Assembly: GCA_964397195.1 (NCBI GenBank)
Contig: CAYNGY010000002.1
Location: 37,239-101,238, forward strand
DNA from: an uncultured Gammaproteobacteria bacterium
GTDB taxonomy: Bacteria; Patescibacteriota; Patescibacteriia; SBBC01; CAIJZX01
DNA: 64,000 nucleotides
Direction of reading: 5' to 3'
This document shows, in pieces, positions 1 to 64,000 of the stretch. A program made the translations under genes and the position numbers. Within the stretch, counting starts at the first letter, position 1. Every line of letters begins with the position of its first letter. Below the pieces are notes generated by a model. The model saw only the letters and a list, made by a program, of their open reading frames with translations. It ran no database searches and was not told the DNA's origin.

Positions 1-2
1 CC

Positions 3-395
3 CTCCGTAGCCTCTATGCGTCACTGAAAGAAGCGGGCGCGGCGCGCATTATCGCCGTCTTCGGTGCGGCGGGTGGAGGACGCGACCACTGGAAGCGACC
101 GGAGCTCGGGAAAATTGCGAGTGAATTCGCGGCCAGTATTATTCTCACGAGTGAAGACCCGTTTGACGAGAGCCCGGCCGCGATTGCTGATGATATTCGG
201 CAGGGGATAGACAACGGCGTGCCGACGGAGGTGATCGTTGATCGAAAAGCGGCGATTGCGAGCGCCATTCAGATGGCTCAGCCGGGGGACGTGATTGCGC
301 TGACGGGGATGGGCTCGGAGACGACGATGAATGTCGCTGGTGGTCAGAAGGTTGCGTGGAGTGATCGGGCGATTGTTGAATCGCTGGTGGCATGA
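3..395 (+). CDS. Mur ligase family protein, C-terminal domain only (5' truncated by window edge). MurE/MurF-like.
   Basis: Frame-0 ORF running off the left edge and ending at TGA 393-395. The translation ends with ...GDVIALTGMGSETTMNVAGGQKVAWSDRAIVESLVA, typical of the Mur ligase C-terminal domain. Its stop overlaps the def start (ATGA). Confidence 0.55.
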   Translation, partial: LRSLYASLKEAGAARIIAVFGAAGGGRDHWKRPELGKIASEFAASIILTSEDPFDESPAAIADDIRQGIDNGVPTEVIVDRKAAIASAIQMAQPGDVIALTGMGSETTMNVAGGQKVAWSDRAIVESLVA

Positions 396-925
396 GCATC
401 CGACCCGTTTCTCAAATTGGTGACAAGGTTATTCGGGCCAAGGCGAAGCCGGTGGCGGTGCGTGCCGCGCGAACAAAGCGGATCGTCGCCGACTTAGTTT
501 CAACCATGCGGAAGCATAATCTCGTCGGCATGGCCGCGCCACAAATTGGCGAGGGTGCGCGGATCTTTGTCACGGAGCTCCGGAAAACGAAGTTTCGAAA
601 GTCACTGCGCGATATTGATCCATTGCGCGTGTTTATTAATCCGCGCATTATCCGTCGTTCTCAGGCGATGTCAGTGGGAATGGAAGGGTGTGGGAGTGTG
701 GCTGAAGCGGGACTTTTTGGGCCCGTGCGACGTCATGCCTCTGTCACCATCGTGGCTACTGATACTGATGGCAGGCTATTCCGTTTCGTTGCCACTGGTT
801 TCCTCGCTCGCGTCATTCAACACGAATACGATCATTTGAACGGCGTGGTTATCCTTGATCGGTTTACGGATACGCGGCAGGTGCTTGATATGGCTTCCTA
901 CATTCGAAAACCGAAGACGCGATGA
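392..925 (+). CDS. def: peptide deformylase
   Basis: 177-aa ORF with the three deformylase motifs: GMAAPQIG (GxGxAAxQ), EGCGSV (EGCLS-like) and QHEYDHLNG (HExxH metal site). Confidence 0.9.
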   Translation: MSIRPVSQIGDKVIRAKAKPVAVRAARTKRIVADLVSTMRKHNLVGMAAPQIGEGARIFVTELRKTKFRKSLRDIDPLRVFINPRIIRRSQAMSVGMEGCGSVAEAGLFGPVRRHASVTIVATDTDGRLFRFVATGFLARVIQHEYDHLNGVVILDRFTDTRQVLDMASYIRKPKTR

Positions 926-1485
926 AGCGTATGCGCTTGGGCTGGAAAAAACTCCGGGAACGATCCATCCGGATTAACAAATGGCGGTCGATGAAGGAGA
1001 AACGTTTCCGGCTGCCGAATGGTCGGAAGATTGATTTTTATGTTCATGATGGGCAGGACATTGTTTGTACATTGGTGATCGATACGGATGGGCGCGTGGT
1101 GATCGCGAAGCAATTTCGACCCGGTCCGGAAAAAATTATGACTGAAATGCCGGGTGGTGGAGTGGATGAAGGGGAGACGCCGCGCGCGGCTGCGATTCGT
1201 GAGGTGCGCGAAGAAACCGGATATGTGGGGAAGGCGGTGAATCTGGGAACGACGCCGGAAGATGGTTGGTCCGAAAAAAAGCGCCATCATTTTTTGATGA
1301 CCGAGTCTCGTCGGGTGGGGGACTCCACGCCTGATGACAACGAGGCAATCGAGGTGGAAACCGTCTCAATGAAAAAGTTTCTGAAGTTGGTGCATCGCGG
1401 ACATCTTTCGGATTTTGAAACGGCAATTCGGGGGTTGATGTACCTTAGTGTGCTCACCGGGCTACCGAAAAAGAAGGGGAAATAG
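922..1485 (+). CDS. NUDIX hydrolase (ADP-ribose pyrophosphatase-like)
   Basis: Nudix box GGGVDEGETPRAAAIREVREETGY (GX5EX7REUXEEXGU). ATGA overlap with the def stop. Confidence 0.85.
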   Translation: MKRMRLGWKKLRERSIRINKWRSMKEKRFRLPNGRKIDFYVHDGQDIVCTLVIDTDGRVVIAKQFRPGPEKIMTEMPGGGVDEGETPRAAAIREVREETGYVGKAVNLGTTPEDGWSEKKRHHFLMTESRRVGDSTPDDNEAIEVETVSMKKFLKLVHRGHLSDFETAIRGLMYLSVLTGLPKKKGK

Positions 1486-1756
1486 GCTTTTCTCTAATCT
1501 TAGCCAATATTCCGGGACGAGACCGATCTCGGCCCAACCTTTTATTACAGCAAGTGAAACTGAAGAATCGCTGAATTACTCGTTTTTGTGGCTAATATTA
1601 GCCATCTTTTATTGGCCGGTGGTAAATGAATATTTGACTGTGGAGTAGACCGGGACAAGATTGGGGACAAACGAGTGGAAAAGTAGGGCTCGGGCGGGTG
1701 ATTAACCCCATATTTGCGCTAATATTAAGGGATTTGACAATAATTGGGGTTTAGTC

Positions 1757-1785
1757 TTGACCTAGTAAGGCAAAGATGGTACTCT
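1757..1785 (+). promoter_or_regulatory. putative sigma-70 promoter for rpoB-rpoC (TTGACC-N17-TACTCT, TGg extended -10)
   Basis: -35 TTGACC at 1757-1762, 17-nt spacer, -10 TACTCT at 1780-1785 preceded by TGg. It sits about 140 nt upstream of the rpoB ATG. The leader contains hairpin GCCAAct-cctt-TTGGC near 1810-1827. Confidence 0.4.
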
Positions 1786-1928
1786 CGGCAGGCGTATTTT
1801 TACGAAACTAGCCAACTCCTTTTGGCCATACTCTCCGCTCTAAAGCGGATTCAAAACGCCTTCGGGCGTTAGTTCCATCAGCCTCCCTCCCCGTTGAACC
1901 CGACGGAAGGGGTAATTCGTGTCCTCGC

Positions 1929-4900
1929 ATGCCGACTACCGCCTTGCGGACGCAGACGCGTCGCTACTTCACGGATATCGTCGACGCTGCGCCACTCCCG
2001 GATCTCATTGAGATTCAGAAGCGCAGTTACGACTGGTTTTTCCGGGAAGGTCTAAAAGAACTGTTCGAGGAGATCTCTCCGGTCAAGGACTTCATCGGTC
2101 GGGACCTGGAACTCTCATTTCTCGACTATTACCTGGACGAACCGAAGTTCGATGAGGTGACAGCCAAGAATAAGAACGTGACCTACGAAGCGGCATTACG
2201 GGTTCAAGTCCGCTTGGTCAACAAGAAAACTGGCGAAATTAAGGAACAAGAAATTTATCTTGGCGATTTTCCGTTGATGACCGATCGCGGAACGTTCATC
2301 ATTAACGGGATTGAACGCGTCGTCGTTAGCCAGTTGATTCGCTCAGCTGGTGTTTTTTTCACGGTCGAGAATATTCGGGGCCGCCGCTACTACGGGGCGA
2401 AGATTATTCCGAACCGTGGCGCCTGGCTTGAAATTGAAACCGATCCAAACGGTGTTCTGACCGTTAAAATTGATCGCAAACGGAAAGTGCCGATCTCGTC
2501 ATTCCTCCGCGCTTTCGGCTACGGTAGCGACCAGGAAATTTTCGATCTCTTTAAAGACAGCGATACCGGCCCGATTAAATATATCGAAGCGACGGTGGCG
2601 AAAGATGCGGCTAAGGACGAGGCCGAAGGGTTAAAAGAAGTCTACAAGCGTATCCGCCCGGGCGACCTGGCCACGATTGATAACGCTCGTGACTTGATCC
2701 ATAAAATGTTTTTCTCGTTTGATCGCTACGACTTCGGTCGCGTCGGTCGATACAAACTGAATATTCGGTTCGGTTTCGATCAGCCGAATACGAAAGAAAC
2801 CCGCGTCCTCCAGCGAGCGGACGTTGTTTCCATTGTCAAAGAAGTCATCCGGCTCAACAACACTCAGTCGCCGGAAGATGATATCGATCACCTCGGGAAC
2901 CGTCGCGTCCGGGCAATCGGCGAACTCGTCCAGAATAAGTTCCGTGTCGGTCTGGCCCGAATGGAGCGCATCATCAAGGATCGCATGTCGACCCTCGATA
3001 TTAATACCCTGACCCCGAACCAGCTGATTAACGCGCGGCCGGTCATTGGCGCCATCAAGGAGTTCTTTATGAGCTCCCAGTTGTCGCAATTCATGGACCA
3101 GAACAATCCGTTGGCGGAGCTTGAGCACAAACGCCGACTATCAGCGATGGGCCCGGGCGGCTTGTCACGTGAGCGCGCCGGATTTGAAGTTCGTGACGTG
3201 CACCGCACGCACTACGGCCGCATCTGTCCGATTGCGACCCCAGAAGGACCGAACATCGGTCTGGTCGGTCACTTAGCCTCGTATGCTCGGGTCAATGATT
3301 ACGGATTTATTGAAACGCCGTTCCGCAAGGTCGTTCATGATGTTCCGAATGATGGCCAGTCCGCCATTGGCGAAATTGCGCGTGAAGATCTCGGCGGTGT
3401 CGTCAAAGAAGGCGAGACCATCTCAGCCGCCCACGCCAAGCAGTTAAAGACCCTCGAACTCAAAACTATTGCGGTCAAACCGCGAGCGACGAAAGAAGTC
3501 GTCTACCTCGATGCCTTCACCGAAGAGCGTCACTGTACGTCGGCGGCGACGGTGCCAGTTGATGAAAAAGGATACTTCCTCGTCGAAACCGTTGAAGGTC
3601 GGCGTCATGGTGAGCCGACTATCTTCCCGGTCGTAGAAATTGATTTCCTCGATGTATCCGCGAAACAGATTGTTTCGATCGCGACGGCGCTCATTCCGTT
3701 CCTCGAACATGACGACGCGGTTCGCGCGTTGATGGGCACAAACATGCAACGCCAAGCGGTCTGCTGCATTAAGCCACAAGCGCCGATTGTCGGGACGGGT
3801 GTTGAAGAGCGCGCAGCGAAAGACTCCGGACAGGTCGTCCTCGCCCAGAAGGCGGGAACGGTCATGCGGTCGCAAGCAAGCGAAATTCAGATTCAGGAAG
3901 AGGACGGTAACATTCGTATCTACCCGTTGCGAAACTTCTTCCGTTCAAACGCCTCAACCTCGATTAACCAAAAAGCCGCGGTGGTGCCGGGACAGAAAGT
4001 CGCGCAAGGCGACCTCTTGGCCGACGGTGCAGCTACGGAAAACGGCGAACTCGCCCTTGGTCAGAACTTGGTGGTGGCCTTCATTGCTTGGGAGGGCGGT
4101 AACTACGAAGACGCCATCCTGATTTCGGAGCGCGTCGTCCAAGACGATCGTTACACCTCCATCCACATTGAAGATTACGTCATCGATGTCCGCGATACGA
4201 AGCTTGGTGCGGAAGTCGTGACCCGTGACATCCCGAATATTTCCGAGGACAAACTGAAAGACCTTGATGAAGAGGGCGTCGTCCGAATCGGTGCCGAAGT
4301 TTCTTCCGGTGATATCCTCGTCGGGAAAATCACCCCGAAAGGTGAAACAGAGTTGTCGGCGGAAGAAAAGTTACTCCGCGCGATCTTCGGTGAAAAAGCC
4401 AAGGACGTGAAAGACTCGTCGCTGTACCTCGAGCACGGTGAGCACGGCAAGGTTGTTGATATTAAAGTCTTCTCCCGCGAGAAGGGCGATAAATTGCCGG
4501 CCGGCGTGATTAAGCAGATTCAGGTCTCGGTTGCCCAGCTCCGCAAAATCCAAGTTGGTGACAAGATGGCCGGACGTCACGGGAACAAAGGCGTGATCTC
4601 GCGAATCGTGGCGGTTGAAGATATGCCGTATCTCGAAGATGGAACACCGGTTGATATTGTCTTGAACCCGCTCGGTATTGCGTCACGTATGAACCTTGGG
4701 CAGGTGCTCGAAGTTCATCTCGGCATTGCCGCCAAGCGCCTTGGGTTCAAAGTCGCAACACCAGTCCTCGACGGGGTGGCGGAAAAGACGATTAAAGAAC
4801 TACTCGTCGAATCCGGCTTACCGGAAACCGGGAAGATGACGGTTATTAATGGCATGAGCGGCAAGCCGTTTGATATGCCTGTGACCGTTGGGGTGATGTA

Positions 4901-5345
4901 TATCTTGAAACTCAACCACTTGGTGGAAGACAAGATTCACCAGCGCTCGATTGGTCCATACTCACTCGTGACCCAGCAGCCGCTCGGCGGAAAAGCCCAG
5001 TTTGGTGGCCAACGGTTTGGTGAAATGGAAGTTTGGGCCCTTGAAGCGTACGGTGCGGCTCATATTCTCCAGGAAGTTCTGACCATTAAGTCTGATGATG
5101 TCTCCGGACGATCAAAGGCGTACGAGTCAGTCATTAAGGGCGAGCCAATTCGCCGCCTGAATGTTCCGGAATCATTCAACGTTCTCGTTCGTGAATTAAA
5201 GGGATTAGGATTGGAAGTTGAACTGATCGGGGCCGAAGTGGCGCCGGAAGAAGACGATCGTCCACCACGTCCAACGTCTCTCCCCGAGTCGCTGCCTGTC
5301 GAACCGGCGACGGAATCTGATCAAAAGATGATCGCGGAAGCCTAA
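1929..5345 (+). CDS. rpoB: DNA-directed RNA polymerase subunit beta
   Basis: 1138-aa ORF with unmistakable RpoB sequence throughout (e.g. GDKMAGRHGNKGV, NLGQVLEVHLG, GGQRFGEMEVWALEAYGAA). Confidence 0.97.
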   Translation: MPTTALRTQTRRYFTDIVDAAPLPDLIEIQKRSYDWFFREGLKELFEEISPVKDFIGRDLELSFLDYYLDEPKFDEVTAKNKNVTYEAALRVQVRLVNKKTGEIKEQEIYLGDFPLMTDRGTFIINGIERVVVSQLIRSAGVFFTVENIRGRRYYGAKIIPNRGAWLEIETDPNGVLTVKIDRKRKVPISSFLRAFGYGSDQEIFDLFKDSDTGPIKYIEATVAKDAAKDEAEGLKEVYKRIRPGDLATIDNARDLIHKMFFSFDRYDFGRVGRYKLNIRFGFDQPNTKETRVLQRADVVSIVKEVIRLNNTQSPEDDIDHLGNRRVRAIGELVQNKFRVGLARMERIIKDRMSTLDINTLTPNQLINARPVIGAIKEFFMSSQLSQFMDQNNPLAELEHKRRLSAMGPGGLSRERAGFEVRDVHRTHYGRICPIATPEGPNIGLVGHLASYARVNDYGFIETPFRKVVHDVPNDGQSAIGEIAREDLGGVVKEGETISAAHAKQLKTLELKTIAVKPRATKEVVYLDAFTEERHCTSAATVPVDEKGYFLVETVEGRRHGEPTIFPVVEIDFLDVSAKQIVSIATALIPFLEHDDAVRALMGTNMQRQAVCCIKPQAPIVGTGVEERAAKDSGQVVLAQKAGTVMRSQASEIQIQEEDGNIRIYPLRNFFRSNASTSINQKAAVVPGQKVAQGDLLADGAATENGELALGQNLVVAFIAWEGGNYEDAILISERVVQDDRYTSIHIEDYVIDVRDTKLGAEVVTRDIPNISEDKLKDLDEEGVVRIGAEVSSGDILVGKITPKGETELSAEEKLLRAIFGEKAKDVKDSSLYLEHGEHGKVVDIKVFSREKGDKLPAGVIKQIQVSVAQLRKIQVGDKMAGRHGNKGVISRIVAVEDMPYLEDGTPVDIVLNPLGIASRMNLGQVLEVHLGIAAKRLGFKVATPVLDGVAEKTIKELLVESGLPETGKMTVINGMSGKPFDMPVTVGVMYILKLNHLVEDKIHQRSIGPYSLVTQQPLGGKAQFGGQRFGEMEVWALEAYGAAHILQEVLTIKSDDVSGRSKAYESVIKGEPIRRLNVPESFNVLVRELKGLGLEVELIGAEVAPEEDDRPPRPTSLPESLPVEPATESDQKMIAEA

Positions 5346-5349
5346 TCGT

Positions 5350-8300
5350 ATGCCATTCGAAGAACTCCACGCCGTCAATTTCAAAGCGATTAAACTCCGC
5401 GTTGCCTCCCCGGAAGATATTCACCGCTGGTCGTATGGTGAGGTGACCAAACCGGAAACTATTAACTACCGCACGCAAAAACCGGAAAAATCCGGGCTCT
5501 TTGCCGAAGAAATCTTCGGACCGTCAAAGGACTGGGAATGTTTCTGTGGGAAGTACAAGCGCATCCGTTACAAGGGGATTATCTGTGATAAGTGCGGTGT
5601 CGAAGTCACTCGCTCGGTTGTTCGCCGTGAACGCATGGGCCACATCGACCTCTCGGCGCCGGTCTCACATATCTGGTTCCTGCGTGGCGTTCCGTCCAAG
5701 ATCGGCTTAATGCTCGATCTCGGGGTGCAAGATCTTGAAAAAGTCATCTACTTTGCCAATTTCATTATCACCCGAGTTGATGATGGCCTGCGCGAAGAAA
5801 CTCTGCACCAGCTGAATTCAGAATACGAAGCGAAGAAGAAGCAGATTGAGAATGAAGCGCATCAGAAATCGAACACCCTGAAGCAACAGGTTGGTTCAGC
5901 GACAGACGAGCAGAAGACCGCGATTGAACAGGAACTGACGAATGTCGCGACGATTAAGCAGGAACAGCTCGATCGTCTCGATCAAGCGGTCGAAAGCGCG
6001 CGAGGCGAATTGAAGAGCCTAGCGCCGATGCAGATTCTGACTGAGCAGGCGTATCAAGACCTATCCCTCAAGTACGGCCATGTCTTTGAAGCCTCGATTG
6101 GTGCGGAAGCGGTCCGACATCTCCTCGAAAAAATCGATCTCGACACGGTGATTGCCGATCTGGAAGAAGAGATTACCGAAGCGACTGAGGCGAAACAACG
6201 CCGTCTCATTCGCCGTCTGCGCTTGGCCAAGAACCTCAAGCAGAACAATATCCGACCGGAATGGATGATTCTAACCGCGGTGCCGATTATCCCGCCGGAC
6301 TTGCGACCGATGGTCCAACTCGACGGTGGGCGATTTGCGACGTCGGATTTGAATGATCTCTACCGCCGGGTGATCAACCGCAATAATCGCTTAAAGCGGT
6401 TACTCGAATTGAATGCGCCGGAAGTGATTACGCGCAACGAAAAGCGCATGCTCCAAGAGGCGGTTGACGCCTTGATCGACAACGGTGCGCGTCACGGAAA
6501 AACCGTGACGGCTTCGACCGGTCAGAAACGTATGCTGCGTTCGATCGCGGATATGTTGAAAGGGAAGCAGGGTCGGTTCCGGCAAAACTTGCTTGGGAAG
6601 CGCGTCGACTACTCCGGACGTTCCGTAATCGTCATTGGTCCATACTTGAAGCTCGACCAATGTGGTTTACCGAAACGGATGGCTCTCGAGCTTTTCCGAC
6701 CGTTCGTCATCTCACACTTGATTAAGCGAGAACTCGTCCACAACGTCCGCTCAGCCGGCCGATATATCGAAGCCGGTCATGCCGAAGTTTGGGATATTCT
6801 TGAAGAGGTGACGAAGACCGCGACGGTCTTCCTCAACCGCGCTCCAACCCTGCACCGCCTCGGTATCCAGTCGTTCCGACCGATCCTGATTGAAGGAAAG
6901 GCGATTCAGGTTCACCCGTTGGTCTGTACGGCGTTCAACGCAGACTTCGACGGTGACCAAATGGCCGTCCACGTCCCGTTGACGGAACAGGCGAAGTGGG
7001 AATCGGAGAACTTGATGATGTCGACGAAGAACCTGTTGAAACCGGCGACTGGTCAGCCGATCGTGACCCCGAACATGGACATTGTTCTCGGCTGTTACTA
7101 CATGACCCAAATTGGACCCGGCAAGCCGTTCGTCTTTACTGATCCGGAAGAAGCGGTCTTAGCCTATGAAGCCGGACACATCGGCATTCAAACCGCGGTC
7201 AAAGTCCGCATCGGTGATGAAACGCATGAAACGACCGTTGGGCGCGTGCTCTTCAATCGGATTGTGCCGACTGAATTCGGGTATTTGAACGAGAGCATGG
7301 ACAAGAAAGGGCTGGCGGCACTGGTGTCCCGAACGCTGACGGAGCTCGGGTCGGATCGGACCGTTTCCTTCCTCGACGATTTGAAGAACTTCGGGTTCAA
7401 GTACGTCACCCAGTCCGGAATTTCATGGGGGAGCAGTGACCTTGAGGTCCCGGCCATTAAACCAGCGGTTCTGAAAGCGGCAGAAGAAAAGGTCCTCGAG
7501 ATCCAAGCGGCCTACGATAGCGGTCTCTTAACCGATCTGGAACGACGCGCTCGAGTTGTGGCCGTCTGGTCGACCGCAAAAGATGAAATTCAATCAGCAT
7601 CGAAGGAATTGCTCGACCCGCTCGGTCCGGTCTACATGATGATTAACTCCGGCGCTCGTGGTTCATGGGCCCAAACGACCCAGATGATGGGTATGAAGGG
7701 GCTCGTGATTAACCCGGCCGGTCAGGTCATTGAATTGCCCGTCAAGGCAAGCTTCAAAGAAGGATTGAACGTTCTCGAATACTTCGTTTCGACTCACGGT
7801 ACCCGCAAAGGTCTGACTGACACCGCCTTGAAGACCGCGTCAGCCGGGTACCTAACTCGTCGTCTCGTTGATGTTTCGCAGGATATTGTGGTCAACATTG
7901 AAGATTGTGGCGACGATCAAGGCTTCGTCATCACCAAAGACGAGAGCGAGGCCATGGGCGTTGAGATCGCGGATCGCATCGTCGGTCGGACACTCGTCAA
8001 AGACCTCGTTGATCAGAAGGGCAAAGTGCTCTTCACGGCCGGCACGCTCGTCACACCACGTGATGGAAAGGCGATTCGTGCGGCGGATGTCGTCGAAGCA
8101 ACTATTCGTTCCCTCCTGACCTGCCAAGCACCACGCGGCGTCTGCCAGAAGTGCTACGGGTATGATCTCGGGAAAAACGAGCCGGTTCGTCCGGGGACTG
8201 CGGTCGGTATTATCGCCGCGCAATCAATCGGTGAGCCGGGTACCCAGTTGACCATGAAGACGTTCCACATGGGTGGCGCGGCGTCAGCGGCCGACATTAC

Positions 8301-9228
8301 CCAAGGTCTCCCACGTGTTGAAGAGCTCTTCGAAGCGCGTCCGGTGAAAATGCCGGCGATCCTCTCCGATGTAGCCGGTCGGGTGAAAGTTGAGTATGCC
8401 GCCGACCACAAAGTCATTACCATCGAATACCAAGCTTCAGGCCATGATGACTACGATTTCCCGGCTAAGCGCGGGAAGAAGAAGGTTGAGGTCGTTGTAA
8501 CCGACGGCGCAACCGTGAAAGAAGGCGAAGTCCTCTTCACCTTCGGTGAAAAGAAGACAACCGCTGAACGTCCGGGCCTCGTCAAAGTGACCGACGATAC
8601 GGTGACTGTTCACTACGATCATGCCTCGACTCGCAGCATCCCGGTTCCGCCGAACATTCAACTTCGAGTGAAAGATGGCGACCTCGTAGCGCCGGGGACG
8701 GTCCTGACGGAGGGCAGCGTCAACTTGCAGGAACTGTTCGTGCTCCGTGGCCGTGAAGCGGTCCAGAAGTACGTCATTAAAGAAATCCAGTTCATCTATT
8801 CCTCGCAAGGCCAATATCTGAACGACAAGCACATCGAAATCATTGTGCGCCAGATGTTCTCCCGCGCCTATGTCCAATCGGTCGGCAATAGTCAGCTGAT
8901 TGCTGGTGAAGTCGTCGATCGGATTATGGCCGAGAAACTCGGTCGTGACTTGGTGGCGAAGAAGAAGACTGCGCCAGAGATTACACCACTCCTCCTCGGG
9001 GTAACGAAGTCGTCACTGGCGACGGAATCATGGCTCTCGGCAGCTTCGTTCCAAGAAACCGCCCGAGTCTTAATTGATGCGGCGGTGACTGGACGGGTTG
9101 ACTCGCTCCGCGGATTAAAGGAAAACGTGATTATCGGTAAGCTCATTCCGGCCGGAACCGGATTCGAGTCTCGCCAACAAGATACCGTCGTGACGCCGGC
9201 TGACGTCGTCAGCGTCCCAGCGGACTAA
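5350..9228 (+). CDS. rpoC: DNA-directed RNA polymerase subunit beta'
   Basis: 1292-aa ORF. N-terminal zinc motif [23 protein letters not shown], catalytic [12 protein letters not shown], and C-terminal trigger loop/clamp regions. It starts 5 nt after the rpoB stop. Confidence 0.97.
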
Positions 9229-9245
9229 CACCGTTTTCGTTCCAA

Positions 9246-9279
9246 CGCCCCCGCACCATCTGGTGCGGGGGCGTTTGGT
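9246..9279 (+). terminator. rho-independent terminator after rpoC
   Basis: Perfect 12-bp stem CGCCCCCGCACC / GGTGCGGGGGCG (9246-9257 / 9262-9273) with loop ATCT, followed by TTTGG. Confidence 0.7.
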
Positions 9280-9354
9280 CTGTAACCAGGTTCGACGTTC
9301 ATATTGAATGGAATGATGGCTAGCCAGATTTTGGCTGAAATTGGGGAAAAACAC

Positions 9355-9383
9355 TTGTCGAAGGGCGAAAAAAATGGTATACT
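9355..9383 (+). promoter_or_regulatory. putative promoter of ftsK (TTGTCG-N17-TATACT, TGg extended -10), near-leaderless
   Basis: -35 TTGTCG at 9355-9360, 17-nt spacer, -10 TATACT at 9378-9383 preceded by aTGg. The in-frame ATG at 9395 lies only 11 nt downstream and has no SD. Confidence 0.5.
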
Positions 9384-9394
9384 CATTATCACCT

Positions 9395-11680
9395 ATGGCC
9401 GAAAAGCAACCTCGTCGCCGCGCTTCGGGCGCAGCGAATCCTGAACCGGAACATCCACGACGCCAACCAGCGCCACGCGAGGTGGTCCGCCCAGAAACGC
9501 GTCATGCGGTCCTGGTGGTAATTGTGCTGACCTTTGCGGCCGTTTTGTTGCTGTCGGTTTTTGGTTGGGCTGATACGTTCGGTGATCGGATTAGTGATGC
9601 GTTGGGGACTTTAGTTGGTTGGCAGCGATTCTTAGTGCCGTTCTATGGTTTGTGGCTCGGGATCGTTTTGCTCTTCCCCGAACGGTGGCACATTACCGGC
9701 CCGCGCTGGCTTGGATTCACCCTAACCTTATTGGGCTCGCTCGGGTTGATGCACATGGCGGTGCCGCTAGCCGTCGACGGACAACGTGCTATCGAGGGTG
9801 TTGGCGGCGGGTACATCGGATTTTTGGTCAGTCATGTTCCGCGATCCTCTTTGGGGCCGTGGGCCGGGGGTCTAGTCCTGGCGGCGATGCTGATTATCGG
9901 ATTGTTGATTTTGTTCAATGCCACCCTGCAGTCGCTCTATCGGCGCAGTAATTTGTTTAACGGGTTGACCATGTTGATTCGTCGTTTCCGCTGGCAACGC
10001 CGACTAGCGACGATTCAATCAGAAACAGTTCCGGCGCCGGAATTTCAGGCGACGGAAGTCCCGATCGCCCAATCCGAAACTGACGAGCCGAATGCCGGTG
10101 AACCAGCGGAGGCGGTCGACGAGCCGGACATGGTGCCGTTACCAGTTAAGAAAGAGCGTCGTCCAAAACGTCAGATCACGATCCCGATGGACCTCCTTGA
10201 TTTGGCTGACAGTAAGCCGACCAGCGGGAATATCGAACTGAATAAAGATCGGATTAAAAAGACGCTCGAGAACTTCGGCATCTCCGTCGAGATGGACGAG
10301 ATTCATGTCGGTCCGACGGTCACGCAGTATACACTCAAACCGGCGGATGGTGTGCGTCTGGCGCAGATTGCCTCACTGAAGAATGATATGGCGCTGGCCT
10401 TGGCGGCTCATCCGATTCGGATTGAAGCGCCTATCCCCGGGAAGTCGCTCGTCGGGATTGAAGTGCCGAACCAGTCAATTGCCCTCGTGACCTTGCGCGA
10501 CATCCTCGATACGGAAGAATTCCGTCGCCGGAAATCTGATCTCTCGTTCTCACTCGGGAAAGATGTTTCTGGTCAGCCGTGGGTGGCGAATTTGGAACTG
10601 ATGCCACACTTGCTGATCGCCGGTGCCACCGGGTCCGGGAAATCCGTTCAGATTAACGGCCTGATTATTTCGTTGCTGTATAGTAATTCGCCGGATGACC
10701 TCAAGCTGATCCTGGTTGACCCGAAGCGTGTCGAGTTATCACTCTACAATGACATTCCGCACCTGCTGACACCGGTGATTACTGAGACCACTAAAACGAT
10801 TAATGCCTTACGCTGGGTGGTGTCAGAAATGGATCGACGTTATCAAGTCCTCCAGAACGCACGGAAGCGCAACATTGCCGCCTATCGTCAAGATGTGAGC
10901 GATGATATGCCGTACATCTGTGTGGTCATTGATGAATTGGCGGACCTGATGTCGGTAGCCGCCAATGATGTTGAAGGGATGATTGTCCGTCTGGCCCAAA
11001 TGGCTCGGGCGGTCGGTATTCATTTGATCTTAGCGACGCAGCGGCCATCCGTTGATGTCATCACCGGATTGATTAAGGCCAACATTACCGCGCGCGTCGC
11101 CTTTAGTGTGGCCTCACAGATTGATTCGCGAACGATTCTCGATATGGCTGGCGCCGAATCGCTCCTGGGGAAAGGGGACATGCTCTTTATTTCGGCGGAA
11201 CTTTCGAAACCGAAACGGTTGCAAGGCGCGTATGTGTCCGAAGCGGAAGTCGAGCGGGTGACGAGCTACCTGAAGGCGCGGGGCAAACCTGATTACATGG
11301 CTGAAGTGACCGAAAAGCAACCGGGTGCGCCGGGACAGGGGATTGATGATCTCGGTGAAGACGAATTACTTCCGGATGCAAAAGAGGTGATTGTCCAGTC
11401 GGGTCGGGCATCAACGACGTTACTCCAGCGCCGTCTGCGCGTTGGGTATGCTCGGGCGGCACGGATTATGGATCTCTTAGAGAAAGAAGGCTTCATTGGG
11501 CCGGGTGAAGGGGCGAAGCCACGCGAAATCTACGGCCGTTCGACCGAGCACCCACCGTTTGCGCAAGACCCGCGCGATTTGCCGACGGATACCGGCGACG
11601 ATGTGCCGCTAGCGCCGGAAGAAGAAATTGAGGACGAGGAACCAGAAGATCCGGCGACCACCAACTCGAACCCCGCATGA
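9395..11680 (+). CDS. ftsK: DNA translocase FtsK/SpoIIIE
   Basis: N-terminal TM helices, proline/acidic linker, Walker A LIAGATGSGKSV, and C-terminal winged-helix gamma domain (TTLLQRRLRVGYARAARIMDLLEKEGFIGP). The start is chosen at ATG 9395, in frame with the longer track ORF 9341, because of the promoter just upstream. The start is uncertain. Confidence 0.85.
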   Translation: MAEKQPRRRASGAANPEPEHPRRQPAPREVVRPETRHAVLVVIVLTFAAVLLLSVFGWADTFGDRISDALGTLVGWQRFLVPFYGLWLGIVLLFPERWHITGPRWLGFTLTLLGSLGLMHMAVPLAVDGQRAIEGVGGGYIGFLVSHVPRSSLGPWAGGLVLAAMLIIGLLILFNATLQSLYRRSNLFNGLTMLIRRFRWQRRLATIQSETVPAPEFQATEVPIAQSETDEPNAGEPAEAVDEPDMVPLPVKKERRPKRQITIPMDLLDLADSKPTSGNIELNKDRIKKTLENFGISVEMDEIHVGPTVTQYTLKPADGVRLAQIASLKNDMALALAAHPIRIEAPIPGKSLVGIEVPNQSIALVTLRDILDTEEFRRRKSDLSFSLGKDVSGQPWVANLELMPHLLIAGATGSGKSVQINGLIISLLYSNSPDDLKLILVDPKRVELSLYNDIPHLLTPVITETTKTINALRWVVSEMDRRYQVLQNARKRNIAAYRQDVSDDMPYICVVIDELADLMSVAANDVEGMIVRLAQMARAVGIHLILATQRPSVDVITGLIKANITARVAFSVASQIDSRTILDMAGAESLLGKGDMLFISAELSKPKRLQGAYVSEAEVERVTSYLKARGKPDYMAEVTEKQPGAPGQGIDDLGEDELLPDAKEVIVQSGRASTTLLQRRLRVGYARAARIMDLLEKEGFIGPGEGAKPREIYGRSTEHPPFAQDPRDLPTDTGDDVPLAPEEEIEDEEPEDPATTNSNPA

Positions 11681-12348
11681 TGTTCACCAAGCGTCCGCTC
11701 GCGGGCCAGGAAACGCTCGGTGATCGGTTGCGGCAATTGCGTGAAGAGCGACGGGCGACCCTCGAAGAGGCGTCGAAGGCGGTGATTGTGCCGGCCAAAT
11801 ATCTTGATGCGCTTGAACGAAGCGCGTATACCGAACTGCCGGGCCTCGTCTACGCCCGGAACTTTGTGCGGCAATACGCGACGTGGTTGAGCTTGCCGGT
11901 GGAAACGGCGATGGAAAAGTTTGAGCAAGAATTTCAGGTTGTGCACGGTCGGCGTGTCGAATCACCGCGACTTGTGGCGCGAGCTAAAACCGAGTTTCCG
12001 TGGTATCTGCGTCATGGACGCTTCCTGATCGCTTCGGGGATTATCTTGATCGTCCTCACCTATCTTGTGATTCAGGCGGTACGCTTATTGCGTCCGCCGT
12101 TTATGGAGGTACTTCAGCCATCGACCGATATTTCCATTTCGGAAAACTCGATCGTGGTCAGCGGCCGTACTCAGCCCGGCGTTGAGGTCCGGATTAACAA
12201 CCAACAGACGGATGTCGCGGCGGATGGGACGTTCGTCGAAACGGTTGACCTGCAAACCGGGTTGAATACCCTAAAGATAACCGGACAGCGAAAAATTAGT
12301 AAGCCGGCCGTCGTGGAACGACGGGTGTTGGTGGAGGCGAAGGAATAA
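11677..12348 (+). CDS. RodZ-like protein (N-terminal XRE-type HTH, one TM helix, C-terminal beta domain)
   Basis: HTH segment LGDRLRQLREERRATLEEASKAVIVPAKYLDALERSAY resembles the RodZ N-terminus. A single TM helix (FLIASGIILIVLTYLVIQAV) follows. ATGA overlap with the ftsK stop. Confidence 0.5.
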   Translation: MMFTKRPLAGQETLGDRLRQLREERRATLEEASKAVIVPAKYLDALERSAYTELPGLVYARNFVRQYATWLSLPVETAMEKFEQEFQVVHGRRVESPRLVARAKTEFPWYLRHGRFLIASGIILIVLTYLVIQAVRLLRPPFMEVLQPSTDISISENSIVVSGRTQPGVEVRINNQQTDVAADGTFVETVDLQTGLNTLKITGQRKISKPAVVERRVLVEAKE

Positions 12349-12559
12349 CCACGCGGGGGAAGTGGCTGGACAGCCAACCGTTTACTGTATCATGTGAAAC
12401 TGAAAAAACGCTGAAAAATCCCGTTTCTTCGCTACGTTGAGCGGTTTTTTTGTAAAGCAAAAACCCCAGACCAGATGCCACCATCGCTTGCGCGACGATG
12501 GAATTGGTCCAGGGTATTGCCTGTATCTTTTACGATCCCCGGGGGGAGGGACGGTGCGG

Positions 12560-13078
12560 TTACTTGGTTCTGCTCTGGGCGAGGGGCCCAGGAAGGACGA
12601 CGTTCTCGAAGACGATGGATCGGCCGATGACCTTGCCGACAGGGGCACCTGGTCGACGGCAGTAGACGAGATCGTAGGAGTCGTCTGCGTGTCCGTTGAT
12701 GAAGATGCCGAAGCGGTCGCCGGCGTAGTTCATGTACGGCCTGGCCATCGGGTAGAGGACTTCATCGCGAATCGGCGTCTCGTCCATCAGGCGGACGTTC
12801 GGCCAGCGCGCGGCGTACTTCTTCAGGAAGTAGTCGTCGCCCGGCGAGCCGTAGGACGGCACGGTGCCGTCGATGAACGGGGTGATGGTCGCCGGCAGGG
12901 TGCCGTGCTTGAGCTGGTACTCGGTGATCTCCAGTGCGAGCTCGGTGACCGCCAGATTCTGCTGGCTTACCTCGAACTGGTGACGCAGGTTGGCGACCTC
13001 GATGTTCTGACTGCGGAACTGGGTTCCGATCCAGATCAGACCGAGGACCGCGAGAATGTAGAGAGCGACGATCTTCAT
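12560..13078 (-). CDS. hypothetical signal-anchored or secreted protein (172 aa)
   Basis: N-terminal hydrophobic segment MKIVALYILAVLGLIWIG. SD GGAGGA lies 3-4 nt upstream of the ATG. The overlapping plus-strand ORF 12437-13135 is D/E/R/G-rich antisense noise. Confidence 0.6.
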   Translation of the reverse strand: MKIVALYILAVLGLIWIGTQFRSQNIEVANLRHQFEVSQQNLAVTELALEITEYQLKHGTLPATITPFIDGTVPSYGSPGDDYFLKKYAARWPNVRLMDETPIRDEVLYPMARPYMNYAGDRFGIFINGHADDSYDLVYCRRPGAPVGKVIGRSIVFENVVLPGPLAQSRTK

Positions 13079-13179
13079 GATTCCTCCGTACGGGCGGAAG
13101 TGGTCAGGCTTGGTGCGTCTAGCGCGTCGGGGTGACGCGGTAGATCACCGGGGCGATGATGCCGAGGGTGGAGGCGCGC

Positions 13180-13365
13180 CTAGTCCTTCATGAAGTTGTA
13201 CTCCAGGTCGGACGGCGGTTCACCGTACTTCTTCTTCATCGCGGCGATATGCGTTTCACAGGCCATCGCACCGCCAGCGATCCCGACCGCCCGACCTTCG
13301 CCATTCCAGCGCGGGTCGAGCTTGCTGGTGACCCACCAGCTGCCTTCGCGAATTCCGAAGTCCAT
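13180..13365 (-). CDS. hypothetical small protein (61 aa)
   Basis: ORF preceded by SD AGGAGGA 8 nt upstream. High GC3 like its neighbours. Confidence 0.45.
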   Translation of the reverse strand: MDFGIREGSWWVTSKLDPRWNGEGRAVGIAGGAMACETHIAAMKKKYGEPPSDLEYNFMKD

Positions 13366-13393
13366 GTCTGTGTCCTCCTGATGGCGGTCGATT

Positions 13394-14095
13394 CTACTTC
13401 TGGCGGTAGACGAACCAGACCTCGTCCTTCCCGTTGATGGTGAAGACCGCCATCGTGACGTTGTCGATCTGGGTGCCGTGCTCGATGAGCCAGTGGTCCA
13501 GGTCGCCGGCGTTCTGGAAGACCTTCGCTCTGTAGCCTGGCTCCTCGCCCGGCTTGGGTGGAGGCTGGTAGCCCTGTTCCAGGCAAGGCACGATCACGGT
13601 TCGGGCCAGCGTCGCCGGGTCATCGGACTTGGAATTCGTCCGGATGGTAGCCGGTGGCGCGTAGCGGACGCGGTTCACGGGCACGTCGCCGCCGAACTGG
13701 TACTCCTGCAGGCGCTCCCATGATTCTGCGACCGCGCTCAGGGCCTTCCAGGTCGACGTGTAGCGAGTGCCGATGTTGGAAGACTCCTTGGCGTTCAGAC
13801 CCTTCCAGACGACAGCCAGACACGGGTTGGTGGTGTCACTGCCAGCGGCCGGAAACACGAACAGGTTGTAGCGCAGGTCTCTGGTCCCCAGGGCACCGCG
13901 GTAAGGAGCGGGCTGGAGGGTAGCATACCCGTACAGGCGGAAGGCCCGCCGGTGACCGAGCGCGTTGACGACGGTGACGTTGAAGCCCTCGATTCGGGAC
14001 TTGTAGTACCCGTCGATGGCGCCCTGGCTCGGCGTGGTGATGACACCGAGTGCCATGACCACGATCAGCAGGGTGATGCCGATGCTTGATTTCAT
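13394..14095 (-). CDS. hypothetical secreted protein (233 aa) with N-terminal signal peptide
   Basis: Signal-peptide-like N-terminus MKSSIGITLLIVVMALGVITTPSQGA. SD context GGAGGAATCATGAA is identical to that of the 12560-13078 gene. Its start overlaps the stop of the upstream receiver gene (ATGA). Confidence 0.65.
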   Translation of the reverse strand: MKSSIGITLLIVVMALGVITTPSQGAIDGYYKSRIEGFNVTVVNALGHRRAFRLYGYATLQPAPYRGALGTRDLRYNLFVFPAAGSDTTNPCLAVVWKGLNAKESSNIGTRYTSTWKALSAVAESWERLQEYQFGGDVPVNRVRYAPPATIRTNSKSDDPATLARTVIVPCLEQGYQPPPKPGEEPGYRAKVFQNAGDLDHWLIEHGTQIDNVTMAVFTINGKDEVWFVYRQK

Positions 14096-14481
14096 GATTC
14101 CTCCGGGTTGAGGAGCTCCGTCACCTGCGCGATCAGTTCGCGCGGGCTGAAGGGCTTCGCCATGAAGCGGTGGGCGCCGGCCGCGCAGTACGATCGTCCG
14201 TCAACGTCCGAAGGCTCGGGCGTGGTCAGGACGATAACCTTGATATGCCGGAACGCGGCCCAGGCGACCGTTGCGGTGAGTAGCTCGGGTCCGTTGCCGC
14301 GGTTGAGACGCGGGTCGATGATGATGACGTCGGGCGACGTGCGCTTCAGCTCGATCAGCGGGTTACTTGACCGGCTGATGATGACGACTTCGAAGCCTTG
14401 GTGGCGACTCAGTCGGTAGTCGAGCAGATCCGCATGCTTCGGATCATCGTCGATGACGGTGATACGTCGTTTGTTAGTCAT
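14092..14481 (-). CDS. stand-alone response-regulator receiver (CheY-like REC domain)
   Basis: Starting at MTNKRRITVIDDD (ATG at 14481, SD GGAGGG) it has all REC hallmarks: the DDD acid pocket, phospho-acceptor Asp in VIIIDPRL, Thr in VIVLTT and Lys in AKPF. There is no output domain. The track ORF extends to 14571, but the upstream extension lacks an SD. Confidence 0.75.
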   Translation of the reverse strand: MTNKRRITVIDDDPKHADLLDYRLSRHQGFEVVIISRSSNPLIELKRTSPDVIIIDPRLNRGNGPELLTATVAWAAFRHIKVIVLTTPEPSDVDGRSYCAAGAHRFMAKPFSPRELIAQVTELLNPEES

Positions 14482-14911
14482 GCGCCCTCCGTGGCACGTA
14501 GGTGGTAGGAAAGACGAGGCGGCGTCCGGTGTAGTAGAGCAGTGCGACCATGGCGAGCGCCATGATGACACCGAAGAACTGATCGGGTGCCCAACTGCTT
14601 TGCCACTGGTTCCAGGTGCGGATGTTCACGAGCATGACCATCGCGAACCAGAAACAGCCGGTGTGAATGCCGTAGTCGCGTCGGTACATGATGCGAATCA
14701 TCAGCACCGACGTGAGGACGGCGAGAGTCCACGCGCCGTAGATCATGAAGATGCTCGGCGCGCCTTCCACCAGCTCATTGTAGCCCTCGGCGCCGTCGGG
14801 GAACCATTCCCAGAACTGGTTTTGCCAGTTCCAGAGAGCGGCGCCGATGACGGCGAGAGTGAAGGCGGCGAAAAGACGAGCGATGCCGAACGCATACTGC
14901 TTGAGAGTCAC
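14474..14911 (-). CDS. hypothetical integral membrane protein (about 4 TM, 145 aa), GTG start
   Basis: Four hydrophobic helices, W/F-rich. SD GGAGGAG 4 nt upstream of the GTG start. Its 3' end overlaps the receiver gene start by 8 nt, so they are co-transcribed. Confidence 0.6.
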   Translation of the reverse strand: MTLKQYAFGIARLFAAFTLAVIGAALWNWQNQFWEWFPDGAEGYNELVEGAPSIFMIYGAWTLAVLTSVLMIRIMYRRDYGIHTGCFWFAMVMLVNIRTWNQWQSSWAPDQFFGVIMALAMVALLYYTGRRLVFPTTYVPRRAHD

Positions 14912-15094
14912 GGGACTCCTCCGTTTTTTATGACCGGGCGAGGGAGATCACCGGTCGTTGTCAATGGTCGACGCGACCCTCGCTTGAACTCACCAGTCTA
15001 ATGAGCAGAAAAGACTGATGAGTCCAAGTGAAGATCCGGCGGCGGACTCGCGTGTTACTGCGAGTCCGCCGTCAGAGTGCGGGTTGAATATCTT

Positions 15095-15211
15095 CTACCA
15101 CCGACTAGGGTCTTTGACCTTCGTCCAGTCGATGTTCTTCGGACGCGTTCGCCAGACGCCGATAGCGTAGATGGCGAGCATAGCCACCGCGAGAATGTCC
15201 GACCACTTCAT
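15095..15211 (-). CDS. possible small membrane protein (38 aa: MKWSDILAVAMLAIYAIGVWRTRPKNIDWTKVKDPSRW)
   Basis: Short ORF not in the supplied track. Found by eye, it has one hydrophobic helix and a GGAAAGG SD-like sequence about 9 nt upstream. A strong 11-bp hairpin lies downstream at 15041-15070. Confidence 0.3.
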   Translation of the reverse strand: MKWSDILAVAMLAIYAIGVWRTRPKNIDWTKVKDPSRW

Positions 15212-15245
15212 GGGTTGGCCTTTCCGCGGCAAGGGGGGGGTGGTG

Positions 15246-15401
15246 TTACGCGGCCGCTTGGCCGAGTTCCTTCTCGAGGGTAGCGATCCGATAGCGCAGT
15301 TTCTCGCGCTCCCGTTCGCCGCCTTCGCCTTCCCGATCGTTCTCGTTCAACTCCGCGAGGAGTCGGTCGAGATCGGCCTGGATCTCTGTGCGCGTGCGCA
15401 T
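15246..15401 (-). CDS. hypothetical small charged coiled-coil protein (51 aa)
   Basis: Internal ATG of track ORF 15246-15674 has strong SD GAGGAG 6 nt upstream. The product is MRTRTEIQADLDRLLAELNENDREGEGGEREREKLRYRIATLEKELGQAAA. It starts 12 nt after the stop of the upstream membrane-protein gene. Confidence 0.4.
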   Translation of the reverse strand: MRTRTEIQADLDRLLAELNENDREGEGGEREREKLRYRIATLEKELGQAAA

Positions 15402-15412
15402 GTCGTTCTCCT

Positions 15413-15808
15413 CTAGAGTTGCGGCCAGCGGAAGAAACAGTTCAGGAGCAACAGGATGCCGATGATCTTGCCGATCAGCGTGATGACGTAGCGCGCGATC
15501 TCGGTTTCGTGGCCGAGGTCGTACTCGAACGTCCGATGATCGCCCATTTCCTTGTTCAGGGCGGTCGCGATGCGCTTCAGCGACGAGATGGTGTTGCCGC
15601 AGTGCGTGGCCATACTCAGACCGAGCACTGCCGCCACGACGCCGGCCATCCAGCCGAGCGTGTAGTTGTGCCACACGTGGTTGGTGACCCAGGCGACGGG
15701 AACCATCAGGATCGCGATCATGAAGAAGATCGTGAAGATGATGAGTTCGAGGCGGAAGACTTCGTACTGCTTGAGCAGTGAGCGGATGTAGATCTCATCC
15801 TGATCCAT
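15413..15808 (-). CDS. hypothetical membrane protein (about 131 aa from MDQDEIYIRSLL...)
   Basis: Start chosen at the ATG with SD GGAG 6 nt upstream. Two to three TM helices (LELIIFTIFFMIAILMVPVAWV; GWMAGVVAAVLGLSMA; ITLIGKIIGILLLL). Confidence 0.55.
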   Translation of the reverse strand: MDQDEIYIRSLLKQYEVFRLELIIFTIFFMIAILMVPVAWVTNHVWHNYTLGWMAGVVAAVLGLSMATHCGNTISSLKRIATALNKEMGDHRTFEYDLGHETEIARYVITLIGKIIGILLLLNCFFRWPQL

Positions 15809-15893
15809 TTGCACTCCTCGGCGGCTTGAGCCGCGAATGGGTAGTGGCGTGGACAGCGAGTCCGTTTCGAAGATATTCGTGAGAGTTAAGGTG

Positions 15894-15979
15894 CGACTCT
15901 CGTTTGAAGGTTTCAATGGTTGAAACTCTCAAACGAGAGTCCCAGTACCGGCTGTCCTTGTCGGACTTCCGGTACTGGG
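15894..15979 (-). repeat. tandem perfect inverted repeats (nested 13-bp + 7-bp hairpin, then an 11-bp hairpin) between two co-oriented island genes
   Basis: First hairpin: GACTCTCGTTTGA (15894-15906) pairs with TCAAACGAGAGTC (15929-15941), enclosing the inner stem GTTTCAA/TTGAAAC. Second hairpin: CCCAGTACCGG (15941-15951) pairs with CCGGTACTGGG (15969-15979). Neither is followed by a U-tract. Confidence 0.7.
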
Positions 15980-15995
15980 ATGATCTCATCTACAT

Positions 15996-16451
15996 CTAGA
16001 TGAACTCGTACTTCGGGCCGTTGGCGAAGATGGCGCGCGTGTACCAGCGACGACCCTGTTGGTCGAAGTACTGCAGGTCGACACGCTCGACGCCCTCGGA
16101 ACGGTCCGGCAGGTAGCTGAAGTTCAGCTTACCTCGGCAGGCCTTGCCGCCGGTGTCCTGGTGGCACTCGATACGCTGGCCGCTGTCGGGATCGTTGAAC
16201 TCGAGGTAGTCCTTCGAGAACATGCTCATGACCTCGAAGATGCTCCGCGGGAGCTGACCGTTGTTGTTGACTCGGAAGTTCTCGACCTTGTCAGCCATCC
16301 GGTTCATGGTGTTGACCAGGGACTCGTGCCGATGCCCGGCCTGGCTCCGTACGAGCTGCGTCTGAGTCTCCTTGAGCCGACGCAGAAGGTACGTGCTGTA
16401 CATGGCGGCGGCAACACCGAAGATAGCGAGGATGAACACGGAAATGCTCAT
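15996..16451 (-). CDS. hypothetical N-terminally anchored protein (about 151 aa)
   Basis: Start at the second ATG (MSISVFILAIFGVAAAMYSTYLL) with SD GGGAGA. One TM helix followed by a hydrophilic domain. Confidence 0.55.
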   Translation of the reverse strand: MSISVFILAIFGVAAAMYSTYLLRRLKETQTQLVRSQAGHRHESLVNTMNRMADKVENFRVNNNGQLPRSIFEVMSMFSKDYLEFNDPDSGQRIECHQDTGGKACRGKLNFSYLPDRSEGVERVDLQYFDQQGRRWYTRAIFANGPKYEFI

Positions 16452-16662
16452 GAAGTCTCCCATGCTTGACCGGATCTATCCGGGGCGGGTTGGAGTGGCG
16501 AAGACGACGAGTTTATTGTAGATGAGAGTAGAAAGAACAAACTCTATCTCTCGCATAACGTGACCACGTGGTGATCAGGTTGTGCGAGAGGCCCGGAACC
16601 ACTCCTTCCGATCTTGTCGGGAGTTTGGTTCTGGGCCGAACGAAGGTGCTCTCGCGGAATGC

Positions 16663-16911
16663 CTAGTAGGTGCGCGTCTCGGCGCGATTGGTCTCGCGGT
16701 GGAGCGAGACGGCCAGCCAGAGTACGCCGGTTCCGATCACGGTGACGAACAGCGCGGCCGGGAAGAGGCGGGGGTCGGCACTGTAGTCCTTGATGGCCGA
16801 GTAGACGCCGTAGAGGCCGAGCGCCGCGATCGCCGTCCCGAAAACGGACAGGACCGCGGACAGCATGTGACGACCGAACTTCTGGTCAGGCGTGAGGCGG
16901 AGCGTCGACAT
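16663..16911 (-). CDS. hypothetical small membrane protein (82 aa, 2 TM)
   Basis: Two hydrophobic helices. SD AGGTAGGA upstream. The overlapping plus-strand ORF 16582-17064 is D/E/R/G-rich antisense noise. Confidence 0.5.
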   Translation of the reverse strand: MSTLRLTPDQKFGRHMLSAVLSVFGTAIAALGLYGVYSAIKDYSADPRLFPAALFVTVIGTGVLWLAVSLHRETNRAETRTY

Positions 16912-17136
16912 GGATTCCTACCTTTCGGTGAGGGGCGGGTGATACGAAAAAACGCGTTGCGGCGACAAATCCCGGAGCAGGTTTATCACAACAACGCGTT
17001 TTTCACATATCGTGTCCGACGTCTGCTCACGTGGCACGAAGCGGGTATATTTAAAGAACAGTAGATTATACGCTTGGCGGCGAAAAATGTCAAGAGTAAG
17101 GGCGTGGCGACGGATCGTATTTGGCTAATTATAGCC

Positions 17137-17159
17137 AAAAAAACCCAGCCGAAGCTGGG
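17137..17159 (-). terminator. rho-independent terminator for the RNase III-like gene (minus strand)
   Basis: On the minus strand: CCCAGC-ttcg-GCTGGG followed by TTTTTTT (plus-strand 17137-17159 reads AAAAAAACCCAGCcgaaGCTGGG). Confidence 0.7.
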
Positions 17160-17184
17160 GGTAGGGTGGGGTTCTTGGGCCCTG

Positions 17185-17982
17185 CTACTTCCGAATTTCG
17201 GCGAGCAGGCGCGTCAGCGCGAATTCTCGAGCGCGAGACGGATTGGGGGACTTGCCGCGAGTGAGGCATCCGTTCAGCTTGGCCGTGCAGTGGTAGACGG
17301 CGTTCCTCGGACCACCGCGTCGACGATTCTGGATCCGTGGTACCGGGTAGCCGTGTTGACGGGCGTAGATGACGAGTGCGGCCCACGGATTGAGGCGGCG
17401 GCCGTTGACGGTCGTAGGTGTGACCTCCAGCAGATCCTCCGGTCGGTGGTCGTTCCCTTGGTCAGTTGTGACCTCATGGCCGTTCGTGACCGGGATGGTC
17501 GTTGGCAGGGGATGTCTCAGCACGTACGGCAGGTACCGTTCGATGACGTAGGCCTCAGCCGCAGCGACTCCTTGGTGGCGGTCGATGATGGCGAGGACGC
17601 ACTCGAAGGTTGTGCCGAGAGTGTGGTCAGCTTTCCGTGCGTTGCGGCGCGATCCCGTCAGTTGGCGAGCGAGATTCGCGACGCCGATGTGGCCGAGATA
17701 GGTCGCCATGCACCCGTTCGTCGTGACATGGTCAACCCACGTCGGGTCGAGACCATGCGCCGATCCGTTCTTATTGAACCAACGTCGAAGCGCGAGCTCA
17801 ACGATCGAATCGCCGATGAACGAGAGCGCTTTCCGAGTGTCTTCGTAGGGCAGTGGGTGACGTTCGCCCGACTGGCCGGTGATGATGATCCGGATCCAGT
17901 CAGTCGACAGGTCGGGTAGCCCAAGCTGCGTCCTGATGACGCCGAAGAGCGCATTTCGCGTCGATCCATTTGCGGTTCCCAA
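17185..17982 (-). CDS. RNase III-like protein (catalytic-domain-like region, about 60-aa insert, C-terminal dsRBD), TTG start
   Basis: KALSFIGDSIVELALRRWF matches the RNase III signature ERLEFLGDAxLEL. HTLGTTFECVLAIIDRHQG matches ADxFEAxxGAIYLD. The C-terminal segment NPWAALVIYARQHGYPVPRIQNRRRGGPRNAVYHCTAKLNGCLTRGKSPNPSRAREFALTRLLAEI is dsRBD-like. SD AAGGAG lies 7 nt upstream of the TTG start. Confidence 0.6.
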   Translation of the reverse strand: MGTANGSTRNALFGVIRTQLGLPDLSTDWIRIIITGQSGERHPLPYEDTRKALSFIGDSIVELALRRWFNKNGSAHGLDPTWVDHVTTNGCMATYLGHIGVANLARQLTGSRRNARKADHTLGTTFECVLAIIDRHQGVAAAEAYVIERYLPYVLRHPLPTTIPVTNGHEVTTDQGNDHRPEDLLEVTPTTVNGRRLNPWAALVIYARQHGYPVPRIQNRRRGGPRNAVYHCTAKLNGCLTRGKSPNPSRAREFALTRLLAEIRK

Positions 17983-18164
17983 GGTGCACTCCTTGTGTGT
18001 CGGTCCGTGCTACGGGAGTAGAACGGTGCTCCTGCCTCAAGCCTAGGCTCGTTTCGCGGTATCGTCAAGGATACTTTCGGTATGTGGAAAACTGGTATTT
18101 ACGGTTCGGTTATTATTCCCCGGCTCGCGGGCCGGGGCAGGCTAAACCTTAGAAAATCAGGGTC

Positions 18165-18194
18165 TTGACGCTTCGGTTATTATTCGGGTATCAT
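18165..18194 (+). promoter_or_regulatory. putative recA promoter (TTGACG-N18-TATCAT), overlapped by the second copy of a 15-nt direct repeat
   Basis: -35 TTGACG at 18165-18170 and -10 TATCAT at 18189-18194. The repeat TTCGGTTATTATTCS occurs at 18105-18119 and 18172-18186. Confidence 0.45.
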
Positions 18195-18260
18195 ATATAT
18201 ATTAGTCCCGACTGAGCCCGATAGTGGCTAGACGGAGACACTAACCGAAAGGAAAAACAT

Positions 18261-19364
18261 ATGGCCAAAGGCCACAAGGCGTCCGCTTCTTCACCGGCGG
18301 GCAAGGAAAAAAATGATGCCGCGTTAGCCGCGATCGAGCGGATTCGCGAGCGCTTTGGTGAGGGATCGATCATGAAGTTCAGTGAAGCCCGGGCGACTGA
18401 TGTCGATGTCGTCAGTACGGGTTGCTTGTCGTTAGATCTGGCGTTGGGTGTTGGTGGTGTGCCACGCGGACGGATTATTGAAATCTTTGGACCGGAAGCG
18501 TCGGGAAAAACAACACTCGCACAGCATATCGTAGCCGAGGTACAGAAGGCGGGTGGGACGGCGGCCTTCGTTGACGCCGAACATGCGCTTGATCCAAGCT
18601 ATGCCAAGAAAATTGGGGTGAATGTCGATGATCTTTTGATCTCACAGCCAGATTCCGGCGAGCAGGCTCTGGAGATTGTCGAAACCTTGGTGCGATCGAA
18701 CGCCGTGGACGTGGTGGTTGTTGACTCGGTGGCGGCGTTAACGCCAAAAGCGGAAATTGAAGGTGAGATGGGCGACTCACACATGGGTCTGCAAGCGCGG
18801 CTGATGTCGCAGGCGTTACGGAAGCTGACGGCCATTGTGTCCAAAACACGAACGATCATTATCTTCATCAACCAGACGCGCATGAAGATCGGTGTCTTCT
18901 TCGGAAATCCGGAAACCACGACCGGTGGGACGGCCTTGAAGTTCTACTGTTCGGTCCGAATTGAAGTTCGCCGCATTGGTCAGCTGAAACAGGGTGACAA
19001 GATTGTCGGGAACCGGACGAAAGCAAAAGTGGTGAAGAATAAAGTCGCCGCGCCGTTCCGCCAAGCCGAATTCGATATCATGTACAATCAAGGGATCTCG
19101 CTGGTCGGTGACGTGCTTGATACGGGATTGCTCTACGGTGTTTTGCAGAAGTCCGGAAACACCGTCAGCTTTGGAGAAACGAAGTTTGGTGTTGGCCGTG
19201 AGGCGTGCAAGCAGTATTTGCAAGACAACGCCAAGGTGATTAACGAGATTCGAGAGGCGGTCTTGAGGGTAGCTAAGGAGCGCCAGGCCGAAGACGACCT
19301 GTCCGGCCGTGCGCCGAGCGTGCCCGAACCGGAGGCGGCGGCTGAGGCACCGGTGACGGAATAG
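18261..19364 (+). CDS. recA: recombinase RecA
   Basis: Walker [10 protein letters not shown] and a classic RecA core ([23 protein letters not shown]). Confidence 0.96.
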
Positions 19365-19370
19365 TCAGAA

Positions 19371-19402
19371 ACAAAAACGACGGCCAAGCGGCCGTCGTTT
19401 TA
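19371..19402. terminator. bidirectional rho-independent terminator between recA (+) and efp (-)
   Basis: AAAAACGACGGCC-aagc-GGCCGTCGTTTT. A 9-bp GC-rich stem flanked by an A-run and a T-run. Confidence 0.7.
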
Positions 19403-19414
19403 GATTATTCGGCA

Positions 19415-19978
19415 TTACTCGGCCGCTCGTTCTGCGTACTCGCCGGTTTCAGTATTGATACGAATGACCTCGCCCTGTTTGATAAAGGCTGGAACCTTGA
19501 TCGTCACACCGGTTTCCATTTTCGCCTCTTTCAGGACATTCCCGGTGGTGTCACCGCGAACCACGTCGGATGTTTCGACTACCTGCAGATCAACCTTTTT
19601 TGGGAGTTCAACGGTGATGGGTTTGCCCTCGAAGTTTACCAGCTGGTATTCTTGGCCGTCTTTCATGTAGTGCAGCTGTTCTTCACACATGTCTTTGGGC
19701 AAGGTGATTTGTTCGTATGATTCGTTATCCATGAAGTGGACACCAGTTTCGTCGCTGTACAAATAACTCGCTTTAGAACGGGCGACATCCGCTTCTTCGA
19801 TTTTGTCGCCGTGCTTAAATGTTTGCTCGAGAATCCCACCCGTTATCAAGTTCTTGAGCTTGGTACGGCGAACCGGTTTGCGCTGTGCGGTGCGCATGAA
19901 ATCTGACCACAGACAGATATACGGTTGGCCGTTCATTTTGACGAGCGTTCCCACTCGAATATCATTCATGTCCATCAT
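19415..19978 (-). CDS. efp: elongation factor P
   Basis: 187-aa ORF with EF-P architecture (N-terminal KOW-like ...GQPYICLW..., conserved loop ...KNLITGGILEQTFKHGDK...). Confidence 0.9.
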   Translation of the reverse strand: MMDMNDIRVGTLVKMNGQPYICLWSDFMRTAQRKPVRRTKLKNLITGGILEQTFKHGDKIEEADVARSKASYLYSDETGVHFMDNESYEQITLPKDMCEEQLHYMKDGQEYQLVNFEGKPITVELPKKVDLQVVETSDVVRGDTTGNVLKEAKMETGVTIKVPAFIKQGEVIRINTETGEYAERAAE

Positions 19979-19996
19979 ACGCCGAGAGGTGGGGGA

Positions 19997-20230
19997 TTAG
20001 AGAACGACGAACGGCAGAATAGCCATAATTCGGGCGCGTTTGACCGATTGGGTCACAATGCGCTGGTGTTTGAGGCAGGTACCACTCCGACGACGCGGGA
20101 GAATTTTTCCGTAGGCCGATACAAAGCGCTGCATCAGACGAGCATCTTTATAGTCGAGTTCGTCGAGCGCATTTTGACACAGGTAGCAGCTCCGTTCACG
20201 AACGATGACTTGAGGTTTCTGGCGTTGCAT
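19997..20230 (-). CDS. rpsR: 30S ribosomal protein S18
   Basis: 77-aa ORF CYLCQNALDELDYKDARLMQRFVSAYGKILPRRRSGTCLKHQR, which is the S18 signature. Confidence 0.9.
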   Translation of the reverse strand: MQRQKPQVIVRERSCYLCQNALDELDYKDARLMQRFVSAYGKILPRRRSGTCLKHQRIVTQSVKRARIMAILPFVVL

Positions 20231-20232
20231 AC

Positions 20233-20673
20233 TTAGAAGGGGATATCATCAATGTTAATCTCAGCTTCGGTCGGCGTCTCGTCGGCCTTGGCTTCGGCAG
20301 GGGCAGCCGCTTCGGCTGGTGGGGCGCCGGCGCTGCCTTTGGCGTCAAGCAGGATGACGCTCTCAGCGATAATTTCAGTCCGATACTTTTTTTGTCCGCT
20401 TGGGTCATCCCATGAACGGGTTTGCAAGCGTCCTTCGGCATAGACTTTCGAACCTTTGCGGCAATAGGTGCTGACGGTTTGGGCAAGTTGGGCCCATGCG
20501 ACGACGTTGTGAAACTCGGTCGCTTCTCGCATTTCATTCGTTTGCTTGTCTTTCCAGCGGCGGGAGGTGGCAATGGAGAATGAAACGACGGTTTGGCCGG
20601 ATGGTGTGGTACGGCTCTCTGGATCGCGGGTGATGTTCCCGAGAACCATGGCGCGGTTGAGGCTAAATCCCAT
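20233..20673 (-). CDS. ssb: single-stranded DNA-binding protein
   Basis: OB-fold core (NRAMVLGNITRDPE...) and acidic C-terminal tail ending DDIPF. Confidence 0.9.
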   Translation of the reverse strand: MGFSLNRAMVLGNITRDPESRTTPSGQTVVSFSIATSRRWKDKQTNEMREATEFHNVVAWAQLAQTVSTYCRKGSKVYAEGRLQTRSWDDPSGQKKYRTEIIAESVILLDAKGSAGAPPAEAAAPAEAKADETPTEAEINIDDIPF

Positions 20674-20693
20674 AGAGGTGTATCGCTAAGGAA

Positions 20694-21197
20694 TTAAATA
20701 TCGACCTGTTTAGACTCGAAGATTTGTTCGAGTTTCTCATCGAGCTTCTGCTTCTCGACTGGGGCAGATTCTTCCGCTGTTGGTGTACTCACTGGGACCG
20801 GAGACTCGGCGGCTACGGACTCAGCCTGTTCTTTCTCACGGGCCGCTTCGCGCTTGGCCGCAATTTTTTCGCGGAGCGCAATTTCGGCGGCGAGCTCCTC
20901 AGGTGTTTTGACGCGCTTGCTGACAATCTGATGTCGTAAGACGGACTCGTGTAAGCGAAGGGTCGTATCGAGCTTCGCGAGGGATGTCCCTTCAATATCA
21001 AACTCGGTCAGATCGTAATATCCATGGCGGATATGTTTAATTTCGTAGGCGAGCTTTCGCTTGCCCCAAAATTCATGCAGGGTGATATTTGCGCCCTGTT
21101 GCTTCAGGACTTCCTGAAGGGTATTGACGGTTGCCTGGGCCTCTTCCTCGGTTTGGGTGCCGGGGTAGATAGCCAGCAATTCGTAGTGTTCAATCAT
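20694..21197 (-). CDS. rpsF: 30S ribosomal protein S6 (with C-terminal acidic extension)
   Basis: N-terminal MIEHYELLAIYPGTQTEEEAQATVNTLQEVLKQQGANITLHEFWGKRKLAYEI is S6-like. It heads an rpsF-ssb-rpsR operon. Confidence 0.85.
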   Translation of the reverse strand: MIEHYELLAIYPGTQTEEEAQATVNTLQEVLKQQGANITLHEFWGKRKLAYEIKHIRHGYYDLTEFDIEGTSLAKLDTTLRLHESVLRHQIVSKRVKTPEELAAEIALREKIAAKREAAREKEQAESVAAESPVPVSTPTAEESAPVEKQKLDEKLEQIFESKQVDI

Positions 21198-21363
21198 AGA
21201 CGGTAGTGTCAGTCTGGTGATCTAGGAATAAAAAAGCGATGAACGCGCGGATCCCGAAAAAATTGGATTTCGGGAGTCCCGATTCGACGATCGAGACACA
21301 TTGCATCGAGCCGGTCAACCCTATCATACCGATAAAAAACGTGCAAGTTTGGCCGAAAACAGC

Positions 21364-21378
21364 TATACTGCGCCCATG
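21364..21378 (+). promoter_or_regulatory. -10 element TATACT placed 6 nt before the ATG, suggesting a leaderless mRNA for the methyltransferase gene
   Basis: TATACT at 21364-21369, then gcgccc, then ATG at 21376. No SD is possible. Confidence 0.4.
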
Positions 21379-22596
21379 AGTCAACGCTATCTTGTCGCGA
21401 TCGGTCGTGAACCGGAGCTTTCTATCGCCGAGTTGGAATCTCTTTTTCTGCCGCACGGAACCGTCGAAGCCTTAACGCCGGAAGTCGTTTTGGTTCAAAC
21501 AACCCGCGTCCTTGAACCCACGTTTCTTGATCGATTAGGGGGAGCGATCAAGTTGGCGACGGTGGTGGAGGATTTCGTGGGGCGCGATCCATTTGGCGAA
21601 CTGGCGCCTTGGCTGACATCGGCTTCCTTTGCCGAACTGCTCCAGCCAGAGGCTCGCGATATCGGATTTAGTATGTATGGAGCTACGCAGCGAATGAAGT
21701 CGCGGTTTACGGCTCTGACCTTTGAAACCAAGAAGGCCTTGCAGGCCGCGGGACGTCGGGTCCGTATTGTCACCTCACGTGAACCAACACTGTCAGCTGT
21801 GACCGTTCATCGTCAGGGGCTCTTGAAGCATGGTCATGAATTTTTGATTGTTGTGGCGAACGAACGATGTTATGTTGGCCGGACCATTGCCGTCCAAGAC
21901 TATCAATCATATAGTGTCCGTGATTATGGACGTCCAGCGGCTGACCCGCGCCGCGGCATGATCCCGCCGAAACTAGCCCAGATGATGCTCAATATCGCCC
22001 GGGTCACGCCGGAAGATGTTATTGCGGATCCATTTTGTGGGGTCGGAACTATTCTCCAAGAAGCGGCCTTGATGGGGGTGCGCGAACTCCATGGAAGCGA
22101 CATCGATCTGGAAGCAATTAAAGCGGCCCAGGAAAACATGCGCTGGCTGGTTAAGGAGTACCCGCAGTTACACTTGAATGTCGAGATTACCCGTCGCGAT
22201 GCGCGCCAGATGAATGCGCGACCGACGGTGATTGTGACGGAACCTGATCTCGGACGGCCCCTGCGTGGTCATGAGCCGCGGAGTTTTTTACAGCATGAGG
22301 CGCAACGACTGGAGCAATTGTATGCCGAAGCGTTTACAGCTTGGAGCCGCGCCATGCCGGTGGGTGGGCGCGTGGTCATGGTGTGGCCGCAAATGGTGGT
22401 TGGGGATGAAGTAGTCGATATTGATCTCCGACGTCACGTTGACCAATGCGGGTTTGTTCAGCAGTCATTGATCAGTCAGCCGAATGCGACGCAGTTTCGC
22501 GTCCATGATCGTTCCGTCTTGACCTACGCCCGTGAACAGGCAAAAGTTCGCCGGTGTATTCGGTGGTGGGTGAAGATGCGCTCGGTGACGATCTAG
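21376..22596 (+). CDS. SAM-dependent RNA methyltransferase (THUMP/Trm11-RlmL-like, probably guanine-N2)
   Basis: Motif I DPFCGVGTILQEAAL (the DPxCGSGT class of N2-G/N6-A RNA methyltransferases). The N-terminal region looks like a THUMP or ferredoxin-like domain. Start taken at MSQRYLVAIG, not at the longer track ORF start of 21301. Confidence 0.65.
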   Translation: MSQRYLVAIGREPELSIAELESLFLPHGTVEALTPEVVLVQTTRVLEPTFLDRLGGAIKLATVVEDFVGRDPFGELAPWLTSASFAELLQPEARDIGFSMYGATQRMKSRFTALTFETKKALQAAGRRVRIVTSREPTLSAVTVHRQGLLKHGHEFLIVVANERCYVGRTIAVQDYQSYSVRDYGRPAADPRRGMIPPKLAQMMLNIARVTPEDVIADPFCGVGTILQEAALMGVRELHGSDIDLEAIKAAQENMRWLVKEYPQLHLNVEITRRDARQMNARPTVIVTEPDLGRPLRGHEPRSFLQHEAQRLEQLYAEAFTAWSRAMPVGGRVVMVWPQMVVGDEVVDIDLRRHVDQCGFVQQSLISQPNATQFRVHDRSVLTYAREQAKVRRCIRWWVKMRSVTI

Positions 22597-23672
22597 ACGT
22601 TGACGCGGAAAAAGACGACGTCGCCATCTTGCATGACGTACTCTTTGCCTTCAATGCGTAATTGGCCGGAGTCCCGTGATGCGTCCCATGAGCCAGCTTG
22701 CCGTAGAACATCATAGGTCACAATCTCGGCGCGAATAAAGTGTTTTTCAAAATCGGTATGAATGACGGCCGCGGCCTGTGGTGCTTTCGTGCCACTGGTC
22801 ACAGTCCAGGCGCGTGTTTCATCGGCGCCGGTGGTCAAAAAGGTGATCAGGTTGAGGGCTCGATAGGCCATGGTAATTAGCCGGTTGAGGCCAGACTCGG
22901 GTAGGCCAAGGTCGCGCAGATAGGCGGTGGCGTCTTCTGGCCCGAGGTCGACGAGTTCTTGTTCGACTTTGACGGCGACGACGATGGTTCGGTCAGGCGG
23001 CAGGTCGTGTTCGGCAGCGTTGGCCGTGGCCACTTGGTCCTCGCTCACGTTGAGCACATACAATAACGGTTTCAGGGTCAAGAGGCCGAGTGACTTGATA
23101 GTAAATTGCTCGTCGACTGTTAGGGCGAGGTCACGCGCGGCGTGTCCTTCGGCGAGGTGGCGATGGAGGCGTTGGAGTAACTCGAGTTCGACGCCTTGTT
23201 CCTTCGTTAGCCCGGCTTTTTTTGCTCGTTCGAGCGTTTCGACTCGTTTTTCGACGACTGTTAAGTCGGCCATCGCCAACTCGATATCAATGGTGGCGCT
23301 GTCGTTTTTTGGGTCCACTTTCCCAGCAACATGAATAACGTTTGGGTCGTCGAAGGCGCGAACCACCTCGGCGATGGCGTCGACTTCACGGATATTCGCT
23401 AAAAACTTGTTACCGAGCCCCTCACCTTGGTGCGCGCCTTTGACGAGGCCGGCAATGTCGACGAATTCGATCGTTGTTGGGACGGTTTTCGCTGAGGCAT
23501 GCATCTTCGTCAGCGTCTCGAGGCGTGGATCGGGGACAGCGACTACGCCAACGTTTGGGTCAATTGTGGCGAACGGATAATTTGCGACGTCAACCTGTTT
23601 TTTTGTCAGGATTTGGAAAAGAGATGATTTTCCGACGTTCGGCAGGCCAACGATACCAATTTGGAATGACAT
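22593..23672 (-). CDS. ychF: ribosome-binding ATPase YchF (Obg-family GTPase)
   Basis: G1 motif GIVGLPNVGKSSLF, a TGS-like C-terminal region, and an ending ...DGDVVFFRVNV typical of YchF. Confidence 0.9.
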   Translation of the reverse strand: MSFQIGIVGLPNVGKSSLFQILTKKQVDVANYPFATIDPNVGVVAVPDPRLETLTKMHASAKTVPTTIEFVDIAGLVKGAHQGEGLGNKFLANIREVDAIAEVVRAFDDPNVIHVAGKVDPKNDSATIDIELAMADLTVVEKRVETLERAKKAGLTKEQGVELELLQRLHRHLAEGHAARDLALTVDEQFTIKSLGLLTLKPLLYVLNVSEDQVATANAAEHDLPPDRTIVVAVKVEQELVDLGPEDATAYLRDLGLPESGLNRLITMAYRALNLITFLTTGADETRAWTVTSGTKAPQAAAVIHTDFEKHFIRAEIVTYDVLRQAGSWDASRDSGQLRIEGKEYVMQDGDVVFFRVNV

Positions 23673-23919
23673 ATATATAGATTTGGGAGATCAAGTGTGC
23701 CACCACGCATCATCGATGTAGGCGGAAACGTGACAAATCAAGTTCGTGCCTATCCTAGCATGGCTGCTTTTCCACTGTCGATACCTAGACAAACGTTAGG
23801 TCGCGGGTGTAGCGTTATGAGGTCCACTCGACGTTTTTCACGTTTTGGAGGGCCCGATAACGCACCTTGGTTCAAGTGTCCACCGGATTGGCACTTACGT
23901 CATGCGTCAGGGAGACGGT

Positions 23920-24153
23920 ATGGCACGTGTCCATGAACTCTTTGCAGAGTTGCAGACGGAGGTGATCGACGAGGTTGGTCGTCCATTCGCCCAGCAACTT
24001 CTGGATGAAGCGCAGGCGGCGCTGGAGAAGGAACGGTGGAAAGAATTCCACCATCACATCGACCAGCTCGAATCCGAACTCGCCGAACGTGAGATTCCCG
24101 GCAGCTCGACCTGTATCGACATCCTCAACCACTTCGCGGTGGTGGCGGCCTAA
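23920..24153 (+). CDS. hypothetical small acidic helical protein (77 aa)
   Basis: Start at ATG 23920 with SD GGGAGA 5 nt upstream. It is followed by a hairpin and T-run shared with the convergent folD gene. Confidence 0.4.
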   Translation: MARVHELFAELQTEVIDEVGRPFAQQLLDEAQAALEKERWKEFHHHIDQLESELAEREIPGSSTCIDILNHFAVVAA

Positions 24154-24163
24154 CCAGCCGCCT

Positions 24164-24949
24164 CTATTTTTTTGTGACGAGATTTTGGAGTAAGAAGGCG
24201 ATGGTCAGCGGCCCAACTCCACCCGGGACAGGACTGACGGCTCGGATGTCAGTGTAGACACGGGCATCGACATCACCGTGAACGCGACCCTCACGAGTTC
24301 GGATGCCGCCATCAACCACAACTGATTGTGGGGAGAGGTGTTCGGGTCGGAGCATCGGGCCGCGACCGCGGAATGTAATGATGGCCCCGGCGTTTTTACT
24401 GCTGGGAGGGATTCGGCGATGTGCGGTGTCTGTTTGGACACGGAATCGATGCTGTTGAAGCAGACTAACAAAACGTTGGCGAAGCGGTGAGGGGTTCGCG
24501 AGGAGCAGGCATGTTTTTTTTAACGGGCGACCGGCGAGAAGACAGTATTCCATGGCCCGAAGAAATGGCGGCGCGAATGATGAGTCTGCCCGCAGGCCGT
24601 CGATATCTTGGGCTGGTGGGATGGCCTGGATGACCGCCGCGGTTTCGAGGTGAGATGGAAGTGGTAATTGGAGGAGCAGACCTGCATCTGGATGAGCGAC
24701 GGCAAGTTTCCGGATCGTTGCCGTTAAAGTCTTTTGGGCGACCCGGGCGGAGACACGAACCGATTTTGTACGCAGCCCGATGCTGGTGGCGGCTCGCTCT
24801 TTCATGGTGACGTATAACTCTGAGTCTGGTCGATTACCGACGATGATTGTTATCAGGAATGGCTTGTGCGGTCGTAAGACGACTCGCTTTTTGAGTCGAG
24901 CCAGTATCGTATGTGCGGCGTGTCGTCCGTCAATAATGTTCGTTTTCAT
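24164..24949 (-). CDS. folD: bifunctional methylenetetrahydrofolate dehydrogenase/cyclohydrolase (FolD-like, divergent)
   Basis: MKTNIIDGRHAAHTIL... N-terminus and the C-terminal PVPGGVGPLTIAFLLQN signature. Overlaps the glyA stop by 4 nt. Confidence 0.7.
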   Translation of the reverse strand: MKTNIIDGRHAAHTILARLKKRVVLRPHKPFLITIIVGNRPDSELYVTMKERAATSIGLRTKSVRVSARVAQKTLTATIRKLAVAHPDAGLLLQLPLPSHLETAAVIQAIPPAQDIDGLRADSSFAPPFLRAMEYCLLAGRPLKKTCLLLANPSPLRQRFVSLLQQHRFRVQTDTAHRRIPPSSKNAGAIITFRGRGPMLRPEHLSPQSVVVDGGIRTREGRVHGDVDARVYTDIRAVSPVPGGVGPLTIAFLLQNLVTKK

Positions 24950-26181
24950 ACACGGCGATGCGGATAGATCGGGCGTTTTTTGGCCAGAGCCAGCACATCA
25001 GCCCGTAGTTTTTTTGTTTGGAGCGGCGTTGATGCCGTGAGCGCACTGACGATAATGCGGCTGAGGCGTGCTGTGTCGCGGATGGTAAATCCGCGAGTGG
25101 AGATACCGGGCGTACCGAGCCGGAGCCCCGACGGGTCGCGCGGCGGGCGCGGGTCGTTGGCGATGACGTTCTTATTGGCAATGATCCCAACTCGCTCTAA
25201 ACGGCGTTCGGCTTCCAATCCGCTCATCCCCAGTGGCGTGACATCGACGAGTAACAGGTGGGTGTCGGTGCCGCCACTGGAAAGCCGCAGGCCGGCGGCA
25301 ATCAAAACCCGTTCCATGGTTTTGGCATTTGCTAGGACTAGCCGTTGGTATCGGCGGAAGGCCGGGGTAGCGGCCTCGGCGAACGCCTGAGCTTTGGCGG
25401 CAATTTGTTGATCGAGTGGGCCACCTTGGATGCCCGGCATGACGGCTCGGTCGAGAGCGGGGCCAAACTCTTTTTTGGCGAGGATGACCGCGCCACGCGG
25501 CCCGCGAAGTGTTTTGTGCGTAGTGAACGTGACCACGTCGGCGCTCGGGAATGGACTCGGCAGGAGCTTCGCGGCGACTAACCCCGCGGTGTGGGCAATA
25601 TCGGCGAGATGGAGTGCTCCAACCGCGCGGGCGATGCGTCCAATTTTGGCGAAATGAATTTGTCGCGGGTACGATGATGCTCCGGAGACGATGAGTTTTG
25701 GTTTCCACGTCCTTGCCAGACGAGCGATGGCTCGATAATCAATCTGTCCTGTCTCGGTTAGGCCATAGTGTTTGAATCTGTACAGCTGGCCAGAAATATT
25801 TCGAGAAAACCCGTGAGTCAGGTGGCCGCCGGATCGAAGATCCATGGCGAGCACGCGATCGCCGGGCTTGAGGAGGGCGGCGTAGACTGCCAAATTAGCA
25901 ATGGCCCCGGCATGCGGTTGGACATTGGCGTATTCCGCCCGGAAAAGTTTTCGGACACGAGAAATCGCGAGACGTTCAATAGCGTCAATCTGCTCGTTGC
26001 CGCCATAGTAGCGGTTTCCCGGGTATCCCTCGGAGTATTTATTGGTCAGGACGGATCCGGAAATATCGAGTACTGCTTCGGAGGCAATATTTTCCGACGG
26101 AATAAGCGAAATAGTTTCTTGTTGACGACGGAGCTCAGTCGTCAGGATGCGTTTCAGTTGCGGGTCAATTGATGTTGGCAT
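24946..26181 (-). CDS. glyA: serine hydroxymethyltransferase
   Basis: SGGHLTHG and PLP-lysine region TTHKTLRGPRGAVI. Confidence 0.95.
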   Translation of the reverse strand: MPTSIDPQLKRILTTELRRQQETISLIPSENIASEAVLDISGSVLTNKYSEGYPGNRYYGGNEQIDAIERLAISRVRKLFRAEYANVQPHAGAIANLAVYAALLKPGDRVLAMDLRSGGHLTHGFSRNISGQLYRFKHYGLTETGQIDYRAIARLARTWKPKLIVSGASSYPRQIHFAKIGRIARAVGALHLADIAHTAGLVAAKLLPSPFPSADVVTFTTHKTLRGPRGAVILAKKEFGPALDRAVMPGIQGGPLDQQIAAKAQAFAEAATPAFRRYQRLVLANAKTMERVLIAAGLRLSSGGTDTHLLLVDVTPLGMSGLEAERRLERVGIIANKNVIANDPRPPRDPSGLRLGTPGISTRGFTIRDTARLSRIIVSALTASTPLQTKKLRADVLALAKKRPIYPHRRV

Positions 26182-27031
26182 GGGAACGTCGTGAACGGAT
26201 AATCCAGAGACTTGCGGCGAGGATGATGACGATGGCGCTCGTTACCAGCGGCAAGCGCAGACCGAAGAGTATTGGGACACGATCAATTCGAAGTGACTCG
26301 ACGCCCATGCGGAGGAAGGAGTAAAGGATGAAATACATGAGCGCAATGCTACCAGGTTGGAACCATCGAGTGGTCGGGCTTGATGCCTGCGATCGCCGAT
26401 TCCAAACGGTGCGGAGCATAAAGAAAATGACGACACAGCCGATCGACTCATACAGGAAGGTGGGGTGATAAAAGGCGACCTGTTCGTAGCCGGGTAATCG
26501 GTGCGGCGGATCGATAAGTAATTTCCAGGCCATATTCGTTGGTCGGCCGTACAGTTCTTGGTTAAAGAAGTTGCCCCAACGGCCGATGGCTTGTCCAAGC
26601 GGTATGCTCAGGGCGATGAGATCGAGGATGGTCCAGGTGTTCAACTGTTTTCGCCGTGACATGTACCAGGCGACAAGAAGCCCGGCAATCATGGCGCCGT
26701 GAATAGCTAATCCGCCATTCCAGACTTGCAATATGCGCCACGGGTGTTGGGCGTAGAAGGTCCACTCATTCGTGACATGATACAGACGCGCACCAATGAA
26801 TCCGCTGACGATGAGGACGATGAACAGGTCGGTTACCCACGGTGCGGCGAGGTTGGCTTTTCGGCCATATTTCCGAAGTATGCCATAACCGATTAGCGCT
26901 CCGAGGGCCATGAGGATGCCATACCAGTGGATTTGGAAAGGCCCACTGGCCATAAAGACGGACGGCGGTGTCCAGGTCGAGAGAAACATCACCGAAGAGT
27001 ATACCACACCATTCGCCAAGCGTTTTGGCAA
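26165..27031 (-). CDS. lgt: prolipoprotein diacylglyceryl transferase
   Basis: Multi-TM protein with Lgt signature GRWGNFFNQELYG and N-terminal HWYGILMALGALIGY. Its 3' end overlaps the glyA start by 17 nt. Confidence 0.85.
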   Translation of the reverse strand: MPKRLANGVVYSSVMFLSTWTPPSVFMASGPFQIHWYGILMALGALIGYGILRKYGRKANLAAPWVTDLFIVLIVSGFIGARLYHVTNEWTFYAQHPWRILQVWNGGLAIHGAMIAGLLVAWYMSRRKQLNTWTILDLIALSIPLGQAIGRWGNFFNQELYGRPTNMAWKLLIDPPHRLPGYEQVAFYHPTFLYESIGCVVIFFMLRTVWNRRSQASSPTTRWFQPGSIALMYFILYSFLRMGVESLRIDRVPILFGLRLPLVTSAIVIILAASLWIIRSRRSHANIN

Positions 27032-27114
27032 GTGGTACTATACGAACTGTAACCCCGTTCGACTCCATATATAGGAGGGAAGTATCAAATGCCGGGCGGG
27101 CGGAAACTGACACC

Positions 27115-27660
27115 ATGCACGAAGAACGTGAATCCAACGATTTGGAAATCTTGGCCGCCGCTCAGCGCGGTGACCAATCGGCCGTCCGCGCCCTCTATGA
27201 TCGGTATGCAACCTTCGTCTTTCATTGGGTTGCCCGGCGGGTCGATCGCCGTGAAGATGCCGAAGATTTAACCGCGGATATCATGTTACGCATGGTCGAG
27301 GCACTACCGACAGCAAAACCAACTGCTACCTTTAAGGCCTGGCTCTTCGGCATCGGTCGACATGTGCTGGCTGATTTTTGGCGAACGACGTATCGCTTGC
27401 CTGAAGCTGAGCTAATCCCGGAGCTACTCGGTGCCCCTGGCGATGAGCCCGATCCACAGGATGATGGGAGTCTGCGGGCAAAAGCGGAGGAAGTAATTGC
27501 ACAGTTGCCTGACCAGTATCGAGCGGTTCTCGAACACCGTTTTTTTCATCTCCATACCATAGCCGAGACAGCGACGGCGATGGCCACCTCAGAGGGGAAC
27601 GTCAAAGTTCTCCAGTATCGCGCTCTCAAAAAAGCCGCTGAATTAGCTGCACGCGTATGA
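27115..27660 (+). CDS. ECF-type RNA polymerase sigma-70 family factor
   Basis: 181 aa from the ATG at 27115. Region 2 LEILAAAQRGDQSAVRALYDRYATFVFHWVARRV...DLTADIMLRMV, and region 4 LPDQYRAVLEHRFFHLHTIAETATAMATSEGNVKVLQYRALKKA. The stop overlaps the next start (ATGA). Confidence 0.8.
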   Translation: MHEERESNDLEILAAAQRGDQSAVRALYDRYATFVFHWVARRVDRREDAEDLTADIMLRMVEALPTAKPTATFKAWLFGIGRHVLADFWRTTYRLPEAELIPELLGAPGDEPDPQDDGSLRAKAEEVIAQLPDQYRAVLEHRFFHLHTIAETATAMATSEGNVKVLQYRALKKAAELAARV

Positions 27661-30600
27661 GCAACCCACACGACCAGATTAACGATTACCTCGAATACAT
27701 CGCCGGTCGCCGTAAAAAGGCACCGTCTCTATCCGTCGAGGATCAGGATGTTCTGAGGGCGATGCATTTATTGCGCCATGCACGGCCACACACCGATCCC
27801 CGTCCAGAATTTATTTCCACCTTAGGACAGAAAGTTATGAGCCAACAGCCGCGGCCACAGACGTTATCGAAAAAACAAGTAGTTCATGCAGCACCAACGT
27901 GGTCGGTATCTTGGTGGTGGCTACGGTTAGCGCCAGTAATGGCGACGGCGGCGATTGTCTTGGCAATGGTACAGCTCCCGGCCGGGGTCAACGACTTCAA
28001 CTGGACGCTTTTCCGAAAGTCAGTGATTCAGGAAGCATCGGCGGCGACGATTACCTTGGTGGCGGCCGATACGACTGCCACGGGTATTTCGCCGACAACT
28101 GCTTTCGTGGTGACAGGCAAAGATGGGACGTTGACCGAAGAGATGGTCAGGAAGAATCTGGTGTTTTCGCCAACGATTGATGCCGAGATTCAGGCGGCGG
28201 GTGATAATACCTACCGACTCATCCCAAAGACCGCCCTCGATCAGTCGGTGGTGTATGCGGCGACGTATGCTGGACAAGCGAAGGCAACGGATGGGACGCT
28301 TCAGGCCCGAAATTATTCATGGGCCTTCCAAGTCCGCCGTGATTTTATTGTGATCGGGACGTACCCACGCGACGCCGCGACCTATGTTGAGATCACATCC
28401 GGGTTGGATATCACATTCTCGAGCGGAGGTGTCAGCGTTAAGGATTTTGAAAAAGCACTTTCCATAGTGCCGGCCACGCCCCATACGATTGAGATTCACG
28501 GCCGGACGATGTCGATTATACCGAAAAACCCGTTACAGGAGCGCACTATCTATACCGTGACGATTAAGGCCGGGCTCCACCCGGACAAAAGTACGATGTC
28601 GCTAGCTGATGATGTAGTGACGCGGTTCGAGACCGGCACGAAAGACGGGTCGGGAACGACAACAGCGTTTCATTCACGATCTGCATTTGAGACCGTCGCA
28701 CCAGGGGATTCGATTTACTTCTCCGACAGCGCTGTTCCGGGCGACGCGTCAAACGGAACAAAGGACTGGAAAACCAGTTACGAGTTTGCGATTTATTCAT
28801 TCCCGTCGCTCGAGACCTTCAAAAAAGCTATTGAAACGCGGTTAGAACATGCGTTCGGCTGGGCATCGTTCAATGAGATGCCATTAATGACGGTGACAGG
28901 ATTAAGTAAGGTGGCGACCGTGAAGACTGTTTCGCATGACGGCGTGATGAGCTTGCCAAAATCTTTTGCGCCGGGCGCATATGTGGCCGAGACAATGGTT
29001 GGCGGGGTGCGGACGCAAATGCCGTTCATCGTATCGGATATTAGTAACTACACCATGTCCACAGCCACCGATACGGTCGTGTGGGTCCATCACCTTTCCA
29101 CCAAAAAACCGGCGGTCGGCGCAACTATTACCTTGGCCGACAATACCACCGTTAAGACGGATCAAGAAGGATTGGCTCGTTTCCCAACGCCAAGCGCTCT
29201 CGGACAGTCTGGCGCACCAAATATGGTGGTTCGCATCGCCGTTGGAACAACTGAAACGCTCAGCGTTCTTGCGGCTTCAAACTCGGGCTCAATATACTAC
29301 GGCCGGAATTACACCAGCCTTGATAACTACTGGGCGTACCTGACAACCGATCGTAGCCTGTATCGTCCGACTGATACGGTTCACTTTTGGGGGTTACTAC
29401 AACCACGAGACACACGCGCAGCGGTCGAGAAGGTCAGCGCGCGCTTAGTGGTGACGAACTGGGATCGGGGTGGAGCGGAGACGGTGATGAAAGAGGTGCC
29501 CGTGACGTTAACCGCCGACCATACATTTATCGGCGAGATCCCGCTTCGTGAAGCTTCAGTTGGTTGGGGCAAGGAATTGCGGATCTATGTCGGCGAGCAA
29601 TGGGTCATGACCCGCTATCTTGATGTGCAGGTATTTCAGACCCCGGCGTATCAGCTGAGCGTCACATCAGACAAGCCGGCAGTCTTTGATAACGAGGAAG
29701 TGACCTGGACGGTTCGGGCCTCGTTCTTTGATGGTACGCCGGTCCCAAATCTCAAAGTAAAATTGACCACCAACGGTGAATATACACTGACGACAAATGC
29801 TGCCGGTATGGTCTCGAAGAAAGTTCGGTTGACCATGGCACAGGGCGGATCGGCATCAGCGGTTCCCGTGGATGACGCGACGAATAATATTCAGGGGTGG
29901 GGCTATGTGACGGTTTATCCGGCCGCGCGTTCCATTATCGCTACAAGCTCGACGACGGATTCGACGGTTAAAGTATCTGGAACCGTACGGACGGTAAACC
30001 CAACGAAAGTTGATATGGCCGCTAGCAATCCGTTCGCGGCAGTTGTAGGCGATCCGGTGGCGAACGCTACGGTTCACGTGCGCCTGATCAAAACAACCTA
30101 TACGGCGGTGAAAAACGGTCAGGTCTATGATTTCCTGACGAAACAAGTCGTGCCGAAGTATCAATATACTTCGAGTGAAGCCGATAGAGAGGCCTTAGAT
30201 GTGGTGACCGATGGTGACGGAAAGTTCCAATACACATTTACCGCTGAGGATTTGTCGGGCTATCGTGTTGAGTTAACAACTACGGATGAGGCTGGGCGGA
30301 CAGAGTCGCAAACGCTGTTCCCATGGTTTTCTTATCCGAGTGACGCCCCGGCATTTTCCCTGACAACTTTCCAGCCATTGAACACGCCGTGGAAAGTTGG
30401 TGATGCGGTGACGCTTTCGATTGTCGGAACAAAAAAACAGGAAGAGGCGCCGAAGCATCTCGCGTATCTCTACATGCTGAGCCAACGCGGACTGAAAACG
30501 GCCGACGTCAGCGCAAAATCAACGCTCGATCACATTTTTACTGAAGCTGATGTGCCGAATGTGAGCGCTCGCGCCGTTGTGTTCACGGGTACCGGATATA

Positions 30601-32765
30601 GTGAACTGAACGAGCAATTTTTCAACTTTGATTCAAGTACGCGGGCGTTAGCGGTGTCCCTCACGACCGATCAAAAGAGTTATGAACCAGGCGAGACGAT
30701 TACTGCACATGTGAAACTGCGTGATGCGGATGGTGCCGGGGTGGCCGGACGGGTGAATGTTCGTGCGGTCGATGAAGCCATTACGAATCTGCAGTACGAT
30801 TGGGGCAATGACACCCCGCTGACAAGCCTCTACCGAAACGTCTCAAGCGGTGAATACGGGAGCTATGTTAGCCATCAAGCGTTTGGCCGGAATGATGTGA
30901 TGGCCGAAGGTGGGGGTGGTGGCGATCGCATCGACTTTAAAGATGTCGCCCATTACTCCGAAGTACAAACTGATGCGGCTGGAAACGGCACGGTCACGTT
31001 CGTCGCGCCGGATAACATCACGTCATGGCGCATGGTCGCACAGGCTATTAGCCCTGATCGACGGGCTGGTACGGCCACGACCCTCGTGGCAGTCACCCGG
31101 CCAATCTTTGTTCGACCGGATGTCCCGACGGTGATCTTGGCTTCGGATGTCGTTGACGTTCAAGCAAGCGTCTTTGGCTCGGCGGTTACGTCTGGTGATA
31201 CGACCAATATTACCTTTTCCATTGTTGGGCAGACGGGGACGGAGAAAACCGTTCACGGAAAAGTGTTTACCCCTCTGCAGTATCGATTGCCGAAACTCCC
31301 GGTTGGTTCATACCAGGTGCGCATGTCCGCCTCGGCGAAAGGACATGTCGATTCGGTTGTCATGCCATATCGGGTGACGACGACGACCCTGACAACGGCG
31401 GTCACCAGTGTTGCTCTATTGGAGAAAAACGAGACACCGCTGTTGAGCACTTCAGATCGGACCGATATTGGGATTGGTCAGGCGGATCGGATGTTTGCGT
31501 ACGCCGCATTGGATCGTCTGCTCTGGAATTCCCAACTGCGTCTGGATGATGCAGTAGCGTCGAGTATGGCGGCGACGCTCCTCCGCGAACACTTTAAAAA
31601 AGATTACGGTACCTCGGTCTATGACCCGCTCACATTTTTAACGACGAGTGGTGTCGCGCTCTACCCGGTTGGGAGTAACGATCTTGAATATGGCTCGCTC
31701 GCGGCGACTGATACGGCGATGGCGGCATATCGTGGCCAGCTTGTGATATGGTTCCGATCGGCACTCGATAATCCGAAGACGAATACGGAGCAGGCCATCT
31801 ATGCGCTCTACGGGTTGGCACAGCTCCATGAGCCGGTCTTAGATCAAATCCATCAATATCTCGATCTCGAGGGGATTACCGATCAAGAACGTCTAACGTT
31901 AGCCTTGGCGCTTGAGACCTTGGGTGCCCGTGAAGAAGCGCGTCCGATTGCGACGTATCTCTGGGAAACGTATGGGAAGTCGGAGGCACCATACGCGTGG
32001 ATGACATTGGGTCGGAATGAAGAAGAGCGACGGGTTCAAACCGGGCGGTTCGCTATTTTAGCGGCGGGTTTACAACTTGATACTCGGTATGGCCTGTTGC
32101 AGTATATCGAGACCCACCAGCCACAAGACACGACGACCCATCTTGAAATGGCGCTGGTGGCACAACGGTTGCTGCGGGCGGCAGGCACATCGTCGGTATC
32201 GGTCACGTACCAATTGAATGGCGAAACGAAAACAGCGACTTTGGCACGGAATGAATCAATTGGGCTGTCTGTTGATAGTACTGAGGCGAAGACCTTCACG
32301 ATTACGCATCACACGGGTAACGTGGTTGCTGTCACGCATACGACACAGTCATTGAGCGCGGCGAATGCGACGGATCCAAAGCTATCGGTAACGAGACGCT
32401 ATAGCAAGGACGGTAAACCGACGACGTCTTTCACGCGTGGTGAGATTATTCGAGTCGATGTTTCGTGGTCGGCCAAGTCCGGGGCGCCGGGCACCTACTA
32501 CGGTGTGATCGACTCATTGCCTACGGGATTACGACCGTTGTCTAACCAGTATGTGTTCGGCGCGACCTACGACTCGCATCTCGTGTATCCGATGGCGATA
32601 GATTCGCGGCGGGTGCTGATTCGGTCAGGTGAGAAGAGTTTCCATTATTATGTACAGGCGGTATTGAGCGGAAACTATTCGGCCGAACCGGCGATGCTCC
32701 AGGCGCTTGACGCGCCCGGTAGTTATACGGTCAGTCCAGCCAGCCAAGGCATCACCATCAAATAG
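27657..32765 (+). CDS. giant membrane-anchored protein (1702 aa): anti-sigma-like N-terminus, one TM helix, huge ectodomain of beta-sandwich (Ig/MG-like) repeats plus an alpha/alpha-toroid-like region
   Basis: Cytoplasmic N-terminus (about 100 aa) then TM WWWLRLAPVMATAAIVLAMV. Very long T/S/V/G-rich repetitive beta-strand-like sequence. A helical region near 31.4-32.1 kb (YAALDRLLWNSQ..., YALYGLAQLHEPVLDQIHQYLDLEGITDQERLTLALALETLGAREEA) resembles alpha/alpha toroid repeats. It contains almost no Cys, so there is no CxEQ thioester. It is translationally coupled to the ECF sigma gene. Confidence 0.7.
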   Translation: MSNPHDQINDYLEYIAGRRKKAPSLSVEDQDVLRAMHLLRHARPHTDPRPEFISTLGQKVMSQQPRPQTLSKKQVVHAAPTWSVSWWWLRLAPVMATAAIVLAMVQLPAGVNDFNWTLFRKSVIQEASAATITLVAADTTATGISPTTAFVVTGKDGTLTEEMVRKNLVFSPTIDAEIQAAGDNTYRLIPKTALDQSVVYAATYAGQAKATDGTLQARNYSWAFQVRRDFIVIGTYPRDAATYVEITSGLDITFSSGGVSVKDFEKALSIVPATPHTIEIHGRTMSIIPKNPLQERTIYTVTIKAGLHPDKSTMSLADDVVTRFETGTKDGSGTTTAFHSRSAFETVAPGDSIYFSDSAVPGDASNGTKDWKTSYEFAIYSFPSLETFKKAIETRLEHAFGWASFNEMPLMTVTGLSKVATVKTVSHDGVMSLPKSFAPGAYVAETMVGGVRTQMPFIVSDISNYTMSTATDTVVWVHHLSTKKPAVGATITLADNTTVKTDQEGLARFPTPSALGQSGAPNMVVRIAVGTTETLSVLAASNSGSIYYGRNYTSLDNYWAYLTTDRSLYRPTDTVHFWGLLQPRDTRAAVEKVSARLVVTNWDRGGAETVMKEVPVTLTADHTFIGEIPLREASVGWGKELRIYVGEQWVMTRYLDVQVFQTPAYQLSVTSDKPAVFDNEEVTWTVRASFFDGTPVPNLKVKLTTNGEYTLTTNAAGMVSKKVRLTMAQGGSASAVPVDDATNNIQGWGYVTVYPAARSIIATSSTTDSTVKVSGTVRTVNPTKVDMAASNPFAAVVGDPVANATVHVRLIKTTYTAVKNGQVYDFLTKQVVPKYQYTSSEADREALDVVTDGDGKFQYTFTAEDLSGYRVELTTTDEAGRTESQTLFPWFSYPSDAPAFSLTTFQPLNTPWKVGDAVTLSIVGTKKQEEAPKHLAYLYMLSQRGLKTADVSAKSTLDHIFTEADVPNVSARAVVFTGTGYSELNEQFFNFDSSTRALAVSLTTDQKSYEPGETITAHVKLRDADGAGVAGRVNVRAVDEAITNLQYDWGNDTPLTSLYRNVSSGEYGSYVSHQAFGRNDVMAEGGGGGDRIDFKDVAHYSEVQTDAAGNGTVTFVAPDNITSWRMVAQAISPDRRAGTATTLVAVTRPIFVRPDVPTVILASDVVDVQASVFGSAVTSGDTTNITFSIVGQTGTEKTVHGKVFTPLQYRLPKLPVGSYQVRMSASAKGHVDSVVMPYRVTTTTLTTAVTSVALLEKNETPLLSTSDRTDIGIGQADRMFAYAALDRLLWNSQLRLDDAVASSMAATLLREHFKKDYGTSVYDPLTFLTTSGVALYPVGSNDLEYGSLAATDTAMAAYRGQLVIWFRSALDNPKTNTEQAIYALYGLAQLHEPVLDQIHQYLDLEGITDQERLTLALALETLGAREEARPIATYLWETYGKSEAPYAWMTLGRNEEERRVQTGRFAILAAGLQLDTRYGLLQYIETHQPQDTTTHLEMALVAQRLLRAAGTSSVSVTYQLNGETKTATLARNESIGLSVDSTEAKTFTITHHTGNVVAVTHTTQSLSAANATDPKLSVTRRYSKDGKPTTSFTRGEIIRVDVSWSAKSGAPGTYYGVIDSLPTGLRPLSNQYVFGATYDSHLVYPMAIDSRRVLIRSGEKSFHYYVQAVLSGNYSAEPAMLQALDAPGSYTVSPASQGITIK

Positions 32766-32766
32766 T

Positions 32767-33633
32767 ATGCGTCAATTTGCGGTCCTGAGTCTCGGACTGC
32801 TTGGGGCCGCCGCGCTGGTCGTGGCGGCCTGGTGGTTTACGTGGCCGTCCGTCAGCGAGACCCCGCTTCCAACACCGGTGGTGACTGCCGACGTGATGCG
32901 GGACGCTATGGCCGACGCACAGAAATACACGGTCACGCCGCTGGGCGCGGTCCGGGCACTGCTGGTACCCCATCATGCACTCGTGAGTCCGATTATGCTC
33001 GGGACGTTGCAGGGAATTGTGGCCGGGGCGACACCACGTCGGGTTATAATCCTGGGGCCCGATCATCAGGGACACGGCGTCGCTTCAATGACAACGACTA
33101 GTCGTGATTGGTCGACCGTGGCTGGCACGGTTCGATCAAACCGGGCTCTAGCTGAACAATTGATAACGGATGTGGGAGTGATGGAAGACGATGCGCTCGC
33201 GGCTCGAGAGCATGGCGTGTATGCCATGATTCCCTTTATTCATCAACGATGGCCGGCGGCGACGGTGGTCACGGTGGCGCTACAGTATACGACCTCAGAA
33301 TCGGACGTACAGCGCTTGGCGGATTGGATGGCGACGCATCTTGGTGACGGTGATTTAGTGGTGTGTAGCGTCGATTTTTCGCACTACAAGTCATCGTTGG
33401 AAGCTGATGCCGAGGATGTGTTATCGCTCGCGGCGATCACGAACATCGATACCACCGCGGCGTGGTCGGTGCCGGTAGATTCGCCACCAGCCTTAGCGGC
33501 CGTGCTTCGTTTTGCGCACCAGCGTAACCTGTCTTTTCAGTTGGCCACACATACGAATTCAGCGAAATACAGTGGGAACTTGGCCAGCACTTCAACCACG
33601 TCATATATTACGGGGTATTTCTATACACGGTAG
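32767..33633 (+). CDS. Memo-like protein (MEMO1 / AmmeMemoRadiSam system protein B family) with N-terminal signal anchor
   Basis: Start at ATG 32767, 1 nt after the giant gene stop. N-terminal hydrophobic LSLGLLGAAALVVAAWWF. Memo-family motifs LVPHHALV, ILGPDHQGHG, EHGVYAMIPFI and SVDFSHY. Confidence 0.65.
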   Translation: MRQFAVLSLGLLGAAALVVAAWWFTWPSVSETPLPTPVVTADVMRDAMADAQKYTVTPLGAVRALLVPHHALVSPIMLGTLQGIVAGATPRRVIILGPDHQGHGVASMTTTSRDWSTVAGTVRSNRALAEQLITDVGVMEDDALAAREHGVYAMIPFIHQRWPAATVVTVALQYTTSESDVQRLADWMATHLGDGDLVVCSVDFSHYKSSLEADAEDVLSLAAITNIDTTAAWSVPVDSPPALAAVLRFAHQRNLSFQLATHTNSAKYSGNLASTSTTSYITGYFYTR

Positions 33634-33659
33634 CCCGTCGGGCATGGTATACTTTTGGC

Positions 33660-35024
33660 ATGGATACCAGTATTTTTAAGAGCTACGATATTCGTGGAAT
33701 CTACCCCAATCAGTTAAACGAAGCGGATGCGTTTTGTATTGCTCGCGCGTACGCCGCGCTACGTCAACAAGAAGAGCCCGGGAAGCGGTTGACCATTGCG
33801 GTCGGCGGAGATATGCGGGTGTCAACACCAACCTTGAAGGCAGAGGTTATTCGTGGTCTCCAGACCGCTGGGGTTGACGTGGTCGACGTTGGACTGGTTT
33901 CGACGCCGACGTTTTATTTTGCCACAGCCTTTTATGGCTATGATGGCGGTATACAAGTTTCAGCGTCGCATAACCCTAAGGAATATAATGGATTGAAAAT
34001 GGTGCGGACCGCTGGCCGGCCGATCGGAAAAGGGACGGGGATGGATGCGTTACGTGATCTGGCTATGGCAGGCCGTTTCAACACGGCAGAAGTGCCCGGT
34101 ACGGTGACGAAGAATACTCAGGTGATGAGCGACCTCGTTCGCGAACAAACGAAAGATATTCCGTGTGATGAGATTCGACCATTCACGATTGTGGTTGATG
34201 CGGCGAATGCGATGGGGGCGATTGATGTTGAAGCGATGTTCGCGGGGCTACCTTGTCGCCTAATCAAACTCAACTTTACACTTGACGGAACATTTCCGGT
34301 TCATCAGCCGGATCCGCTTGAACCAAAAAATCTTTTGGTGTTACAAGAAGCGGTACGTGAACATCAGGCTGATCTCGGGATTGCGCCAGATGGCGACGGC
34401 GATCGCTATTTCTTTGTTGATGAGCATGGTGATGTGGTGCGACAGGAGATACTGCGAGGCATTATGGCCCAAGAGGCATTACGCGAGCATCCGGGAGCAA
34501 CGGTGTGTTACGACATCCGACCGGGTCGAATTACTCGCGATATGATCGAGGCGGTCGGCGGCCGGGCCGTAGTGGCGCCAGTCGGCCATTCGCTTATTAA
34601 AGCAAAAATGCTGTCCGAAGATGCGGTTTTCGGTGGTGAATCAAGCGGACACTTCTTTTACAAGTTCCCATTCGGTACTTTTGAAGCTCCGACCGCGTTT
34701 GTGCTCAAATTTTTGGTGTGGGTATCGCGACAGCAGAAACCACTGTCGACGGCGGTGGCACCGTATAAAATATATTCGCATTCTGGCGAAATTAACTCAA
34801 CGGTGGCGTCGGTACCGGCAGTCCTTGATCGTATTCGTGCTCAGTATGCAGATGGCGTCCTGACGGAGCTCGATGGGGTCACCATCGAGTACCCAGATTT
34901 CTGGTTTAATGTTCGTGGTTCGAATACGGAGCCGCTCATTCGCCTTAATCTTGAAGCGAAGACCGAGGAACTGATGACCAAAAAACGAGACGAGGTGCTC
35001 GCCTGTATTCGTTCCGACGCCTAG
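33660..35024 (+). CDS. phosphomannomutase/phosphoglucomutase (alpha-D-phosphohexomutase family)
   Basis: N-terminal IFKSYDIRGIYP, active-site Ser loop SASHNPKEYNGLK, and metal-binding loop APDGDGDR. Confidence 0.85.
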   Translation: MDTSIFKSYDIRGIYPNQLNEADAFCIARAYAALRQQEEPGKRLTIAVGGDMRVSTPTLKAEVIRGLQTAGVDVVDVGLVSTPTFYFATAFYGYDGGIQVSASHNPKEYNGLKMVRTAGRPIGKGTGMDALRDLAMAGRFNTAEVPGTVTKNTQVMSDLVREQTKDIPCDEIRPFTIVVDAANAMGAIDVEAMFAGLPCRLIKLNFTLDGTFPVHQPDPLEPKNLLVLQEAVREHQADLGIAPDGDGDRYFFVDEHGDVVRQEILRGIMAQEALREHPGATVCYDIRPGRITRDMIEAVGGRAVVAPVGHSLIKAKMLSEDAVFGGESSGHFFYKFPFGTFEAPTAFVLKFLVWVSRQQKPLSTAVAPYKIYSHSGEINSTVASVPAVLDRIRAQYADGVLTELDGVTIEYPDFWFNVRGSNTEPLIRLNLEAKTEELMTKKRDEVLACIRSDA

Positions 35025-35026
35025 TG

Positions 35027-35878
35027 TTACTTCACGTCGATATGTAATGCGACATTGAGGGCGCTCGCCACGCGGCGGGGGACTTCAATTGGAGCGAAAT
35101 GTCCGGCGTTCGGGAGCCAGCTGAGCCGACAGTCAGGAATAAGTGTGGCTAAGCGCTCGACCTCGCGGACGGGCGTCATTTGATCTCGTCGACCGCCGAG
35201 CAGATTCGTGGGAATGCTAATGCGGCGGGCGAAGCTATAAAAATCGACATCGTAGTAGGATCGAAAGACTTCGACGGCGACACGGTCATTCACGTAGGCG
35301 AGGTTTGATTGTTCGTGCGCCAAGACGCGTCGGGTGACGGCTGGATCGCGAGAGACGGTCATCAGGCGCGTTTTGACGCGGTTGAGCAGCGGGTTACTCA
35401 TCCAGGTTTCGCGGAGCTGTTTGGGGAGTTGGGCGCCGACGCGATAATATGTTTCTCCGAGTCGACTGGTGACGGTGGCGGCACAAAACACCGGTTCGAG
35501 AAGAATAAGCCGGGCGAGCGTGGTTGGTTGCTGGGCGGCATAGTAGAGCGCGAGCGACCCGCCGAATGAGTGCCCGGCCAAAATAACTGGCTTGGCGCTG
35601 AGTTCCGCTAGGTAGGCGTTAAGGAACTTGGTGTAACTGCGAAAGGTATGGGCGCCGAGAAAGGGCTCGGACTGACCCCAGCCGGGAAGGTCGGGCAAGA
35701 CGATTCGAAACCCTTCAATCTGATCGGCAACTTCGAGCAACCCACGATGATCGCCACCGAAGCCGTGCAAAAAAACGAGGGTTTGTTTGCCGTTTCCACA
35801 AACCCATGATCGGACACGACGGCCGTCGATACTCGATTCATCGAGTCGCCACGACGGCGCGGGGCGGTGCGGTGCCAT
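35027..35878 (-). CDS. alpha/beta-fold hydrolase
   Basis: Nucleophile elbow LAGHSFGGSLAL (GxSxG), an oxyanion region (LVFLHGFGGD) and a C-terminal His (PNAGHFAPIE). Start taken at the ATG 4 nt downstream of the trpS stop, not at the longer track ORF start. Confidence 0.75.
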   Translation of the reverse strand: MAPHRPAPSWRLDESSIDGRRVRSWVCGNGKQTLVFLHGFGGDHRGLLEVADQIEGFRIVLPDLPGWGQSEPFLGAHTFRSYTKFLNAYLAELSAKPVILAGHSFGGSLALYYAAQQPTTLARLILLEPVFCAATVTSRLGETYYRVGAQLPKQLRETWMSNPLLNRVKTRLMTVSRDPAVTRRVLAHEQSNLAYVNDRVAVEVFRSYYDVDFYSFARRISIPTNLLGGRRDQMTPVREVERLATLIPDCRLSWLPNAGHFAPIEVPRRVASALNVALHIDVK

Positions 35879-35882
35879 GCGC

Positions 35883-36929
35883 TTAGCGCAAGCCCATTTT
35901 CTGCTGGACTTCGAGGAGTGTTTCTTCCGCGACGACAGATGCACGCTTGGCGCCATCAATCATGATTGCCTCAATATCCTGCGGCTTCTGCGCGAGCATG
36001 GCGCGGCGTTCACGGAACGGCGCGAAGTGCGCGGCAATAATATCGGCGAGGGCCGCCTTAAACTCCGAGAATTTTAATTCGCCTGACTCGGCGATGCCTG
36101 CCCAGTGCTTGGTCTCGGCCGGTTTCCCGAGGGCGAGGAGAATCGTGAACAGGTTCCGAACGCCGTGAAATTGCTTGGCCAGATTTGGATCACCTTGCCA
36201 GTCGACCTCAGTGGCCTTGATGCCGGTGTTGGCGGCGTTCCACGCTTCGCGAATAACGCGTGGCTCCCCGGACGAGACGGCTTTTTGTAGTTTGGCGGTG
36301 ATGACCTCCGGTTCATCGGTCAGGAGAATTCCGCTTGGACCCGACTTCGACATTTTTTCCTCGGGGTTGGTGAGGGACATGATTCGCTTGCCGCTGACTA
36401 GCAGAGGCTGTGGTTCGGGGAATGTTTGGTCGAACGTTCGATTGAACTTCTTGGCGAGGTCTCGTGCGAGTTCAACATGTTGCACCTGATCTTCGCCGAC
36501 CGGGACGCGGTCTGTTTTGTAGGCGAGAATGTCCGCCGCCATCAGGATCGGGTAGTTCATGATCCCGGCGTTCTGAAAATCCTTGTGGGACTCAGACTTT
36601 TCTTTGAACTGGACCATGCGTTGAAGTTCGCCGACGGGGGTGATGGTGTTGAGGAGCCACATCAGTTGACTGTGGGCTGGGACCATTGATTGGACGAACA
36701 GGACCGCTTTTTGCGGATCGAGCCCGGCGGCAAGGTAATCAAGGATGACGCCGCGGACCTGTTCTTGCAGTTGGGCGGCGACGTATGGAGTAGTAATTGC
36801 ATGGAGGTCGGCGACCATGAAAAACGCCTCGTGCTTTTCTTGAAGCTTAATCCATTGGTGCACGGCACCGAGATAATTCCCGAGGTGAAGCTGTCCGGAA
36901 GGGCGGATACCCGAAAGAATGCGTGACAT
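35883..36929 (-). CDS. trpS: tryptophanyl-tRNA synthetase
   Basis: Starts MSRILSGIRPSGQLHLGNYLGAV (HIGH-class motif) and has KMSKSGPSG. The length of about 348 aa is typical. The track ORF start is trimmed to this ATG. Confidence 0.9.
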   Translation of the reverse strand: MSRILSGIRPSGQLHLGNYLGAVHQWIKLQEKHEAFFMVADLHAITTPYVAAQLQEQVRGVILDYLAAGLDPQKAVLFVQSMVPAHSQLMWLLNTITPVGELQRMVQFKEKSESHKDFQNAGIMNYPILMAADILAYKTDRVPVGEDQVQHVELARDLAKKFNRTFDQTFPEPQPLLVSGKRIMSLTNPEEKMSKSGPSGILLTDEPEVITAKLQKAVSSGEPRVIREAWNAANTGIKATEVDWQGDPNLAKQFHGVRNLFTILLALGKPAETKHWAGIAESGELKFSEFKAALADIIAAHFAPFRERRAMLAQKPQDIEAIMIDGAKRASVVAEETLLEVQQKMGLR

Positions 36930-37131
36930 AATGGGCCTAGTGTAGCAGATTCTCAGGTTTTGGCGAGGGGCGTGTCCTTGACGGTGTTGGAGTGGCAGGA
37001 TAGAACTTGCTTCGTCTCTTCCTATATCTGTCTCGGACTTTGGGAGGGCATCATCGACTCGGTGTTTTCTATATGAAAACGCGCCCCGGGATATCCAGTC
37101 CCAGAGCGCGGGGTTGTCGGTGCGATGCGTA

Positions 37132-38073
37132 CTAGGCGCCGAGGCCGCGATCACCGATGATCGACTTCAGGTGCTCAATCATGGCGACGCCGCGACGTTC
37201 CTGCGCCGGGTTCGAGACGCGAACTTTCGTCCGCGGCGGACCGAGCAGGGCGCGGGTGATCTCGGCGAGCTTCCGGCCGTGGATCGGCTGGGGCTCGGCG
37301 TGCTTGACCTCTTGCTCGAGCAGTTGCAGACCGGCCTCCAGCTCGATGGCCCGACCGCGCGGCGCGTCGATGGTCTCGTCGACGGAGACGAAGGTCACAT
37401 AGTCGGCGGTCGATTCCCAGGTGGCTACGAACTCGATCAGGCGGGTGAGTGGCCAGGGCGAGCCCGGTGTCCAGACGATCGTCTCATGCTCGTTCGCGAA
37501 CTCGATCTGATGGACACTGATCACGTTGACGTGCCAGGGATAGTGTCCGTCCTTGTTGAGGATCGCCTCCCAGTTCTGGTACTCGGGATCGTATCGATAG
37601 AGGATTCCCGGCTGGCCGTCGCCGAAGCGCGGCATGCGGATTGCGAAGGGGATCGCCGCGCTGAAGTACTGCGGGTGTGGCTTGAACCCAAGCTGACCCG
37701 AGTTCAGTATCGGCGGATCTTGGTGTGCGTGAAGCTCGCCGTCGGGCGTGATGGCGAGCCAACCCTGACCGAACTGGTAGCGGGTCTGCCAGGTCAGGAA
37801 GGACCAGAGCGTGTACAAAACTGCCGCGGACAGCACGGCGATAACCGTCCAGCCTTCGCGGGTGTACGCCTGCCAGTCGCGCTGTGTGTCCGAGAGCGCG
37901 AGGGACATGAAGACGAACAGGGCGATGCCGAAGAGCAGGCAGATAACCCCGTACATCTCCTTCTTCCAGCGCCGGGTGTTCTGCTCAGCTGCGGTCACAT
38001 ACTTCCGATCGAAGTGGTGATCTTGAAGCTGACGTGCCGCCTGGCGACAGGCCCGACAGTTTTCTTGTGACAT
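37132..38073 (-). CDS. hypothetical membrane protein (about 313 aa) with very high GC3, probably horizontally acquired
   Basis: Start at MSQENCRACRQAARQ with SD GGAGGA 5 nt upstream. Two TM helices (VICLLFGIALFVFMSLAL; WTVIAVLSAAVLYTLWSFL) and a W/Y-rich C-terminal domain. The overlapping plus-strand ORF 37114-38070 is D/R/G-rich antisense noise. Confidence 0.55.
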   Translation of the reverse strand: MSQENCRACRQAARQLQDHHFDRKYVTAAEQNTRRWKKEMYGVICLLFGIALFVFMSLALSDTQRDWQAYTREGWTVIAVLSAAVLYTLWSFLTWQTRYQFGQGWLAITPDGELHAHQDPPILNSGQLGFKPHPQYFSAAIPFAIRMPRFGDGQPGILYRYDPEYQNWEAILNKDGHYPWHVNVISVHQIEFANEHETIVWTPGSPWPLTRLIEFVATWESTADYVTFVSVDETIDAPRGRAIELEAGLQLLEQEVKHAEPQPIHGRKLAEITRALLGPPRTKVRVSNPAQERRGVAMIEHLKSIIGDRGLGA

Positions 38074-38571
38074 GGCATCCTCCAGAACCGAATCAGCCTC
38101 GATCCCGCTCCGCTCCAAATCGTCGGAGTCGCGGATACTGATCCGGCGGATGTGGGTCGATCGACCCAATGTGAAGCTACGACCGTCGGACAACGACGGG
38201 ATGGACTTGCTTTATCAGAAAAGAGGGGATTTGTCAATCCCCGATAGCGCAATTTGGGCTAAGATGCGGCCAAAGGAAAAGTACACATTGGCCCATTCAA
38301 TACTGTAACGTTCGGGAGCGAGAAGTGTAACGTTGGGTGTGGGTGATGTGGGGCCGATGTCCTGCCGGACGGGCATTCCTTTTCTCCTTGATGAGAAAAG
38401 GAACCGAAAAGAATCAAGCGGCCGATAAACTCGGGCCGCAAATTGGCGGCCCTCAAACAGTATCGGCCGCGCAACGGTTTCATCGCTTGGAAGACGGACG
38501 GCCAAAACCAACCACCCCTCCCGTGTCATCCCCGCGTAGTCGGGGAAAGGAGGGGCTGGTGGGAAAACGCG
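38074..38571. other. roughly 500-nt non-coding region dense in nested inverted repeats (possible structured RNA, or regulatory/terminator region)
   Basis: Examples: GGCCGATA-aactc-GGGCCGC-aaattg-GCGGCCC-tcaaacag-TATCGGCC (about 38432-38485). CCCCTCC...CCCCG-cgtagt-CGGGG...GGAGGGG (about 38515-38560) directly downstream of the rnj stop. TTTTCTC-cttgat-GAGAAAA. GGGGATT-tgtca-AATCCCC. Confidence 0.4.
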
Positions 38572-40338
38572 TTACGCTTCGAGGATGACCGGGATGATCA
38601 TCGGCTGGCGTTGGGTTTTCTTGAAAATGAATTTTTCCATCTCGTGGCGCAGTTGATCGCGGAGGTCGCGGTCTTGCGGTTTCAGTTTCGGTTGCCGATC
38701 CTTGAGCGCTTTTTTGGCGACGGCGACCATTTCGCCGATGAACCGTCCTTGTTCTTTCATGTGGGTCAAACCGCGGGAGACAATATCGACTTTGCCGATT
38801 CTCCCGGTGCGGGTGTTGAGCTGGGCGACGACGATGACCATGCCATCACCGGCCAGTTGTTTCCGATCGCGGAGGACGAGGGCATTAACATCACCGATGC
38901 CGAGCCCGTCGACAAAGACGGGGTCAATCGGGTGGCGCGTATTCGTGACGTAGCCTTGGCCATGGTGGAATTCAACCACTTGCCCATCATCAGCGAGGAG
39001 AATTTGCTGGTCTGTGTACCCGATGGACTTAGCATTCTTCTTATTTTCCATCAGGTGCGAGTAGCTCCCTTCAATCGGCATGATGTATTTTGCTCGGACC
39101 ATCTTCATGAAGTCGATCAGGTCGGCTTGCTTAGCGTGGCCGCCGGCGTGAATATCGAGCATCTTATAGTCGATGATTTCCGCGCCTTCGCGGTAGAGCC
39201 CATCTTTCAAGCGCTCAACATTTCGTTCATTGCCCGGCACGATTGAGGATGAGAAGACGATGAGATCGTCTTTTTCAATCCGTACGTTCTTGTCCTCATG
39301 GTTGGCGATGCGCATCAGGGCGGCGTTATCTTCGCCTTGGGCGCCGGTGCAGATGATAATGTATTTATCATTCGGCATCCGTTCGATTTCTTCCCAGGGG
39401 AGAATCGTATTCGGTTTAACGCGAATGTAGCCGAGTTCGCGGCCGATCTCGATATTCGTTTTGAGCGAATAGCCCATCAGGTAGACCTTGCGGTTGTACT
39501 GTTCGGCCATGGTCAGGACTTGCTGCATTCGCGAGATCAGCGAGGAGAACATGCCGAAGATGATCCGACCCTTGGTTTGGGTAAACATCGTCTGGATGTT
39601 CTTTTCAATTTCGCCTTCCGAGAGTTGATGTCCCGGTTGGTTCGAACTGGTCGAGTCGAGCATCAGACACATCACGTTTTGTGAGCCGAGGGCTTTAATA
39701 AACTCGAGGTCGGTGCGGTTCGTAACATGGGCACGCGTGTCGAGTTTGAAGTCGCCGGTATGGACAACTTTTCCTTCGGGCGTTTCGATGACTACGCCGA
39801 ATGAACCGGGGATGTTGTGCGAGAGCGAGAAGAACTGCAGTCGGAAATTTCCGATCCGAATCCGGTCGCGATTTTTGACCTTATTCAGTCGAAACTTTGC
39901 GTCCGGGGCGATTTCTTCGGCGCGCTTTTTGATCATGGCGCAGGTCAGGTCCGACGAAAAGATCGGCGGGTTCCCGAGTCGGGGAATCCAGTGTGGCACG
40001 CCACCGGTGTGGTCCATGTGACCATGGGTAATGACGACGCCTTTGATCTGACGCTCTTTCCCGCGGAGGAAGCCGAGGTCGGGGATGATGTAATCAACGC
40101 CCGGCATGTCGTCCTCAGGGAACTGTAACCCAATATCAATAATCAGGTAGTCTTGCGCATATTTCAGCACATAGCAGTTTCGTCCACCGGTCTCTTCGTT
40201 CCCACCGACGGGGATAATTTGGAGGACGTTCTCTTTCCCGAGCGGCGGGCGTTCGCCCTGGGTCGGTTTCGGTTTCGGACGACGCGTGTAGCGCGGTCCA
40301 TCTGGTCGGCGCATACGCGCCTTAGGCCGTTTGGCCAT
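38572..40338 (-). CDS. rnj: ribonuclease J (metallo-beta-lactamase / beta-CASP RNase)
   Basis: VITHGHMDHTGGVP (HxHxDH), the beta-CASP region, and a length of 588 aa with a basic N-terminal extension. Confidence 0.9.
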   Translation of the reverse strand: MAKRPKARMRRPDGPRYTRRPKPKPTQGERPPLGKENVLQIIPVGGNEETGGRNCYVLKYAQDYLIIDIGLQFPEDDMPGVDYIIPDLGFLRGKERQIKGVVITHGHMDHTGGVPHWIPRLGNPPIFSSDLTCAMIKKRAEEIAPDAKFRLNKVKNRDRIRIGNFRLQFFSLSHNIPGSFGVVIETPEGKVVHTGDFKLDTRAHVTNRTDLEFIKALGSQNVMCLMLDSTSSNQPGHQLSEGEIEKNIQTMFTQTKGRIIFGMFSSLISRMQQVLTMAEQYNRKVYLMGYSLKTNIEIGRELGYIRVKPNTILPWEEIERMPNDKYIIICTGAQGEDNAALMRIANHEDKNVRIEKDDLIVFSSSIVPGNERNVERLKDGLYREGAEIIDYKMLDIHAGGHAKQADLIDFMKMVRAKYIMPIEGSYSHLMENKKNAKSIGYTDQQILLADDGQVVEFHHGQGYVTNTRHPIDPVFVDGLGIGDVNALVLRDRKQLAGDGMVIVVAQLNTRTGRIGKVDIVSRGLTHMKEQGRFIGEMVAVAKKALKDRQPKLKPQDRDLRDQLRHEMEKFIFKKTQRQPMIIPVILEA

Positions 40339-40524
40339 AATTCGTTTCCTTTGTCGTTCCGTTCAGTCGTGGAATCACGTTGCCACAAACGGTACAATGT
40401 GTTGATAGTTGCTTGGATGTGGATCCAACACGAAGGTGAATGAAGTCATTCACACTCAAGGCTCATCAGCCGGGGGCTGAGGAATCTTCAATGCCAATAA
40501 CGATGGTATTCATCCCGCACACGT

Positions 40525-40609
40525 GGTGGGCGAGGAGGGAGTCGAACCCTCATGAGATTGCTCTCGCTGGCTCCTGAAGCCAGTGCGTCTGCCATTCCGC
40601 CACTCGCCC
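40525..40609 (-). tRNA. tRNA-Leu (anticodon CAG)
   Basis: Minus-strand read: GGGCGAGTGGCGGAATGGCAGACGCACTGGCTTCAGGAGCCAGCGAGAGCAATCTCATGAGGGTTCGACTCCCTCCTCGCCCACCA. 7-bp acceptor stem, anticodon loop TTCAGGA (CAG), long variable arm, T-loop GGTTCGACTCC, encoded CCA. Confidence 0.85.
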
Positions 40610-40776
40610 ATCATGTATGTGGGACTTTCGGTCGAGAGCGGGTACTCTCGTGGCTGGTTGTAGTGTTAAGCGTGCGAGATCGTTTTCGTCTCAGGGACGC
40701 GGGTGATCAACCCGACGGCATCACCGCAGGGGTGATAAGGGCTCGAGTATACGCCAGAAACCGTTTGGTGTCAAGA

Positions 40777-42573
40777 CTAGCGCCAGGTCAGGGTGGTTTT
40801 GACGTACCACAGCGGTAGGCTGGTGTAGAGGCTACTCGCACTGACCGTCGGGTCGGTTGGCAGGCCGCGGACCGCACTGCGGTGGACCGCGACTGACAAT
40901 TGCTGAACAAGGAAGATGGCTGGGACCTGGTCGGTGATACTAGCGGCGAATTGACGGTAATCCTCACTTCGGGTGTCGAATGACGTGGTTGAGCGGGCAT
41001 CTCCGAGCTTGGCGTCGACCGTCTTGTCGTAAAAGAGTGCGAGGTTATACCCTGGATCGCGTTGTTGGCTTGAGTGCCAAAACGGGAAGAGATCTCCATC
41101 GGCATCGTAAATTTGGCCGAAGAGAAGCGCATCGTACGTCCGTGGTTTGACGACATCGCGTTGGATTCGGCTCGTATCAATCGTTTTCACTTCAACATTT
41201 GCTCCGAGCTCTTTCCAGGCATTTGTCAGGGTGGTCGCCATGCTGATGTATGTTGGTTCATCCGGGATGGTTAGACTAAAGGCGAGTACCGCCGATCCTT
41301 TTTGTCGGAAGCCTTGGTCGTTCTTTTTCCAGCCTTTCTGTTCGAGCAATGTGACGGCGGCAGCCATGTCGCTGGTCGGAATGGTGCGAGTTGCATCATA
41401 CCCGGGATATTTCGGTAGGATCGGACTGGCGAGCGGGATGGCGTGGTTCGGGAGGGCGGCCTCAATAAGCTTCGGTCGGTCGATAACCATCGCTAGGGCT
41501 TGGCGAACTTCGAGCGCCTTAATCGCCACATTCGTTTTTTGATTAAAGAATACGGCGGTGATTTGGCTAATCGGCGTGGCGGTTCGAACGTCCTTTTTCG
41601 CCACGGCAGCTGATTCGCTCACGGTCGCGTTTCCAAAGACATCAATCGCTTCGGTTTTTAGGGCCTCGATGGCCGATTCACGATCGGGATAGAATTTTGC
41701 GACAACCTTCTGGGCGTACGGAGCCGCAGCGTGATAAAACTTATTGCGGGTGAAGGCGATCGATTTTATTCCGCCGTTCCGATCTTTCGTGACGCTGAGA
41801 AACTTATACGGTCCGTCGGTGATTGGTTTCACGTTTAACTCAGCGAGGGCGATTGTTTGCGGCGTAGCATCGGACCAGGCGTGAAATGGAAGGAGTCCGA
41901 TTTCGAAATAGTAGGGGAACGCGGTCAGTGCTTTTTCGAGGGTGATGACGGCGGTCCGTTCGTCCGGCGTTTCAACCGTTGCGGTTTGGAAGAGCGATCG
42001 GTATGGCGAAGCAAAATTTGGATCCTTAATTGTTTCGATGGTGAAGCGCACGTCATCCGCTGTCAGTGGTTCACCGTCCGACCATTTCAAATCTGGTTTG
42101 AGCTTGACGGTGTAGGTTTTGCGATCATCCGAAGCGGTGATGCTCTCGGCGAGATCGGGTACCGGCTGGAAGGCTCGGTCGATTTGTGCGACGCCGCGGA
42201 AGAGGAGCTTGGTCAGATCGGCGTCGAGTGTATTCGGCTGGGCCAGAACGGGGTTGATAAATTGTGGCGTCCCAACAAAACCAATCGTGATTGTCCCGCC
42301 TTGTTTGGCAACGCGGGAGACGTGAGATGAGCTGAGGGTGACAAAGAAAACGATGGCGCCGATGACGGCGATGGCGCCCGAAAATCGTATCCACAGGCGG
42401 TCAGATTTAGAAAAGAGAGTAGGCAGGGTGCGCCATTGGCGGCCACTCGGTATGCGCGACTGATTGAAGCTCAGGACTAGCTTTTGATCGTCAGCGGCGA
42501 TCGAATCTGTACTCGCATGAAAACCGCCCCGTGATCGCCAACGGCGCAGTGTCTCGCGCAAACGATTCAACAT
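40777..42573 (-). CDS. ABC transporter substrate-binding protein, family 5 (oligopeptide/dipeptide-binding-like)
   Basis: 598 aa with an N-terminal TM/signal anchor (AIAVIGAIVFFVTL). Size and sequence style (...KWSDGEPLTADDVRFT...) match SBP_bac_5 proteins. Confidence 0.75.
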   Translation of the reverse strand: MLNRLRETLRRWRSRGGFHASTDSIAADDQKLVLSFNQSRIPSGRQWRTLPTLFSKSDRLWIRFSGAIAVIGAIVFFVTLSSSHVSRVAKQGGTITIGFVGTPQFINPVLAQPNTLDADLTKLLFRGVAQIDRAFQPVPDLAESITASDDRKTYTVKLKPDLKWSDGEPLTADDVRFTIETIKDPNFASPYRSLFQTATVETPDERTAVITLEKALTAFPYYFEIGLLPFHAWSDATPQTIALAELNVKPITDGPYKFLSVTKDRNGGIKSIAFTRNKFYHAAAPYAQKVVAKFYPDRESAIEALKTEAIDVFGNATVSESAAVAKKDVRTATPISQITAVFFNQKTNVAIKALEVRQALAMVIDRPKLIEAALPNHAIPLASPILPKYPGYDATRTIPTSDMAAAVTLLEQKGWKKNDQGFRQKGSAVLAFSLTIPDEPTYISMATTLTNAWKELGANVEVKTIDTSRIQRDVVKPRTYDALLFGQIYDADGDLFPFWHSSQQRDPGYNLALFYDKTVDAKLGDARSTTSFDTRSEDYRQFAASITDQVPAIFLVQQLSVAVHRSAVRGLPTDPTVSASSLYTSLPLWYVKTTLTWR

Positions 42574-42582
42574 ACCGACGCG

Positions 42583-42816
42583 TTAGCGAACAATGAGGCT
42601 GGCAATGGCCGTCACGAACCACAAAACCACCAAGACGATGGTGGTGATAAAGACGATTCGTTCCGCGCCTCGCCGGGTGCGGTAGGCGTTACTATCGCCA
42701 CCGCCGAAGACAGCCGAGACGCCCGACCCTTTACTCTGGAGGAGTACAAGGACGATAATAAAGACGGAGATGACGTCTTGCGTAATGATGAGACCTTTGG
42801 GAAGCCAGGCGGGCAT
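42583..42816 (-). CDS. secG: preprotein translocase subunit SecG
   Basis: Two TM helices flanking LLQSKGSGVSAVFGGGDS, the SecG LLQxGKGxGLxxxFGGG signature. Confidence 0.7.
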   Translation of the reverse strand: MPAWLPKGLIITQDVISVFIIVLVLLQSKGSGVSAVFGGGDSNAYRTRRGAERIVFITTIVLVVLWFVTAIASLIVR

Positions 42817-42869
42817 AGGAAATTTCTAGCCGGACTACTCTACCATGTTCGGGTCAGCACGTCAATCAT

Positions 42870-44630
42870 TTAGCCGATGTGATTGCGAATGTGGTGGACA
42901 CGTTTTGGTCCAACGACGTGGGCCAGATCGTCATCAGAGGCTTGGCGAATGTTCTGGATGGTACCAAAGGCGTTTCGGAGGGCCTTAATCGTCGTTGGTC
43001 CGACGCCGGGGATGGTATCAAGGATTGAACGAACGGTTTCACGGCGGTGTTTGTGTCTGTAGAAGCTGATCGCAAAGCGATGGGCTTCGTCGCGAATGTT
43101 TTGTAACAAGTGGAGTTCGGCCGAGCCCTTTGTAAAGCGGATCGATGTCCGTTGTCCCGGTACGAAAACTTCCTCGTGTTCTTTTGCTAACGCGGCGACT
43201 GGTACGTGTTCGAGTAGGCCTGGTACGGAGCGAAGGACAACGTTGAGTTGCGGAATGCCGCCATCGAGCAGGAGTAAATCGGGAAGCGGCCAGCCAGATT
43301 CATCGTGCCTGGCAAACCGTCGACGAATGACTTCAGCCAGTCGATGCATGTCATCCGGAATGTTGGTATTGCGAATGGTGAACTTGCGGTAGGCTGATGG
43401 TTTGGCCCGTCCGTCTTCAAAAACGACCATCGATGCCACAGCGTGTCGCCCCTGAAAATTTGAGACGTCGTACATTTCAATCCGGCGCGGTGTGCGGGGT
43501 AGCGATAAGCCGTGGGTGAGTTCTTCGAGCGCGAGCGATATTTTGGCTTGCTCGGCTGATTCTTGGGTCGCCTGTCGTTCATGGGCCTCAAGGGCGTTTT
43601 CGTGGGCAATGGTCAGTAGGCGGCGTTTCACCCCGCGGGTGGCATGGTGGATGTGAATTTGGAGCGCGGTTTCGAGCTGGGCCTCGACCGGCGTTGGGAC
43701 AATCACGGCTGACGGGTGGGCGGTCGATTGGGCGTAGTACTGGCTGATGAAGGCTTGGAGAATTTCCGGATCCGTCGCGTCGATGGTTGTGCGCAGCGGG
43801 TGCTGGTTGCGCTGGACAAGCTTGCCTTGGCGAACCTGTAAGACGGCAATCATGGCGGTGCGCTCGCGTCGAGCTAAACCGAGCACGTCGAATGATTCAC
43901 GACTCGTGGTGACTACCGCCTGATCTGCCAGGACGTGTTCGAGTGCCTGCAGTCGATCGCGATATCGTGCCGCGTTCTCGTAGTCGTGTTTTTTCGCCGC
44001 GATCGCCATCGCGCGCCGTAACTCGCGGAGGACACCGCCGGTGTGGCCTTGGAGAAAATGGACTAACTGCTTGATCACGTGCGCGTAGCGTTCCTGGCTT
44101 CCGGGTCCGGTGTCATGACCGAGACAGCGTCCAAGTTGGGCATCAAAGCAAGGTGTTTCCGGCGGATTCGGACAATTTTTATATGGAAATAACCGCTTCA
44201 GTAGTTTTAGCGTCTGTCGGACGGCAAAACCGGATGGGTACGGTCCGAAGTATTGGCTCCCATCAAGGACGACACGTCGGACGGTGGTGATACTCGGATA
44301 GGCTTCGGCTAAGCCGATGCGAATGTACTGATAAAACTTATCGTCTGTTAAGAGAATATTGTACTTCGGACGGAATTTTTTTATCAGTGTTGATTCGAGG
44401 AGGAGCGCCTCGGTTTCGGTGCGAACGATAATCGTTTCGAGACGGGTAATGAGTTGGACCATCAGCGCTTTGGCTGGGGTTAAGTCGGCGGCCGGACGAA
44501 AATATGAACTGACCCGAGACCGAAGACGTTTTGCTTTCCCGATGTACAGGATTTCGTTATCGGCACCAAAAAAGGTGTAGACACCGGGCTTTTGTGGCAG
44601 GGCTGAGGCGAGTTGAGCGGGAGTGGCCAT
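42870..44630 (-). CDS. uvrC: excinuclease ABC subunit C
   Basis: N-terminal GIY-YIG (PGVYTFFGADNEILYIGKAKRLRSRVSSYF), the UvrC homology region, and C-terminal RNase H-like/HhH (GVGPTTIKALRNAFGTIQNI). Start at ATG 44630, preceded by TGgTATACT 6 nt upstream (leaderless). Confidence 0.9.
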   Translation of the reverse strand: MATPAQLASALPQKPGVYTFFGADNEILYIGKAKRLRSRVSSYFRPAADLTPAKALMVQLITRLETIIVRTETEALLLESTLIKKFRPKYNILLTDDKFYQYIRIGLAEAYPSITTVRRVVLDGSQYFGPYPSGFAVRQTLKLLKRLFPYKNCPNPPETPCFDAQLGRCLGHDTGPGSQERYAHVIKQLVHFLQGHTGGVLRELRRAMAIAAKKHDYENAARYRDRLQALEHVLADQAVVTTSRESFDVLGLARRERTAMIAVLQVRQGKLVQRNQHPLRTTIDATDPEILQAFISQYYAQSTAHPSAVIVPTPVEAQLETALQIHIHHATRGVKRRLLTIAHENALEAHERQATQESAEQAKISLALEELTHGLSLPRTPRRIEMYDVSNFQGRHAVASMVVFEDGRAKPSAYRKFTIRNTNIPDDMHRLAEVIRRRFARHDESGWPLPDLLLLDGGIPQLNVVLRSVPGLLEHVPVAALAKEHEEVFVPGQRTSIRFTKGSAELHLLQNIRDEAHRFAISFYRHKHRRETVRSILDTIPGVGPTTIKALRNAFGTIQNIRQASDDDLAHVVGPKRVHHIRNHIG

Positions 44631-44659
44631 GTGCCGAGTATACCACGACCCAACCGGGC

Positions 44660-44688
44660 TTGACTGGTCTTGACGACGGGTGTACACT
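44660..44688 (+). promoter_or_regulatory. putative uvrA promoter (TTGACT-N17-TACACT), divergent from the uvrC -10 (TATACT on the minus strand at 44637-44642)
   Basis: -35 TTGACT 44660-44665 and -10 TACACT 44683-44688. These are back-to-back with the uvrC leaderless promoter inside a roughly 90-nt divergent region. Confidence 0.5.
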
Positions 44689-44721
44689 GTCCGCGCTTTT
44701 TGCGTCCATAGTTATTTTTTC

Positions 44722-47676
44722 ATGGCTCGCCCCACACCCTCGAAGAAATCGGTATCGGCCGATACGGTTCAAAATGGTTCAGTGATTCGCGTCCGTGGGG
44801 CGCGGGTCCACAACTTAAAGAATATCGATGTTGACATCCCCCGAAATCAACTCGTGGTCTTAACGGGGTTATCGGGGTCGGGCAAATCATCACTGGCGTT
44901 TGATACGATTTATGCTGAAGGACAGCGCCGGTATGTTGAATCTCTGTCGGCATACGCCCGACAGTTCTTGGGTTTGATGGATAAGCCGGATGTCGATCAA
45001 ATTGATGGGCTATCCCCGGCTATTTCGATTGACCAAAAAACGACCTCCCATAACCCACGCTCAACGGTTGGGACGGTGACGGAAGTCTATGACTACTTGC
45101 GACTGCTGTACGCGCGAGTTGGGATTCCACACTGTCCAGTGTGTGGGCGAGTGGTGACGAAGCAAACCATCGATCAGATTATGCACCAAGTGCTAGCCTT
45201 ACCAAAAGGCACCCGGATCGCCATTTTGGCTCCGGTGGTGCGGAACCAAAAAGGAGAGCACAAATCGATTATCCCGGATGTACGGAAAGCCGGATTCGTG
45301 CGGGTGCGGTTCGACGGACGGGTGGTGAGTCTTGAGGAAGCGGAAGACCTGACTGTTGATAAGCAGAAAAAGCATAATGTTGAAATCGTGGTTGATCGAT
45401 TGACGCTCGGCGTCGATGATCAGGAAAAGACGGAAGACAATAAGACGCGTATCTACGACTCGCTCGAAACAGCCTTAGATTTGGGTGAGGGCTTGGTGAT
45501 TGTGAATCGGGATGATACACAGAGCGACATTCTTTTTAGCGAGCACTTTGCCTGTCCGTACGACAACTTGTCGTTCCCGCCCATTGAGCCGCGAACATTC
45601 TCGTTTAATAACCCAAATGGTGCCTGTCCCGATTGTACTGGCCTCGGAACGAAGCTTGAAATTGACCCAGACCTCGTTATTCCGAATAAACGACTGAGCT
45701 TGGCGGAGGGCGCAATTCGGCCGTGGTCGCGGACGAGCTCGAACCAAACCTGGTATTTCCGAATTCTCGAAGCGGTGGCGCAGGAAGAAGGCTTTTCAAT
45801 GAATGTGTCGGTCGAGAAGCTACAACCGGCACAGTTGCAAAAGGTGTTATACGGCACGGGCGACCAAACCTATGACGTCAACAATTCTGGTGGCACCGGG
45901 AAAGTGCGTGAATATTGGACAACCTATGAAGGGGTGATTCCAAACTTGATGCGACGGTATAAGGAGACGGAATCTGAATACATGCGAGCGGAAATTGAGC
46001 GCTACATGCGTGTCTTTCCGTGTCCGACCTGTGAAGGGAAGCGGCTGAAGCCGGAAGCGTTGAGCGTGACCGTCGCCGGGCATCACATCGCGTCCGTTTC
46101 AAATATGAATATCGCTGCGGCCCGGACATTCTTTGACGCCCTGGCTGGGATTGGATCGTATGAGGACGTTAAAAAGTTGACCGATCGGGAAATGAAGATC
46201 GCCGTACAGATTTTGAAAGAAATTCGGGCGCGATTAACTTTTCTTCATAACGTTGGTCTTGATTATCTGACGCTTGACCGGACCGCGTCAACACTGGCTG
46301 GCGGCGAAGCGCAACGTATCCGCTTGGCGACGCAGATCGGATCGTCGCTGGTCGGGGTGGTCTATATTCTTGATGAACCGTCTATTGGTCTCCATCAACG
46401 CGATAACGATAAGCTGATCGAAACATTGCTTCGTCTGCGCGATCTCGGCAATACCGTTTTGGTTGTTGAGCACGATGAGGCGACGATGCGCGCGGCCGAT
46501 ACCCTGATTGATATCGGTCCCGGGGCGGGGGAACACGGTGGGCATGTGGTTTCCATCGGCACACCCGATGCGGTCATGAAAGATCCGAAATCGTTAACCG
46601 GAAAATATCTTTCCGGAAAAATGAGCATTCCAGTCCCAACCACATTCCGAAAAGGCAACGGAAAGTCCATCCAGATTCTCGGCGCGGAAGAGTTCAACCT
46701 GAAAAAGGTAGATGTTGAGATTCCACTCGGAAAGTTCGTCGCGATTACCGGTGTTTCTGGCTCCGGAAAATCGACGCTGATGACCGATATTCTGGCTCGG
46801 GCCTTGAATCAGCATTTCTATAATGCCAAAGATCTTCCGGGTAAACACAAGGATCTCAAAGGCCTCGAACACCTTGATAAGGTGGTCGATATCGATCAAT
46901 CACCTATCGGCCGAACACCGCGCTCTAACCCGGCGACGTATACTGGCGTTTTCACCTCGATCCGCGACCTCTTTACGCAGGTCCCAGAAGCCAAGATGCG
47001 CGGGTATGGCCCGGGCCGGTTCTCATTTAACGTCAAAGGTGGTCGGTGTGAAGCCTGTGAGGGTGACGGGGTGGTGAAGATTGAAATGCAGTTCCTACCT
47101 GATGTATATGTCGAGTGTGAGGAATGCCATGGCCAGCGGTATAACCAACAGGCGCTGGAAATTCGATATAAAGGCAAGAATATCGCCGAAATATTGAATA
47201 TGACGGTCGAAGAGTCGTCACATTTCTTCGAACACATCCCGGCGATTCATCAGAAACTGAAAACACTGACCGAAGTTGGTCTCGGATATATTCATCTTGG
47301 TCAGCCAGCCACGACGCTCTCCGGTGGTGAAGCCCAGCGTGTGAAGTTGGCTACCGAGTTATCGCGACGGGCGACCGGGAAAACGCTTTACATCCTTGAT
47401 GAACCGACCACCGGGCTCCATGTTGATGATGTGAAACGTTTACTCCACGTGATCAATCAACTCGTCGAAAAGGGGAACACGGTCCTCGTGATTGAGCACA
47501 ATCTCGACATTATTAAGTCAGCGGACTGGATCATCGACCTCGGGCCGGAAGGCGGCGACGGAGGCGGGCAGATTGTGGCGACCGGGACGCCGCGTGATGT
47601 GGCGAAGGTGAAGGGGAGTTACACCGGTCAATACTTAGCCTCAATTTTTCAGTCGGCGAAACCAAAAAAGGCCTAG
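44722..47676 (+). CDS. uvrA: excinuclease ABC subunit A
   Basis: Start at MARPTPSKK...[37 protein letters not shown]. Two ABC ATPase modules, zinc-finger Cys clusters ([22 protein letters not shown]...CEECHGQ) and LSGGEAQR signature motifs. Confidence 0.96.
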
Positions 47677-47716
47677 GCTTGCCGACTCCTCGTCCGCAGG
47701 ATAGGATGGACGAGCT

Positions 47717-48679
47717 ATGACTGACGCTTCACCAGATCTCCTCGAGTCCGCGATCCTCCGAACGGTCGCGTATTTTGATGTGTTTTCGTACCCAATAACA
47801 CCCGAGGAAGTATGGCGGTGGTTGTATCGTGAGTCAGGGGCGGCTTGGCAGGTTGATCGTTCGTCGGTTCGGATTGGACTCGACCAGCTCGTGACCGCCC
47901 AGCGGCTCGAACGACAGGATACATGGTATTTTTTCCCGGGCCGGAGCGAGATCGTCGCCATCCGACAGGCGCGGCAAAAGGAAAATGAAAAGAAATGGAA
48001 ACGAGCCAAAAGTACGGCCCGGTTTCTCGAGGTTGTGCCATATCTGAAACTGGTGGCGGTTGTTAATACTCTGGCTATCGATAATGCGCGTCCGGAATCG
48101 GATATCGATTTCCTAATTATTACCCAGCCAGGGCGCATTTGGATTGCGCGTTTGATGGTGACTGGGTTAGTCGAGATGCTCGGGTACCGTCGGCAGGGTG
48201 ACAAAATTTCCAACCGTATTTGTTTGAGTTTTTACGTCACCGATGATGCGATGGAGATGAAGAAGTTCGCCTACGCCGATGATCATCATCTCGCGTTTTG
48301 GACGACGCAGGCAGTGCCGATGATGGATGATGGAACATATCTGAAGTATGCCGATGCTAATCGGGTATGGACCTCCCGTCTGCCGAATGCGTGGACATGG
48401 CCATGGGAATCGCGCCCACTCAAACCCAATAAACTCCTACGCGGAATCAAAAACTTTTATGGCCGAATATTCGGTACGGCGGCGGGCGGATATCTTGAGG
48501 CTTGGGCGCGTGATTTTCAGATGCAGCGGATGGAGAAGAATATCAATAGTCGGGCCAAGGAAGGGACGACGGATGTGATAATTTCCGAAGAAGCATTAAA
48601 GTTTCATGAAGCCGATCGGCGAACGGAATACAATGCGGCCTATGTTGAGCGCTGTCGGCGGCTGGGGATTGCGCCATAA
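47717..48679 (+). CDS. hypothetical protein (320 aa), possible minimal nucleotidyltransferase fold
   Basis: VVNTLAIDNARPESDIDFLIIT resembles the hG[GS]...SD[IV]D[LF] motif of Pol-beta-superfamily NTases, but the Gly/Ser is replaced. The rest is W-rich and unassigned. Confidence 0.45.
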   Translation: MTDASPDLLESAILRTVAYFDVFSYPITPEEVWRWLYRESGAAWQVDRSSVRIGLDQLVTAQRLERQDTWYFFPGRSEIVAIRQARQKENEKKWKRAKSTARFLEVVPYLKLVAVVNTLAIDNARPESDIDFLIITQPGRIWIARLMVTGLVEMLGYRRQGDKISNRICLSFYVTDDAMEMKKFAYADDHHLAFWTTQAVPMMDDGTYLKYADANRVWTSRLPNAWTWPWESRPLKPNKLLRGIKNFYGRIFGTAAGGYLEAWARDFQMQRMEKNINSRAKEGTTDVIISEEALKFHEADRRTEYNAAYVERCRRLGIAP

Positions 48680-48760
48680 GCGCCAACGGTTTTAAGCTGT
48701 CGGTGTGGTGGGGCTAAGAAGGTATGAGCGCGGTATGCCGGGGCGCATCAAGCCCGGTTC

Positions 48761-48794
48761 TTGACGTTTAGCAGTCGACAGGGTAGACTGCTAA
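48761..48794 (+). promoter_or_regulatory. groES promoter overlapped by a CIRCE-like inverted repeat (TTAGCAGTC-N9-GACTGCTAA)
   Basis: -35 TTGACG 48761-48766. Inverted repeat 48768-48776 / 48786-48794 with a 9-nt spacer, versus the CIRCE consensus TTAGCACTC-N9-GAGTGCTAA. A -10-like TAGACT lies inside it. Confidence 0.6.
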
Positions 48795-48868
48795 CGCTCG
48801 TTTCCCCCATGTTTGTGGGGAATGTGCACATATCAATTATTTATTCAGCTAAGGAGAACACGGTTCTT

Positions 48869-50825
<1,957 letters not shown>

Positions 50826-50857
50826 GACTCGACAGCGTTGGGTCCCCCCGACGCGGG

Positions 50858-50898
50858 ACAAAGGACCTCGCCATCATGCGGGGTCCTTTGTTGTTTCC
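50858..50898 (+). terminator. rho-independent terminator after groEL
   Basis: 10-bp stem ACAAAGGACC / GGTCCTTTGT (50858-50867 / 50882-50891) with a 14-nt loop, followed by TGTTTCC. Confidence 0.55.
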
Positions 50899-50943
50899 TC
50901 TAAAGCAAGGTCTGTTAGGCTGCCGTATCGGCCGCTCGGGTAC

Positions 50944-50972
50944 TTGCCAAAAGGGGATTTTTATGGTATATT
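50944..50972 (+). promoter_or_regulatory. putative promoter (TTGCCA-N17-TATATT with TGg) for the 51097-54893 gene pair
   Basis: -35 TTGCCA 50944-50949, 17-nt spacer, aTGgTATATT 50964-50972. The leader is about 120 nt and contains small hairpins. Confidence 0.5.
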
Positions 50973-51096
50973 GTACTCACGAAATGGACATAAAAACGAG
51001 AATCGGTACGTTGAAGTACCTTTTTACTTAGTAACGGAATAGCGACGGCGGCTTCGCCGAATACTTTTTCATTCATTTCAACTCATACACAAACCT

Positions 51097-51429
51097 ATGG
51101 ACGCGCTCCATTTACTCAAGGGTAACATCATCGATCTCCTTGGTTTACAACACCTCCCGGCTGACCGACAGCAGGTTCTCTTGGAACAAATGAGCCAGGT
51201 TTTGCAGGATCGTTTGACGGATCGCCTGATCGAATCTCTGTCCGCCGATCAACGCGATGCCTTCGACCAACTTCTGAATGCGAACCCGCCGGCGGATACG
51301 GTAGATGCCTTTTTTAAACAACACTTGCCGGAGTATATCGATATCGCGATGGACGAAGTCGCGAAGTTTAAGAAAGAACTCGTGAACGAAGTAGCAACGG
51401 TTCGTCAGATCGTCGCTAGCACCTCGTAG
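51097..51429 (+). CDS. hypothetical small helical protein (110 aa)
   Basis: Complete ORF. The next ORF starts 2 nt after its stop, so the two are probably translationally coupled. Confidence 0.5.
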   Translation: MDALHLLKGNIIDLLGLQHLPADRQQVLLEQMSQVLQDRLTDRLIESLSADQRDAFDQLLNANPPADTVDAFFKQHLPEYIDIAMDEVAKFKKELVNEVATVRQIVASTS

Positions 51430-51431
51430 CC

Positions 51432-54400
51432 ATGTCTGAGAAATTTCCACCTGAAGAAGCTGCTGGTCATCGGCCAGTAGAGACGGATGAAGTAAAAAGT
51501 ATTCTTGATGATTTGGCGCGACGTATCGCCCAAAATGAAGATGTGACGGATGCAGAGTTGCGACAGACGCAGAACGTGGTTAATGGACTTACCGGTCGTA
51601 CGGACGAGGATTTTGAGTCTTTTTATACGCAGATTACCGATCGAGCGACGCGTGTTGAACAAGAAGATCGGGCCCGTGAGGCTCGTGATCAGGAAGTCAT
51701 CGAGAAAACTGAGGCGCTGAAGAAAATTATCGCCGAGCACCCGGATGATGTGACGGCAATTCGAGCGTTGGCCGAAGAAATCCGAACGCAGGATGTGATT
51801 GATCATCGTGGTCAGACCGTTCGCGAATTTTTCCGAGACCTGCTGGTTGACCCAGCGCCGTACTATACCGTCGAGGAATTGGGTCCCGATGATGTCACCC
51901 CTCCGACGACGGAAGGAGAACCATCGCCATCCGTTTCGCCAGCCACGACGACTGAACCAGAACTCGAGCCAATCAATGTCGTCCCACCAGTGGAAACCAC
52001 TCTCCCAGAATCAGAGACGCCGGCTGTTGACGCCCCAGCCGCTTGGTCGTTGCCACAGCCGGGCCGACGAGTCGGGAAGGATGGAAAGCCGCTCCGCCGT
52101 TTGACGACCGACCAGCGTGAGAAAGCGGAAGCGGAGTATTCGCGACTACGGACTGAAATTGAACAGAAATGGCCGGATGTTGAATGGAAATATCAGCAGT
52201 TAGACAAGAAACAACGAGAAGACTCAGTCCGATCCGATCCAGAAATGCAGCCGCTTCTGAAGGAATACGTTCGGGCGAAGGAATTGTTAGCTCACCCGGT
52301 CCGTCGCGATCGCCGTGCGCCACAAACGACCGAACCAAAATCGACTGTCCCGTCGGGCGCATCCTCGGCGCCGAGCGAAGCAGAGCCGGTTATTCCGGTG
52401 GTGAGCGAACCAACGGTGGGACCGGTACCCGAAGCACCGGCCTCGGATATTCAGCCGCGAGGCACGATTGCTCCAGAGACAACGGACCATCTTTCGCCGG
52501 CGGATAAAGAAAAAGTAGCGGCGACCACGGCGGCGATGGCGGTCAATACACCGATGGGGCCGTTGCGGACCGAGCTCTCTGGTGTCGCGAAAGCCCTTGG
52601 TGCTGAAGTGCCGGTTGAACCGGAACCGATCGTGCCACCGGTGCAGCCAGCGCCATCAGCGCGGCCCGTGACACCATCACGAACGGTGCGCGACTTTAAT
52701 CCGGAAGCGCCGATGCAGGATGAGCAACCGCTCTATCCGGCGGGGTATACGGGCGAAACGATTCGTCCGACAGAACCGGTAGTGATTGAAGACGCGGCGA
52801 CGCGAGTGAGCGGCACGCCCGAAACGGTGGGTACGCCGGAAGCGCGTGAAGTCGCCGCCATGGAGTTTAATGAAAAATTGATTCAGGCCGAAGAGACCTA
52901 CGCGAAGGCGCTCCGACGCGAGGGACACTGGTGGAATTTTGGGAATAAATCAAAACTCGAGAAAGCAAAGAACGAGTATGATATTCTCGTCGGTGAAGCG
53001 CGGCAAAAAGGCGCTCTAGCGATCGTCGAAAAGTTTAAACAATCGGGTCGTCTCGATAACCCGGTCGTCCAAGATACATGCATCGCTGAGGCGCTGGCAT
53101 TTGAAAAGCAATTTGTGAGCCAAGCCCAAGCGCATTTTCGCGAAGCGATGCGTGGTGATAAGGAACAGAGCGGATTCGAGCAAAAAGTTGAACATTTCCG
53201 GACGTGGTGGCGAGTAAATAGTAAGGCCCGGGCTGTGGTTTCAGCTGGGTTGTTTGGGATCGGTATGGCCGGCGCCCTGACGGGTAACTTCTTTGTGACG
53301 GGTGCTGCGTCCGCATTACGTGGCGCTATTGCGGCGGTTGGTAGTGAAGGGGCGATGCGTGCCGGTGGAAAAGCCATTGGTCGGAAGTGGGGTGCGAGTA
53401 AGGAAATGACCGCTGAGCACATCGGGAAAATTACAGACCTCGGTGAGCTGCGGACGCGTATTTCCGCCCATACCTTTGACACTCTTGAATTTGGTGAAGA
53501 AAAGTTTGGTGTTCGGAAGGTAGGGAAACGTGAAGACCGTACGGGGGCGATGCTCCAAGAGCGATATGGCGAGCTCTTGCGGGCGGAGATGGAGAAAGGG
53601 GTACTGGCCCAAAAAGAAGCCGGGAAAACACCGGATCAGATTATTGACTGGTTCTTATCGTCTACCGTGTCTGACCGTCACGAATTGCATAATGCCTACG
53701 TTCAGCGACTGCATAAGAACAAGTTGTCGTCGCAGATTCGGGTGACCGCTTCGGCTGGGATCGGTTTGCTGGCGGGGATGGCTTCTCATACCGGGGCGGA
53801 GCATCTGTCGAAAACGAAAGCGGCGGATTGGGTCAAGAATTTGTTTCACTTCGGCCATGATGACACACACCGTCAGGTGGTGGCTGGGGCCGGACGGGCA
53901 GGACGATCATTTGTGATGGCGGCGCCGGATACGAGTCATACTGTTAGTGCCGCGGTTGAAGCGCCGGCCCATACGGCGGCGCAAGAGGCGGCCGCACAAA
54001 ACATCGCTAGCATGCTTGAGAAGGCCCAAAAAGGTGACAATGTTTGGGCATTGTCGGAGCGTTTCTTCGGCACGCATGCGCCAGGGCTTACTCCTGAACA
54101 TGCCTCACGTTTTGCGGCATATGCGCAAGAGGCCATTCGCCAACAAGCAAGTGAGCTGGGCATCACTGATCTATCTAAAATCAACATTGATCAAACCATC
54201 GATTATTCCAAAATAGATTGGGGTAAGGTAGATTTTTCCAAGATTGGTGACGCTCATCATTTCCGTTCTCTCCAAGAAGTCTTAGATTCCGTGAAAGGGA
54301 CTTCTGCGCAGACATTGAGGAGCATTGCAGAGAACAATCAAACGATCCAGGAATGGTCGGTAGCACATCCGGGGGAAGCTGTGACCGGCGATCTACTACG

Positions 54401-54893
54401 AACGGTGGCGAAGGGCACAAAAAAGGCGATTGTTGCTGTTGCGTCCGAACCCAGTACGCCGTCGATTGCCGTTGAAGCTACGGGGAGCGTGCCGGGCGAG
54501 GCGATAGATTCGGCGATTGCGCAGAGTGTCGAACGGAGCGTTCAAGCGGCGGAGGTAGCTGCACCGGTAACTCAGGAAGTGGCAAAAACACTGCTGATGC
54601 GGCCAGAGATTTCCTCGGCCTTTGATACCCTTCGAATTCAAATTCTCCCGATTGCGAGCGAGGCTCGATCGACGTTGACGGCTGAGTTATCCAAGATGAG
54701 CCTACAGCAAGCCGAGACGCCGGGCCTGCTTGAAGGCGTGGTGTCGAAAGCCGTGACCGGGGCGCCGGAAAAAACGGCGGCGGTGGTTGAATCTGTTCGG
54801 ACCTTCGCAAAAGCACTTCGAGCCGGTGGCCATCTCGCGAATGAGTCGGTAGCTGCGGGCATAGAATGGACACGCAGTTTTCAGGGTCGGTAG
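51432..54893 (+). CDS. hypothetical large protein (1153 aa): acidic coiled-coil N-terminus, Pro/Thr/Glu-rich low-complexity linker, central Gly/Ala-rich hydrophobic segments, helical C-terminal region
   Basis: Composition seen directly. Long PxxP-rich acidic stretches (about 51.9-52.7 kb). Putative TM segments AVVSAGLFGIGMAGALTGNFFVTGAASALRGAIAAVG and VTASAGIGLLAGMASHTGAE. No recognisable catalytic motif. Confidence 0.6.
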   Translation: MSEKFPPEEAAGHRPVETDEVKSILDDLARRIAQNEDVTDAELRQTQNVVNGLTGRTDEDFESFYTQITDRATRVEQEDRAREARDQEVIEKTEALKKIIAEHPDDVTAIRALAEEIRTQDVIDHRGQTVREFFRDLLVDPAPYYTVEELGPDDVTPPTTEGEPSPSVSPATTTEPELEPINVVPPVETTLPESETPAVDAPAAWSLPQPGRRVGKDGKPLRRLTTDQREKAEAEYSRLRTEIEQKWPDVEWKYQQLDKKQREDSVRSDPEMQPLLKEYVRAKELLAHPVRRDRRAPQTTEPKSTVPSGASSAPSEAEPVIPVVSEPTVGPVPEAPASDIQPRGTIAPETTDHLSPADKEKVAATTAAMAVNTPMGPLRTELSGVAKALGAEVPVEPEPIVPPVQPAPSARPVTPSRTVRDFNPEAPMQDEQPLYPAGYTGETIRPTEPVVIEDAATRVSGTPETVGTPEAREVAAMEFNEKLIQAEETYAKALRREGHWWNFGNKSKLEKAKNEYDILVGEARQKGALAIVEKFKQSGRLDNPVVQDTCIAEALAFEKQFVSQAQAHFREAMRGDKEQSGFEQKVEHFRTWWRVNSKARAVVSAGLFGIGMAGALTGNFFVTGAASALRGAIAAVGSEGAMRAGGKAIGRKWGASKEMTAEHIGKITDLGELRTRISAHTFDTLEFGEEKFGVRKVGKREDRTGAMLQERYGELLRAEMEKGVLAQKEAGKTPDQIIDWFLSSTVSDRHELHNAYVQRLHKNKLSSQIRVTASAGIGLLAGMASHTGAEHLSKTKAADWVKNLFHFGHDDTHRQVVAGAGRAGRSFVMAAPDTSHTVSAAVEAPAHTAAQEAAAQNIASMLEKAQKGDNVWALSERFFGTHAPGLTPEHASRFAAYAQEAIRQQASELGITDLSKINIDQTIDYSKIDWGKVDFSKIGDAHHFRSLQEVLDSVKGTSAQTLRSIAENNQTIQEWSVAHPGEAVTGDLLRTVAKGTKKAIVAVASEPSTPSIAVEATGSVPGEAIDSAIAQSVERSVQAAEVAAPVTQEVAKTLLMRPEISSAFDTLRIQILPIASEARSTLTAELSKMSLQQAETPGLLEGVVSKAVTGAPEKTAAVVESVRTFAKALRAGGHLANESVAAGIEWTRSFQGR

Positions 54894-54899
54894 AGACTT

Positions 54900-54931
54900 G
54901 ATTTTCTTCGGTGGTCGTGGCGTGGTATACT
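54900..54931 (+). promoter_or_regulatory. putative leaderless promoter (cgTGgTATACT) 7 nt upstream of the 54939 ATG
   Basis: TATACT at 54926-54931 preceded by TGg. ATG at 54939. No SD. Confidence 0.4.
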
Positions 54932-54938
54932 GAGGGTC

Positions 54939-55340
54939 ATGACCGATTACCACTTGCCATCGGCGCGGGCGATGATCGGAGGCTGGACCCTCGATCGTTA
55001 CCAGCGGCTCCTTGTACCACAAATCATCGTCAGCCCGCTCCTGCTCGTTTTGGTCTTGTTGCGTTGGCCGAATATCATTCTGGTTGCTGCCGAGCTCGCT
55101 TGGTTTGCCTGGGTTGGGGTTCGGACCGGACAACGACGCGGCGGACGGATTGAGGCTTTGGCGAGCGGCGCCTTGAGTGGCTTCTTTTCTGGGCTCAGCG
55201 TCTCGCTTGGACGATGGCTGATTGACCGCGATGCACGGTGGGGCGCAAATGTGATTGCGGAAACGCTCATCACCGCTGGAGTTGGTGCCTTGATCGCGAC
55301 GGCGCTCTTTCTGACGGTCCGCCGACAACCCCGAACATAA
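54939..55340 (+). CDS. hypothetical integral membrane protein (133 aa, about 4 TM)
   Basis: Four hydrophobic helices and no recognisable family. Confidence 0.55.
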   Translation: MTDYHLPSARAMIGGWTLDRYQRLLVPQIIVSPLLLVLVLLRWPNIILVAAELAWFAWVGVRTGQRRGGRIEALASGALSGFFSGLSVSLGRWLIDRDARWGANVIAETLITAGVGALIATALFLTVRRQPRT

Positions 55341-55378
55341 ATAGATCATCAATTTACTAAACACCAACAGGTAATCCT

Positions 55379-57775
55379 ATGGCCCAACCACGTCCTCGAG
55401 ATCAGCAGTATGTTCTCTGGTTTCATGAACTCCGAAATACCGATGTGAAACTCGTCGGTGGGAAAAACGCCTCACTCGGGGAGATGTATTCGCTGTTGAC
55501 TCCCAAAGGAGTACGGATTCCGAACGGTTTTGCGGTGACGGCGGCGGCGTATTTTCATTTTCTTGACGCGAACGATATTCGTGATCGCATCAAGGACGTG
55601 TTGAGCGATTTGGATACCACGAACATGAAGAATCTCGCCGCGCGTGGGGCGAAGGTTCGTCAACTAATTCTCGACGCCAAGTTTCCGGCCGACTTAGAGC
55701 GTGAGATCATTGAGAATTATCGGAAGCTGGAAAAGGAATTTGCAAAACATGTTGATGTAGCGATTCGCTCGTCGGCCACCGCCGAAGACTTGCCAGACGC
55801 ATCGTTTGCCGGCCAACAAGAAACCTATCTCGATATTCGTGGAGCGGAAGCCGTGCTGTTCTCCGTCAAGAAATGCTTCGCGTCACTCTTTACGAATCGA
55901 GCTATTTCCTACCGACAGGACAAGGGCTTTGATCATTTTACCATCGGTCTTTCGGCGGCGGTACAGAAAATGGTCCGTTCAGACCTAGCCTGCTCGGGGG
56001 TGATGTTCTCGATTGATACGGAGTCTGGGTTCAAGGATACCGTTCTGGTGACCGGCTCGTGGGGACTCGGCGAAAACATCGTCTTAGGCCGCGTAAACCC
56101 CGATGAATTTACGGTTTTTAAACCGACCTTGGCGATGGGGAAATCGGCGATTCTCAACCGAAAACTTGGCGATAAGTTGATTAAGAAGATTTACGCCACC
56201 GGGAAGACATTGACGATTAAAGATATACCGGTCAGTAAAGCTGACCAGCAACGATTCATTTTGACCGATCAGGAAGTTGAACAGCTGGCAAAATGGGCGG
56301 TGATGATCGAACAGCACTACGGGAAAGCGATGGATATGGAGTGGGCGAAAGATGGCCAATCGAATAAACTCTATATTGTTCAGGCGCGGCCAGAAACGGT
56401 GCACTCACAGGCGGCTAAAGATGTGCTAGAAGAATACGTCATTAACACTGCGTCAACACCGGTCTTGGTGAGCGGTTCGGCGGTGGGGAGTAAAATCGGT
56501 TCAGGAAAAGCGCGAATCATTCTTGACGTGAAGGGGATTAGTCAATTCCAAAAAGGCGAAGTCCTCGTGACCGACATGACCGATCCGGACTGGGAGCCGA
56601 TCATGAAAATTGCCTCAGCGATTGTAACAAATCGGGGCGGTCGCACTTGCCACGCGGCGATTATTGCTCGGGAACTTGGCATTCCGGCGATTGTCGGCAC
56701 AAAAAATGCGACGGAGAAAATTACTACCGGTCAAGATATCACCATTGACTGTTCGACCGGGGTTGGGTCGATATATGCCGGGAAAATTCCGTTCACGGTC
56801 AAAACCCATGATCTAAAAAAGCTACCAACGCTGCCGCTGAAGATCATGATGAATGTCGGCAATCCGGAACAAGCCTTCAGTCAGAGTTTTATTCCGAATG
56901 ATGGTGTCGGCTTAGCGCGGGAAGAGTTCATTACTGCCAGCTGGATCGGCGTTCACCCGATGGCCCTCATTAAATACCCGAATCTGAAAGACGCGAAAGC
57001 GAAACGTCAGATTGCATCACTGACCAAAGGCTATGCGACGCCGGCTGATTTCTACGTCGATAAGCTAGCCTCGGGCGTAGCAATGATTGCGGCCGCATTC
57101 TATCCGAAAGACGTCATTCTTCGATTGTCCGATTTCAAGACCAACGAGTATGCGACCCTCGTGGGCGGAAAAGAGTTTGAGCCGATTGAGGACAACCCGA
57201 TGATGGGTTGGCGTGGGGCAGCGCGATACTATTCGGAGGCGTATCGTGAGGCTTTCGCCTTAGAGCTGAAAGCGATGTATAAGGTGCGCGAGACGATGGG
57301 CCTAACTAACCTGAAATTGATGATCCCGATGTGCCGGACAATTGAGGAGGGGAAGAAGGTGCTGAAAATTATGGCTGATAATGGCTTGGTGCAAGGGAAG
57401 AACGGCCTGCAGGTCTATGTGATGGCTGAAGTGCCGGCGAACGTCATTCTCGTTGATGAATTTGCCAAGCTCTTTGATGGGTTCTCGATTGGATCGAATG
57501 ATCTGACGCAATTTACCTTGGCGGCGGACCGCGACTCGGAACTGGTCAGCCATGTCTACGATGAGCACAATGCGGCGGTGAAGATGATGCTCGCTAAAGT
57601 GATTCACGGTGCGAAAGAAGCGGGAAAAAAGATCGGAATCTGTGGCCAGGCGCCATCAGACTATCCTGATATCGCTCTCTTTTTGGCGAAGTTGGGGATT
57701 GACTCGATGTCACTCAACCCGGACACTGTCTTGAAGACCCGGATGATGCTTGGTGAAGAATTACGTAAGAAATAA
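55379..57775 (+). CDS. ppsA: phosphoenolpyruvate synthase (pyruvate, water dikinase)
   Basis: 798 aa. N-terminal ATP-grasp region, phosphohistidine mobile domain GGRTCHAAIIARELGIPAIVG, and a C-terminal PEP-utilising TIM barrel. Confidence 0.9.
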   Translation: MAQPRPRDQQYVLWFHELRNTDVKLVGGKNASLGEMYSLLTPKGVRIPNGFAVTAAAYFHFLDANDIRDRIKDVLSDLDTTNMKNLAARGAKVRQLILDAKFPADLEREIIENYRKLEKEFAKHVDVAIRSSATAEDLPDASFAGQQETYLDIRGAEAVLFSVKKCFASLFTNRAISYRQDKGFDHFTIGLSAAVQKMVRSDLACSGVMFSIDTESGFKDTVLVTGSWGLGENIVLGRVNPDEFTVFKPTLAMGKSAILNRKLGDKLIKKIYATGKTLTIKDIPVSKADQQRFILTDQEVEQLAKWAVMIEQHYGKAMDMEWAKDGQSNKLYIVQARPETVHSQAAKDVLEEYVINTASTPVLVSGSAVGSKIGSGKARIILDVKGISQFQKGEVLVTDMTDPDWEPIMKIASAIVTNRGGRTCHAAIIARELGIPAIVGTKNATEKITTGQDITIDCSTGVGSIYAGKIPFTVKTHDLKKLPTLPLKIMMNVGNPEQAFSQSFIPNDGVGLAREEFITASWIGVHPMALIKYPNLKDAKAKRQIASLTKGYATPADFYVDKLASGVAMIAAAFYPKDVILRLSDFKTNEYATLVGGKEFEPIEDNPMMGWRGAARYYSEAYREAFALELKAMYKVRETMGLTNLKLMIPMCRTIEEGKKVLKIMADNGLVQGKNGLQVYVMAEVPANVILVDEFAKLFDGFSIGSNDLTQFTLAADRDSELVSHVYDEHNAAVKMMLAKVIHGAKEAGKKIGICGQAPSDYPDIALFLAKLGIDSMSLNPDTVLKTRMMLGEELRKK

Positions 57776-57780
57776 GTTCG

Positions 57781-59895
57781 ATGGCCGCCCAGCGACTTTC
57801 ACGGTACGCCGCACTTCTGACGGTGGCCGTGGTCTTGGGCGGGTTGCTGAATCAGTGGTGGCGTCATGACGCGACCGCTGATTTCAGTGGGGCACCAGCG
57901 GCCTTGGCCCAGACGCGGGCGCCGCTCGCCGTCGATACGATTCCGTTTCCACACAGCTTTTTGTACAGCGGGATAAATAGCTCCGGGTGGCCATACGTGG
58001 GGAATCTCGGTACGACCGGTGTCTGCTCGAGTGGTGGCGCGGCCTGTGCGTTTAGCTCAGATTGTACCGGGTATACACAGTCATGTGCCAATCCGAGCTA
58101 TCCGTCACCGCTGGCGAGCCCAATCAATCAGGCGGTGATCGCGGCCGCCTCGCGCTATCAATTTATGTCGGTCCCGCCGACGCCGACGATTGATATCCGG
58201 CCGGATATCTACACCGCAATTCGTCAGGCGAACCCGAATCAGTACTTGCTGGCGTATACTATGGGGAGCACGACCTGGTGTCCGTATGCAGACGCTGGCC
58301 ATTTGAATAGTTACCCGGTTGGATCATATTATCGTGGGTACTGGCTGGCGGCGACTGGCGGCGATCCGAGTTGTGACTACCAGGGCGATCGTCTGCTATG
58401 GGCGCAAGATGGGACAGCGCCCAGTGCTGCGATGGTGAATGTGAATATTGCCAAGCGTCTTGGTGATGAGGTCAATGGCTACACCTACCCGGTGGCGGAC
58501 GCGGTGGCGGAGAATATTTTCACATTCGGCATCGCTAATCAGAAATTCGATGGGGTTTTCGTCGATGTGATGTGCGACAATATCGGTTGGATGGAATCCG
58601 GTGGATTCGCGTTCGATTATGCGCGGGCCGGGTACACCGCCGGGAATGGACACACGGCGCGTGAGAACTTCCTGAGCGGCTGGAAGGCTGGTCATACCGA
58701 GCTAGCACGAAAGCTCCGTGAATTGGCGACCGCCGCCGGTTACCCAGATTTTGCCATTTACGGAAACTGCAACCCGGGGCCGGTAGCGACGTATCCGTAT
58801 CTGAATGGGTGGATGCGGGAAGGATTTCCCTATCAGGATGGCGGAGACTGGTTTACGAATATGTACAGTGAACCGGGCGGGATGTTTATGGAAGCGTATC
58901 GGTATCGTAGCCCGCAACAAAACTTTGTCTTTACGCCGGCCGATCCGTACTGGCAACCGGTGAGTATGAGCAACCAACGGAAGATGCGTTTCGGATTGGG
59001 GACCGCGTCGTTAGCGAATAGCATGTCGGCGTTTCATGAGAGCTCGGGCGGCGCGACGATCTCGCCAAACTACAATTTTTGGTATGACGAATATGGGGTG
59101 AATGTGATTACCGGCCAGGCCGACGCGACCAAGACCGGTTGGCTGGGAATGCCGAAAGGTCCGGCGTATCAGGTGATAAACCCAAATACGAATGCAAATC
59201 TGGTCCCGGTCTCTGGATTTGAAACCGGGATGGATAATTGGTCGTTGTCGGTCAGCGGGTCGGCGGCGGCGACCGTCACCCGCGAGGTCGGGTCGGCGGC
59301 CGATGGCGGCACAGCGGTGCATGTCGCGGCGAGTCAAGTGATGCCATATGATTACTCGGTGAATTTTACGCATAGTAGCGCGTTCACCATAACCGCAAAC
59401 CAGGAATATAGCGTGACCTTCTGGGCGAAGGCGGATCATCAGCGAACGATTACCGTCGCGTTCGATCGACCGGCGGCCGGTGGCTACGCGGCTCGTCATC
59501 AGCCGATTGATACGACGTGGCGGCGATACCAAGTGATGCTTAAGCCACTCGGTTCGCACGCTGATAGTAATATCTGGTTTAGCTTGGGCGCCGAGATCGG
59601 CGATGTCTGGCTCGATGATATTCGGGTACAGCCGGGGTTTACGAGTCTCTACCGCCGGGACTTTGATCACGGGACGGTCCTAGTTAATCCGGGCTTGCAA
59701 ACCCAAACCGTACAACTCGATAAACCGTATTATAAGATTTTGGGTACGATCAATCCGAGTTTGAATGACGGGTCGATGGTGTCACAAGTGACGGTGGCCG
59801 GAACATCGGGGAATGCGGGGATTGGTGATGCGCTCTTTCTGGTTGATATGGATAAAACGCCGCCGAGTAAAATCCAGGATCTTTCCGCTCAGTAG
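57781..59895 (+). CDS. hypothetical secreted protein (704 aa), W/Y/G-rich, possibly carbohydrate-active with a C-terminal beta-sandwich
   Basis: N-terminal signal/TM (LLTVAVVLGGLL). The aromatic-rich composition is typical of glycan-binding or glycan-processing proteins. No catalytic motif was assigned by eye. Confidence 0.55.
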   Translation: MAAQRLSRYAALLTVAVVLGGLLNQWWRHDATADFSGAPAALAQTRAPLAVDTIPFPHSFLYSGINSSGWPYVGNLGTTGVCSSGGAACAFSSDCTGYTQSCANPSYPSPLASPINQAVIAAASRYQFMSVPPTPTIDIRPDIYTAIRQANPNQYLLAYTMGSTTWCPYADAGHLNSYPVGSYYRGYWLAATGGDPSCDYQGDRLLWAQDGTAPSAAMVNVNIAKRLGDEVNGYTYPVADAVAENIFTFGIANQKFDGVFVDVMCDNIGWMESGGFAFDYARAGYTAGNGHTARENFLSGWKAGHTELARKLRELATAAGYPDFAIYGNCNPGPVATYPYLNGWMREGFPYQDGGDWFTNMYSEPGGMFMEAYRYRSPQQNFVFTPADPYWQPVSMSNQRKMRFGLGTASLANSMSAFHESSGGATISPNYNFWYDEYGVNVITGQADATKTGWLGMPKGPAYQVINPNTNANLVPVSGFETGMDNWSLSVSGSAAATVTREVGSAADGGTAVHVAASQVMPYDYSVNFTHSSAFTITANQEYSVTFWAKADHQRTITVAFDRPAAGGYAARHQPIDTTWRRYQVMLKPLGSHADSNIWFSLGAEIGDVWLDDIRVQPGFTSLYRRDFDHGTVLVNPGLQTQTVQLDKPYYKILGTINPSLNDGSMVSQVTVAGTSGNAGIGDALFLVDMDKTPPSKIQDLSAQ

Positions 59896-59897
59896 CG

Positions 59898-59926
59898 TTG
59901 ACGATTTTGTCCAAGTTCGGTATTCT
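59898..59926 (+). promoter_or_regulatory. putative promoter of tRNA-Ser (TTGACG-N17-TATTCT)
   Basis: -35 at 59898-59903 and -10 at 59921-59926. A 7-bp hairpin GCGCTTC-gcaa-GAAGCGC lies in the short leader before the tRNA 5' end. Confidence 0.5.
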
Positions 59927-59959
59927 GTCCGCGCTTCGCAAGAAGCGCTCAAGACGCGT

Positions 59960-60049
59960 GGAGGCGTGCTAGAGTGGTTGAATAGGCGTCCCTGGAAAGG
60001 ACGTATACCTGCAAAGGTATCGAGGGTTCGAATCCTTCCGCCTCCGCCA
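59960..60049 (+). tRNA. tRNA-Ser (anticodon GGA), class II with long variable arm, CCA encoded
   Basis: GGAGGCG acceptor, D-arm CTA/TAG, anticodon stem CGTCC/GGACG with loop CTGGAAA (GGA), variable arm TATACC-tgcaaa-GGTATC, T-arm GAGGG-TTCGAAT-CCTTC, 3' CGCCTCC-G-CCA. The antisense ORF 59949-60188 translates the typical AEAEGFEP artefact. Confidence 0.85.
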
Positions 60050-60167
60050 ACGAGTCACGCGAGTTGGCGAAACGTGTGCCGCATGGCACACGAATGAGTC
60101 CAACGGATTCGAAGGGCGAGCACTTCTGCCAGTGGCAGGAGAGCGCAAGCCCCGGCCCCGTAGGGGC

Positions 60168-60188
60168 GAATCCTTCCGCCTCCGCCAC
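60168..60188 (+). repeat. 21-nt direct repeat of the tRNA-Ser 3' end (CGAATCCTTCCGCCTCCGCCA), i.e. a partial pseudo-tRNA or att-like duplication
   Basis: Identical 21-mer at 60029-60049 (inside the tRNA) and 60168-60188. The upstream part of the second copy has a degenerate T-loop (GGCGAAT rather than TTCGAAT) and no matching 5' acceptor strand. Confidence 0.5.
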
Positions 60189-60391
60189 CGGTCATTGCGC
60201 CCTGCGGACTCCGCGTGAGCGCTGTGTCGCTCCCGCGCCGTCCATAGGGCGTGTGCCTCTTTTCCCCAAAACGGCAAAGCCGTTTCGGGGGCCCCACTGG
60301 AAGAATGCTCGGATGATGGCGACATACGTCTTCGAAAAAAGAACTACATGTCGGGCGATCCGAGTGCCTAAGATGAAGTGCCAGAATACGT

Positions 60392-60958
60392 ATGGATCGA
60401 GAAGTTCATAACTGCGATACTATACAATCAAAACCGCTCTCCTTCTTTTTTCAAAAGGGGTCTAGCGTCCCAGGTAAGAAGGTCTTAGTGCTTGGTGAAT
60501 CTTTGGCAAGAAATGGCTGGATCGAGTCTGGACGGGCATTTTATAATTTGCAAGATACGTTGGTTCCAACGGGAAAACGATTGAATGAGGAGCTCTCGCT
60601 CATTAATGTGCACATTGAAGAATGTGCTTTTACAGAGATTGCTAAATGCTATCTTGGTAATAACCGTAAGAGATTAGCAGTGTGCGGGGCATTGTGCGCC
60701 GGACACCTTCTTGAACAAATACATTACTATAAACCAAAGGTCATTCTATCCCTAGGAGTAATCACGAAGGGTGTTTTGGAGTCAGCCCTTCACGCTACAC
60801 TGCAAATGGGTGAAATAAGCAACGTTAGCCACAGAAATAAAAGATACTCACTCCTGCCATTATTTCACCCATCACCAGCAAATCCATTTGGGCACGCAAA
60901 GAATATTGCTGTTATTAATTACTGCAAGGAGCGACTCCAAAGAATAATTTGGGCGTGA
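60392..60958 (+). CDS. uracil-DNA glycosylase superfamily-like protein (divergent), AT-rich gene
   Basis: VLVLGESLARNGWIESGRAF resembles UDG motif A (GE[AS]xG...G..F). LLPLFHPSPANPFGH resembles motif B (HPSP[LA]N). Codon usage is unlike the rest of the window. The start is uncertain, as the track ORF begins MDREVHN. Confidence 0.45.
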   Translation: MDREVHNCDTIQSKPLSFFFQKGSSVPGKKVLVLGESLARNGWIESGRAFYNLQDTLVPTGKRLNEELSLINVHIEECAFTEIAKCYLGNNRKRLAVCGALCAGHLLEQIHYYKPKVILSLGVITKGVLESALHATLQMGEISNVSHRNKRYSLLPLFHPSPANPFGHAKNIAVINYCKERLQRIIWA

Positions 60959-61225
60959 CCTGCGCCCCCCAAATTAGTCTCTAGAACAATCGTCAGAAAA
61001 GCCTCATACCACTTAGGTAGATAGGGCACCTACCTCATGTAGGTGTGGGATAAAGCAACCTACTATCATAAACAACGAAACTGAATTTTTGCTGAACCCC
61101 GCACCGTACGGTGCGGGGTGAACTAAAACTTCAGCTACCCTTGTGCAAAAAAAGACACCCGGGGCCAATGGCTCCCGGGCGTGGTACGTGGCGAGTGACG
61201 TTTCCGTGGGCGTCACGTGACGGTG

Positions 61226-61618
61226 CTATACCGGGGCGATCCGGTGGTGCTCGTACAGCAGGTCAGCGGTGCGCGTCGGGTCCGGGTGGCGAATAACCCA
61301 GATGGGCGTGCATTCCGCGTCAGGTTGGTGTCTCCACTCCGGCGGCATCGCGGCGAAGGCGAAGTACCGTTCCGTGGCTTGGCATTCGACGAGTCGCCAG
61401 ACGTGGTGTCCGCGTTCCTTGTCCATCCGCAGGATGGGCAGGACCTTACCGAGTCGGTCAGGCCGGTTCTTTGATGAACCTTTCCGAATCGGAGCGGGGT
61501 TGAGGATGATGGTGAGGTACGGTGACTTGGTCAGCTCCACGAGCAGGGAATAGAACTTCCCACTCCGCGGCAGCTTTTTTGGCACCACTTTTTCTTTGGT
61601 GCCGTTCTTGGTTGGCAT
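61226..61618 (-). CDS. hypothetical protein (about 130 aa)
   Basis: Protein-like composition on the minus strand, while the overlapping plus-strand ORFs are R-rich noise. Start chosen at MPTKNG (SD GGTAGGA), though the track ORF extends to 61696. A 12-bp palindrome CGTCACGTGACG lies just past its stop. Confidence 0.4.
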   Translation of the reverse strand: MPTKNGTKEKVVPKKLPRSGKFYSLLVELTKSPYLTIILNPAPIRKGSSKNRPDRLGKVLPILRMDKERGHHVWRLVECQATERYFAFAAMPPEWRHQPDAECTPIWVIRHPDPTRTADLLYEHHRIAPV

Positions 61619-61793
61619 TGATCCTACCCTCATCCGATGAGGGGGTAAGGTGTCCCGGGGGCGAATCCCGGGCGAGGACATGGCCATCGGCAGCACGGAC
61701 TGGCGATGGAATTGCTAGGGTACGCCTCTCTTGCGGTGGGTGTCAAGGCGGACAGAGTGGCGGTTTTTCCCATTTCTGGTAGGGTATAGACGC

Positions 61794-63608
61794 ATGGGTA
61801 CCCCTGTTGAAGACATTAAAGCGCGCCTCGATATTGTTGAGGTGATTAGCGAATATATTACGCTGAAGCCGGCCGGCTTGAGTTTCAAAGCGCGGTGCCC
61901 GTTCCATAACGAGAAGACGCCGTCGTTTATGGTCTCGCGAGATCGCGGATCGTGGCACTGCTTTGGTTGTCATCGCGGCGGCGATGTATTTTCGTTTGTG
62001 CAGGAAATGGAAGGACTCGACTTTCCGGAAGTCTTACGCGTCTTGGCGAAAAAGGCGGGGATTGAACTGAAGCCGGTGAACCCCGAGCTCCATACGCAGC
62101 GAACCCGCGCGATGGATGTCCTTCGGTGGGTGACGAAATATTATCAGGAAGTATTGCGGAAGAGCGCCGAAGCGAAGTCGGCGCGGGACTACCTGCAGAA
62201 GCGCGGTCTTGATGAGGAGACGATGGAAACGTTCGCGCTCGGGTACGCGCCGGATGATTGGGAGACGACCTATGCGGCATTACGCAAAAAGGGATTTTCT
62301 GACGAAGATATTTTTCTGGCGGGGATGACCGTTAAGAAAGAACGCAGCGTCGGATACATTGATCGATTCCGCGGCCGTGTTATGTTTCCGATTCGTGACG
62401 CCCAAGGATCGGTAGTGGGGTTTACCGGACGGATCTTGAACGAAGCGGCCGACGCGAAAGGTCGTGTGCCGGCGAAGTACGTCAATTCACCACAGACAGT
62501 GGTCTATAATAAGAGCGCGGTGCTGTATGGCTACGATCTCGCCAAGTCGTCAATCAAACAACTCGGGTACGCGGTCCTTGTTGAGGGGAATATGGATGTG
62601 ATTGCGTCACACCAGAGCGGGGTGACGAACTGCATTGCTGTTTCCGGGACGGCGCTGACCGAAGATCAGGTGCGGATTTTAAAACGGGTGACCAATCGAC
62701 TCGTCTTTTCTTTTGATCAGGATGCCGCAGGTATCCAAGCCGCCGCGCGAGCGCTCGATCAGGCATTTGCCGCCTCGATGGATATCGCCATCGCTCGTTT
62801 ACCGGACGCCAAAGATCCTGACGAGCTTATTCGCCGCGATCCGGCGGCCTGGCCGGTGGCGATTGCGGCCGCAGCACCGGCGATGGAATTTTTCTTCGCG
62901 ACAGCGACCGACGGAAAAGACCTCGGGGCGGTGACGACGAAAAAGGCGTTGACACGCGAGTTGCTTCCGATTATTTCAAAACTTGGCGATCCGGTTGAAC
63001 AGTCGCATTACCTTGAGAAATTGGCTGATGCGGTTCATGTTCGGGTTGATGAGCTTCGAACCGTGATTGGAAGGAAGCCGATGGATCGTCCGACAGTAGC
63101 AACGACCGCGCCGACCGTGCAAACCGCCCCGACGCCGTCAAAGGTTGATCATATCCGAGCAGTGTCTGAACGCCTGTTGGCGCTGTGTATAGCCGACCCT
63201 CGGCAGTTGGCGGTCGCGGTGGACCGGGTGGATCCGAGCCTACTCTCCGGTCATGACCTCGAGGACTTGTATCGGACCATGTTGATGTGGTATACTCAGG
63301 CCCACTTTGTGACCCGTCAGGAGCTCGATGCTCAGGCGGCTGCGTTGAAAGGGGACGCACAGAATCTCTATGCCCTCCTTTCGTTGCTGGCCGATAAGGA
63401 ATTTTCCCCTGACCACGAGACTCCAATAGCGGAGGAATTCCTCTCTTTGGCGGGCACACTTACGCGACACGCACTCGCTCGACGCCTGCAATCTTTAGAG
63501 GCGGATATTTCCCGCCTCGAGCGGACTGGTCAATCGGCTTCGGCTGAGATGACAGATCTGCTCAATCAAGCGCGAGAACTGACGGATCGACTCCGCAGTG
63601 CCGGGTGA
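61794..63608 (+). CDS. dnaG: DNA primase
   Basis: Start MGTPVEDIKARLDIVEVI. Zinc ribbon CPFHNEKTPSF...CFGCHRGGD, TOPRIM region (VLVEGNMDV...DQDAAG) and a C-terminal helical domain. Confidence 0.9.
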   Translation: MGTPVEDIKARLDIVEVISEYITLKPAGLSFKARCPFHNEKTPSFMVSRDRGSWHCFGCHRGGDVFSFVQEMEGLDFPEVLRVLAKKAGIELKPVNPELHTQRTRAMDVLRWVTKYYQEVLRKSAEAKSARDYLQKRGLDEETMETFALGYAPDDWETTYAALRKKGFSDEDIFLAGMTVKKERSVGYIDRFRGRVMFPIRDAQGSVVGFTGRILNEAADAKGRVPAKYVNSPQTVVYNKSAVLYGYDLAKSSIKQLGYAVLVEGNMDVIASHQSGVTNCIAVSGTALTEDQVRILKRVTNRLVFSFDQDAAGIQAAARALDQAFAASMDIAIARLPDAKDPDELIRRDPAAWPVAIAAAAPAMEFFFATATDGKDLGAVTTKKALTRELLPIISKLGDPVEQSHYLEKLADAVHVRVDELRTVIGRKPMDRPTVATTAPTVQTAPTPSKVDHIRAVSERLLALCIADPRQLAVAVDRVDPSLLSGHDLEDLYRTMLMWYTQAHFVTRQELDAQAAALKGDAQNLYALLSLLADKEFSPDHETPIAEEFLSLAGTLTRHALARRLQSLEADISRLERTGQSASAEMTDLLNQARELTDRLRSAG

Positions 63609-63680
63609 CGCCGCGGCCGACGGAACAACTGGTGACCACTCGTTGTCTCCATCGCTCATCAACGTCATGTTTTTGACATC

Positions 63681-64000
63681 ATGTCGAAGAAGGTTTTAAA
63701 AAAAACGGCGGCGAAGAAATCCGCCAAACGCACGATTCGTCGTGCGCCAGTACGTAAATCAGGAAAGAGTCTCAAGCCGGTGCGGACCGAAAAAGGTCCG
63801 AAGGCTGTTTTTCCAGCCGCCACGCTCCCGGCACTCATTCATAAAGGACGTCAACGCGGATTCCTGACCGAGACGGAGTTGTTGTATGCGTTTCCGGACC
63901 TCGAAGAGTACGTTCACGATTACGAACAGGTTCTTGATCAGTTCGAGCAGAATGGCATTGCGGTTGTTGAGACCGGGGGCTCGATTCTCGATATTCAAAA
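63681..64000 (+). CDS. rpoD: RNA polymerase sigma factor RpoD, N-terminal part (3' truncated by window edge)
   Basis: ORF from ATG 63681 running off the window edge: a basic N-terminus then ...LIHKGRQRGFLTETELLYAFPDLEE...FEQNGIAVVE, the RpoD region 1.1/1.2 pattern. The dnaG-rpoD order matches the conserved operon. Confidence 0.7.
   Translation, partial: MSKKVLKKTAAKKSAKRTIRRAPVRKSGKSLKPVRTEKGPKAVFPAATLPALIHKGRQRGFLTETELLYAFPDLEEYVHDYEQVLDQFEQNGIAVVETGGSILDIQ

What the first reader, a model, noticed from the sequence alone, without database searches (positions are those of the whole stretch)
27115..33633. ECF sigma factor translationally coupled to a 1702-aa anti-sigma-like protein with a giant repetitive ectodomain, followed by a signal-anchored Memo-like protein
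The sigma gene stop overlaps the start of the next gene (ATGA). That protein has a short cytoplasmic N-terminus of anti-sigma style and one TM helix. An extracellular region of about 1600 aa follows: long T/S/V-rich beta-strand repeats (Ig/MG-like), a helical alpha/alpha-toroid-like stretch near 31.4-32.1 kb, almost no cysteine and no CxEQ thioester. Typical anti-sigma factors are ten times smaller. The gene directly downstream (1-nt gap) encodes a Memo/AmmeMemoRadiSam-B-like protein with a hydrophobic N-terminus, implying extracytoplasmic or membrane-tethered location. No AMMECR1 or radical-SAM partner is adjacent. The trio could form a surface-sensing sigma/anti-sigma signalling module with an associated Memo-like enzyme.
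Basis: partly seen in the sequence, partly recalled or inferred. Interest (0 to 1): 0.72.

Follow-up and report, generated by a model that had tools for sequence, protein, structure and literature searches.

The report
Sigma factor tethered to membrane macroglobulin
A small-genome (CPR/Patescibacteria) bacterium encodes an ECF sigma factor, a 1702-residue membrane-anchored, thioester-free alpha-2-macroglobulin whose cytoplasmic tail probably holds that sigma factor, and an outward-facing Memo-like metalloenzyme; the same three-gene module recurs in three phyla, which suggests a surface protease trap wired directly to gene expression.

Summary
The genes are an ECF sigma (27115-27660), a 1702-aa protein (27657-32765, ATGA overlap) and a Memo-like protein (32767-33633, 1-nt gap).

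The giant protein is a bacterial alpha-2-macroglobulin (A2M). It matches Pfam MG2, bMG3, A2M_BRD and A2M. AlphaFold models match native E. coli and Salmonella A2M best. It has no cysteine, so it cannot form a thioester. It has one N-terminal TM helix and a disordered loop at the bait position.

Its 86-aa cytoplasmic N-extension has no detectable homology to any anti-sigma family. Context still argues for anti-sigma function:
- Of 70 related genome loci with usable upstream sequence, 15 have an ECF sigma gene abutting the A2M gene. All 15 have at least 50 aa before the TM helix (Fisher p=2e-10).
- Some orthologues carry a true zinc anti-sigma motif (HxxxCxxC).
- Sigma and extension are gained or lost together in at least 5 clades.

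A Memo gene follows in 42 of 71 loci, and in 12 of 12 sigma-coupled loci that could be assessed. It always has a signal anchor or lipobox.

No paper in the searched library links these parts. My best reading is a protease-sensing, self-replenishing A2M/anti-sigma module that works like RsiV. The signal and Memo's role are inferred. I rate it a new variant of known kinds.

The parts
27049..27066 (+). Conserved upstream block GTAACCC-N4-CGACT, 49-66 nt before the sigma start codon. It is a candidate ECF-type -35 element (TGTAAC-like) or an operator.
   Evidence: The block is conserved between the window and the orthologous locus L173. More distant relatives carry CGTAAC-N16-CGTTA or CGTAAC-N16-CAGTTA upstream of their sigma genes. 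No GTAAC-N15-18-CGTT site is present in the window. Function is not shown.
27115..27660 (+). ECF (group 4) sigma factor, 181 aa.
   Evidence: Sigma70_r2 E=1.4e-12 and Sigma70_r4_2 E=3e-10, with no region 1 or region 3 hit. TIGR02937 sigma70-ECF scores 77.7 bits against a cut-off of 42.9. The stop codon overlaps the next gene's ATG.
27657..32765 (+). Membrane-anchored, thioester-free alpha-2-macroglobulin family protein, 1702 aa, with a cytoplasmic N-extension.
   Evidence: Pfam hits are A2M, MG2, bMG3, A2M_BRD, Big_5 and a weak bMG10. The family profile hits ECAM and Salmonella A2M at E~1e-20. Foldseek on two AlphaFold models returns the same proteins as top hits.
27657..27914 (+). Cytoplasmic N-extension (aa 1-86), the putative anti-sigma domain of an undescribed type.
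   Evidence: Close orthologues share the motif xDYLExLAGR..DxDvL..L..LR..P.P.F...L...V, with A16, G17, R18, D29 and P50 invariant. An extension is present only where an ECF sigma gene abuts the A2M gene. It has no homology to known families.
27915..27986 (+). Single transmembrane helix (aa ~87-110), with predicted N-in topology.
   Evidence: It is the only hydropathy peak in the protein (19-residue Kyte-Doolittle window, up to 1.88). The N-terminal flank has 3 K/R and no D/E.
28347..28634 (+). Big_5 Ig-like domain (aa 231-326).
   Evidence: Pfam PF13205, E=4e-07.
29031..29549 (+). bMG3 (aa 459-541) and MG2 (aa 560-631) macroglobulin domains.
   Evidence: Pfam PF11974 E=4e-08 and PF01835 E=4e-10.
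30372..30791 (+). A2M bait-region domain (aa 906-1045).
   Evidence: Pfam PF07703, E=5.5e-08. It is modelled as beta domains.
30846..30926 (+). Flexible loop at the bait position (aa 1064-1090), containing the conserved AE-GGGGG motif.
   Evidence: It is the only long stretch with pLDDT below 50 in the model of aa 560-1180. The motif (G)AExGG(E/G)GG..RxxFxD is conserved across 77 family members. In 6 of the 77 a Hint domain is inserted exactly here.
30960..31178 (+). A2M (MG7) domain (aa 1102-1174).
   Evidence: Pfam PF00207, E=3.4e-13.
31482..32180 (+). TED-like helical (alpha/alpha toroid) domain (aa ~1276-1508) without a thioester.
   Evidence: AlphaFold model helices 182-414 in the aa 1095-1702 model (pLDDT 84), flanked by beta domains in the positions expected for CUB. 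Best structural matches are the native Salmonella A2M 4u48 (E=3e-25, TMq 0.63) and ECAM 5a42. The protein has no Cys. I place the lost CLEQ site at LRLDDA from my own reading of alignment A1. No thioester-bearing reference sequence was aligned to check this.
32382..32711 (+). C-terminal MG8/bMG10 domain (aa 1576-1685).
   Evidence: Weak Pfam bMG10 hit, E=1e-04. This is the best-matching stretch to ECAM and SaA2M in the PDB profile search.
32767..33633 (+). Signal-anchored, extracytoplasmic Memo-like metalloprotein, 288 aa.
   Evidence: PF01875 61.5 bits and TIGR04336 90.6 bits. The hydrophobic N-terminus spans aa 4-24. Subfamily-invariant residues are H69, H70, P98, H100, H149, D203, H206, D238, T278 and Y280, with E148 conserved in at least 90%. 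The subfamily profile hits human MEMO1 3bcz at E=1e-11. The gene lies directly downstream of the A2M gene in 42 of 71 assessable genome loci. Conversely, 32 of 39 stand-alone Memo genes of this subfamily have an A2M gene directly upstream.
33660..35024 (+). Phosphomannomutase/phosphoglucomutase gene. It is adjacent on the same strand and may be co-transcribed, but it is not a conserved member of the module.
   Evidence: All four PGM_PMM domains are present. No PMM homologue was found next to the module in any other locus.

Best explanation
**What it is.** The region is a three-gene envelope module in a CPR/Patescibacteria genome.
- Gene 1 encodes an ECF sigma factor.
- Gene 2 encodes a type-II (N-in) single-pass membrane protein. 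Its ~1590-residue ectodomain is a complete, thioester-free bacterial alpha-2-macroglobulin, built of MG domains, a bait-region domain, MG7, a CUB-positioned beta domain, a TED-like toroid and MG8.
- The 86-residue cytoplasmic N-extension of gene 2 acts as the anti-sigma factor that sequesters the co-translated sigma.
- Gene 3 encodes a membrane-tethered, outward-facing Memo-family metalloprotein that works with the A2M on the cell surface.

**Proposed mechanism.** At rest, the A2M stands on the surface of a cell that lacks an outer membrane and holds the sigma factor at the membrane. Attack by a foreign protease on the exposed ectodomain, most likely at the flexible bait-position loop (aa 1064-1090), cleaves it or triggers its conformational collapse. 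The remaining membrane stub is then removed by regulated intramembrane proteolysis. The sigma factor is released and re-induces its own operon, producing more A2M and Memo. The trap is therefore both inhibitor and sensor, and it replenishes itself when consumed. B. subtilis RsiV does the same for lysozyme.

**Shown here:** gene order and overlaps; domain identity and fold; absence of a thioester; predicted topology; family-wide linkage of sigma, N-extension and Memo.

**Inferred:** binding of sigma by the N-extension (about 0.7); a protease as the signal, with RIP as the release step (about 0.35); autoregulation; and any specific chemistry for Memo.
For: **Identity of the giant protein.**
- Pfam A2M, MG2, bMG3, A2M_BRD and Big_5.
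- The family profile hits ECAM and Salmonella A2M at E~1e-20.
- AlphaFold models of aa 1095-1702 (pLDDT 84) and aa 560-1180 (pLDDT 80) give native SaA2M and ECAM as the top Foldseek hits, at E 3e-25 and 2e-26.
- There are no Cys residues.
- A disordered loop sits at the bait position.

**Anti-sigma role of the N-extension.**
- The sigma and A2M genes overlap by ATGA.
- Across 91 loci the flanks hold 20 ECF-sigma hits. Eighteen lie directly upstream of the A2M gene on the same strand, with gaps of -17 to +12 nt.
- Of 70 assessable genome loci, 15 are sigma-adjacent. All 15 have at least 50 aa before the TM helix, against at most 7 of 55 without a sigma (Fisher p=2.4e-10).
- Orthologues P0009/L002 carry a true zf-HC2 motif HxxxCxxC that scores 26.4 bits against a cut-off of 22.2. 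L074 has the same Cys/His motif but scores only 13.9 bits, below the cut-off.
- Close sister sequences differ by having both sigma and extension or neither, for example L018 and L019.
- The sigma tree is congruent with the type of N-extension.
- Closer orthologues P0158 and P0161 keep the same N-extension motif and the same trio.

**Memo linkage.**
- All 46 Memo hits in the genome loci lie immediately downstream on the same strand. Nearly all have a TM anchor or a lipobox.
- All 12 sigma-coupled loci that could be assessed on both sides have a Memo gene.
- In the reverse test, 32 of 39 stand-alone Memo genes have an A2M gene directly upstream.
- Metal-site residues are invariant and the subfamily profile matches MEMO1.

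**Literature.** Thioester-free bacterial A2M (MagD) traps a protease non-covalently after bait cleavage (PMC5764988). That gives a precedent for the trap function.
Against: **N-extension.** The window's N-extension has no detectable similarity to any anti-sigma family, to any PDB chain, or to the ZAS-type extensions of orthologues.

**Bait loop.** The bait-position loop is short and its AExGG..GG motif is conserved. A broad-spectrum bait would be expected to be hypervariable. This fits a specific processing site at least as well as a generic protease bait.

**Missing parts.**
- No site-2 protease gene lies in the window or is a conserved neighbour.
- No convincing ECF promoter was found upstream of the sigma gene in the window.
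- About 80% of family members have no sigma gene, so signalling is an add-on rather than the core function.
- One ZAS-bearing orthologue (L042) has no adjacent sigma gene.
- Nothing tested here indicates what Memo does.
Confidence: 0.6

Rival explanations
1. **Envelope quality control.** The sigma factor and N-extension do form a sigma/anti-sigma pair. The signal, however, is export failure, misfolding or turnover of this very large surface protein, or general envelope stress. Foreign proteases are not the signal. The A2M-like ectodomain would act mainly as a structural shield or adhesin on a cell without an outer membrane. The coupling would only adjust its synthesis to demand.
For: - The bait-position loop carries a conserved motif and is not a hypervariable bait.
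- The family lacks a thioester throughout.
- Most members have no sigma gene.
- CPR cells carry many giant surface proteins, and A2M-domain proteins in Vampirococcus are only presumed to be defensive (PMC8080830).
Against: - The complete A2M architecture is retained, including the TED-like domain and a disordered bait-position loop. The best structural match is to the native (uncleaved) A2M conformation.
- Thioester-free MagD still traps a protease.
- Some non-sigma relatives carry long bait-like Ala/Pro/Met-rich loops at the same position.
Confidence: 0.2
2. **No anti-sigma function.** The sigma factor is simply the dedicated transcriptional activator of the A2M-Memo operon. It is controlled transcriptionally or by an unlinked partner. 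The N-extension is a cytoplasmic tail with another role, such as membrane insertion, localisation or docking of another protein.
For: - The window-type N-extension has no homology to any anti-sigma family.
- The N-extensions of different clades are mutually unalignable.
- In L172 the sigma gene and the A2M gene are separated by 106 nt rather than overlapping.
Against: - Sigma gene and N-extension co-occur strictly (15 of 15 against at most 7 of 55, p=2e-10).
- They are gained and lost together in sister lineages.
- Orthologous A2Ms in one clade carry a genuine zinc anti-sigma domain in the same position, next to the same kind of sigma gene.
- Non-homologous N-extensions at the same position, each paired with its own sigma subgroup, are what would be expected of fast-evolving or independently recruited anti-sigma domains.
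Confidence: 0.15
3. **Chance adjacency.** Three unrelated genes happen to sit together in a compact genome.
For: The surrounding genes are unrelated housekeeping genes packed tightly. The downstream PMM gene is indeed not a conserved neighbour.
Against: The same gene order, strand and near-zero spacing recur in dozens of loci from three phyla. The Memo-to-A2M association is also strong in the reverse direction.
Confidence: 0.02

Closest known systems
Bacterial alpha-2-macroglobulins: Type I (ECAM/YfhM, Salmonella A2M) and Type II (P. aeruginosa MagD / E. coli YfaS)
   Same: The domain architecture and fold are the same: MG domains, bait-region domain, MG7, a CUB-positioned beta domain, a TED-like domain and MG8. 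The protein is anchored to the cytoplasmic membrane and faces outward. Like Type II it lacks the CXEQ thioester. Type II MagD is documented to trap a protease non-covalently after bait cleavage (PMC5764988).
   Different: - It is anchored by an N-terminal TM helix, with a cytoplasmic extension before it. From my own knowledge, not checked here, ECAM is anchored by a lipoprotein signal.
- Its operon partners are an ECF sigma and a Memo protein. The known partners are PBP1c (Type I) or MagA, B, C, E and F (Type II).
- It occurs in Patescibacteria, Chloroflexota and Bacillota. The literature read here treats bacterial A2Ms as a Gram-negative feature.
- Sequence identity to the solved proteins is only 13-17%.
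- The bait-position loop is short and conserved (AExGG..GG).
RsiV/SigV of Bacillus subtilis, an anti-sigma factor that is itself the receptor and inhibitor of lysozyme (from my own knowledge, not retrieved here)
   Same: It is the functional analogue for the proposed mechanism. RsiV is a single-pass anti-sigma factor whose ectodomain directly binds a hostile hydrolytic enzyme. It is then removed by stepwise proteolysis, which frees an ECF sigma factor that induces resistance.
   Different: There is no sequence or fold relationship. RsiV is about 285 aa, while this protein is 1702 aa with an A2M ectodomain. The signal and the proteolytic cascade are untested here.
Class I zinc anti-sigma factors (ZAS: RsrA, RsiW, RslA, ChrR) with zf-HC2 domains
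   Same: The position and topology are the same: a cytoplasmic N-terminal domain followed by one TM helix, encoded directly downstream of an ECF sigma gene and translationally coupled to it. Orthologous A2Ms (P0009/L002 and L042, and more weakly L074) have the zf-HC2 HxxxCxxC motif.
   Different: The window protein has no Cys, no HxxxCxxC motif and no detectable ASD homology. Its 60-residue conserved core is shorter than a typical ~80-90-residue ASD.
RsgI-type anti-sigma factors of Clostridia, whose ectodomains are carbohydrate-binding or enzyme domains (from my own knowledge, not retrieved here)
   Same: They set the precedent for anti-sigma factors whose large extracellular part is a recognisable functional domain used as the sensor.
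   Different: The sigma family differs (SigI-like rather than ECF). The ectodomains are much smaller, and none is A2M-like.
MEMO1 / AmmeMemoRadiSam system protein B (PF01875, TIGR04336)
   Same: The protein scores above both curated thresholds. It aligns to human MEMO1 across the PH, GPxH, EH and DxxH motifs.
   Different: - It is exported and membrane-tethered.
- No AMMECR1 or radical-SAM partner is nearby.
- Its conserved partner is an A2M gene, or in a sister group a fused CapA/PGA_cap domain.
- It has an HH doublet and an invariant DSP motif. Whether the DSP motif corresponds to the MEMO1 cysteine position was not tested, because the alignment to MEMO1 stops before that point.

Membership tests
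ECF (group 4) sigma-70 family | Only regions sigma-2 and sigma-4 are present, in a protein of about 170-200 aa. | tested here: met
   Sigma70_r2 at aa 27-92 and Sigma70_r4_2 at aa 124-173, with no other sigma region. TIGR02937 scores 77.7 bits against a cut-off of 42.9. The protein is 181 aa.
ECF (group 4) sigma-70 family | Assignment to a named ECF group or equivalog. | tested here: not met
   The best NCBIfam equivalog is TIGR02952 (BldN family) at 92.5 bits against a cut-off of 206. All other equivalogs are also below their cut-offs. The ECF Hub models were not available.
Alpha-2-macroglobulin / thioester-containing protein superfamily (bacterial A2M) | An MG-domain array, a bait-region domain, MG7 ('A2M'), CUB, TED and a C-terminal MG domain. 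| tested here: met
   Pfam hits. PDB profile hits to ECAM and SaA2M at E~1e-20. AlphaFold plus Foldseek gives 4u48 at E=3e-25 (TMq 0.63) and 5a42 at E=2e-26.
Alpha-2-macroglobulin / thioester-containing protein superfamily (bacterial A2M) | A CXEQ thioester in the TED domain (defines Type I). | tested here: not met
   The 1702 residues contain no cysteine and no C.EQ. None of the 10 family members aligned in A1 shows a CxEQ.
Alpha-2-macroglobulin / thioester-containing protein superfamily (bacterial A2M) | An exposed bait region between the bait-region domain and MG7. | tested here: inconclusive
   A disordered loop at aa 1064-1090 sits at the right position. It is short and carries a conserved motif, so it is not a variable bait. 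Cleavage was not tested.
Bacterial A2M Type I or Type II operons | Co-encoded PBP1c (Type I) or the magABCEF/yfaTAPQ genes (Type II). | tested here: not met
   The neighbours are lgt, glyA and folD upstream and Memo, PMM, a hydrolase and TrpRS downstream. No transpeptidase or glycosyltransferase and no Mag-like genes are listed within about 10 kb on either side.
Class I anti-sigma factors (ASD/ZAS, Pfam zf-HC2, RskA and related) | Sequence or profile similarity to an anti-sigma domain, with HxxxCxxC for ZAS. | tested here: not met
   No Pfam hit at E<=10 for aa 1-129. No PDB hit for the N-extension profiles. hhalign probability is below 1% against the ZAS-type extensions. The protein has no Cys.
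Class I anti-sigma factors (ASD/ZAS, Pfam zf-HC2, RskA and related) | A cytoplasmic N-domain plus a single TM helix, encoded immediately downstream of an ECF sigma gene and co-transcribed with it. | tested here: met
   ATGA overlap. One TM helix at aa ~87-110 with a positively charged N-flank. The arrangement is conserved in 18 loci.
Class I anti-sigma factors (ASD/ZAS, Pfam zf-HC2, RskA and related) | Physical binding and inhibition of the cognate sigma factor. | not testable with these tools
This needs AF-Multimer, two-hybrid or in vitro transcription.
Memo family (PF01875) / AmmeMemoRadiSam system protein B (TIGR04336) | A profile match above the curated cut-off and conserved metal-site His and Asp motifs. 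| tested here: met
   PF01875 scores 61.5 bits (cut-off 27) and TIGR04336 scores 90.6 bits (cut-off 26). H69, H70, H100, H149, D203 and H206 are invariant in the subfamily. They align to the PH, GPSH, EHS and SDFCH motifs of MEMO1 3bcz.
AmmeMemoRadiSam system | Co-occurrence with AMMECR1 and a radical-SAM enzyme, in a cytoplasmic location. | tested here: not met
   Neither family appears among the genes within about 10 kb. The protein and its 46 homologues in related loci carry signal anchors or lipoboxes.

The most novel reading that the evidence does not exclude
The A2M ectodomain is a suicide sensor for foreign proteases. Cleavage at the conserved AE-GG loop collapses the trap and exposes the membrane stub to intramembrane proteolysis. 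That releases the ECF sigma factor held by a previously undescribed anti-sigma domain (xDYLxxLAGR...), so a cell without an outer membrane both neutralises the protease and transcriptionally replaces the spent trap.

In this reading the co-conserved exported Memo enzyme is a dedicated partner. It would install or maintain a non-thioester reactive or structural feature of the A2M, or of the envelope around it. That would give the Memo family its first defined bacterial substrate.

The Hint domains inserted at exactly this loop in relatives would be a self-cleaving variant of the same trigger, generating a thioester there.
Probability: 0.3. Interest if true: 0.85.

Novelty: new variant of a known kind. 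Interest (0 to 1): 0.66.

Why it matters
**For sigma-factor biology.** If the anti-sigma function holds, this adds a new sensor class to ECF signalling. The sensor would be a complete macroglobulin protease trap, about ten times larger than usual anti-sigma factors. It would also add at least one new anti-sigma domain family.

**For A2M biology.** This extends bacterial macroglobulins beyond the two Gram-negative operon types. The new context is a third one (TM anchor, Memo partner, optional sigma coupling) in Patescibacteria, Chloroflexota and Bacillota, where the protein sits directly on the cell surface. It also links an innate-immunity-like protein to transcription.

**For the Memo family.** Memo's biochemical role is unresolved. 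A tight, bidirectional genomic link to a single large partner, and to CapA-like domains, gives a concrete hypothesis that can be tested.

**For CPR bacteria.** These organisms have tiny genomes and few regulators. Spending about 6.5 kb on this module suggests it matters for life attached to other cells.

Tried and rejected
1. **Homology of the N-extension.** I scanned aa 1-129 against Pfam at E<=10. A word-indexed search of aa 1-116 found nothing. N-extension profiles gave no PDB hit. hhalign against the ZAS, Bacillota and CPR extension types gave nothing. An exhaustive phmmer search found the N-extension only on orthologous ~1700-aa A2Ms. The remaining hits were low-complexity matches.

3. 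**Sequence repetitiveness.** Tandem Repeats Finder and the direct-repeat search found nothing meaningful. 'Repetitive' is rejected at the sequence level.

4. **ECF promoter.** The GTAAC-N15-18-CGTT motif seen in relatives is absent from the window. The sigma-70 scan was at or below the number expected from shuffled sequence. Only a conserved GTAACCC..CGACT block is shared with L173.

5. **Other conserved partners.** PMM (downstream in the window) and a Peptidase_M50 gene (upstream of P0002) occur next to the module nowhere else. A CapA-like gene is a separate neighbour in only one genome locus.

6. **Metagenome scan with the 15-sequence Memo alignment** failed for lack of a conserved stretch. 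It succeeded with a 5-sequence alignment.

7. **Literature.** No paper in the library combines anti-sigma or ECF with alpha-2-macroglobulin, or A2M with Memo.

8. **Chance adjacency and the AmmeMemoRadiSam system** were both considered and rejected, as set out in the rival explanations and the membership table.

Full report
**1. Observation**

The three ORFs are exactly as described.
- The sigma ORF starts at ATG 27115. Its TGA stop (27658-27660) overlaps the ATG (27657) of a 1702-codon ORF that ends at TAG 32763-32765.
- One base later, ATG 32767 opens a 288-codon ORF that ends at 33631-33633.
- A phosphomannomutase gene follows at 33660.

The sigma protein has only regions 2 and 4 and passes the ECF superfamily model.

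The giant protein has a single hydrophobic segment at about aa 87-110 with a basic N-flank. It has no cysteine and no CxEQ, and it is rich in T, A, V and S. It is not repetitive in sequence.

The third protein passes both the Pfam Memo and the TIGR04336 thresholds. It starts with a hydrophobic anchor.

**2. What the giant protein is**

Pfam finds Big_5, bMG3, MG2, A2M_BRD, A2M and a weak bMG10 hit, in the order expected for a bacterial alpha-2-macroglobulin. A profile of the protein and nine relatives hits E. coli ECAM/YfhM and Salmonella A2M at E~1e-20.

Two AlphaFold models were made with an 11-sequence alignment.
- **aa 1095-1702** (pLDDT 84, pTM 0.69).
- **aa 560-1180** (pLDDT 80, pTM 0.71). 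This is a string of beta-sandwich domains. Its only long disordered stretch is aa 1064-1090.

Foldseek puts Salmonella A2M (4u48, E=3e-25, TMq 0.63) and native ECAM (5a42) first for the C-terminal model. It puts ECAM (E=2e-26) first for the middle model. Complement C3/C4/C5, TEP1, CD109 and human A2M follow.

The protein is therefore a complete A2M-superfamily member that cannot form a thioester. From my own reading of alignment A1, the family has G-x-R-(V/L)-D-Q where CLEQ would be expected, and the window protein has LRLDDA. No thioester-bearing sequence was aligned to confirm that position.

The literature recognises two bacterial types. Type I has the thioester and is encoded with PBP1c. 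Type II (MagD) lacks the thioester, lies in a six-gene mag operon, and traps a protease non-covalently after bait cleavage. Both are described for Gram-negatives (PMC5764988). The protein here resembles Type II in lacking the thioester. It differs in its anchor, its operon partners and its host lineages.

**3. Host**

RecA from the window is 80-88% identical to RecA of Patescibacteria/CPR MAGs (Kerfeldbacteria, Uhrbacteria and others). The window is dense with housekeeping genes. One CPR paper notes A2M-domain membrane proteins in Vampirococcus as a possible defence against host proteases, without any regulatory link (PMC8080830).

**4. Family census**

The word-indexed protein search gave only 19 relatives, at no more than 31% identity. 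A pattern scan of one genome per species returned 585 or more loci. The best 80 (L012-L091) come from Chloroflexota, Bacillota and Patescibacteria.

I called ORFs in all loci and searched them with HMMs built from the window's sigma, A2M and Memo proteins.

*Sigma linkage.*
- There are 20 sigma hits in all flanks. Eighteen lie directly upstream of the A2M gene on the same strand, with gaps of -17 to +12 nt.
- Among 70 genome loci with usable upstream sequence, 15 are sigma-adjacent. All 15 have at least 50 residues before the TM helix.
- Of the 55 loci without a sigma, at most 7 have that many, counted with the longest possible ORF (Fisher p=2.4e-10).

*Memo linkage.*
- A Memo gene follows in 42 of 71 loci with usable downstream sequence.
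- Where both sides can be assessed, the counts are 12 sigma+/Memo+, 0 sigma+/Memo-, 26 sigma-/Memo+ and 25 sigma-/Memo-.

*Additional trios.* Contexts retrieved for individual proteins agree. Four more sigma-coupled loci turned up in the metagenome set (L117, L118, L122, L168). Two came from closer orthologues (L172, L173).

**5. The N-extension**

For the window protein I found no homology to zf-HC2, RskA or any other family. There was no PDB hit and no hhalign similarity to other extension types.

It is nevertheless a conserved domain. An exhaustive phmmer search of 1.8 billion representatives finds it only at the N-termini of ~1700-aa orthologues. The alignment shows xDYLExLAGR..DxDvL..L..LR..P.P.F...L...V, with A16, G17, R18, D29 and P50 invariant.

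In the high-GC Chloroflexota clade the same position holds a zinc anti-sigma motif.
- P0009 (HLEGCATC) scores 26.4 bits on zf-HC2, above the 22.2 cut-off.
- L042 scores 21.6 bits, just below it.
- L074 scores 13.9 bits.

Bacillota and a second CPR clade have two further extension types that cannot be aligned with the others.

A neighbour-joining tree of ectodomains places sigma-coupled members in at least 5 clades. Their close sisters lack both sigma and extension, for example L018 and L019. The sigma tree splits into three groups that match the extension types.

The extension and the sigma gene therefore behave as one evolutionary unit grafted onto a pre-existing TM-anchored A2M. This is the main argument for anti-sigma function. 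It is contextual and does not rest on homology.

**6. Memo**

All 46 Memo hits in the genome loci sit directly downstream of the A2M gene. Nearly all start with a TM anchor or a lipoprotein signal such as LxGC, so the protein works outside the cytoplasm.

The subfamily keeps H69, H70, P98, H100, H149, D203, H206, D238, T278 and Y280 invariant, and E148 in at least 90% of members. Its profile matches human MEMO1 (E=1e-11) across the PH, GPSH, EHS and SDFxH motifs.

The reverse test scanned metagenomes for the motif VxSVDFSHY.
- Of 39 stand-alone (~300-aa) Memo genes with upstream sequence, 32 have an A2M gene directly upstream.
- Another 31 are TM-anchored Memo proteins fused to a CapA/PGA_cap domain (Pfam E down to 1e-72). 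A few of these also follow an A2M gene, including one sigma-A2M-Memo::CapA locus.

This points to envelope chemistry but does not identify the reaction.

**7. The bait-position loop**

Across 77 family members the loop carries a conserved (G)AExGG(E/G)GG...RxxFxD motif. In 6 of the 77 a ~130-residue Hint domain is inserted right after GG. It begins with Cys and ends in HN followed by Gly, Asp or Glu, so it is not a canonical splicing intein. Some Clostridia without sigma or Memo genes have 60-85-residue Ala/Pro/Met-rich loops at this position.

The conservation argues for a defined processing or trigger site more than for a generic bait. This lowers my confidence that any protease can be the signal.

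**8. Mechanism and confidence**

- The protein is a surface A2M: about 0.97.
- The trio is a functional module: about 0.9.
- The N-extension is the cognate anti-sigma factor: about 0.7.
- The signal is proteolysis or collapse of the ectodomain followed by intramembrane proteolysis (RsiV-like logic): about 0.35.

Rival readings are envelope or quality-control sensing, a sigma factor that acts only as an operon activator, and chance adjacency (refuted).

**9. Novelty**

No paper in the searched library links ECF or anti-sigma factors with A2M, or A2M with Memo. The ECF reclassification paper does not mention these domains in its main text. Supplementary tables and subscription journals were not searchable.

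I rate this a new variant of known kinds: a new anti-sigma sensor architecture and a third genomic context for bacterial A2Ms.

Noticed in passing
L003:3637-9237, L008:6001-11403, and L071, L081, L090, L091 (relatives). The equivalent site in the window is nt ~30888-30932.: In 6 of 77 family members a ~130-aa Hint/BIL domain (Pfam PT-HINT) is inserted exactly after the conserved AE(K/R/G)GG of the bait-position loop. It starts with Cys and ends 'VHN' followed by G, D or E. Without a nucleophile at +1 it should self-cleave, or form a thioester at Gly-Cys, and would not be expected to splice. That would amount to a built-in bait cleavage.
   Followed up: partly
L094, L099, L101, L103, L106, L108, L126 and others; also L118:6830-8749 and L160:6639-8408: A sister group of the exported Memo subfamily is fused to a C-terminal CapA/PGA_cap (poly-gamma-glutamate capsule, metallophosphatase-like) domain. 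There are 31 such fusions among the 80 Memo loci, and 4 of the 28 with upstream sequence follow an A2M gene. This suggests that exported Memo acts in cell-envelope chemistry.
   Followed up: partly
L016, L018, L020, L026, L027 (upstream of sigma); L117, L168; window 27049-27066 compared with L173: ECF-type promoter-like motifs lie upstream of the coupled sigma genes. They read CGTAAC-N16-CGTT(A/T) in Bacillota and CGTAAC-N16-CAGTTA in Dehalococcoidia-type loci. The window and its closer relative L173 share GTAACCC-N4-CGACT but lack a clear -10 element.
   Followed up: partly
L008:4884-5738 (also L009): A Peptidase_M50 (site-2 protease family) gene lies 263 nt upstream of the A2M gene P0002, which has no anti-sigma extension and no sigma gene. 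The arrangement was not seen in any other locus.
   Followed up: yes
L042:1486-6801: This A2M orthologue has a near-threshold ZAS-type N-terminus (HLDACDAC; zf-HC2 21.6 bits against a cut-off of 22.2) but no adjacent sigma gene. Upstream is a divergently oriented alpha/beta hydrolase, as in its relatives L004 and L069, whose N-termini have decayed. It may be a snapshot of loss of the coupling.
   Followed up: partly
window 51432-54893 (+) and 57781-59895 (+): Two further large ORFs are present. One is 1153 aa with no Pfam match at all. The other is 704 aa with only a CBM_4_9 carbohydrate-binding domain. Both may be additional surface proteins of this CPR cell.
   Followed up: no
window 12000-18000: This stretch has higher G+C (0.59-0.60, against about 0.54 elsewhere). 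It holds several ORFs without Pfam matches (12437-13135, 13394-14095, 15413-15916, 17074-17919) next to a stand-alone response-regulator receiver gene (14092-14571, minus strand).
   Followed up: no
window 37114-38070 (+) and 37132-38193 (-): Two long ORFs overlap almost completely on opposite strands. The plus-strand ORF has no Pfam hit, and the gene call in the matching Logan contig is also on the plus strand. Which one is real was not resolved.
   Followed up: no
L172:6455-8275: In the closest syntenic relative, the gene after Memo is a 606-aa LVIVD/Bact_surface_Ig-like surface protein. In the window that position is held by the phosphomannomutase gene. The TrpRS gene beyond it is conserved.
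   Followed up: no

Follow-up and report, generated by a model that had tools for sequence, protein, structure and literature searches.

The stretch of DNA considered here, 64 kb in length (hereafter, the window), belongs to a genome of Kerfeldbacteria-like Patescibacteria, in which the RNase J gene rnj shows 66-68% identity to Ca. Kerfeldbacteria / Patescibacteria MAGs. The host is an uncultured, groundwater-type bacterium. Downstream of rnj lie gene X, which encodes a protein of undefined family, and then trpS; their coordinates, and those of the features between them, are given in Table 1. An earlier reading made from the sequence alone (hereafter, the sequence-only reading) had described gene X as a membrane-protein gene between trpS and rnj, with the codon style of a high-GC3 island and the Shine-Dalgarno (SD) sequence GGAGGA (38083-38078), and this description holds. 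Both neighbours are identified by Pfam, and the gene X protein contains two hydrophobic spans (residues 38-64 and 75-95) indicative of two transmembrane helices, with both termini predicted to be cytoplasmic, as well as a CxxC near the N-terminus and a C-terminal domain of ~215 aa. GC3 of gene X is 0.81-0.82, against 0.52-0.68 in the genes on either side, whereas its GC1 (0.63) and GC2 (0.44) are unremarkable and host-like; its RSCU correlates at 0.87 with the high-GC3 island (12.5-18 kb) and at 0.65 with pooled host genes.

Table 1. Features of the rnj-gene X-trpS locus, in window coordinates.
Feature	Position	Strand	Description
trpS	35883-36929	-	Pfam tRNA-synt_1b
Extended -10 of trpS	36947-36939	-	TGCTACACT; 9 nt before ATG at 36929; conserved
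Intrinsic terminator of gene X	37070..37110	-	12-bp stem, then TTTTCATATA; hairpin 37110-37080, then UUUU; called by terminator scan
Gene X	37132-38073	-	313 aa; start ATG 38073-38071; fast-evolving, high GC3
Structured 5' leader	38071..38203	-	133 nt through start codon; P1, P2, P3
P3 rod	38153-38075	-	ACAUCC (38153-38148) faces GGAUG(C) (38080-38075)
Palindrome	38153-38168		
P2 hairpin	38167-38154	-	
P1 hairpin	38199-38183	-	Starts 4 nt from putative 5' end
Promoter-like motif	38209..38238	-	-35 TTGACA 38237-38232, 17-nt spacer, extended -10 TGATAAAGC 38217-38209
Inverted repeat	38225-38231 / 38236-38242		
Direct repeat, family D1	38304..38337	.	TGTAACGTT(C/G)GG; two copies 22 nt apart; window-specific
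11-bp hairpin	38376..38403	-	UUCCUUUUCUC-AUCAAG-GAGAAAAGGAA; contains AAGGAG; window-specific
Inverted repeat I2	38376-38386 / 38393-38403		
Nested hairpin	38404..38470	-	10 + 7 bp (38470-38418), T-rich tail TTGATTCTTTTCGG; terminator-like, window-specific
Nested inverted repeats I4, I7	38418-38427 / 38461-38470, inner 38433-38442 / 38443-38452		
rnj terminator-like hairpin	38504..38562	-	14-nt arms CCACCAGCCCCUCC / GGAGGGGUGGUUGG; UUUU 38507-38504
Inverted repeat I3	38508-38521 / 38549-38562	-	Arms of rnj terminator-like hairpin
rnj (RNase J)	38572..40338	-	Pfam RNase_J_b_CASP, RNase_J_C, Lactamase_B; upstream neighbour, same strand as gene X

A full HMMER search recovered three remote homologues of gene X (P0002-P0004, E = 4e-12 to 9e-7), which share 26-31% amino acid identity with it by that search, and 28-32% amino acid and 44-47% nucleotide identity in a separate comparison; identity between alleles of the family is 26-38%, and all four of its 90% clusters are singletons. 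A single-sequence word-indexed protein search returned the query only, a profile word-indexed protein search returned P0001 and P0003 only, and an exact-sequence lookup of P0001 returned no contig. No relatives of gene X were found in metagenome contigs, viral contigs, plasmids or phages. Nothing lay above threshold for it in Pfam, NCBIfam, PHROGs or PADLOC, so that a PADLOC defence system is set aside, while none of the four family members has a Pfam match above threshold and a PDB profile search was likewise empty. One member shows a weak SLATT_1 match (E = 0.071), which is a lead only. A type I toxin (<~60 aa, with an antisense RNA) was rejected on the length of the gene X product, as was a diversity-generating retroelement target, there being no gene X repeat in the window and no reverse transcriptase among the flanking genes examined.

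Downstream of gene X, the terminator core CCGGGACTnnATATCCCGGGGCGC with its T-run is common to the window and to the homologous locus L163, and in a further locus, L162, a hairpin and T-run likewise follow the gene X homologue. At trpS, TGATACACT occupies the position of the extended -10 element in L163 and in the related locus L002, and transcription of trpS may thus start nearly leaderless.

The spacer between rnj and gene X

The spacer of 498 nt (38074-38571) had been described as densely structured by inverted repeats and as lacking a convincing ORF, and both statements stand. The repeats were located, the spacer ORFs have no Pfam match, and the spacer folds with z = -5.98 on the minus strand and -4.26 on the plus strand, none of 100 shuffles being as good. 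Outside the leader described below z is -5.1, and in eight other window gaps of >=150 nt between long ORFs it ranges from +0.4 to -4.3. The sequence-only reading had proposed an sRNA, a long 5' UTR or an insertion scar, pointing to two hairpins. Of these proposals a structured 5' UTR is upheld, but the conserved structure is that at 38203-38071 and neither of the hairpins cited. The first of them, CCCCTCC/GGAGGGG, is terminator-like for rnj: its 14-bp stem begins 9 nt past the rnj stop codon and encloses an inner hairpin CCCCG-ACUACG-CGGGG, a G+C-rich hairpin with a U-tract after a stop codon, as expected of an intrinsic terminator, is present at 38562-38504, and its CCACC..CCCCTCC / GGAGGGGTGG arms recur after rnj in another relative, L161. 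The second, the nested GGCCGATA/GGGCCGC hairpin, appears in both the MFE and centroid folds, but is specific to the window, with no counterpart in L161 or L163 and no second copy in the window. The stems at 38562-38508, 38470-38418 and 37110-37080 all resemble Rho-independent terminators, being G+C-rich with a U-tract in the direction of transcription; the first two differ from them in loops that are long or nested and in the shortness of their U-tracts, and neither is called by the scan, in the case of the rnj hairpin because its loop is longer than 8 nt.

The 11-bp hairpin carries its AAGGAG 8 nt before an AUG, but the resulting 53-codon ORF is unsupported and the enclosing ORFs have no Pfam match. 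The direct repeat D1 does not occur in the spacers of relatives, which are 271-323 nt long. REP or MITE identity of the hairpins was rejected, since self-BLAST of 36930-38571 against the window found no repeat >21 nt. At gathering thresholds, Rfam 15 reports two tRNAs only in the window, and the best matches of a scan at E<=10 over 36850-38700 (E = 2.7-9.9) lie far below gathering scores; they comprise freshwater-2, plastid group II D5, mir-598, flavi_FSE and BTH_s1 and were discarded as noise. The freshwater-2 match (E = 4.8) is caused by the 11-bp hairpin. A group II intron D5 match scores 16.4 bits (E = 2.7; gathering score, 61), with no reverse transcriptase ORF, and the D5-like pairing competes with P3 and, by inspection, is not kept in L162. 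A T-box or tRNA-Trp link to trpS was also rejected, with no Rfam T-box match and no motifs by inspection, and with the leader preceding gene X rather than trpS.

A conserved, structured leader

Only the gene-proximal 170 nt of the spacer are conserved among relatives, the arms of the rnj terminator-like hairpin being all that is shared elsewhere. This part consists of a promoter-like motif and the leader, which is 79-87% identical in nucleotide sequence across four loci (the window, L161, L162 and L163). The leader is thus far better conserved than gene X or than the third codon positions of rnj and trpS, which are 41-53% identical between these genomes, with synonymous sites near saturation. 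ATTGAC and T(G/T)nTA(A/G)(A/G)G align in all four loci, with a variable spacer between them; TTGACA-17-TGnTAAAG is the sole exact match in the window, and a generic sigma-70 scan missed the motif. The motif ends 6 nt upstream of the leader and the ATG follows 2 nt beyond P3; transcription is assumed to start near the 5' end of the leader and to continue into gene X. A coding extension of gene X upstream to the TTG at 38193 was rejected, as the frame is lost in L163 and L162 and meets a stop codon in L161.

The MFE structure of each single sequence is P1-P2-P3 at all four loci, and RNAalifold on the four recovers P1 and P3. P3 is an interrupted rod of roughly 29 bp, with about 22-29 bp of near-continuous duplex, and in both consensus and MFE folds it is predicted to pair ACAUCC with the GGAUG of the Shine-Dalgarno sequence GGAGGAUG. 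Taken by itself, the leader has a modest folding z-score (-1.1 to -2.5). Over 35 pairs, 96.4% of pair cells are standard, against 28-44% in a slid-partner control, and 11 pairs have changed on both sides, as much as none of 500 shuffles reaches. In the middle helix, which occurs in three sequence versions, nine of the 11 pairs carry changes in both partners, and P2 covaries from GGGUC/GACCC to GGCCC/GGGCC in L161. The 12 G-U cells, one invariant G-U pair included, favour the gene-sense strand as the RNA. These figures are to be read with the structure having been derived from the same four sequences on which it was tested, and with the window and L163 sharing much of P3, so that they amount to little independent evidence. 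The covariance model built from them (R1) scores 110-151 bits at the four loci and has no other matches. The leader has no DNA match in plasmids or phages, and a 16-base leader pattern present in 40 viral contigs was dismissed as chance, none of them scoring with the model. The contrast between a leader at this level of identity, with compensatory pairing, and a protein that has drifted to 26-38% is unusual.

The lower, anti-SD stem is invariant and thus carries no covariation support of its own, and it is absent from the centroid fold in the window and L162. The 3' half of the SD is predicted to be paired with a probability of ~0.85 or more at 10-37 C in the window, L163 and L162, while pairing of its last three bases is weaker in L161 (~0.57-0.70 at 37 C). 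For the window and L163, GGAUG is predicted to be unpaired with a probability of no more than 0.20 up to 45 C, whereas the melting profiles of L162 and L161 are less regular, without a clear transition. Repeated AUCC and GGAU/GGAG segments permit alternative pairings within the leader, none of which covaries. Conserved leader sequences include the bulge CGAG and AUCCGCG / GGAUCGAG.

Proposed control of gene X

In our judgement, the locus is probably a self-contained cassette of promoter, leader, gene X and terminator, placed between rnj and trpS, in which the leader RNA represses translation. In the default fold the ribosome-binding site would be half buried, because P3 pairs ACAUCC with the GGAUG of the SD, and translation of gene X would be held down. 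Expression would follow when P3 is opened or cut, the candidate triggers being a bound factor, a ligand or an endonuclease like RNase III, and P1 would probably protect the 5' end. The upstream hairpins would not form part of the leader RNA: the first would terminate rnj, and the next two, lineage-specific and terminator-like, would insulate the cassette from rnj read-through. The product is a rapidly diverging membrane protein, and the leader is the constrained part of the cassette.

This arrangement recalls leaders that sequester the SD, such as riboswitch platforms and the ROSE and fourU thermometers, in which an upstream anti-SD within a structured 5' UTR pairs with the SD near the start codon. 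The gene X leader shares with them a conserved structure with compensatory changes, seen in four sequences, and a platform predicted to occlude the SD, less strongly over part of it in L161. It differs from riboswitches in having no evident aptamer-like junction or ligand and no Rfam match. It differs from ROSE and fourU in that its SD pairing hardly melts at 10-45 C in the window and L163, and P3 is a long rod where SD-sequestering thermometer hairpins are short and labile. An RNA thermometer of either type was therefore rejected, no melting of the SD being predicted in the physiological range.

A possible though doubtful alternative is that the leader acts mainly in processing and mRNA stability, through RNase III or RNase J: cleavage of the P3 duplex, or P1 blocking 5' exonucleolysis, would set the half-life of the mRNA, and the leader would not be a switch. 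A near-continuous duplex of ~22-29 bp belongs to the size class cleaved by bacterial RNase III, and the leaders of phage lambda N and T7 early mRNAs are processed by this enzyme. By general analogy with these leaders, P3 is a long duplex with interruptions, about two to three helical turns in length, that overlaps the ribosome-binding site. Similarly, 5' stabiliser hairpins in Bacillus block RNase J1, and P1, lying within a few nucleotides of the putative 5' end, may be their counterpart. The near-constant SD pairing between 10 and 45 C in the window and L163 also fits a processing element, as it speaks against passive melting. However, the CGAG bulge and AUCCGCG / GGAUCGAG are more strongly conserved than a generic duplex substrate would require, and processing overlaps with the cassette and repression reading rather than excluding it.

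Translational control by the leader may be taken further, to a proposal that we regard as speculative and improbable as a whole: the leader would represent a new regulatory RNA class, ligand-sensing or protein-binding and found so far only in Kerfeldbacteria-like Patescibacteria, and leader and terminator would be the constant handle of a cassette open to exchange, its ends doubling as homology arms, with gene X replaced repeatedly or diversifying under conflict-type selection. Patescibacteria (CPR) have tiny genomes and, to our knowledge, few regulators have been described in them; therefore, any conserved cis-regulatory RNA in this group is informative, and a search of the literature for structured RNAs in CPR brought up nothing relevant. 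Should the leader be a true switch, it offers a handle on the control of an opaque family of membrane-anchored proteins, and R1 is a seed model for searches of metagenomes. If it is merely a stable hairpin masking the SD, the result is an ordinary annotation of terminators, promoter, leader and orphan gene.

Synteny and the origin of the cassette

The sequence-only reading had regarded gene X as an isolated gene brought in by an insertion, with the hairpins as its scar. Stated as a recent horizontal insertion of a foreign high-GC gene between rnj and trpS, with the hairpin-rich spacer as scar or baggage, this explanation is now weakened and appears unlikely. The composition of gene X is atypical at third positions and its codon usage is like that of the 12.5-18 kb island, rnj and trpS are adjacent in 55 loci (median gap 260 bp), and in L002, the nearest relative from the genome collection whose sequence continues downstream past rnj, the gap at this site is only 288 bp, without the cassette. 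The junction holds unrelated inserts in other lineages, their ORFs showing no relation to gene X (phmmer, E<=10), the cassette stands in another genomic context in L162, and the similarity ranking of the leaders does not track that of rnj. Against a recent event, L163 has the order rnj (68.5% identical to the window), gene X homologue and trpS (73%), and L161 has rnj (79.5%) followed by the homologue, L163 alone extending to trpS; the arrangement is thus present in both despite rnj being only 65-80% identical. Since gene X is syntenic across genomes with near-saturated synonymous sites, any insertion must be old or recurrent, not recent. Moreover, GC1 and GC2 are host-like, the window yielded no mobility gene and neither significant flanking repeats nor repeated elements, and no donor-like match was found in the plasmid, phage, viral and metagenome collections.

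The sequence-only reading had named two observations that would tell against it, an Rfam family explaining the region and the same arrangement with normal GC3 in relatives. No Rfam family explains the region, and relatives do share the arrangement, but the GC3 of their homologues is not normal, being raised in L163 and L161 and hence at three of the four known loci. The cassette has nonetheless been gained, lost or moved, as its absence from L002 and its different context in L162 show.

The promoter-leader-terminator arrangement also has to be weighed against an improbable explanation in which the conserved 170 nt act as DNA, as an operator or recombination site bounding a cassette that is mobile or open to exchange, with the apparent RNA structure a by-product of palindromic protein-binding sites. 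As in integron cassettes and in pilin or capsule allele-replacement loci, the ends (promoter and leader, terminator core) are conserved around a highly divergent interior, and two contexts are known for the cassette, which one close relative lacks. The rnj 3' end is duplicated almost perfectly in L163, L003 and L060, a hint of site-specific recombination at this junction; a candidate duplicate in the window (38500-38480) matches at 13/21 positions (p ~0.13) and was rejected as not significant. The locus differs from integron cassettes in having no integrase, attC-type site or array, no recombinase gene was found nearby, and it differs from variable-gene cassettes in that the conserved element is 5' of the gene and pairs with the SD, with four alleles only. 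The pairing of the middle helix, kept through three sequence versions, points to single-strand folding and not to recognition of a fixed duplex, the 12 G-U cells, including the invariant pair, would be A-C mismatches on the opposite strand, and the element lies exactly between the promoter motif and the SD and start codon.

That the spacer as a whole forms a single long, structured sRNA unconnected with gene X is very improbable: the z-scores of the entire spacer (-6.0) and of its part outside the leader favour it, but no Rfam match or terminator between leader and gene X was found, the spacers of relatives have only 271-323 nt, conservation is limited to the gene-proximal part and the rnj terminator arms, and the promoter motif lies within the region and divides it.

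L162 retains an intact leader, although ATT stands at the position of the usual start codon and the protein is truncated at its N-terminus; the leader could therefore have a role other than in translating gene X.

A structured leader ahead of gene X

The 498-nt spacer between the RNase J gene (rnj) and gene X folds with z-scores of -5.98 (minus strand) and -4.26 (plus strand), while eight other window gaps of at least 150 nt between long ORFs give values from +0.4 to -4.3. The inverted repeats that the sequence-only reading had reported in this spacer are present as listed, and none of its ORFs carries a Pfam domain, in keeping with the earlier statement that it holds no convincing ORF. A structured 5' UTR, which had also been proposed, is present, but it is formed by the 133-nt leader directly 5' of gene X and not by the hairpins cited for it, although one leader hairpin, the palindrome P2, may have been counted among them. 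An Rfam scan of the spacer, set as a check beforehand, matched no family.

Features of the rnj-trpS region, in window positions
Feature	Position	Strand	Description
trpS	35883-36929	minus	neighbour of gene X
Gene X terminator	37110-37080 plus T-run	minus	terminator scan
Gene X	37132-38073	minus	313 codons; ATG start 38073-38071, five bases after GGAGGA (38083-38078)
Leader	38203-38071	minus	through gene X start codon
P3	38153-38075		long interrupted hairpin (RNAalifold)
P2	38167-38154		palindrome (single-sequence folds)
P1	38199-38183		5' hairpin (RNAalifold)
Promoter-like motif	38238-38209	minus	ATTGACA, 14 variable bases, TGATAAAG
Direct repeat	38304-38337		TGTAACGTT(C/G)GG, copies spaced 22 nt; window-specific
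11-bp hairpin	38403-38376	minus	window-specific
Nested hairpin	38470-38418	minus	10 + 7 bp, U-rich tail; window-specific
Hairpin after rnj	38562-38508	minus	14-bp arms, inner CCCCG/CGGGG hairpin, then UUUU
RNase J (rnj)	38572-40338	minus	neighbour of gene X

The leader is preceded by a promoter-like motif that aligns in all four loci carrying gene X or a homologue; in promoter terms it consists of a -35 TTGACA, a 17-nt spacer and an extended -10, the sequence between the hexamers differs, and the exact motif occurs once in the window. Transcription would start near 38203. Across the four loci the leader is 79–87% identical (~125 aligned bases), a conservation exceeding that of rnj second codon positions between the window and locus L163 (85–86%), and gene X DNA lies far below it, at 44–47% nucleotide identity with its homologues. 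The leader was rejected as a coding extension of X, since L163 and L162 do not keep the frame set by the start codon and an in-frame stop is found in L161.

Each of the four sequences, folded singly, gives the P1-P2-P3 arrangement. In the alignment of the four leaders, standard pairs fill 96.4% of the cells of 35 P1 and P3 pairs, compared with 28–44% when partners are slid by 1–3 columns. Changes on both sides are seen in 11 pairs, against 4.7 +/- 1.5 in shuffles (0/500 reach 11), and the 11-bp middle helix exists in three sequence versions, with 9 pairs changed on both sides. P2 also covaries, GGGUC/GACCC becoming GGCCC/GGGCC in L161, where an inner stem is inserted. G-U pairing in twelve cells, with one G-U pair invariant, favours the gene-sense strand for the leader RNA. 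At the base of P3, ACAUCC (38153-38148) is predicted to pair with GGAUG(C) (38080-38075), the 3' half of the Shine-Dalgarno (SD) sequence GGAGGAUG. For these SD bases the predicted pairing probability stays at or above ~0.85 between 10 and 37 °C in three loci (window, L163, L162); in L161 the final three are looser, at ~0.57–0.70 for 37 °C. A simple RNA thermometer is argued against by predicted SD pairing that is still ~0.8 or more at 45 °C (window and L163).

The motif formed by the leader is new and known from just four loci; it belongs to an established type, the SD-masking cis-regulatory leader. A covariance model derived from the four leader sequences scores those same four at 110–151 bits. 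It had no other match in the window (filters off), none across 160 rnj loci, and none among 40 viral contigs picked up by chance resemblance to a short leader pattern. In its default fold the leader would repress translation of X, and opening of P3, which at ~29 bp is inside the RNase III substrate size range, would need a trans-acting trigger or cleavage; P1 may protect the 5' end. What the sequences themselves show is a conserved promoter-like motif, a conserved and covarying three-hairpin sense-strand leader, an SD half of which is predicted to be occluded, and conservation of the terminator. Set against the freely covarying connector helix, the invariant stretches (the anti-SD stem, AUCCGCG, and GGAUCGAG together with its 3' bulge) give the impression of a recognition surface for a factor.

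Boundaries of the proposed transcription unit

The hairpin that begins 9 nt past the rnj stop codon has arms (CCACC..CCCCTCC / GGAGGGGTGG) common to the window and L161, after rnj in each, and is judged to be the native rnj terminator. The two window-specific hairpins and the direct repeat that follow (38470-38304) have no counterpart in the relatives' shorter spacers (271–323 nt) and no second copy in the window. Outside the leader the spacer gives a z-score of -5.1, due to the perfect hairpins at 38470-38376, which we read as extra terminator-like insulators. A 53-codon ORF (38215-38374, minus), whose AUG lies 8 nt past AAGGAG in the 11-bp hairpin, traverses the gene X promoter motif; it is not kept in relatives, the ORFs enclosing it lack a Pfam match, and it is probably not a gene.

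At the far end, the core of the gene X terminator, CCGGGACTnnATATCCCGGGGCGC, is common to the window and L163, and in L162 a hairpin and then a T-run likewise follow the X homologue. Having terminators on both sides, X is therefore an autonomous unit. A conserved TGnTACACT motif is found 9 nt ahead of the trpS ATG in the window, L163 and L002. This extended -10-like motif (36939-36947, minus) reads TGCTACACT in the window and TGATACACT in L163 and L002, and its closeness to the ATG suggests a nearly leaderless trpS mRNA.

Gene X, its homologues and the rnj-trpS junction

As the sequence-only reading had it, gene X is a high-GC3 membrane-protein gene with GGAGGA, lying between trpS and rnj; hydropathy gives two membrane spans (residues 38-64 and 75-95). 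Its GC3 is 0.81–0.82, compared with 0.52–0.68 in flanking genes, and its GC1 (0.63) and GC2 (0.44) are ordinary. Relative synonymous codon usage (RSCU) correlates at 0.87 with seven high-GC3 ORFs at 12.5–18 kb and at 0.65 with pooled host genes. Gene X and these ORFs are all on the minus strand, window GC skew is steadily positive, and the codon style they have in common is partly a strand effect, because the minus-strand housekeeping genes rnj and trpS also lean towards it (0.75–0.80).

Word-indexed protein searches with gene X recovered the query alone, and HMMER, run exhaustively against 1.84 billion representatives, gave three remote homologues, P0002 (298 aa, E = 4e-12), P0003 (250 aa, E = 2e-9) and P0004 (309 aa, E = 9e-7). 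The four proteins are pairwise 26–38% identical. An N-terminal CxxC, found in three of the four including that of the window, is followed by two TM helices, a beta-rich stretch and, towards the C-terminus, a helical region; basic residues on the flanks of each helix predict that both termini are cytoplasmic. The best-kept motif in the four-protein alignment is ET(I/V)(D/A)AP(R/L)G..E..AGL ... P.P(L/I).G(R/L). In L162 (890-905) the usual start codon is ATT, and the called protein, beginning 8 nt later in another frame, lacks the CxxC and first TM helix; the leader there is intact.

The window RNase J is 66–68% identical to those of Candidatus Kerfeldbacteria and Patescibacteria MAGs, and neither the genome nor the metagenome contig collections yielded a closer genome. 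Among 160 rnj loci fetched, trpS lies downstream on the same strand in 55, with a median gap of 260 bp as against 1642 bp in the window. In L002, the closest genome-collection relative having sequence downstream of rnj, the two are direct neighbours 288 bp apart with no gene between. The junction is a variable spot, because other lineages carry small genes unrelated to X there.

The proposal that gene X is an isolated inserted gene is weakened by its homologues. L163 has the order rnj (68.5% identical to the window), 321 nt, P0004, 107 nt, trpS (73%), and L161 has the rnj C-terminus (79.5%), 323 nt, P0002. At third codon positions, rnj and trpS are 41–53% identical among these genomes, near saturation, and for this reason sequence comparison makes gene X a long resident of the site, or one re-installed there repeatedly, rather than a one-off import of recent date. 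When the C-terminal 200 residues of rnj are compared, the nearest relative of L163 is L002 (80%), which lacks gene X; gain or loss has therefore happened. GC3 is likewise raised in the two homologues linked to rnj (L163, 0.74 vs 0.58–0.59; L161, 0.82 vs 0.64), and not in P0003, the L162 homologue (0.60), which lies in a different context between MFS transporter and DUF1003 genes. Two readings of the high GC3 fit the data from four sequences: selection or bias specific to gene X, or recurrent replacement of the coding part by alleles from a GC-richer pool via the conserved flanks. We lean, on the same four sequences, towards some horizontal exchange of the cassette (promoter, leader, gene X and terminator), because leader and X similarity rankings depart from the rnj ranking, the L162 cassette is in another context and the cassette is missing from L002.

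Other insertions, repeats and high-GC3 genes

A second copy of the terminal 21 nt of rnj, stop codon included, lies 33–131 nt downstream in 3 of 153 rnj loci (L163, 1842-1958, past a hairpin; L003, 11741-11815; L060, ~131 nt past the rnj stop). Each of the 12 differences between copies falls on a third codon position and leaves the encoded C-terminal peptide unchanged; the repeats resemble either an attL/attR-type duplication or the product of recombining with a diverged allele. A candidate copy in the window (38500-38480) was not significant. The rnj-trpS spacer of L002 holds a MITE-like-looking element of ~100 nt (~3183-3285) with 14-nt inverted repeats, TTGTCATTTCGAGC ... GCTCGAGATGACAA. 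A 1081-bp insert (GC 0.61 vs 0.51 for the locus) occupies the junction in a Magasanikbacteria genome (L040, 6348-7432; L111 and L112 share the sequence). On the opposite strand it encodes a 266-aa ORF of GC3 0.79, for which phmmer showed no relation to X.

The high-GC3 island of the window (12500-18000, minus) lies between a rodZ-like HTH gene (11677-12348) and recA (18261-19364). Five of its seven ORFs (GC3 0.73–0.86) lack a Pfam match; ORF 14092-14571 is a stand-alone response-regulator receiver, and ORF 17185-17982 has a sub-threshold RNase III domain (E = 9e-5). Another ORF (61226-61696, minus; GC3 0.75) has no Pfam match and is followed by a 267-nt spacer (z = -4.3; region 60959-61696) in which two terminator-like hairpins are seen by inspection.

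Follow-up and report, generated by a model that had tools for sequence, protein, structure and literature searches.

We found that two adjacent genes in the 64,000-nt stretch of DNA analyzed here (the window), one for a 110-aa DUF5663 protein and one for a 1,153-aa protein, are a real, tightly linked, CPR-restricted pair. CPR bacteria (Patescibacteria) are ultra-small and account for a large share of bacterial diversity, and the majority of their lineage-specific proteins lack an assigned function. The pairing gives DUF5663 its first context, in the form of an invariant genomic partner. The genes lie 3′ of groEL (49182–50825), whose terminator marks the upstream limit of the unit, and the first-pass annotation had placed both ORFs correctly to the nucleotide, including the 2-nt gap between them:

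50857–50892, + strand: groEL intrinsic terminator; 15-bp stem (8 GC pairs), 6-nt loop, T-rich tail
50944–50972, + strand: predicted promoter of the pair; TTGCCA, N17 spacer, TG-extended −10 element TGgTATATT
50973–51096, + strand: 5′ leader of ∼124 nt; two small hairpins, with a U run after each
51097–51429, + strand: DUF5663 gene; ORF of 110 aa, stop codon TAG at 51427–51429
51432–54893, + strand: large partner gene; ORF of 1,153 aa, ATG at 51432

The promoter, also proposed at first pass, is borne out: the site matched 10 of 12 consensus positions, and its −35 and extended −10 elements (CTTGCCA...TGGTATA) were kept in all five aligned relatives, L003, L005, L006, and L007 among them. The extended −10 word TGGTATAHT was observed seven times in the window, where 0.44 occurrences would be expected. 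The structured leader of about 120 nt in the same annotation proved not to be conserved. Its folding was only modestly better than that of shuffles (minimum free energy −24 kcal/mol, z = −1.9; 7 of 200 shuffles folded equally well), an Rfam search of the 124 nt matched no family, and a long leader was missing in three of four relatives, with only ∼30 nt in L003, L006, and L007. On these three grounds a riboswitch or other leader RNA was rejected, and the long leader is probably a lineage-specific insert and not a conserved regulator. The next gene downstream codes for a 133-aa membrane protein with 50% identity to the L003 copy and carries its own TGGTATACT box 8 nt 5′ of its ATG. It was kept in close relatives only and was not found at distant loci, and we excluded it as a third component because of this distribution and its separate promoter box. 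Given the 2-nt gap, the one conserved promoter, and the separate box for the next gene, the DUF5663 gene and the large gene constitute an operon.

Co-conservation of the two genes was complete in the sample. A DUF5663 gene adjoined a large-family gene, co-directionally, in 13 of 13 distinct loci with both flanks readable (the window, L003, L005, L006, L007, L008, L009, L010, L011, L012, L014, L015, and L020). The gap was 2–32 nt in 10 of the 13, and gene order was inverted in L012, L014, and L015. The sample stands at 13 loci because low complexity saturated the word-indexed searches and because pattern scans for DUF5663 found few: two loci in genome_contigs and five in metagenome_contigs (three already known), while one alignment diverged too much to yield a pattern. 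Close relatives L002–L004 keep the groES–groEL/ppsA context; among distant loci, the other neighbors differ (groEL/ppsA, ribosomal proteins, reverse transcriptase, ftsEX, ftsH), and at the examined loci no neighbor gene indicates a process. DUF5663 evolves slowly (69–74% identity), whereas the large protein evolves fast (32% identity over the core, with an unalignable N terminus), as is typical when a conserved adaptor partners a scaffold. The coupling claimed for the pair was thus upheld, with the small ORF strongly conserved and next to a large-family member at every informative locus. Neither of the two outcomes named beforehand as counting against it, a match to well-characterized families and a small ORF lacking in relatives, was found.

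The 110-aa product is a bona fide DUF5663 member, matching the Pfam model (PF18908) with 39.7 bits (GA 23.7) over profile positions 4–83 of 84. Its relatives matched the same family in 13 of 13 cases (best E 6.7e-12), with identities of 59–74% among close relatives and 27–44% among distant ones. The protein is acidic (pI 4.6) and is predicted to be cytoplasmic; neither a signal peptide nor a TM segment was found in it. Its AF2 model (pLDDT 79) has five helices (2–15, 22–46, 50–61, 66–76, and 80–109), and a PDB fold search with this model gave no match (best E 2.1). DUF5663 is an uncharacterized all-helical family; it was not mentioned in the literature searched, and no DUF5663 fusion was found within large-family members.

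The large protein matched no Pfam, NCBIfam, PHROGs, or PADLOC family, and PDB sequence searches with its core and with a core profile gave no match. Word-indexed searches with the full protein and the core profile returned the query alone, with low-complexity words saturating the 8000-candidate prefilter, and exhaustive phmmer was used instead. This yielded 37 representatives at E ≤ 1e-3, counting the query and two spurious repeat matches. The family is small (∼34 representatives among 1.84 billion proteins), unnamed, and confined to Patescibacteria/CPR; relatives carry the labels Kerfeldbacteria or Patescibacteria group. Its layout comprises a variable N terminus, module A, a disordered linker, module B, and a C-terminal helical domain. 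In the window, the parts of the protein are:

51432–52838, + strand: variable N-terminal region, aa 1–469; acidic, Pro/Thr/Ala-rich
51501–51842, + strand: N-terminal island 1, aa 24–137; conserved in close relatives only
52041–52421, + strand: N-terminal island 2, aa 204–330; conserved in close relatives only
52839–53801, + strand: module A, aa 470–790; helical, the best-conserved stretch of the family
53220–53366, + strand: family signature, aa 597–645; W/K/R-rich juxtamembrane stretch, then Gly/Ala-rich helical hairpin
53724–53786, + strand: third hydrophobic helix, putative TM3, aa 765–785; end of a 53-residue continuous helix
53994–54446, + strand: module B, aa 855–1005; conserved, with a LysM-like beta-alpha-alpha-beta start, then a helical subdomain
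54603–54890, + strand: C-terminal helical domain, aa 1058–1153; conserved across the family

The protein had been described as mostly low-complexity, which is accurate for its acidic, Pro-rich N-terminal part. Overall pI is 5.4, residues 1–200 carry a net charge of −28, and Pro makes up 14–17% of the 100-residue windows 101–200, 301–400, and 401–500. The description fails for the C-terminal ∼700 residues, which form three conserved modules, folded and helical in the AF2 prediction; the closest full-length orthologue is 32% identical (E 1e-90). The N-terminal region cannot be aligned to L003; its two islands showed 61% identity to L007 and 34% to L005. No signal peptide was found in any large-family member, and aa 1–469 are predicted to be cytoplasmic. 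One homologue, P0025, has an FtsK-gamma DNA-binding domain (aa 299–363) N-terminal to module A, the single case of such a fusion. An FtsK/SpoIIIE motor domain was present in no large-family member, and the window protein also lacks the gamma domain; we regard the NCBI name of P0025, "DNA translocase FtsK," as an over-annotation, given a gamma domain only and no motor.

The core contains two Gly/Ala-rich hydrophobic segments (peaks at aa 599–617 and 765–783), which the first-pass annotation had picked out and which proved real and conserved throughout the family. The first opens a helical hairpin: helix 1 (aa 597–617), a TGN turn, and helix 2, which starts at aa 620, has a conserved Arg midway along it, and finishes in (T/S)E. 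AF2 places the hairpin helices at 128–148 and 151–184 and the third hydrophobic helix at the end of helix 265–317 (model numbering, protein residue minus 469). Flanking blocks of module A were modeled with pLDDT 80–93 and the hydrophobic helices with a low pLDDT of 53–67. The distant subfamily keeps the hairpin signature, as does the L020 protein (hhalign E 1e-4). The three helices are marginal for membrane insertion (KD 0.9–1.2, positive apparent free energy, and the Arg in helix 2). The KD peak of the third is 1.03 in the window protein and 1.2–1.9 in homologues. Hydrophobic 19-mers scored +4 to +6.6 kcal/mol, compared with +12 elsewhere in the core, and values in the distant subfamily were TM-like (+1.7 to +2.9 kcal/mol; KD up to 1.97). 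These segments are the sole hydrophobic windows of the core, at positions kept across very divergent members. Judged from sequence, the large protein probably spans the membrane. Net charge is +3.6 before helix 1, and the three-residue turn is uncharged. Helix 2 is followed by a K+R count of 3.3, while helix 3 has a count of 3.6 on its N-terminal side and 1.7 on its C-terminal side. This charge distribution, the FtsK-gamma insert of P0025, and the LysM-like module favor an N-in, C-out topology.

Module B behaved as a separable unit in the phmmer search and was modeled with pLDDT 80–89, its first element appearing as beta-alpha-alpha-beta in the AF2 model. In relatives it carries the motifs KGDxVW ... 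FGLxDxDxLxVGQxIDF, followed by NNxxLxxWxxxHPxExLTS in the helical subdomain. LysM was the top Pfam family, matching 11 of 25 members, mostly over profile positions 2–16 and rarely 2–31 of 43 (the first third to half), and the best relative scored 20.8 bits against a GA of 20.9. The top NCBIfam matches were all LysM-based and all below cut-offs: SafA in 13 of 25 (best E 5.5e-6), YneA in 6, and PRK11198 in 4. The likeness to LysM (PF01476 and the SafA, YneA, and YgaU-type models) lies in a beta1/helix-1 motif at the start of the module, x-V-x-K-G-D-S-V/L-W-K-I/L, and, in relatives, in an ending of the element, L-x-V-G-Q-x-I-D-F. Unlike canonical LysM (PF01476), module B has a longer helix-2 region and scores below cut-offs. 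The window's own copy, the most divergent, gave no LysM match and falls outside PF01476 membership (GA 20.9 bits, 43 positions). LysM domains typically bind glycans outside the cytoplasm, in keeping with the C-out topology, and the LysM-like module probably contacts peptidoglycan or another glycan. The C-terminal domain matched P0009 (phmmer 8.7e-09), with conserved columns in alignment A3 and pLDDT 82–92. The verdict of "no recognisable domains" fails for the DUF5663 protein (39.7 bits vs. 23.7).

We tentatively read the large protein as a scaffold that spans the envelope and DUF5663 as its partner in the cytoplasm, together a two-protein module specific to CPR/Patescibacteria; this is a possible account that we put forward with less than even confidence. 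The long, acidic, Pro-rich, largely disordered N terminus would lie in the cytoplasm, together with the helical bundle that opens module A. The Gly-rich hairpin would dip into or cross the membrane, the second conserved helical domain would be back in the cytoplasm, and the third hydrophobic helix would cross the membrane. The LysM-like module and the C-terminal helical domain would sit on a flexible linker outside the cell. DUF5663 would be produced together with the large protein from a single transcript and may be its obligate partner on the cytoplasmic side, acting as adaptor, regulator, or stabilizer. The assembly would anchor components of the cytoplasm at one fixed site on the envelope; in P0025, DNA could be tethered directly through the FtsK-gamma domain. 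The scaffold or cell-surface role suggested at first pass fits this evidence, whereas a secretion-related role has no support: the protein lacks a signal peptide, secretion genes are absent from the vicinity, and neighborhoods vary. A further reading, which we consider unlikely, makes the pair a lineage-specific envelope organizer of CPR/Patescibacteria, a landmark complex that would attach to the wall the nucleoid, the machinery of division or host contact, or both.

The whole large protein, module B included, might instead stay inside the cell with DUF5663 as a cytoplasmic or peripheral scaffold. The Gly/Ala-rich helices would then be parts of a soluble helical bundle, either buried or amphipathic, or would form a monotopic hairpin that dips into the membrane. 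We find this doubtful: the hydrophobic windows hold their positions in divergent members, the distant subfamily is clearly TM-like (down to +1.7 kcal/mol), flanking charges match the positive-inside pattern, and LysM-type matches recur in two independent libraries. A narrower form of the scaffold idea, a dedicated landmark for cell division or chromosome positioning, seems somewhat less probable still. Such a landmark would mark the pole or the division site and connect the wall to the nucleoid or divisome, and DUF5663 would serve it as an adaptor like GpsB/DivIVA. In its favor are the FtsK-gamma fusion in P0025, the MapZ-like layout (PMC4931243, PMC7055233), and some loci near murE/PBP or ftsEX. 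The DUF5663 profile also weakly matches the GpsB N-terminal domain in the PDB (residues 48–94 on GpsB residues 8–58, E 0.002) over the hallmark EVDaFLdd..aDY. That match scores no better than an unrelated PRESAN match, however, DivIVA was matched by 0 of 13 DUF5663 members in Pfam scans at E ≤ 10, the AF2 model is a five-helix bundle with no coiled coil, and division-gene neighbors are inconsistent from locus to locus. We rejected a GpsB/DivIVA identity of DUF5663 as a chance helical match.

It is improbable that the large protein is an exported or host-directed effector, for instance an adhesin or alpha-helical pore-former used by an episymbiont, for which DUF5663 would be the chaperone. A small acidic helical protein beside a large helical hairpin protein does recall chaperone/substrate pairs, and Foldseek lists the ClyA-family toxins XaxB and NheA, but these fold matches are nonsignificant (E 2.5–3, probability below 0.1). 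Moreover, the protein lacks a signal peptide, its gene lies in housekeeping settings where no secretion-system genes are close by, and a cytoplasmic N terminus is favored by the FtsK-gamma fusion. Least credible of all is a phage tail remnant (assembly chaperone and tape-measure protein) or a defense system. The resemblance is only superficial: a short ORF for a helical protein precedes one for a long helical protein that has Gly-rich hydrophobic stretches, and such segments, like LysM or lytic domains, are also known from tape-measure proteins. Yet neither protein has a PHROGs or PADLOC family, no phage genes occur at any examined locus, and the groEL–ppsA position is stable in relatives. With neighbors such as groEL, ppsA, uvrA, dnaG, and rpoD, this reading is effectively refuted.

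The unnamed large family is now defined by a recognizable signature: the W/K/R-rich stretch, the Gly-rich hairpin, the third helix, the LysM-like module, and the C-terminal domain. If the envelope scaffold is correct, the pair would hint at how tiny CPR cells arrange their cytoplasm relative to the wall. If the pair is further an envelope organizer, it would stand in for positioning systems missing from reduced CPR genomes, with DUF5663 as a conserved cytoplasmic adaptor and the hairpin as a new membrane-anchoring signature. Should the scaffold reading be wrong, the pair remains a clean two-protein module for interaction and localization studies.

From the literature found, the pairing of DUF5663 with a large membrane-protein family is apparently undescribed. 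HubP/FimV polar organizer proteins, which act as hubs, have an N-terminal periplasmic LysM-like domain, a TM segment, an acidic cytoplasmic region, and a C-terminal FimV/TPR domain (PMC12918733). The large protein parallels them in outline, having a LysM-like module, a candidate membrane anchor, and a disordered, acidic region of great length, but of that domain series only the acidic composition is shared. The order is reversed, with the acidic region N-terminal and the LysM-like module C-terminal, and a hairpin plus a third helix takes the place of the single TM segment. No FimV or TPR model was found for the window protein in Pfam/NCBIfam or in a Pfam scan of 35 members, and the large protein showed no sequence or fold match to HubP/FimV. 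MapZ/LocZ, the division-site landmark of streptococci, has a cytoplasmic, largely disordered N-terminal domain, then a membrane anchor, and an extracellular part with two helical subdomains, a flexible linker, and peptidoglycan binding (PMC4931243, PMC7055233). No Pfam or PDB-sequence match to MapZ was found in the large protein, which resembles it in its disordered, predicted cytoplasmic N terminus, putative anchor, and linker-joined, presumably outer, domains. In layout, the large protein is best likened to HubP/FimV or MapZ as a putative analogue and not as a homologue. It differs from MapZ in its far bigger size, its extra, presumably cytoplasmic, helical modules, its candidate membrane hairpin, its three hydrophobic helices instead of a single TM segment, and its dedicated small partner gene.

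The gene pair lies on the forward strand downstream of groEL, and the ORF list reproduced the coupled arrangement described in the first-pass annotation, with 2 nt (CC) separating the TAG stop of the 110-aa ORF from the ATG of the 1153-aa ORF.

Features at the gene pair
49182-50825, groEL, upstream of the DUF5663 gene
50857-50892, strong terminator-like hairpin 3' of groEL
50944-50972, sigma-70-like site 5' of the pair, TTGCCA-N17-TATATT with TG extension
51097-51429, + strand, DUF5663 gene, 110 aa (ORF list)
51432-54893, + strand, large-protein gene, 1153 aa (ORF list)

With local HMMs of DUF5663 and of the large-protein core, we scanned all ORFs of every fetched locus, and we consulted the gene tables. 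In the window, DUF5663 and a large family member are neighbors in the same orientation, as they are in L003, L006, L008, L009, L010, L011, L012, L014, and L015 (L001 is the window contig; L002, L004, L016, and L018 are redundant with L003, and L019 with L010). The contigs of L005 and L007 stop within the large gene, and their visible N-termini are homologous to that of the window protein. At L020, a gene for a 1577-aa protein (6514-11247) comes after the DUF5663 gene; the family HMM does not detect this protein, but hhalign places it on the family profile precisely at the hairpin signature (E 1e-4, probability 57%). L013 is the sole locus without a visible DUF5663 gene, and its contig begins 66 nt before the large gene. 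In 10 of 13 loci, 2-32 nt separate the paired genes; the gap is longer at L010 (148 nt), L020 (213 nt), and, by the gene call, L007 (73 nt). Close relatives (L002-L004) share the groES-groEL/ppsA context of the window. In the distant subfamily (L012, L014, and L015), the genes are inverted so that DUF5663 lies downstream. The other neighbors of the more distant loci all differ (ribosomal protein operon, reverse transcriptase, ftsEX, and ftsH). No fusion of DUF5663 with a large family member was found. Because the pair persists in distinct loci while gene order and surroundings change, gene neighborhood strongly indicates that the two genes form a functional unit.

Three of these loci have peculiarities of their own. 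The DUF5663 protein of L020 is divergent, and its 1577-aa partner, which apparently carries three repeated C-terminal helical units of ∼110 aa each, otherwise differs from the family in its modules and possibly represents a sister family. L008 (CAZCGY010000007.1) bears a typical pair yet is labeled "uncultured Gammaproteobacteria"; it is probably a misbinned or mislabeled CPR contig. At L010, a reverse-transcriptase gene (RVT_1, 4555-5433) lies immediately 5' of the DUF5663 gene, which may explain both the unusually long gap and the locally different context.

The promoter proposed at 50944-50972 stood up to comparison. Its −35 and extended −10 elements are kept in four related loci, and the window contains seven copies of TGGTATAHT (0.44 expected), a count reached in none of 100 shuffles; the predicted promoter is, therefore, well supported. 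As for the structured leader of about 120 nt, a 124-nt leader is indeed present, with modest structure (z = −1.9), and it is missing in three of four relatives, where leaders are ∼30 nt; an Rfam search of it gave no match. On these grounds, we dropped it as a functional element.

The TGGTATAHT sites also bear on other genes. They lie at 9375, 26998 (− strand), 33645, 44637 (− strand), 50964, 54923, and 63288, and several lie within ∼10 nt of an ORF start (e.g., 33645-33653 before an ATG at 33660). This proximity suggests that leaderless mRNAs are widespread and that some upstream TTG/GTG starts (9341, 27031, and 44687) were miscalled. After the large gene comes a predicted 133-aa membrane protein (54939-55340) with 50% identity to a 134-aa protein at the equivalent position in L003; the distant loci lack it. 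A TGGTATACT box at 54923-54931 lies only 8 nt 5' of its ATG, thus suggesting a leaderless transcript for this gene as well. An antisense 221-aa ORF (54702-55367), picked by one gene caller in L001, is probably spurious.

The small protein had been described as lacking recognizable domains, which proved incorrect: it scores 39.7 bits with Pfam DUF5663 (PF18908), whose gathering score is 23.7, and the match spans almost the full profile. It is conserved in relatives, with seven close homologs at 59-74% identity and distant ones at 27-44% that match DUF5663 too (13 of 13). The protein is acidic (pI 4.6), without a hydrophobic segment or signal peptide, and its AlphaFold2 model comprises five helices (mean pLDDT 79) that found no Foldseek match in the PDB (best E 2.1). 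Against PDB sequences, the DUF5663 profile matched the N-terminal domain of GpsB (E 0.002) along a segment similar to the DivIVA hallmark. We rejected this kinship because the unrelated PRESAN domain scores equally and no DUF5663 member matches the DivIVA family. Weak subthreshold matches to the TarS_linker helical domain (9 of the 13 aligned DUF5663 proteins, best E 6.8e-4) and matches to MgtE_N (5 of 13) probably reflect generic helical similarity. Neither DUF5663 nor PF18908 is mentioned in the literature searched; DUF5663 is a known but uncharacterized family.

For the large protein, in which the first-pass annotation saw no function-identifying motif, no family was found in Pfam, NCBIfam, PHROGs, or PADLOC, and PDB sequence searches gave no match. 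In word-indexed homology searches, the prefilter was saturated by low-complexity words. An exhaustive phmmer scan of 1.84 billion representative proteins returned 37 proteins at E ≤ 1e-3, including 19 at E ≤ 1e-10. One is the query and two (P0037 and P0042) align only to the repeat-like N-terminal stretch, leaving a family of ∼34 representatives, whose named members are all "hypothetical protein" from Kerfeldbacteria or Patescibacteria-group MAGs. The nearest full-length ortholog, the 1199-aa protein of L003, has 32% identity to the window protein across residues 449-1149 (E 1e-90), with an N-terminus that does not align. The large protein belongs to an unnamed, CPR-restricted, fast-evolving family. 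We derived its layout by mapping query parts onto the members and aligning their cores.

Layout of the large-protein family, from N- to C-terminus
(i) N-terminal region, variable, acidic, Pro-rich, 30 to >900 residues, without signal peptide
(ii) module A, helical, with two hydrophobic regions ∼170 residues apart
(iii) linker, variable, rich in Ala/Thr/Pro/His/Asp
(iv) module B, ∼150 residues, which matches alone in more distant proteins too
(v) second variable stretch, between module B and the C-terminal domain
(vi) C-terminal helical domain, ∼95 residues

The N-terminal region of the window protein has two islands, aa 24-137 and 204-330, whose conservation is limited to the nearest relatives. 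Composition analysis confined the reported low complexity to the N-terminal ∼450 residues and two linkers; the remainder is not of this kind.

The two Gly/Ala-rich hydrophobic segments noted midprotein are real and kept throughout the family, the first as a helical hairpin and the second as a third hydrophobic helix. The signature opens with a stretch that is aromatic and rich in Lys/Arg (F-x-x-W-W-K-K-H-x-K-A-R), after which come a Gly-rich hydrophobic helix, an uncharged 3-residue turn, and a second Gly/Ala-rich helix with a conserved central Arg and Thr/Ser-Glu at its end. A basic stretch (R-x-K-F-G-x-T-K-E) follows, and ∼115 residues further on, the third helix ends a 53-residue helix. Over 14 cores, the residues preceding helix 1 carry a net charge of +3.6 and the turn carries none; the K+R count is 3.3 past helix 2 and drops from 3.6 ahead of helix 3 to 1.7 behind it. 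The best 19-mers have Hessa-scale sums averaging +4.6, +6.6, and +4.2 kcal/mol, which are marginal yet far from the +12 of the remaining core; the hydrophobic helices of the distant subfamily reach +1.7 to +2.9 kcal/mol (KD up to 1.97). In one homolog, P0025 (L013 67-5184, 1705 aa), the N-terminal region contains an FtsK-gamma DNA-binding winged-helix domain (aa 299-363, Pfam E 1.7e-23), which places this region in the cytoplasm. Based on charge pattern, hydrophobicity, and this domain, we favor a predicted topology of N-in, membrane hairpin, cytoplasmic middle domain, third transmembrane helix, and C-out. In this layout, the cytoplasmic parts of module A would be aa 470-596 and 650-764. The NCBI name of P0025, "DNA translocase FtsK," is owed to the FtsK-gamma domain; no motor domain was found in this protein.

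Module B begins with x-V-x-K-G-D-S-V-W-K in most members (A-Q-K-G-D-N-V-W-A in the window), resembling the first strand and helix of LysM, and relatives close the LysM-like element with F-G-L-x-D-x-D-x-L-x-V-G-Q-x-I-D-F. When 25 module B segments were scanned alone, LysM was the commonest Pfam family (11 of 25; the next had 5), with a best score of 20.8 bits against a cut-off of 20.9. In NCBIfam, every leading family was LysM-based: SafA/ExsA matched 13 of 25 segments (best E 5.5e-6), YneA 6, and "peptidoglycan-binding protein LysM" 4, and the weaker matches included Rpf and muramidase models. In the PDB, the module B profile also weakly matched LytE and SafA within their LysM regions, and the predicted model of the module's start is beta-alpha-alpha-beta. 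Since all LysM matches fall under their cut-offs, mostly cover no more than the domain's first third to half, and include none for the window's own copy in the Pfam and NCBIfam scans, we call module B LysM-like; membership in LysM is not established. If the likeness is real, extracytoplasmic glycan binding by module B would agree with the independently derived C-out topology.

Elsewhere in the window, 27657-32765 encodes a 1702-aa bacterial alpha-2-macroglobulin-like protein (A2M, MG2, bMG3, bait-region, and bMG10 domains), notable in an apparently small CPR-type genome. Directly 3' of ppsA, a 704-aa protein (57781-59895) has only a weak match to the carbohydrate-binding family CBM_4_9 (27.8 bits vs. 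25.9) and is missing at the corresponding position of L002/L003.

The first-pass annotation had considered a scaffold, cell-surface, or secretion-related role, and an envelope-spanning scaffold emerged as the best-supported model. We tentatively propose that the large protein would extend a long, disordered, acidic arm into the cytoplasm and touch the cell wall with its outer part, with DUF5663 as its conserved cytoplasmic partner. That the large protein is instead a cytoplasmic, nonmembrane scaffold seems unlikely, and we give somewhat less credence to a specific landmark for division or the chromosome. An exported effector with its chaperone is improbable, and a phage or defense remnant, against which the lack of any PHROGs or PADLOC family for the large protein speaks, is hardly credible. 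Nothing in the pair contradicts current understanding. The module is well founded, conserved, and lineage-specific, and its model can be tested, but it is one among many conserved hypotheticals; its obligate pairing, hairpin signature, and LysM-like module appear to be undescribed so far.

The logic of the envelope-spanning scaffold is shared with two known systems. HubP/FimV combines a LysM-like domain in the periplasm, a membrane-spanning segment, and an acidic cytoplasmic hub (PMC12918733), and MapZ combines a disordered cytoplasmic domain, a transmembrane segment, and a bimodular extracellular peptidoglycan-binding domain (PMC4931243, PMC7055233). The large-protein family belongs to neither: domain order and the number of membrane helices differ, and neither a FimV domain nor any match in sequence or fold to HubP/FimV or MapZ was found. 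By architectural analogy, and with low-to-moderate confidence, the family may be filed alongside them as a wall-anchored membrane scaffold whose cytoplasmic hub is disordered.
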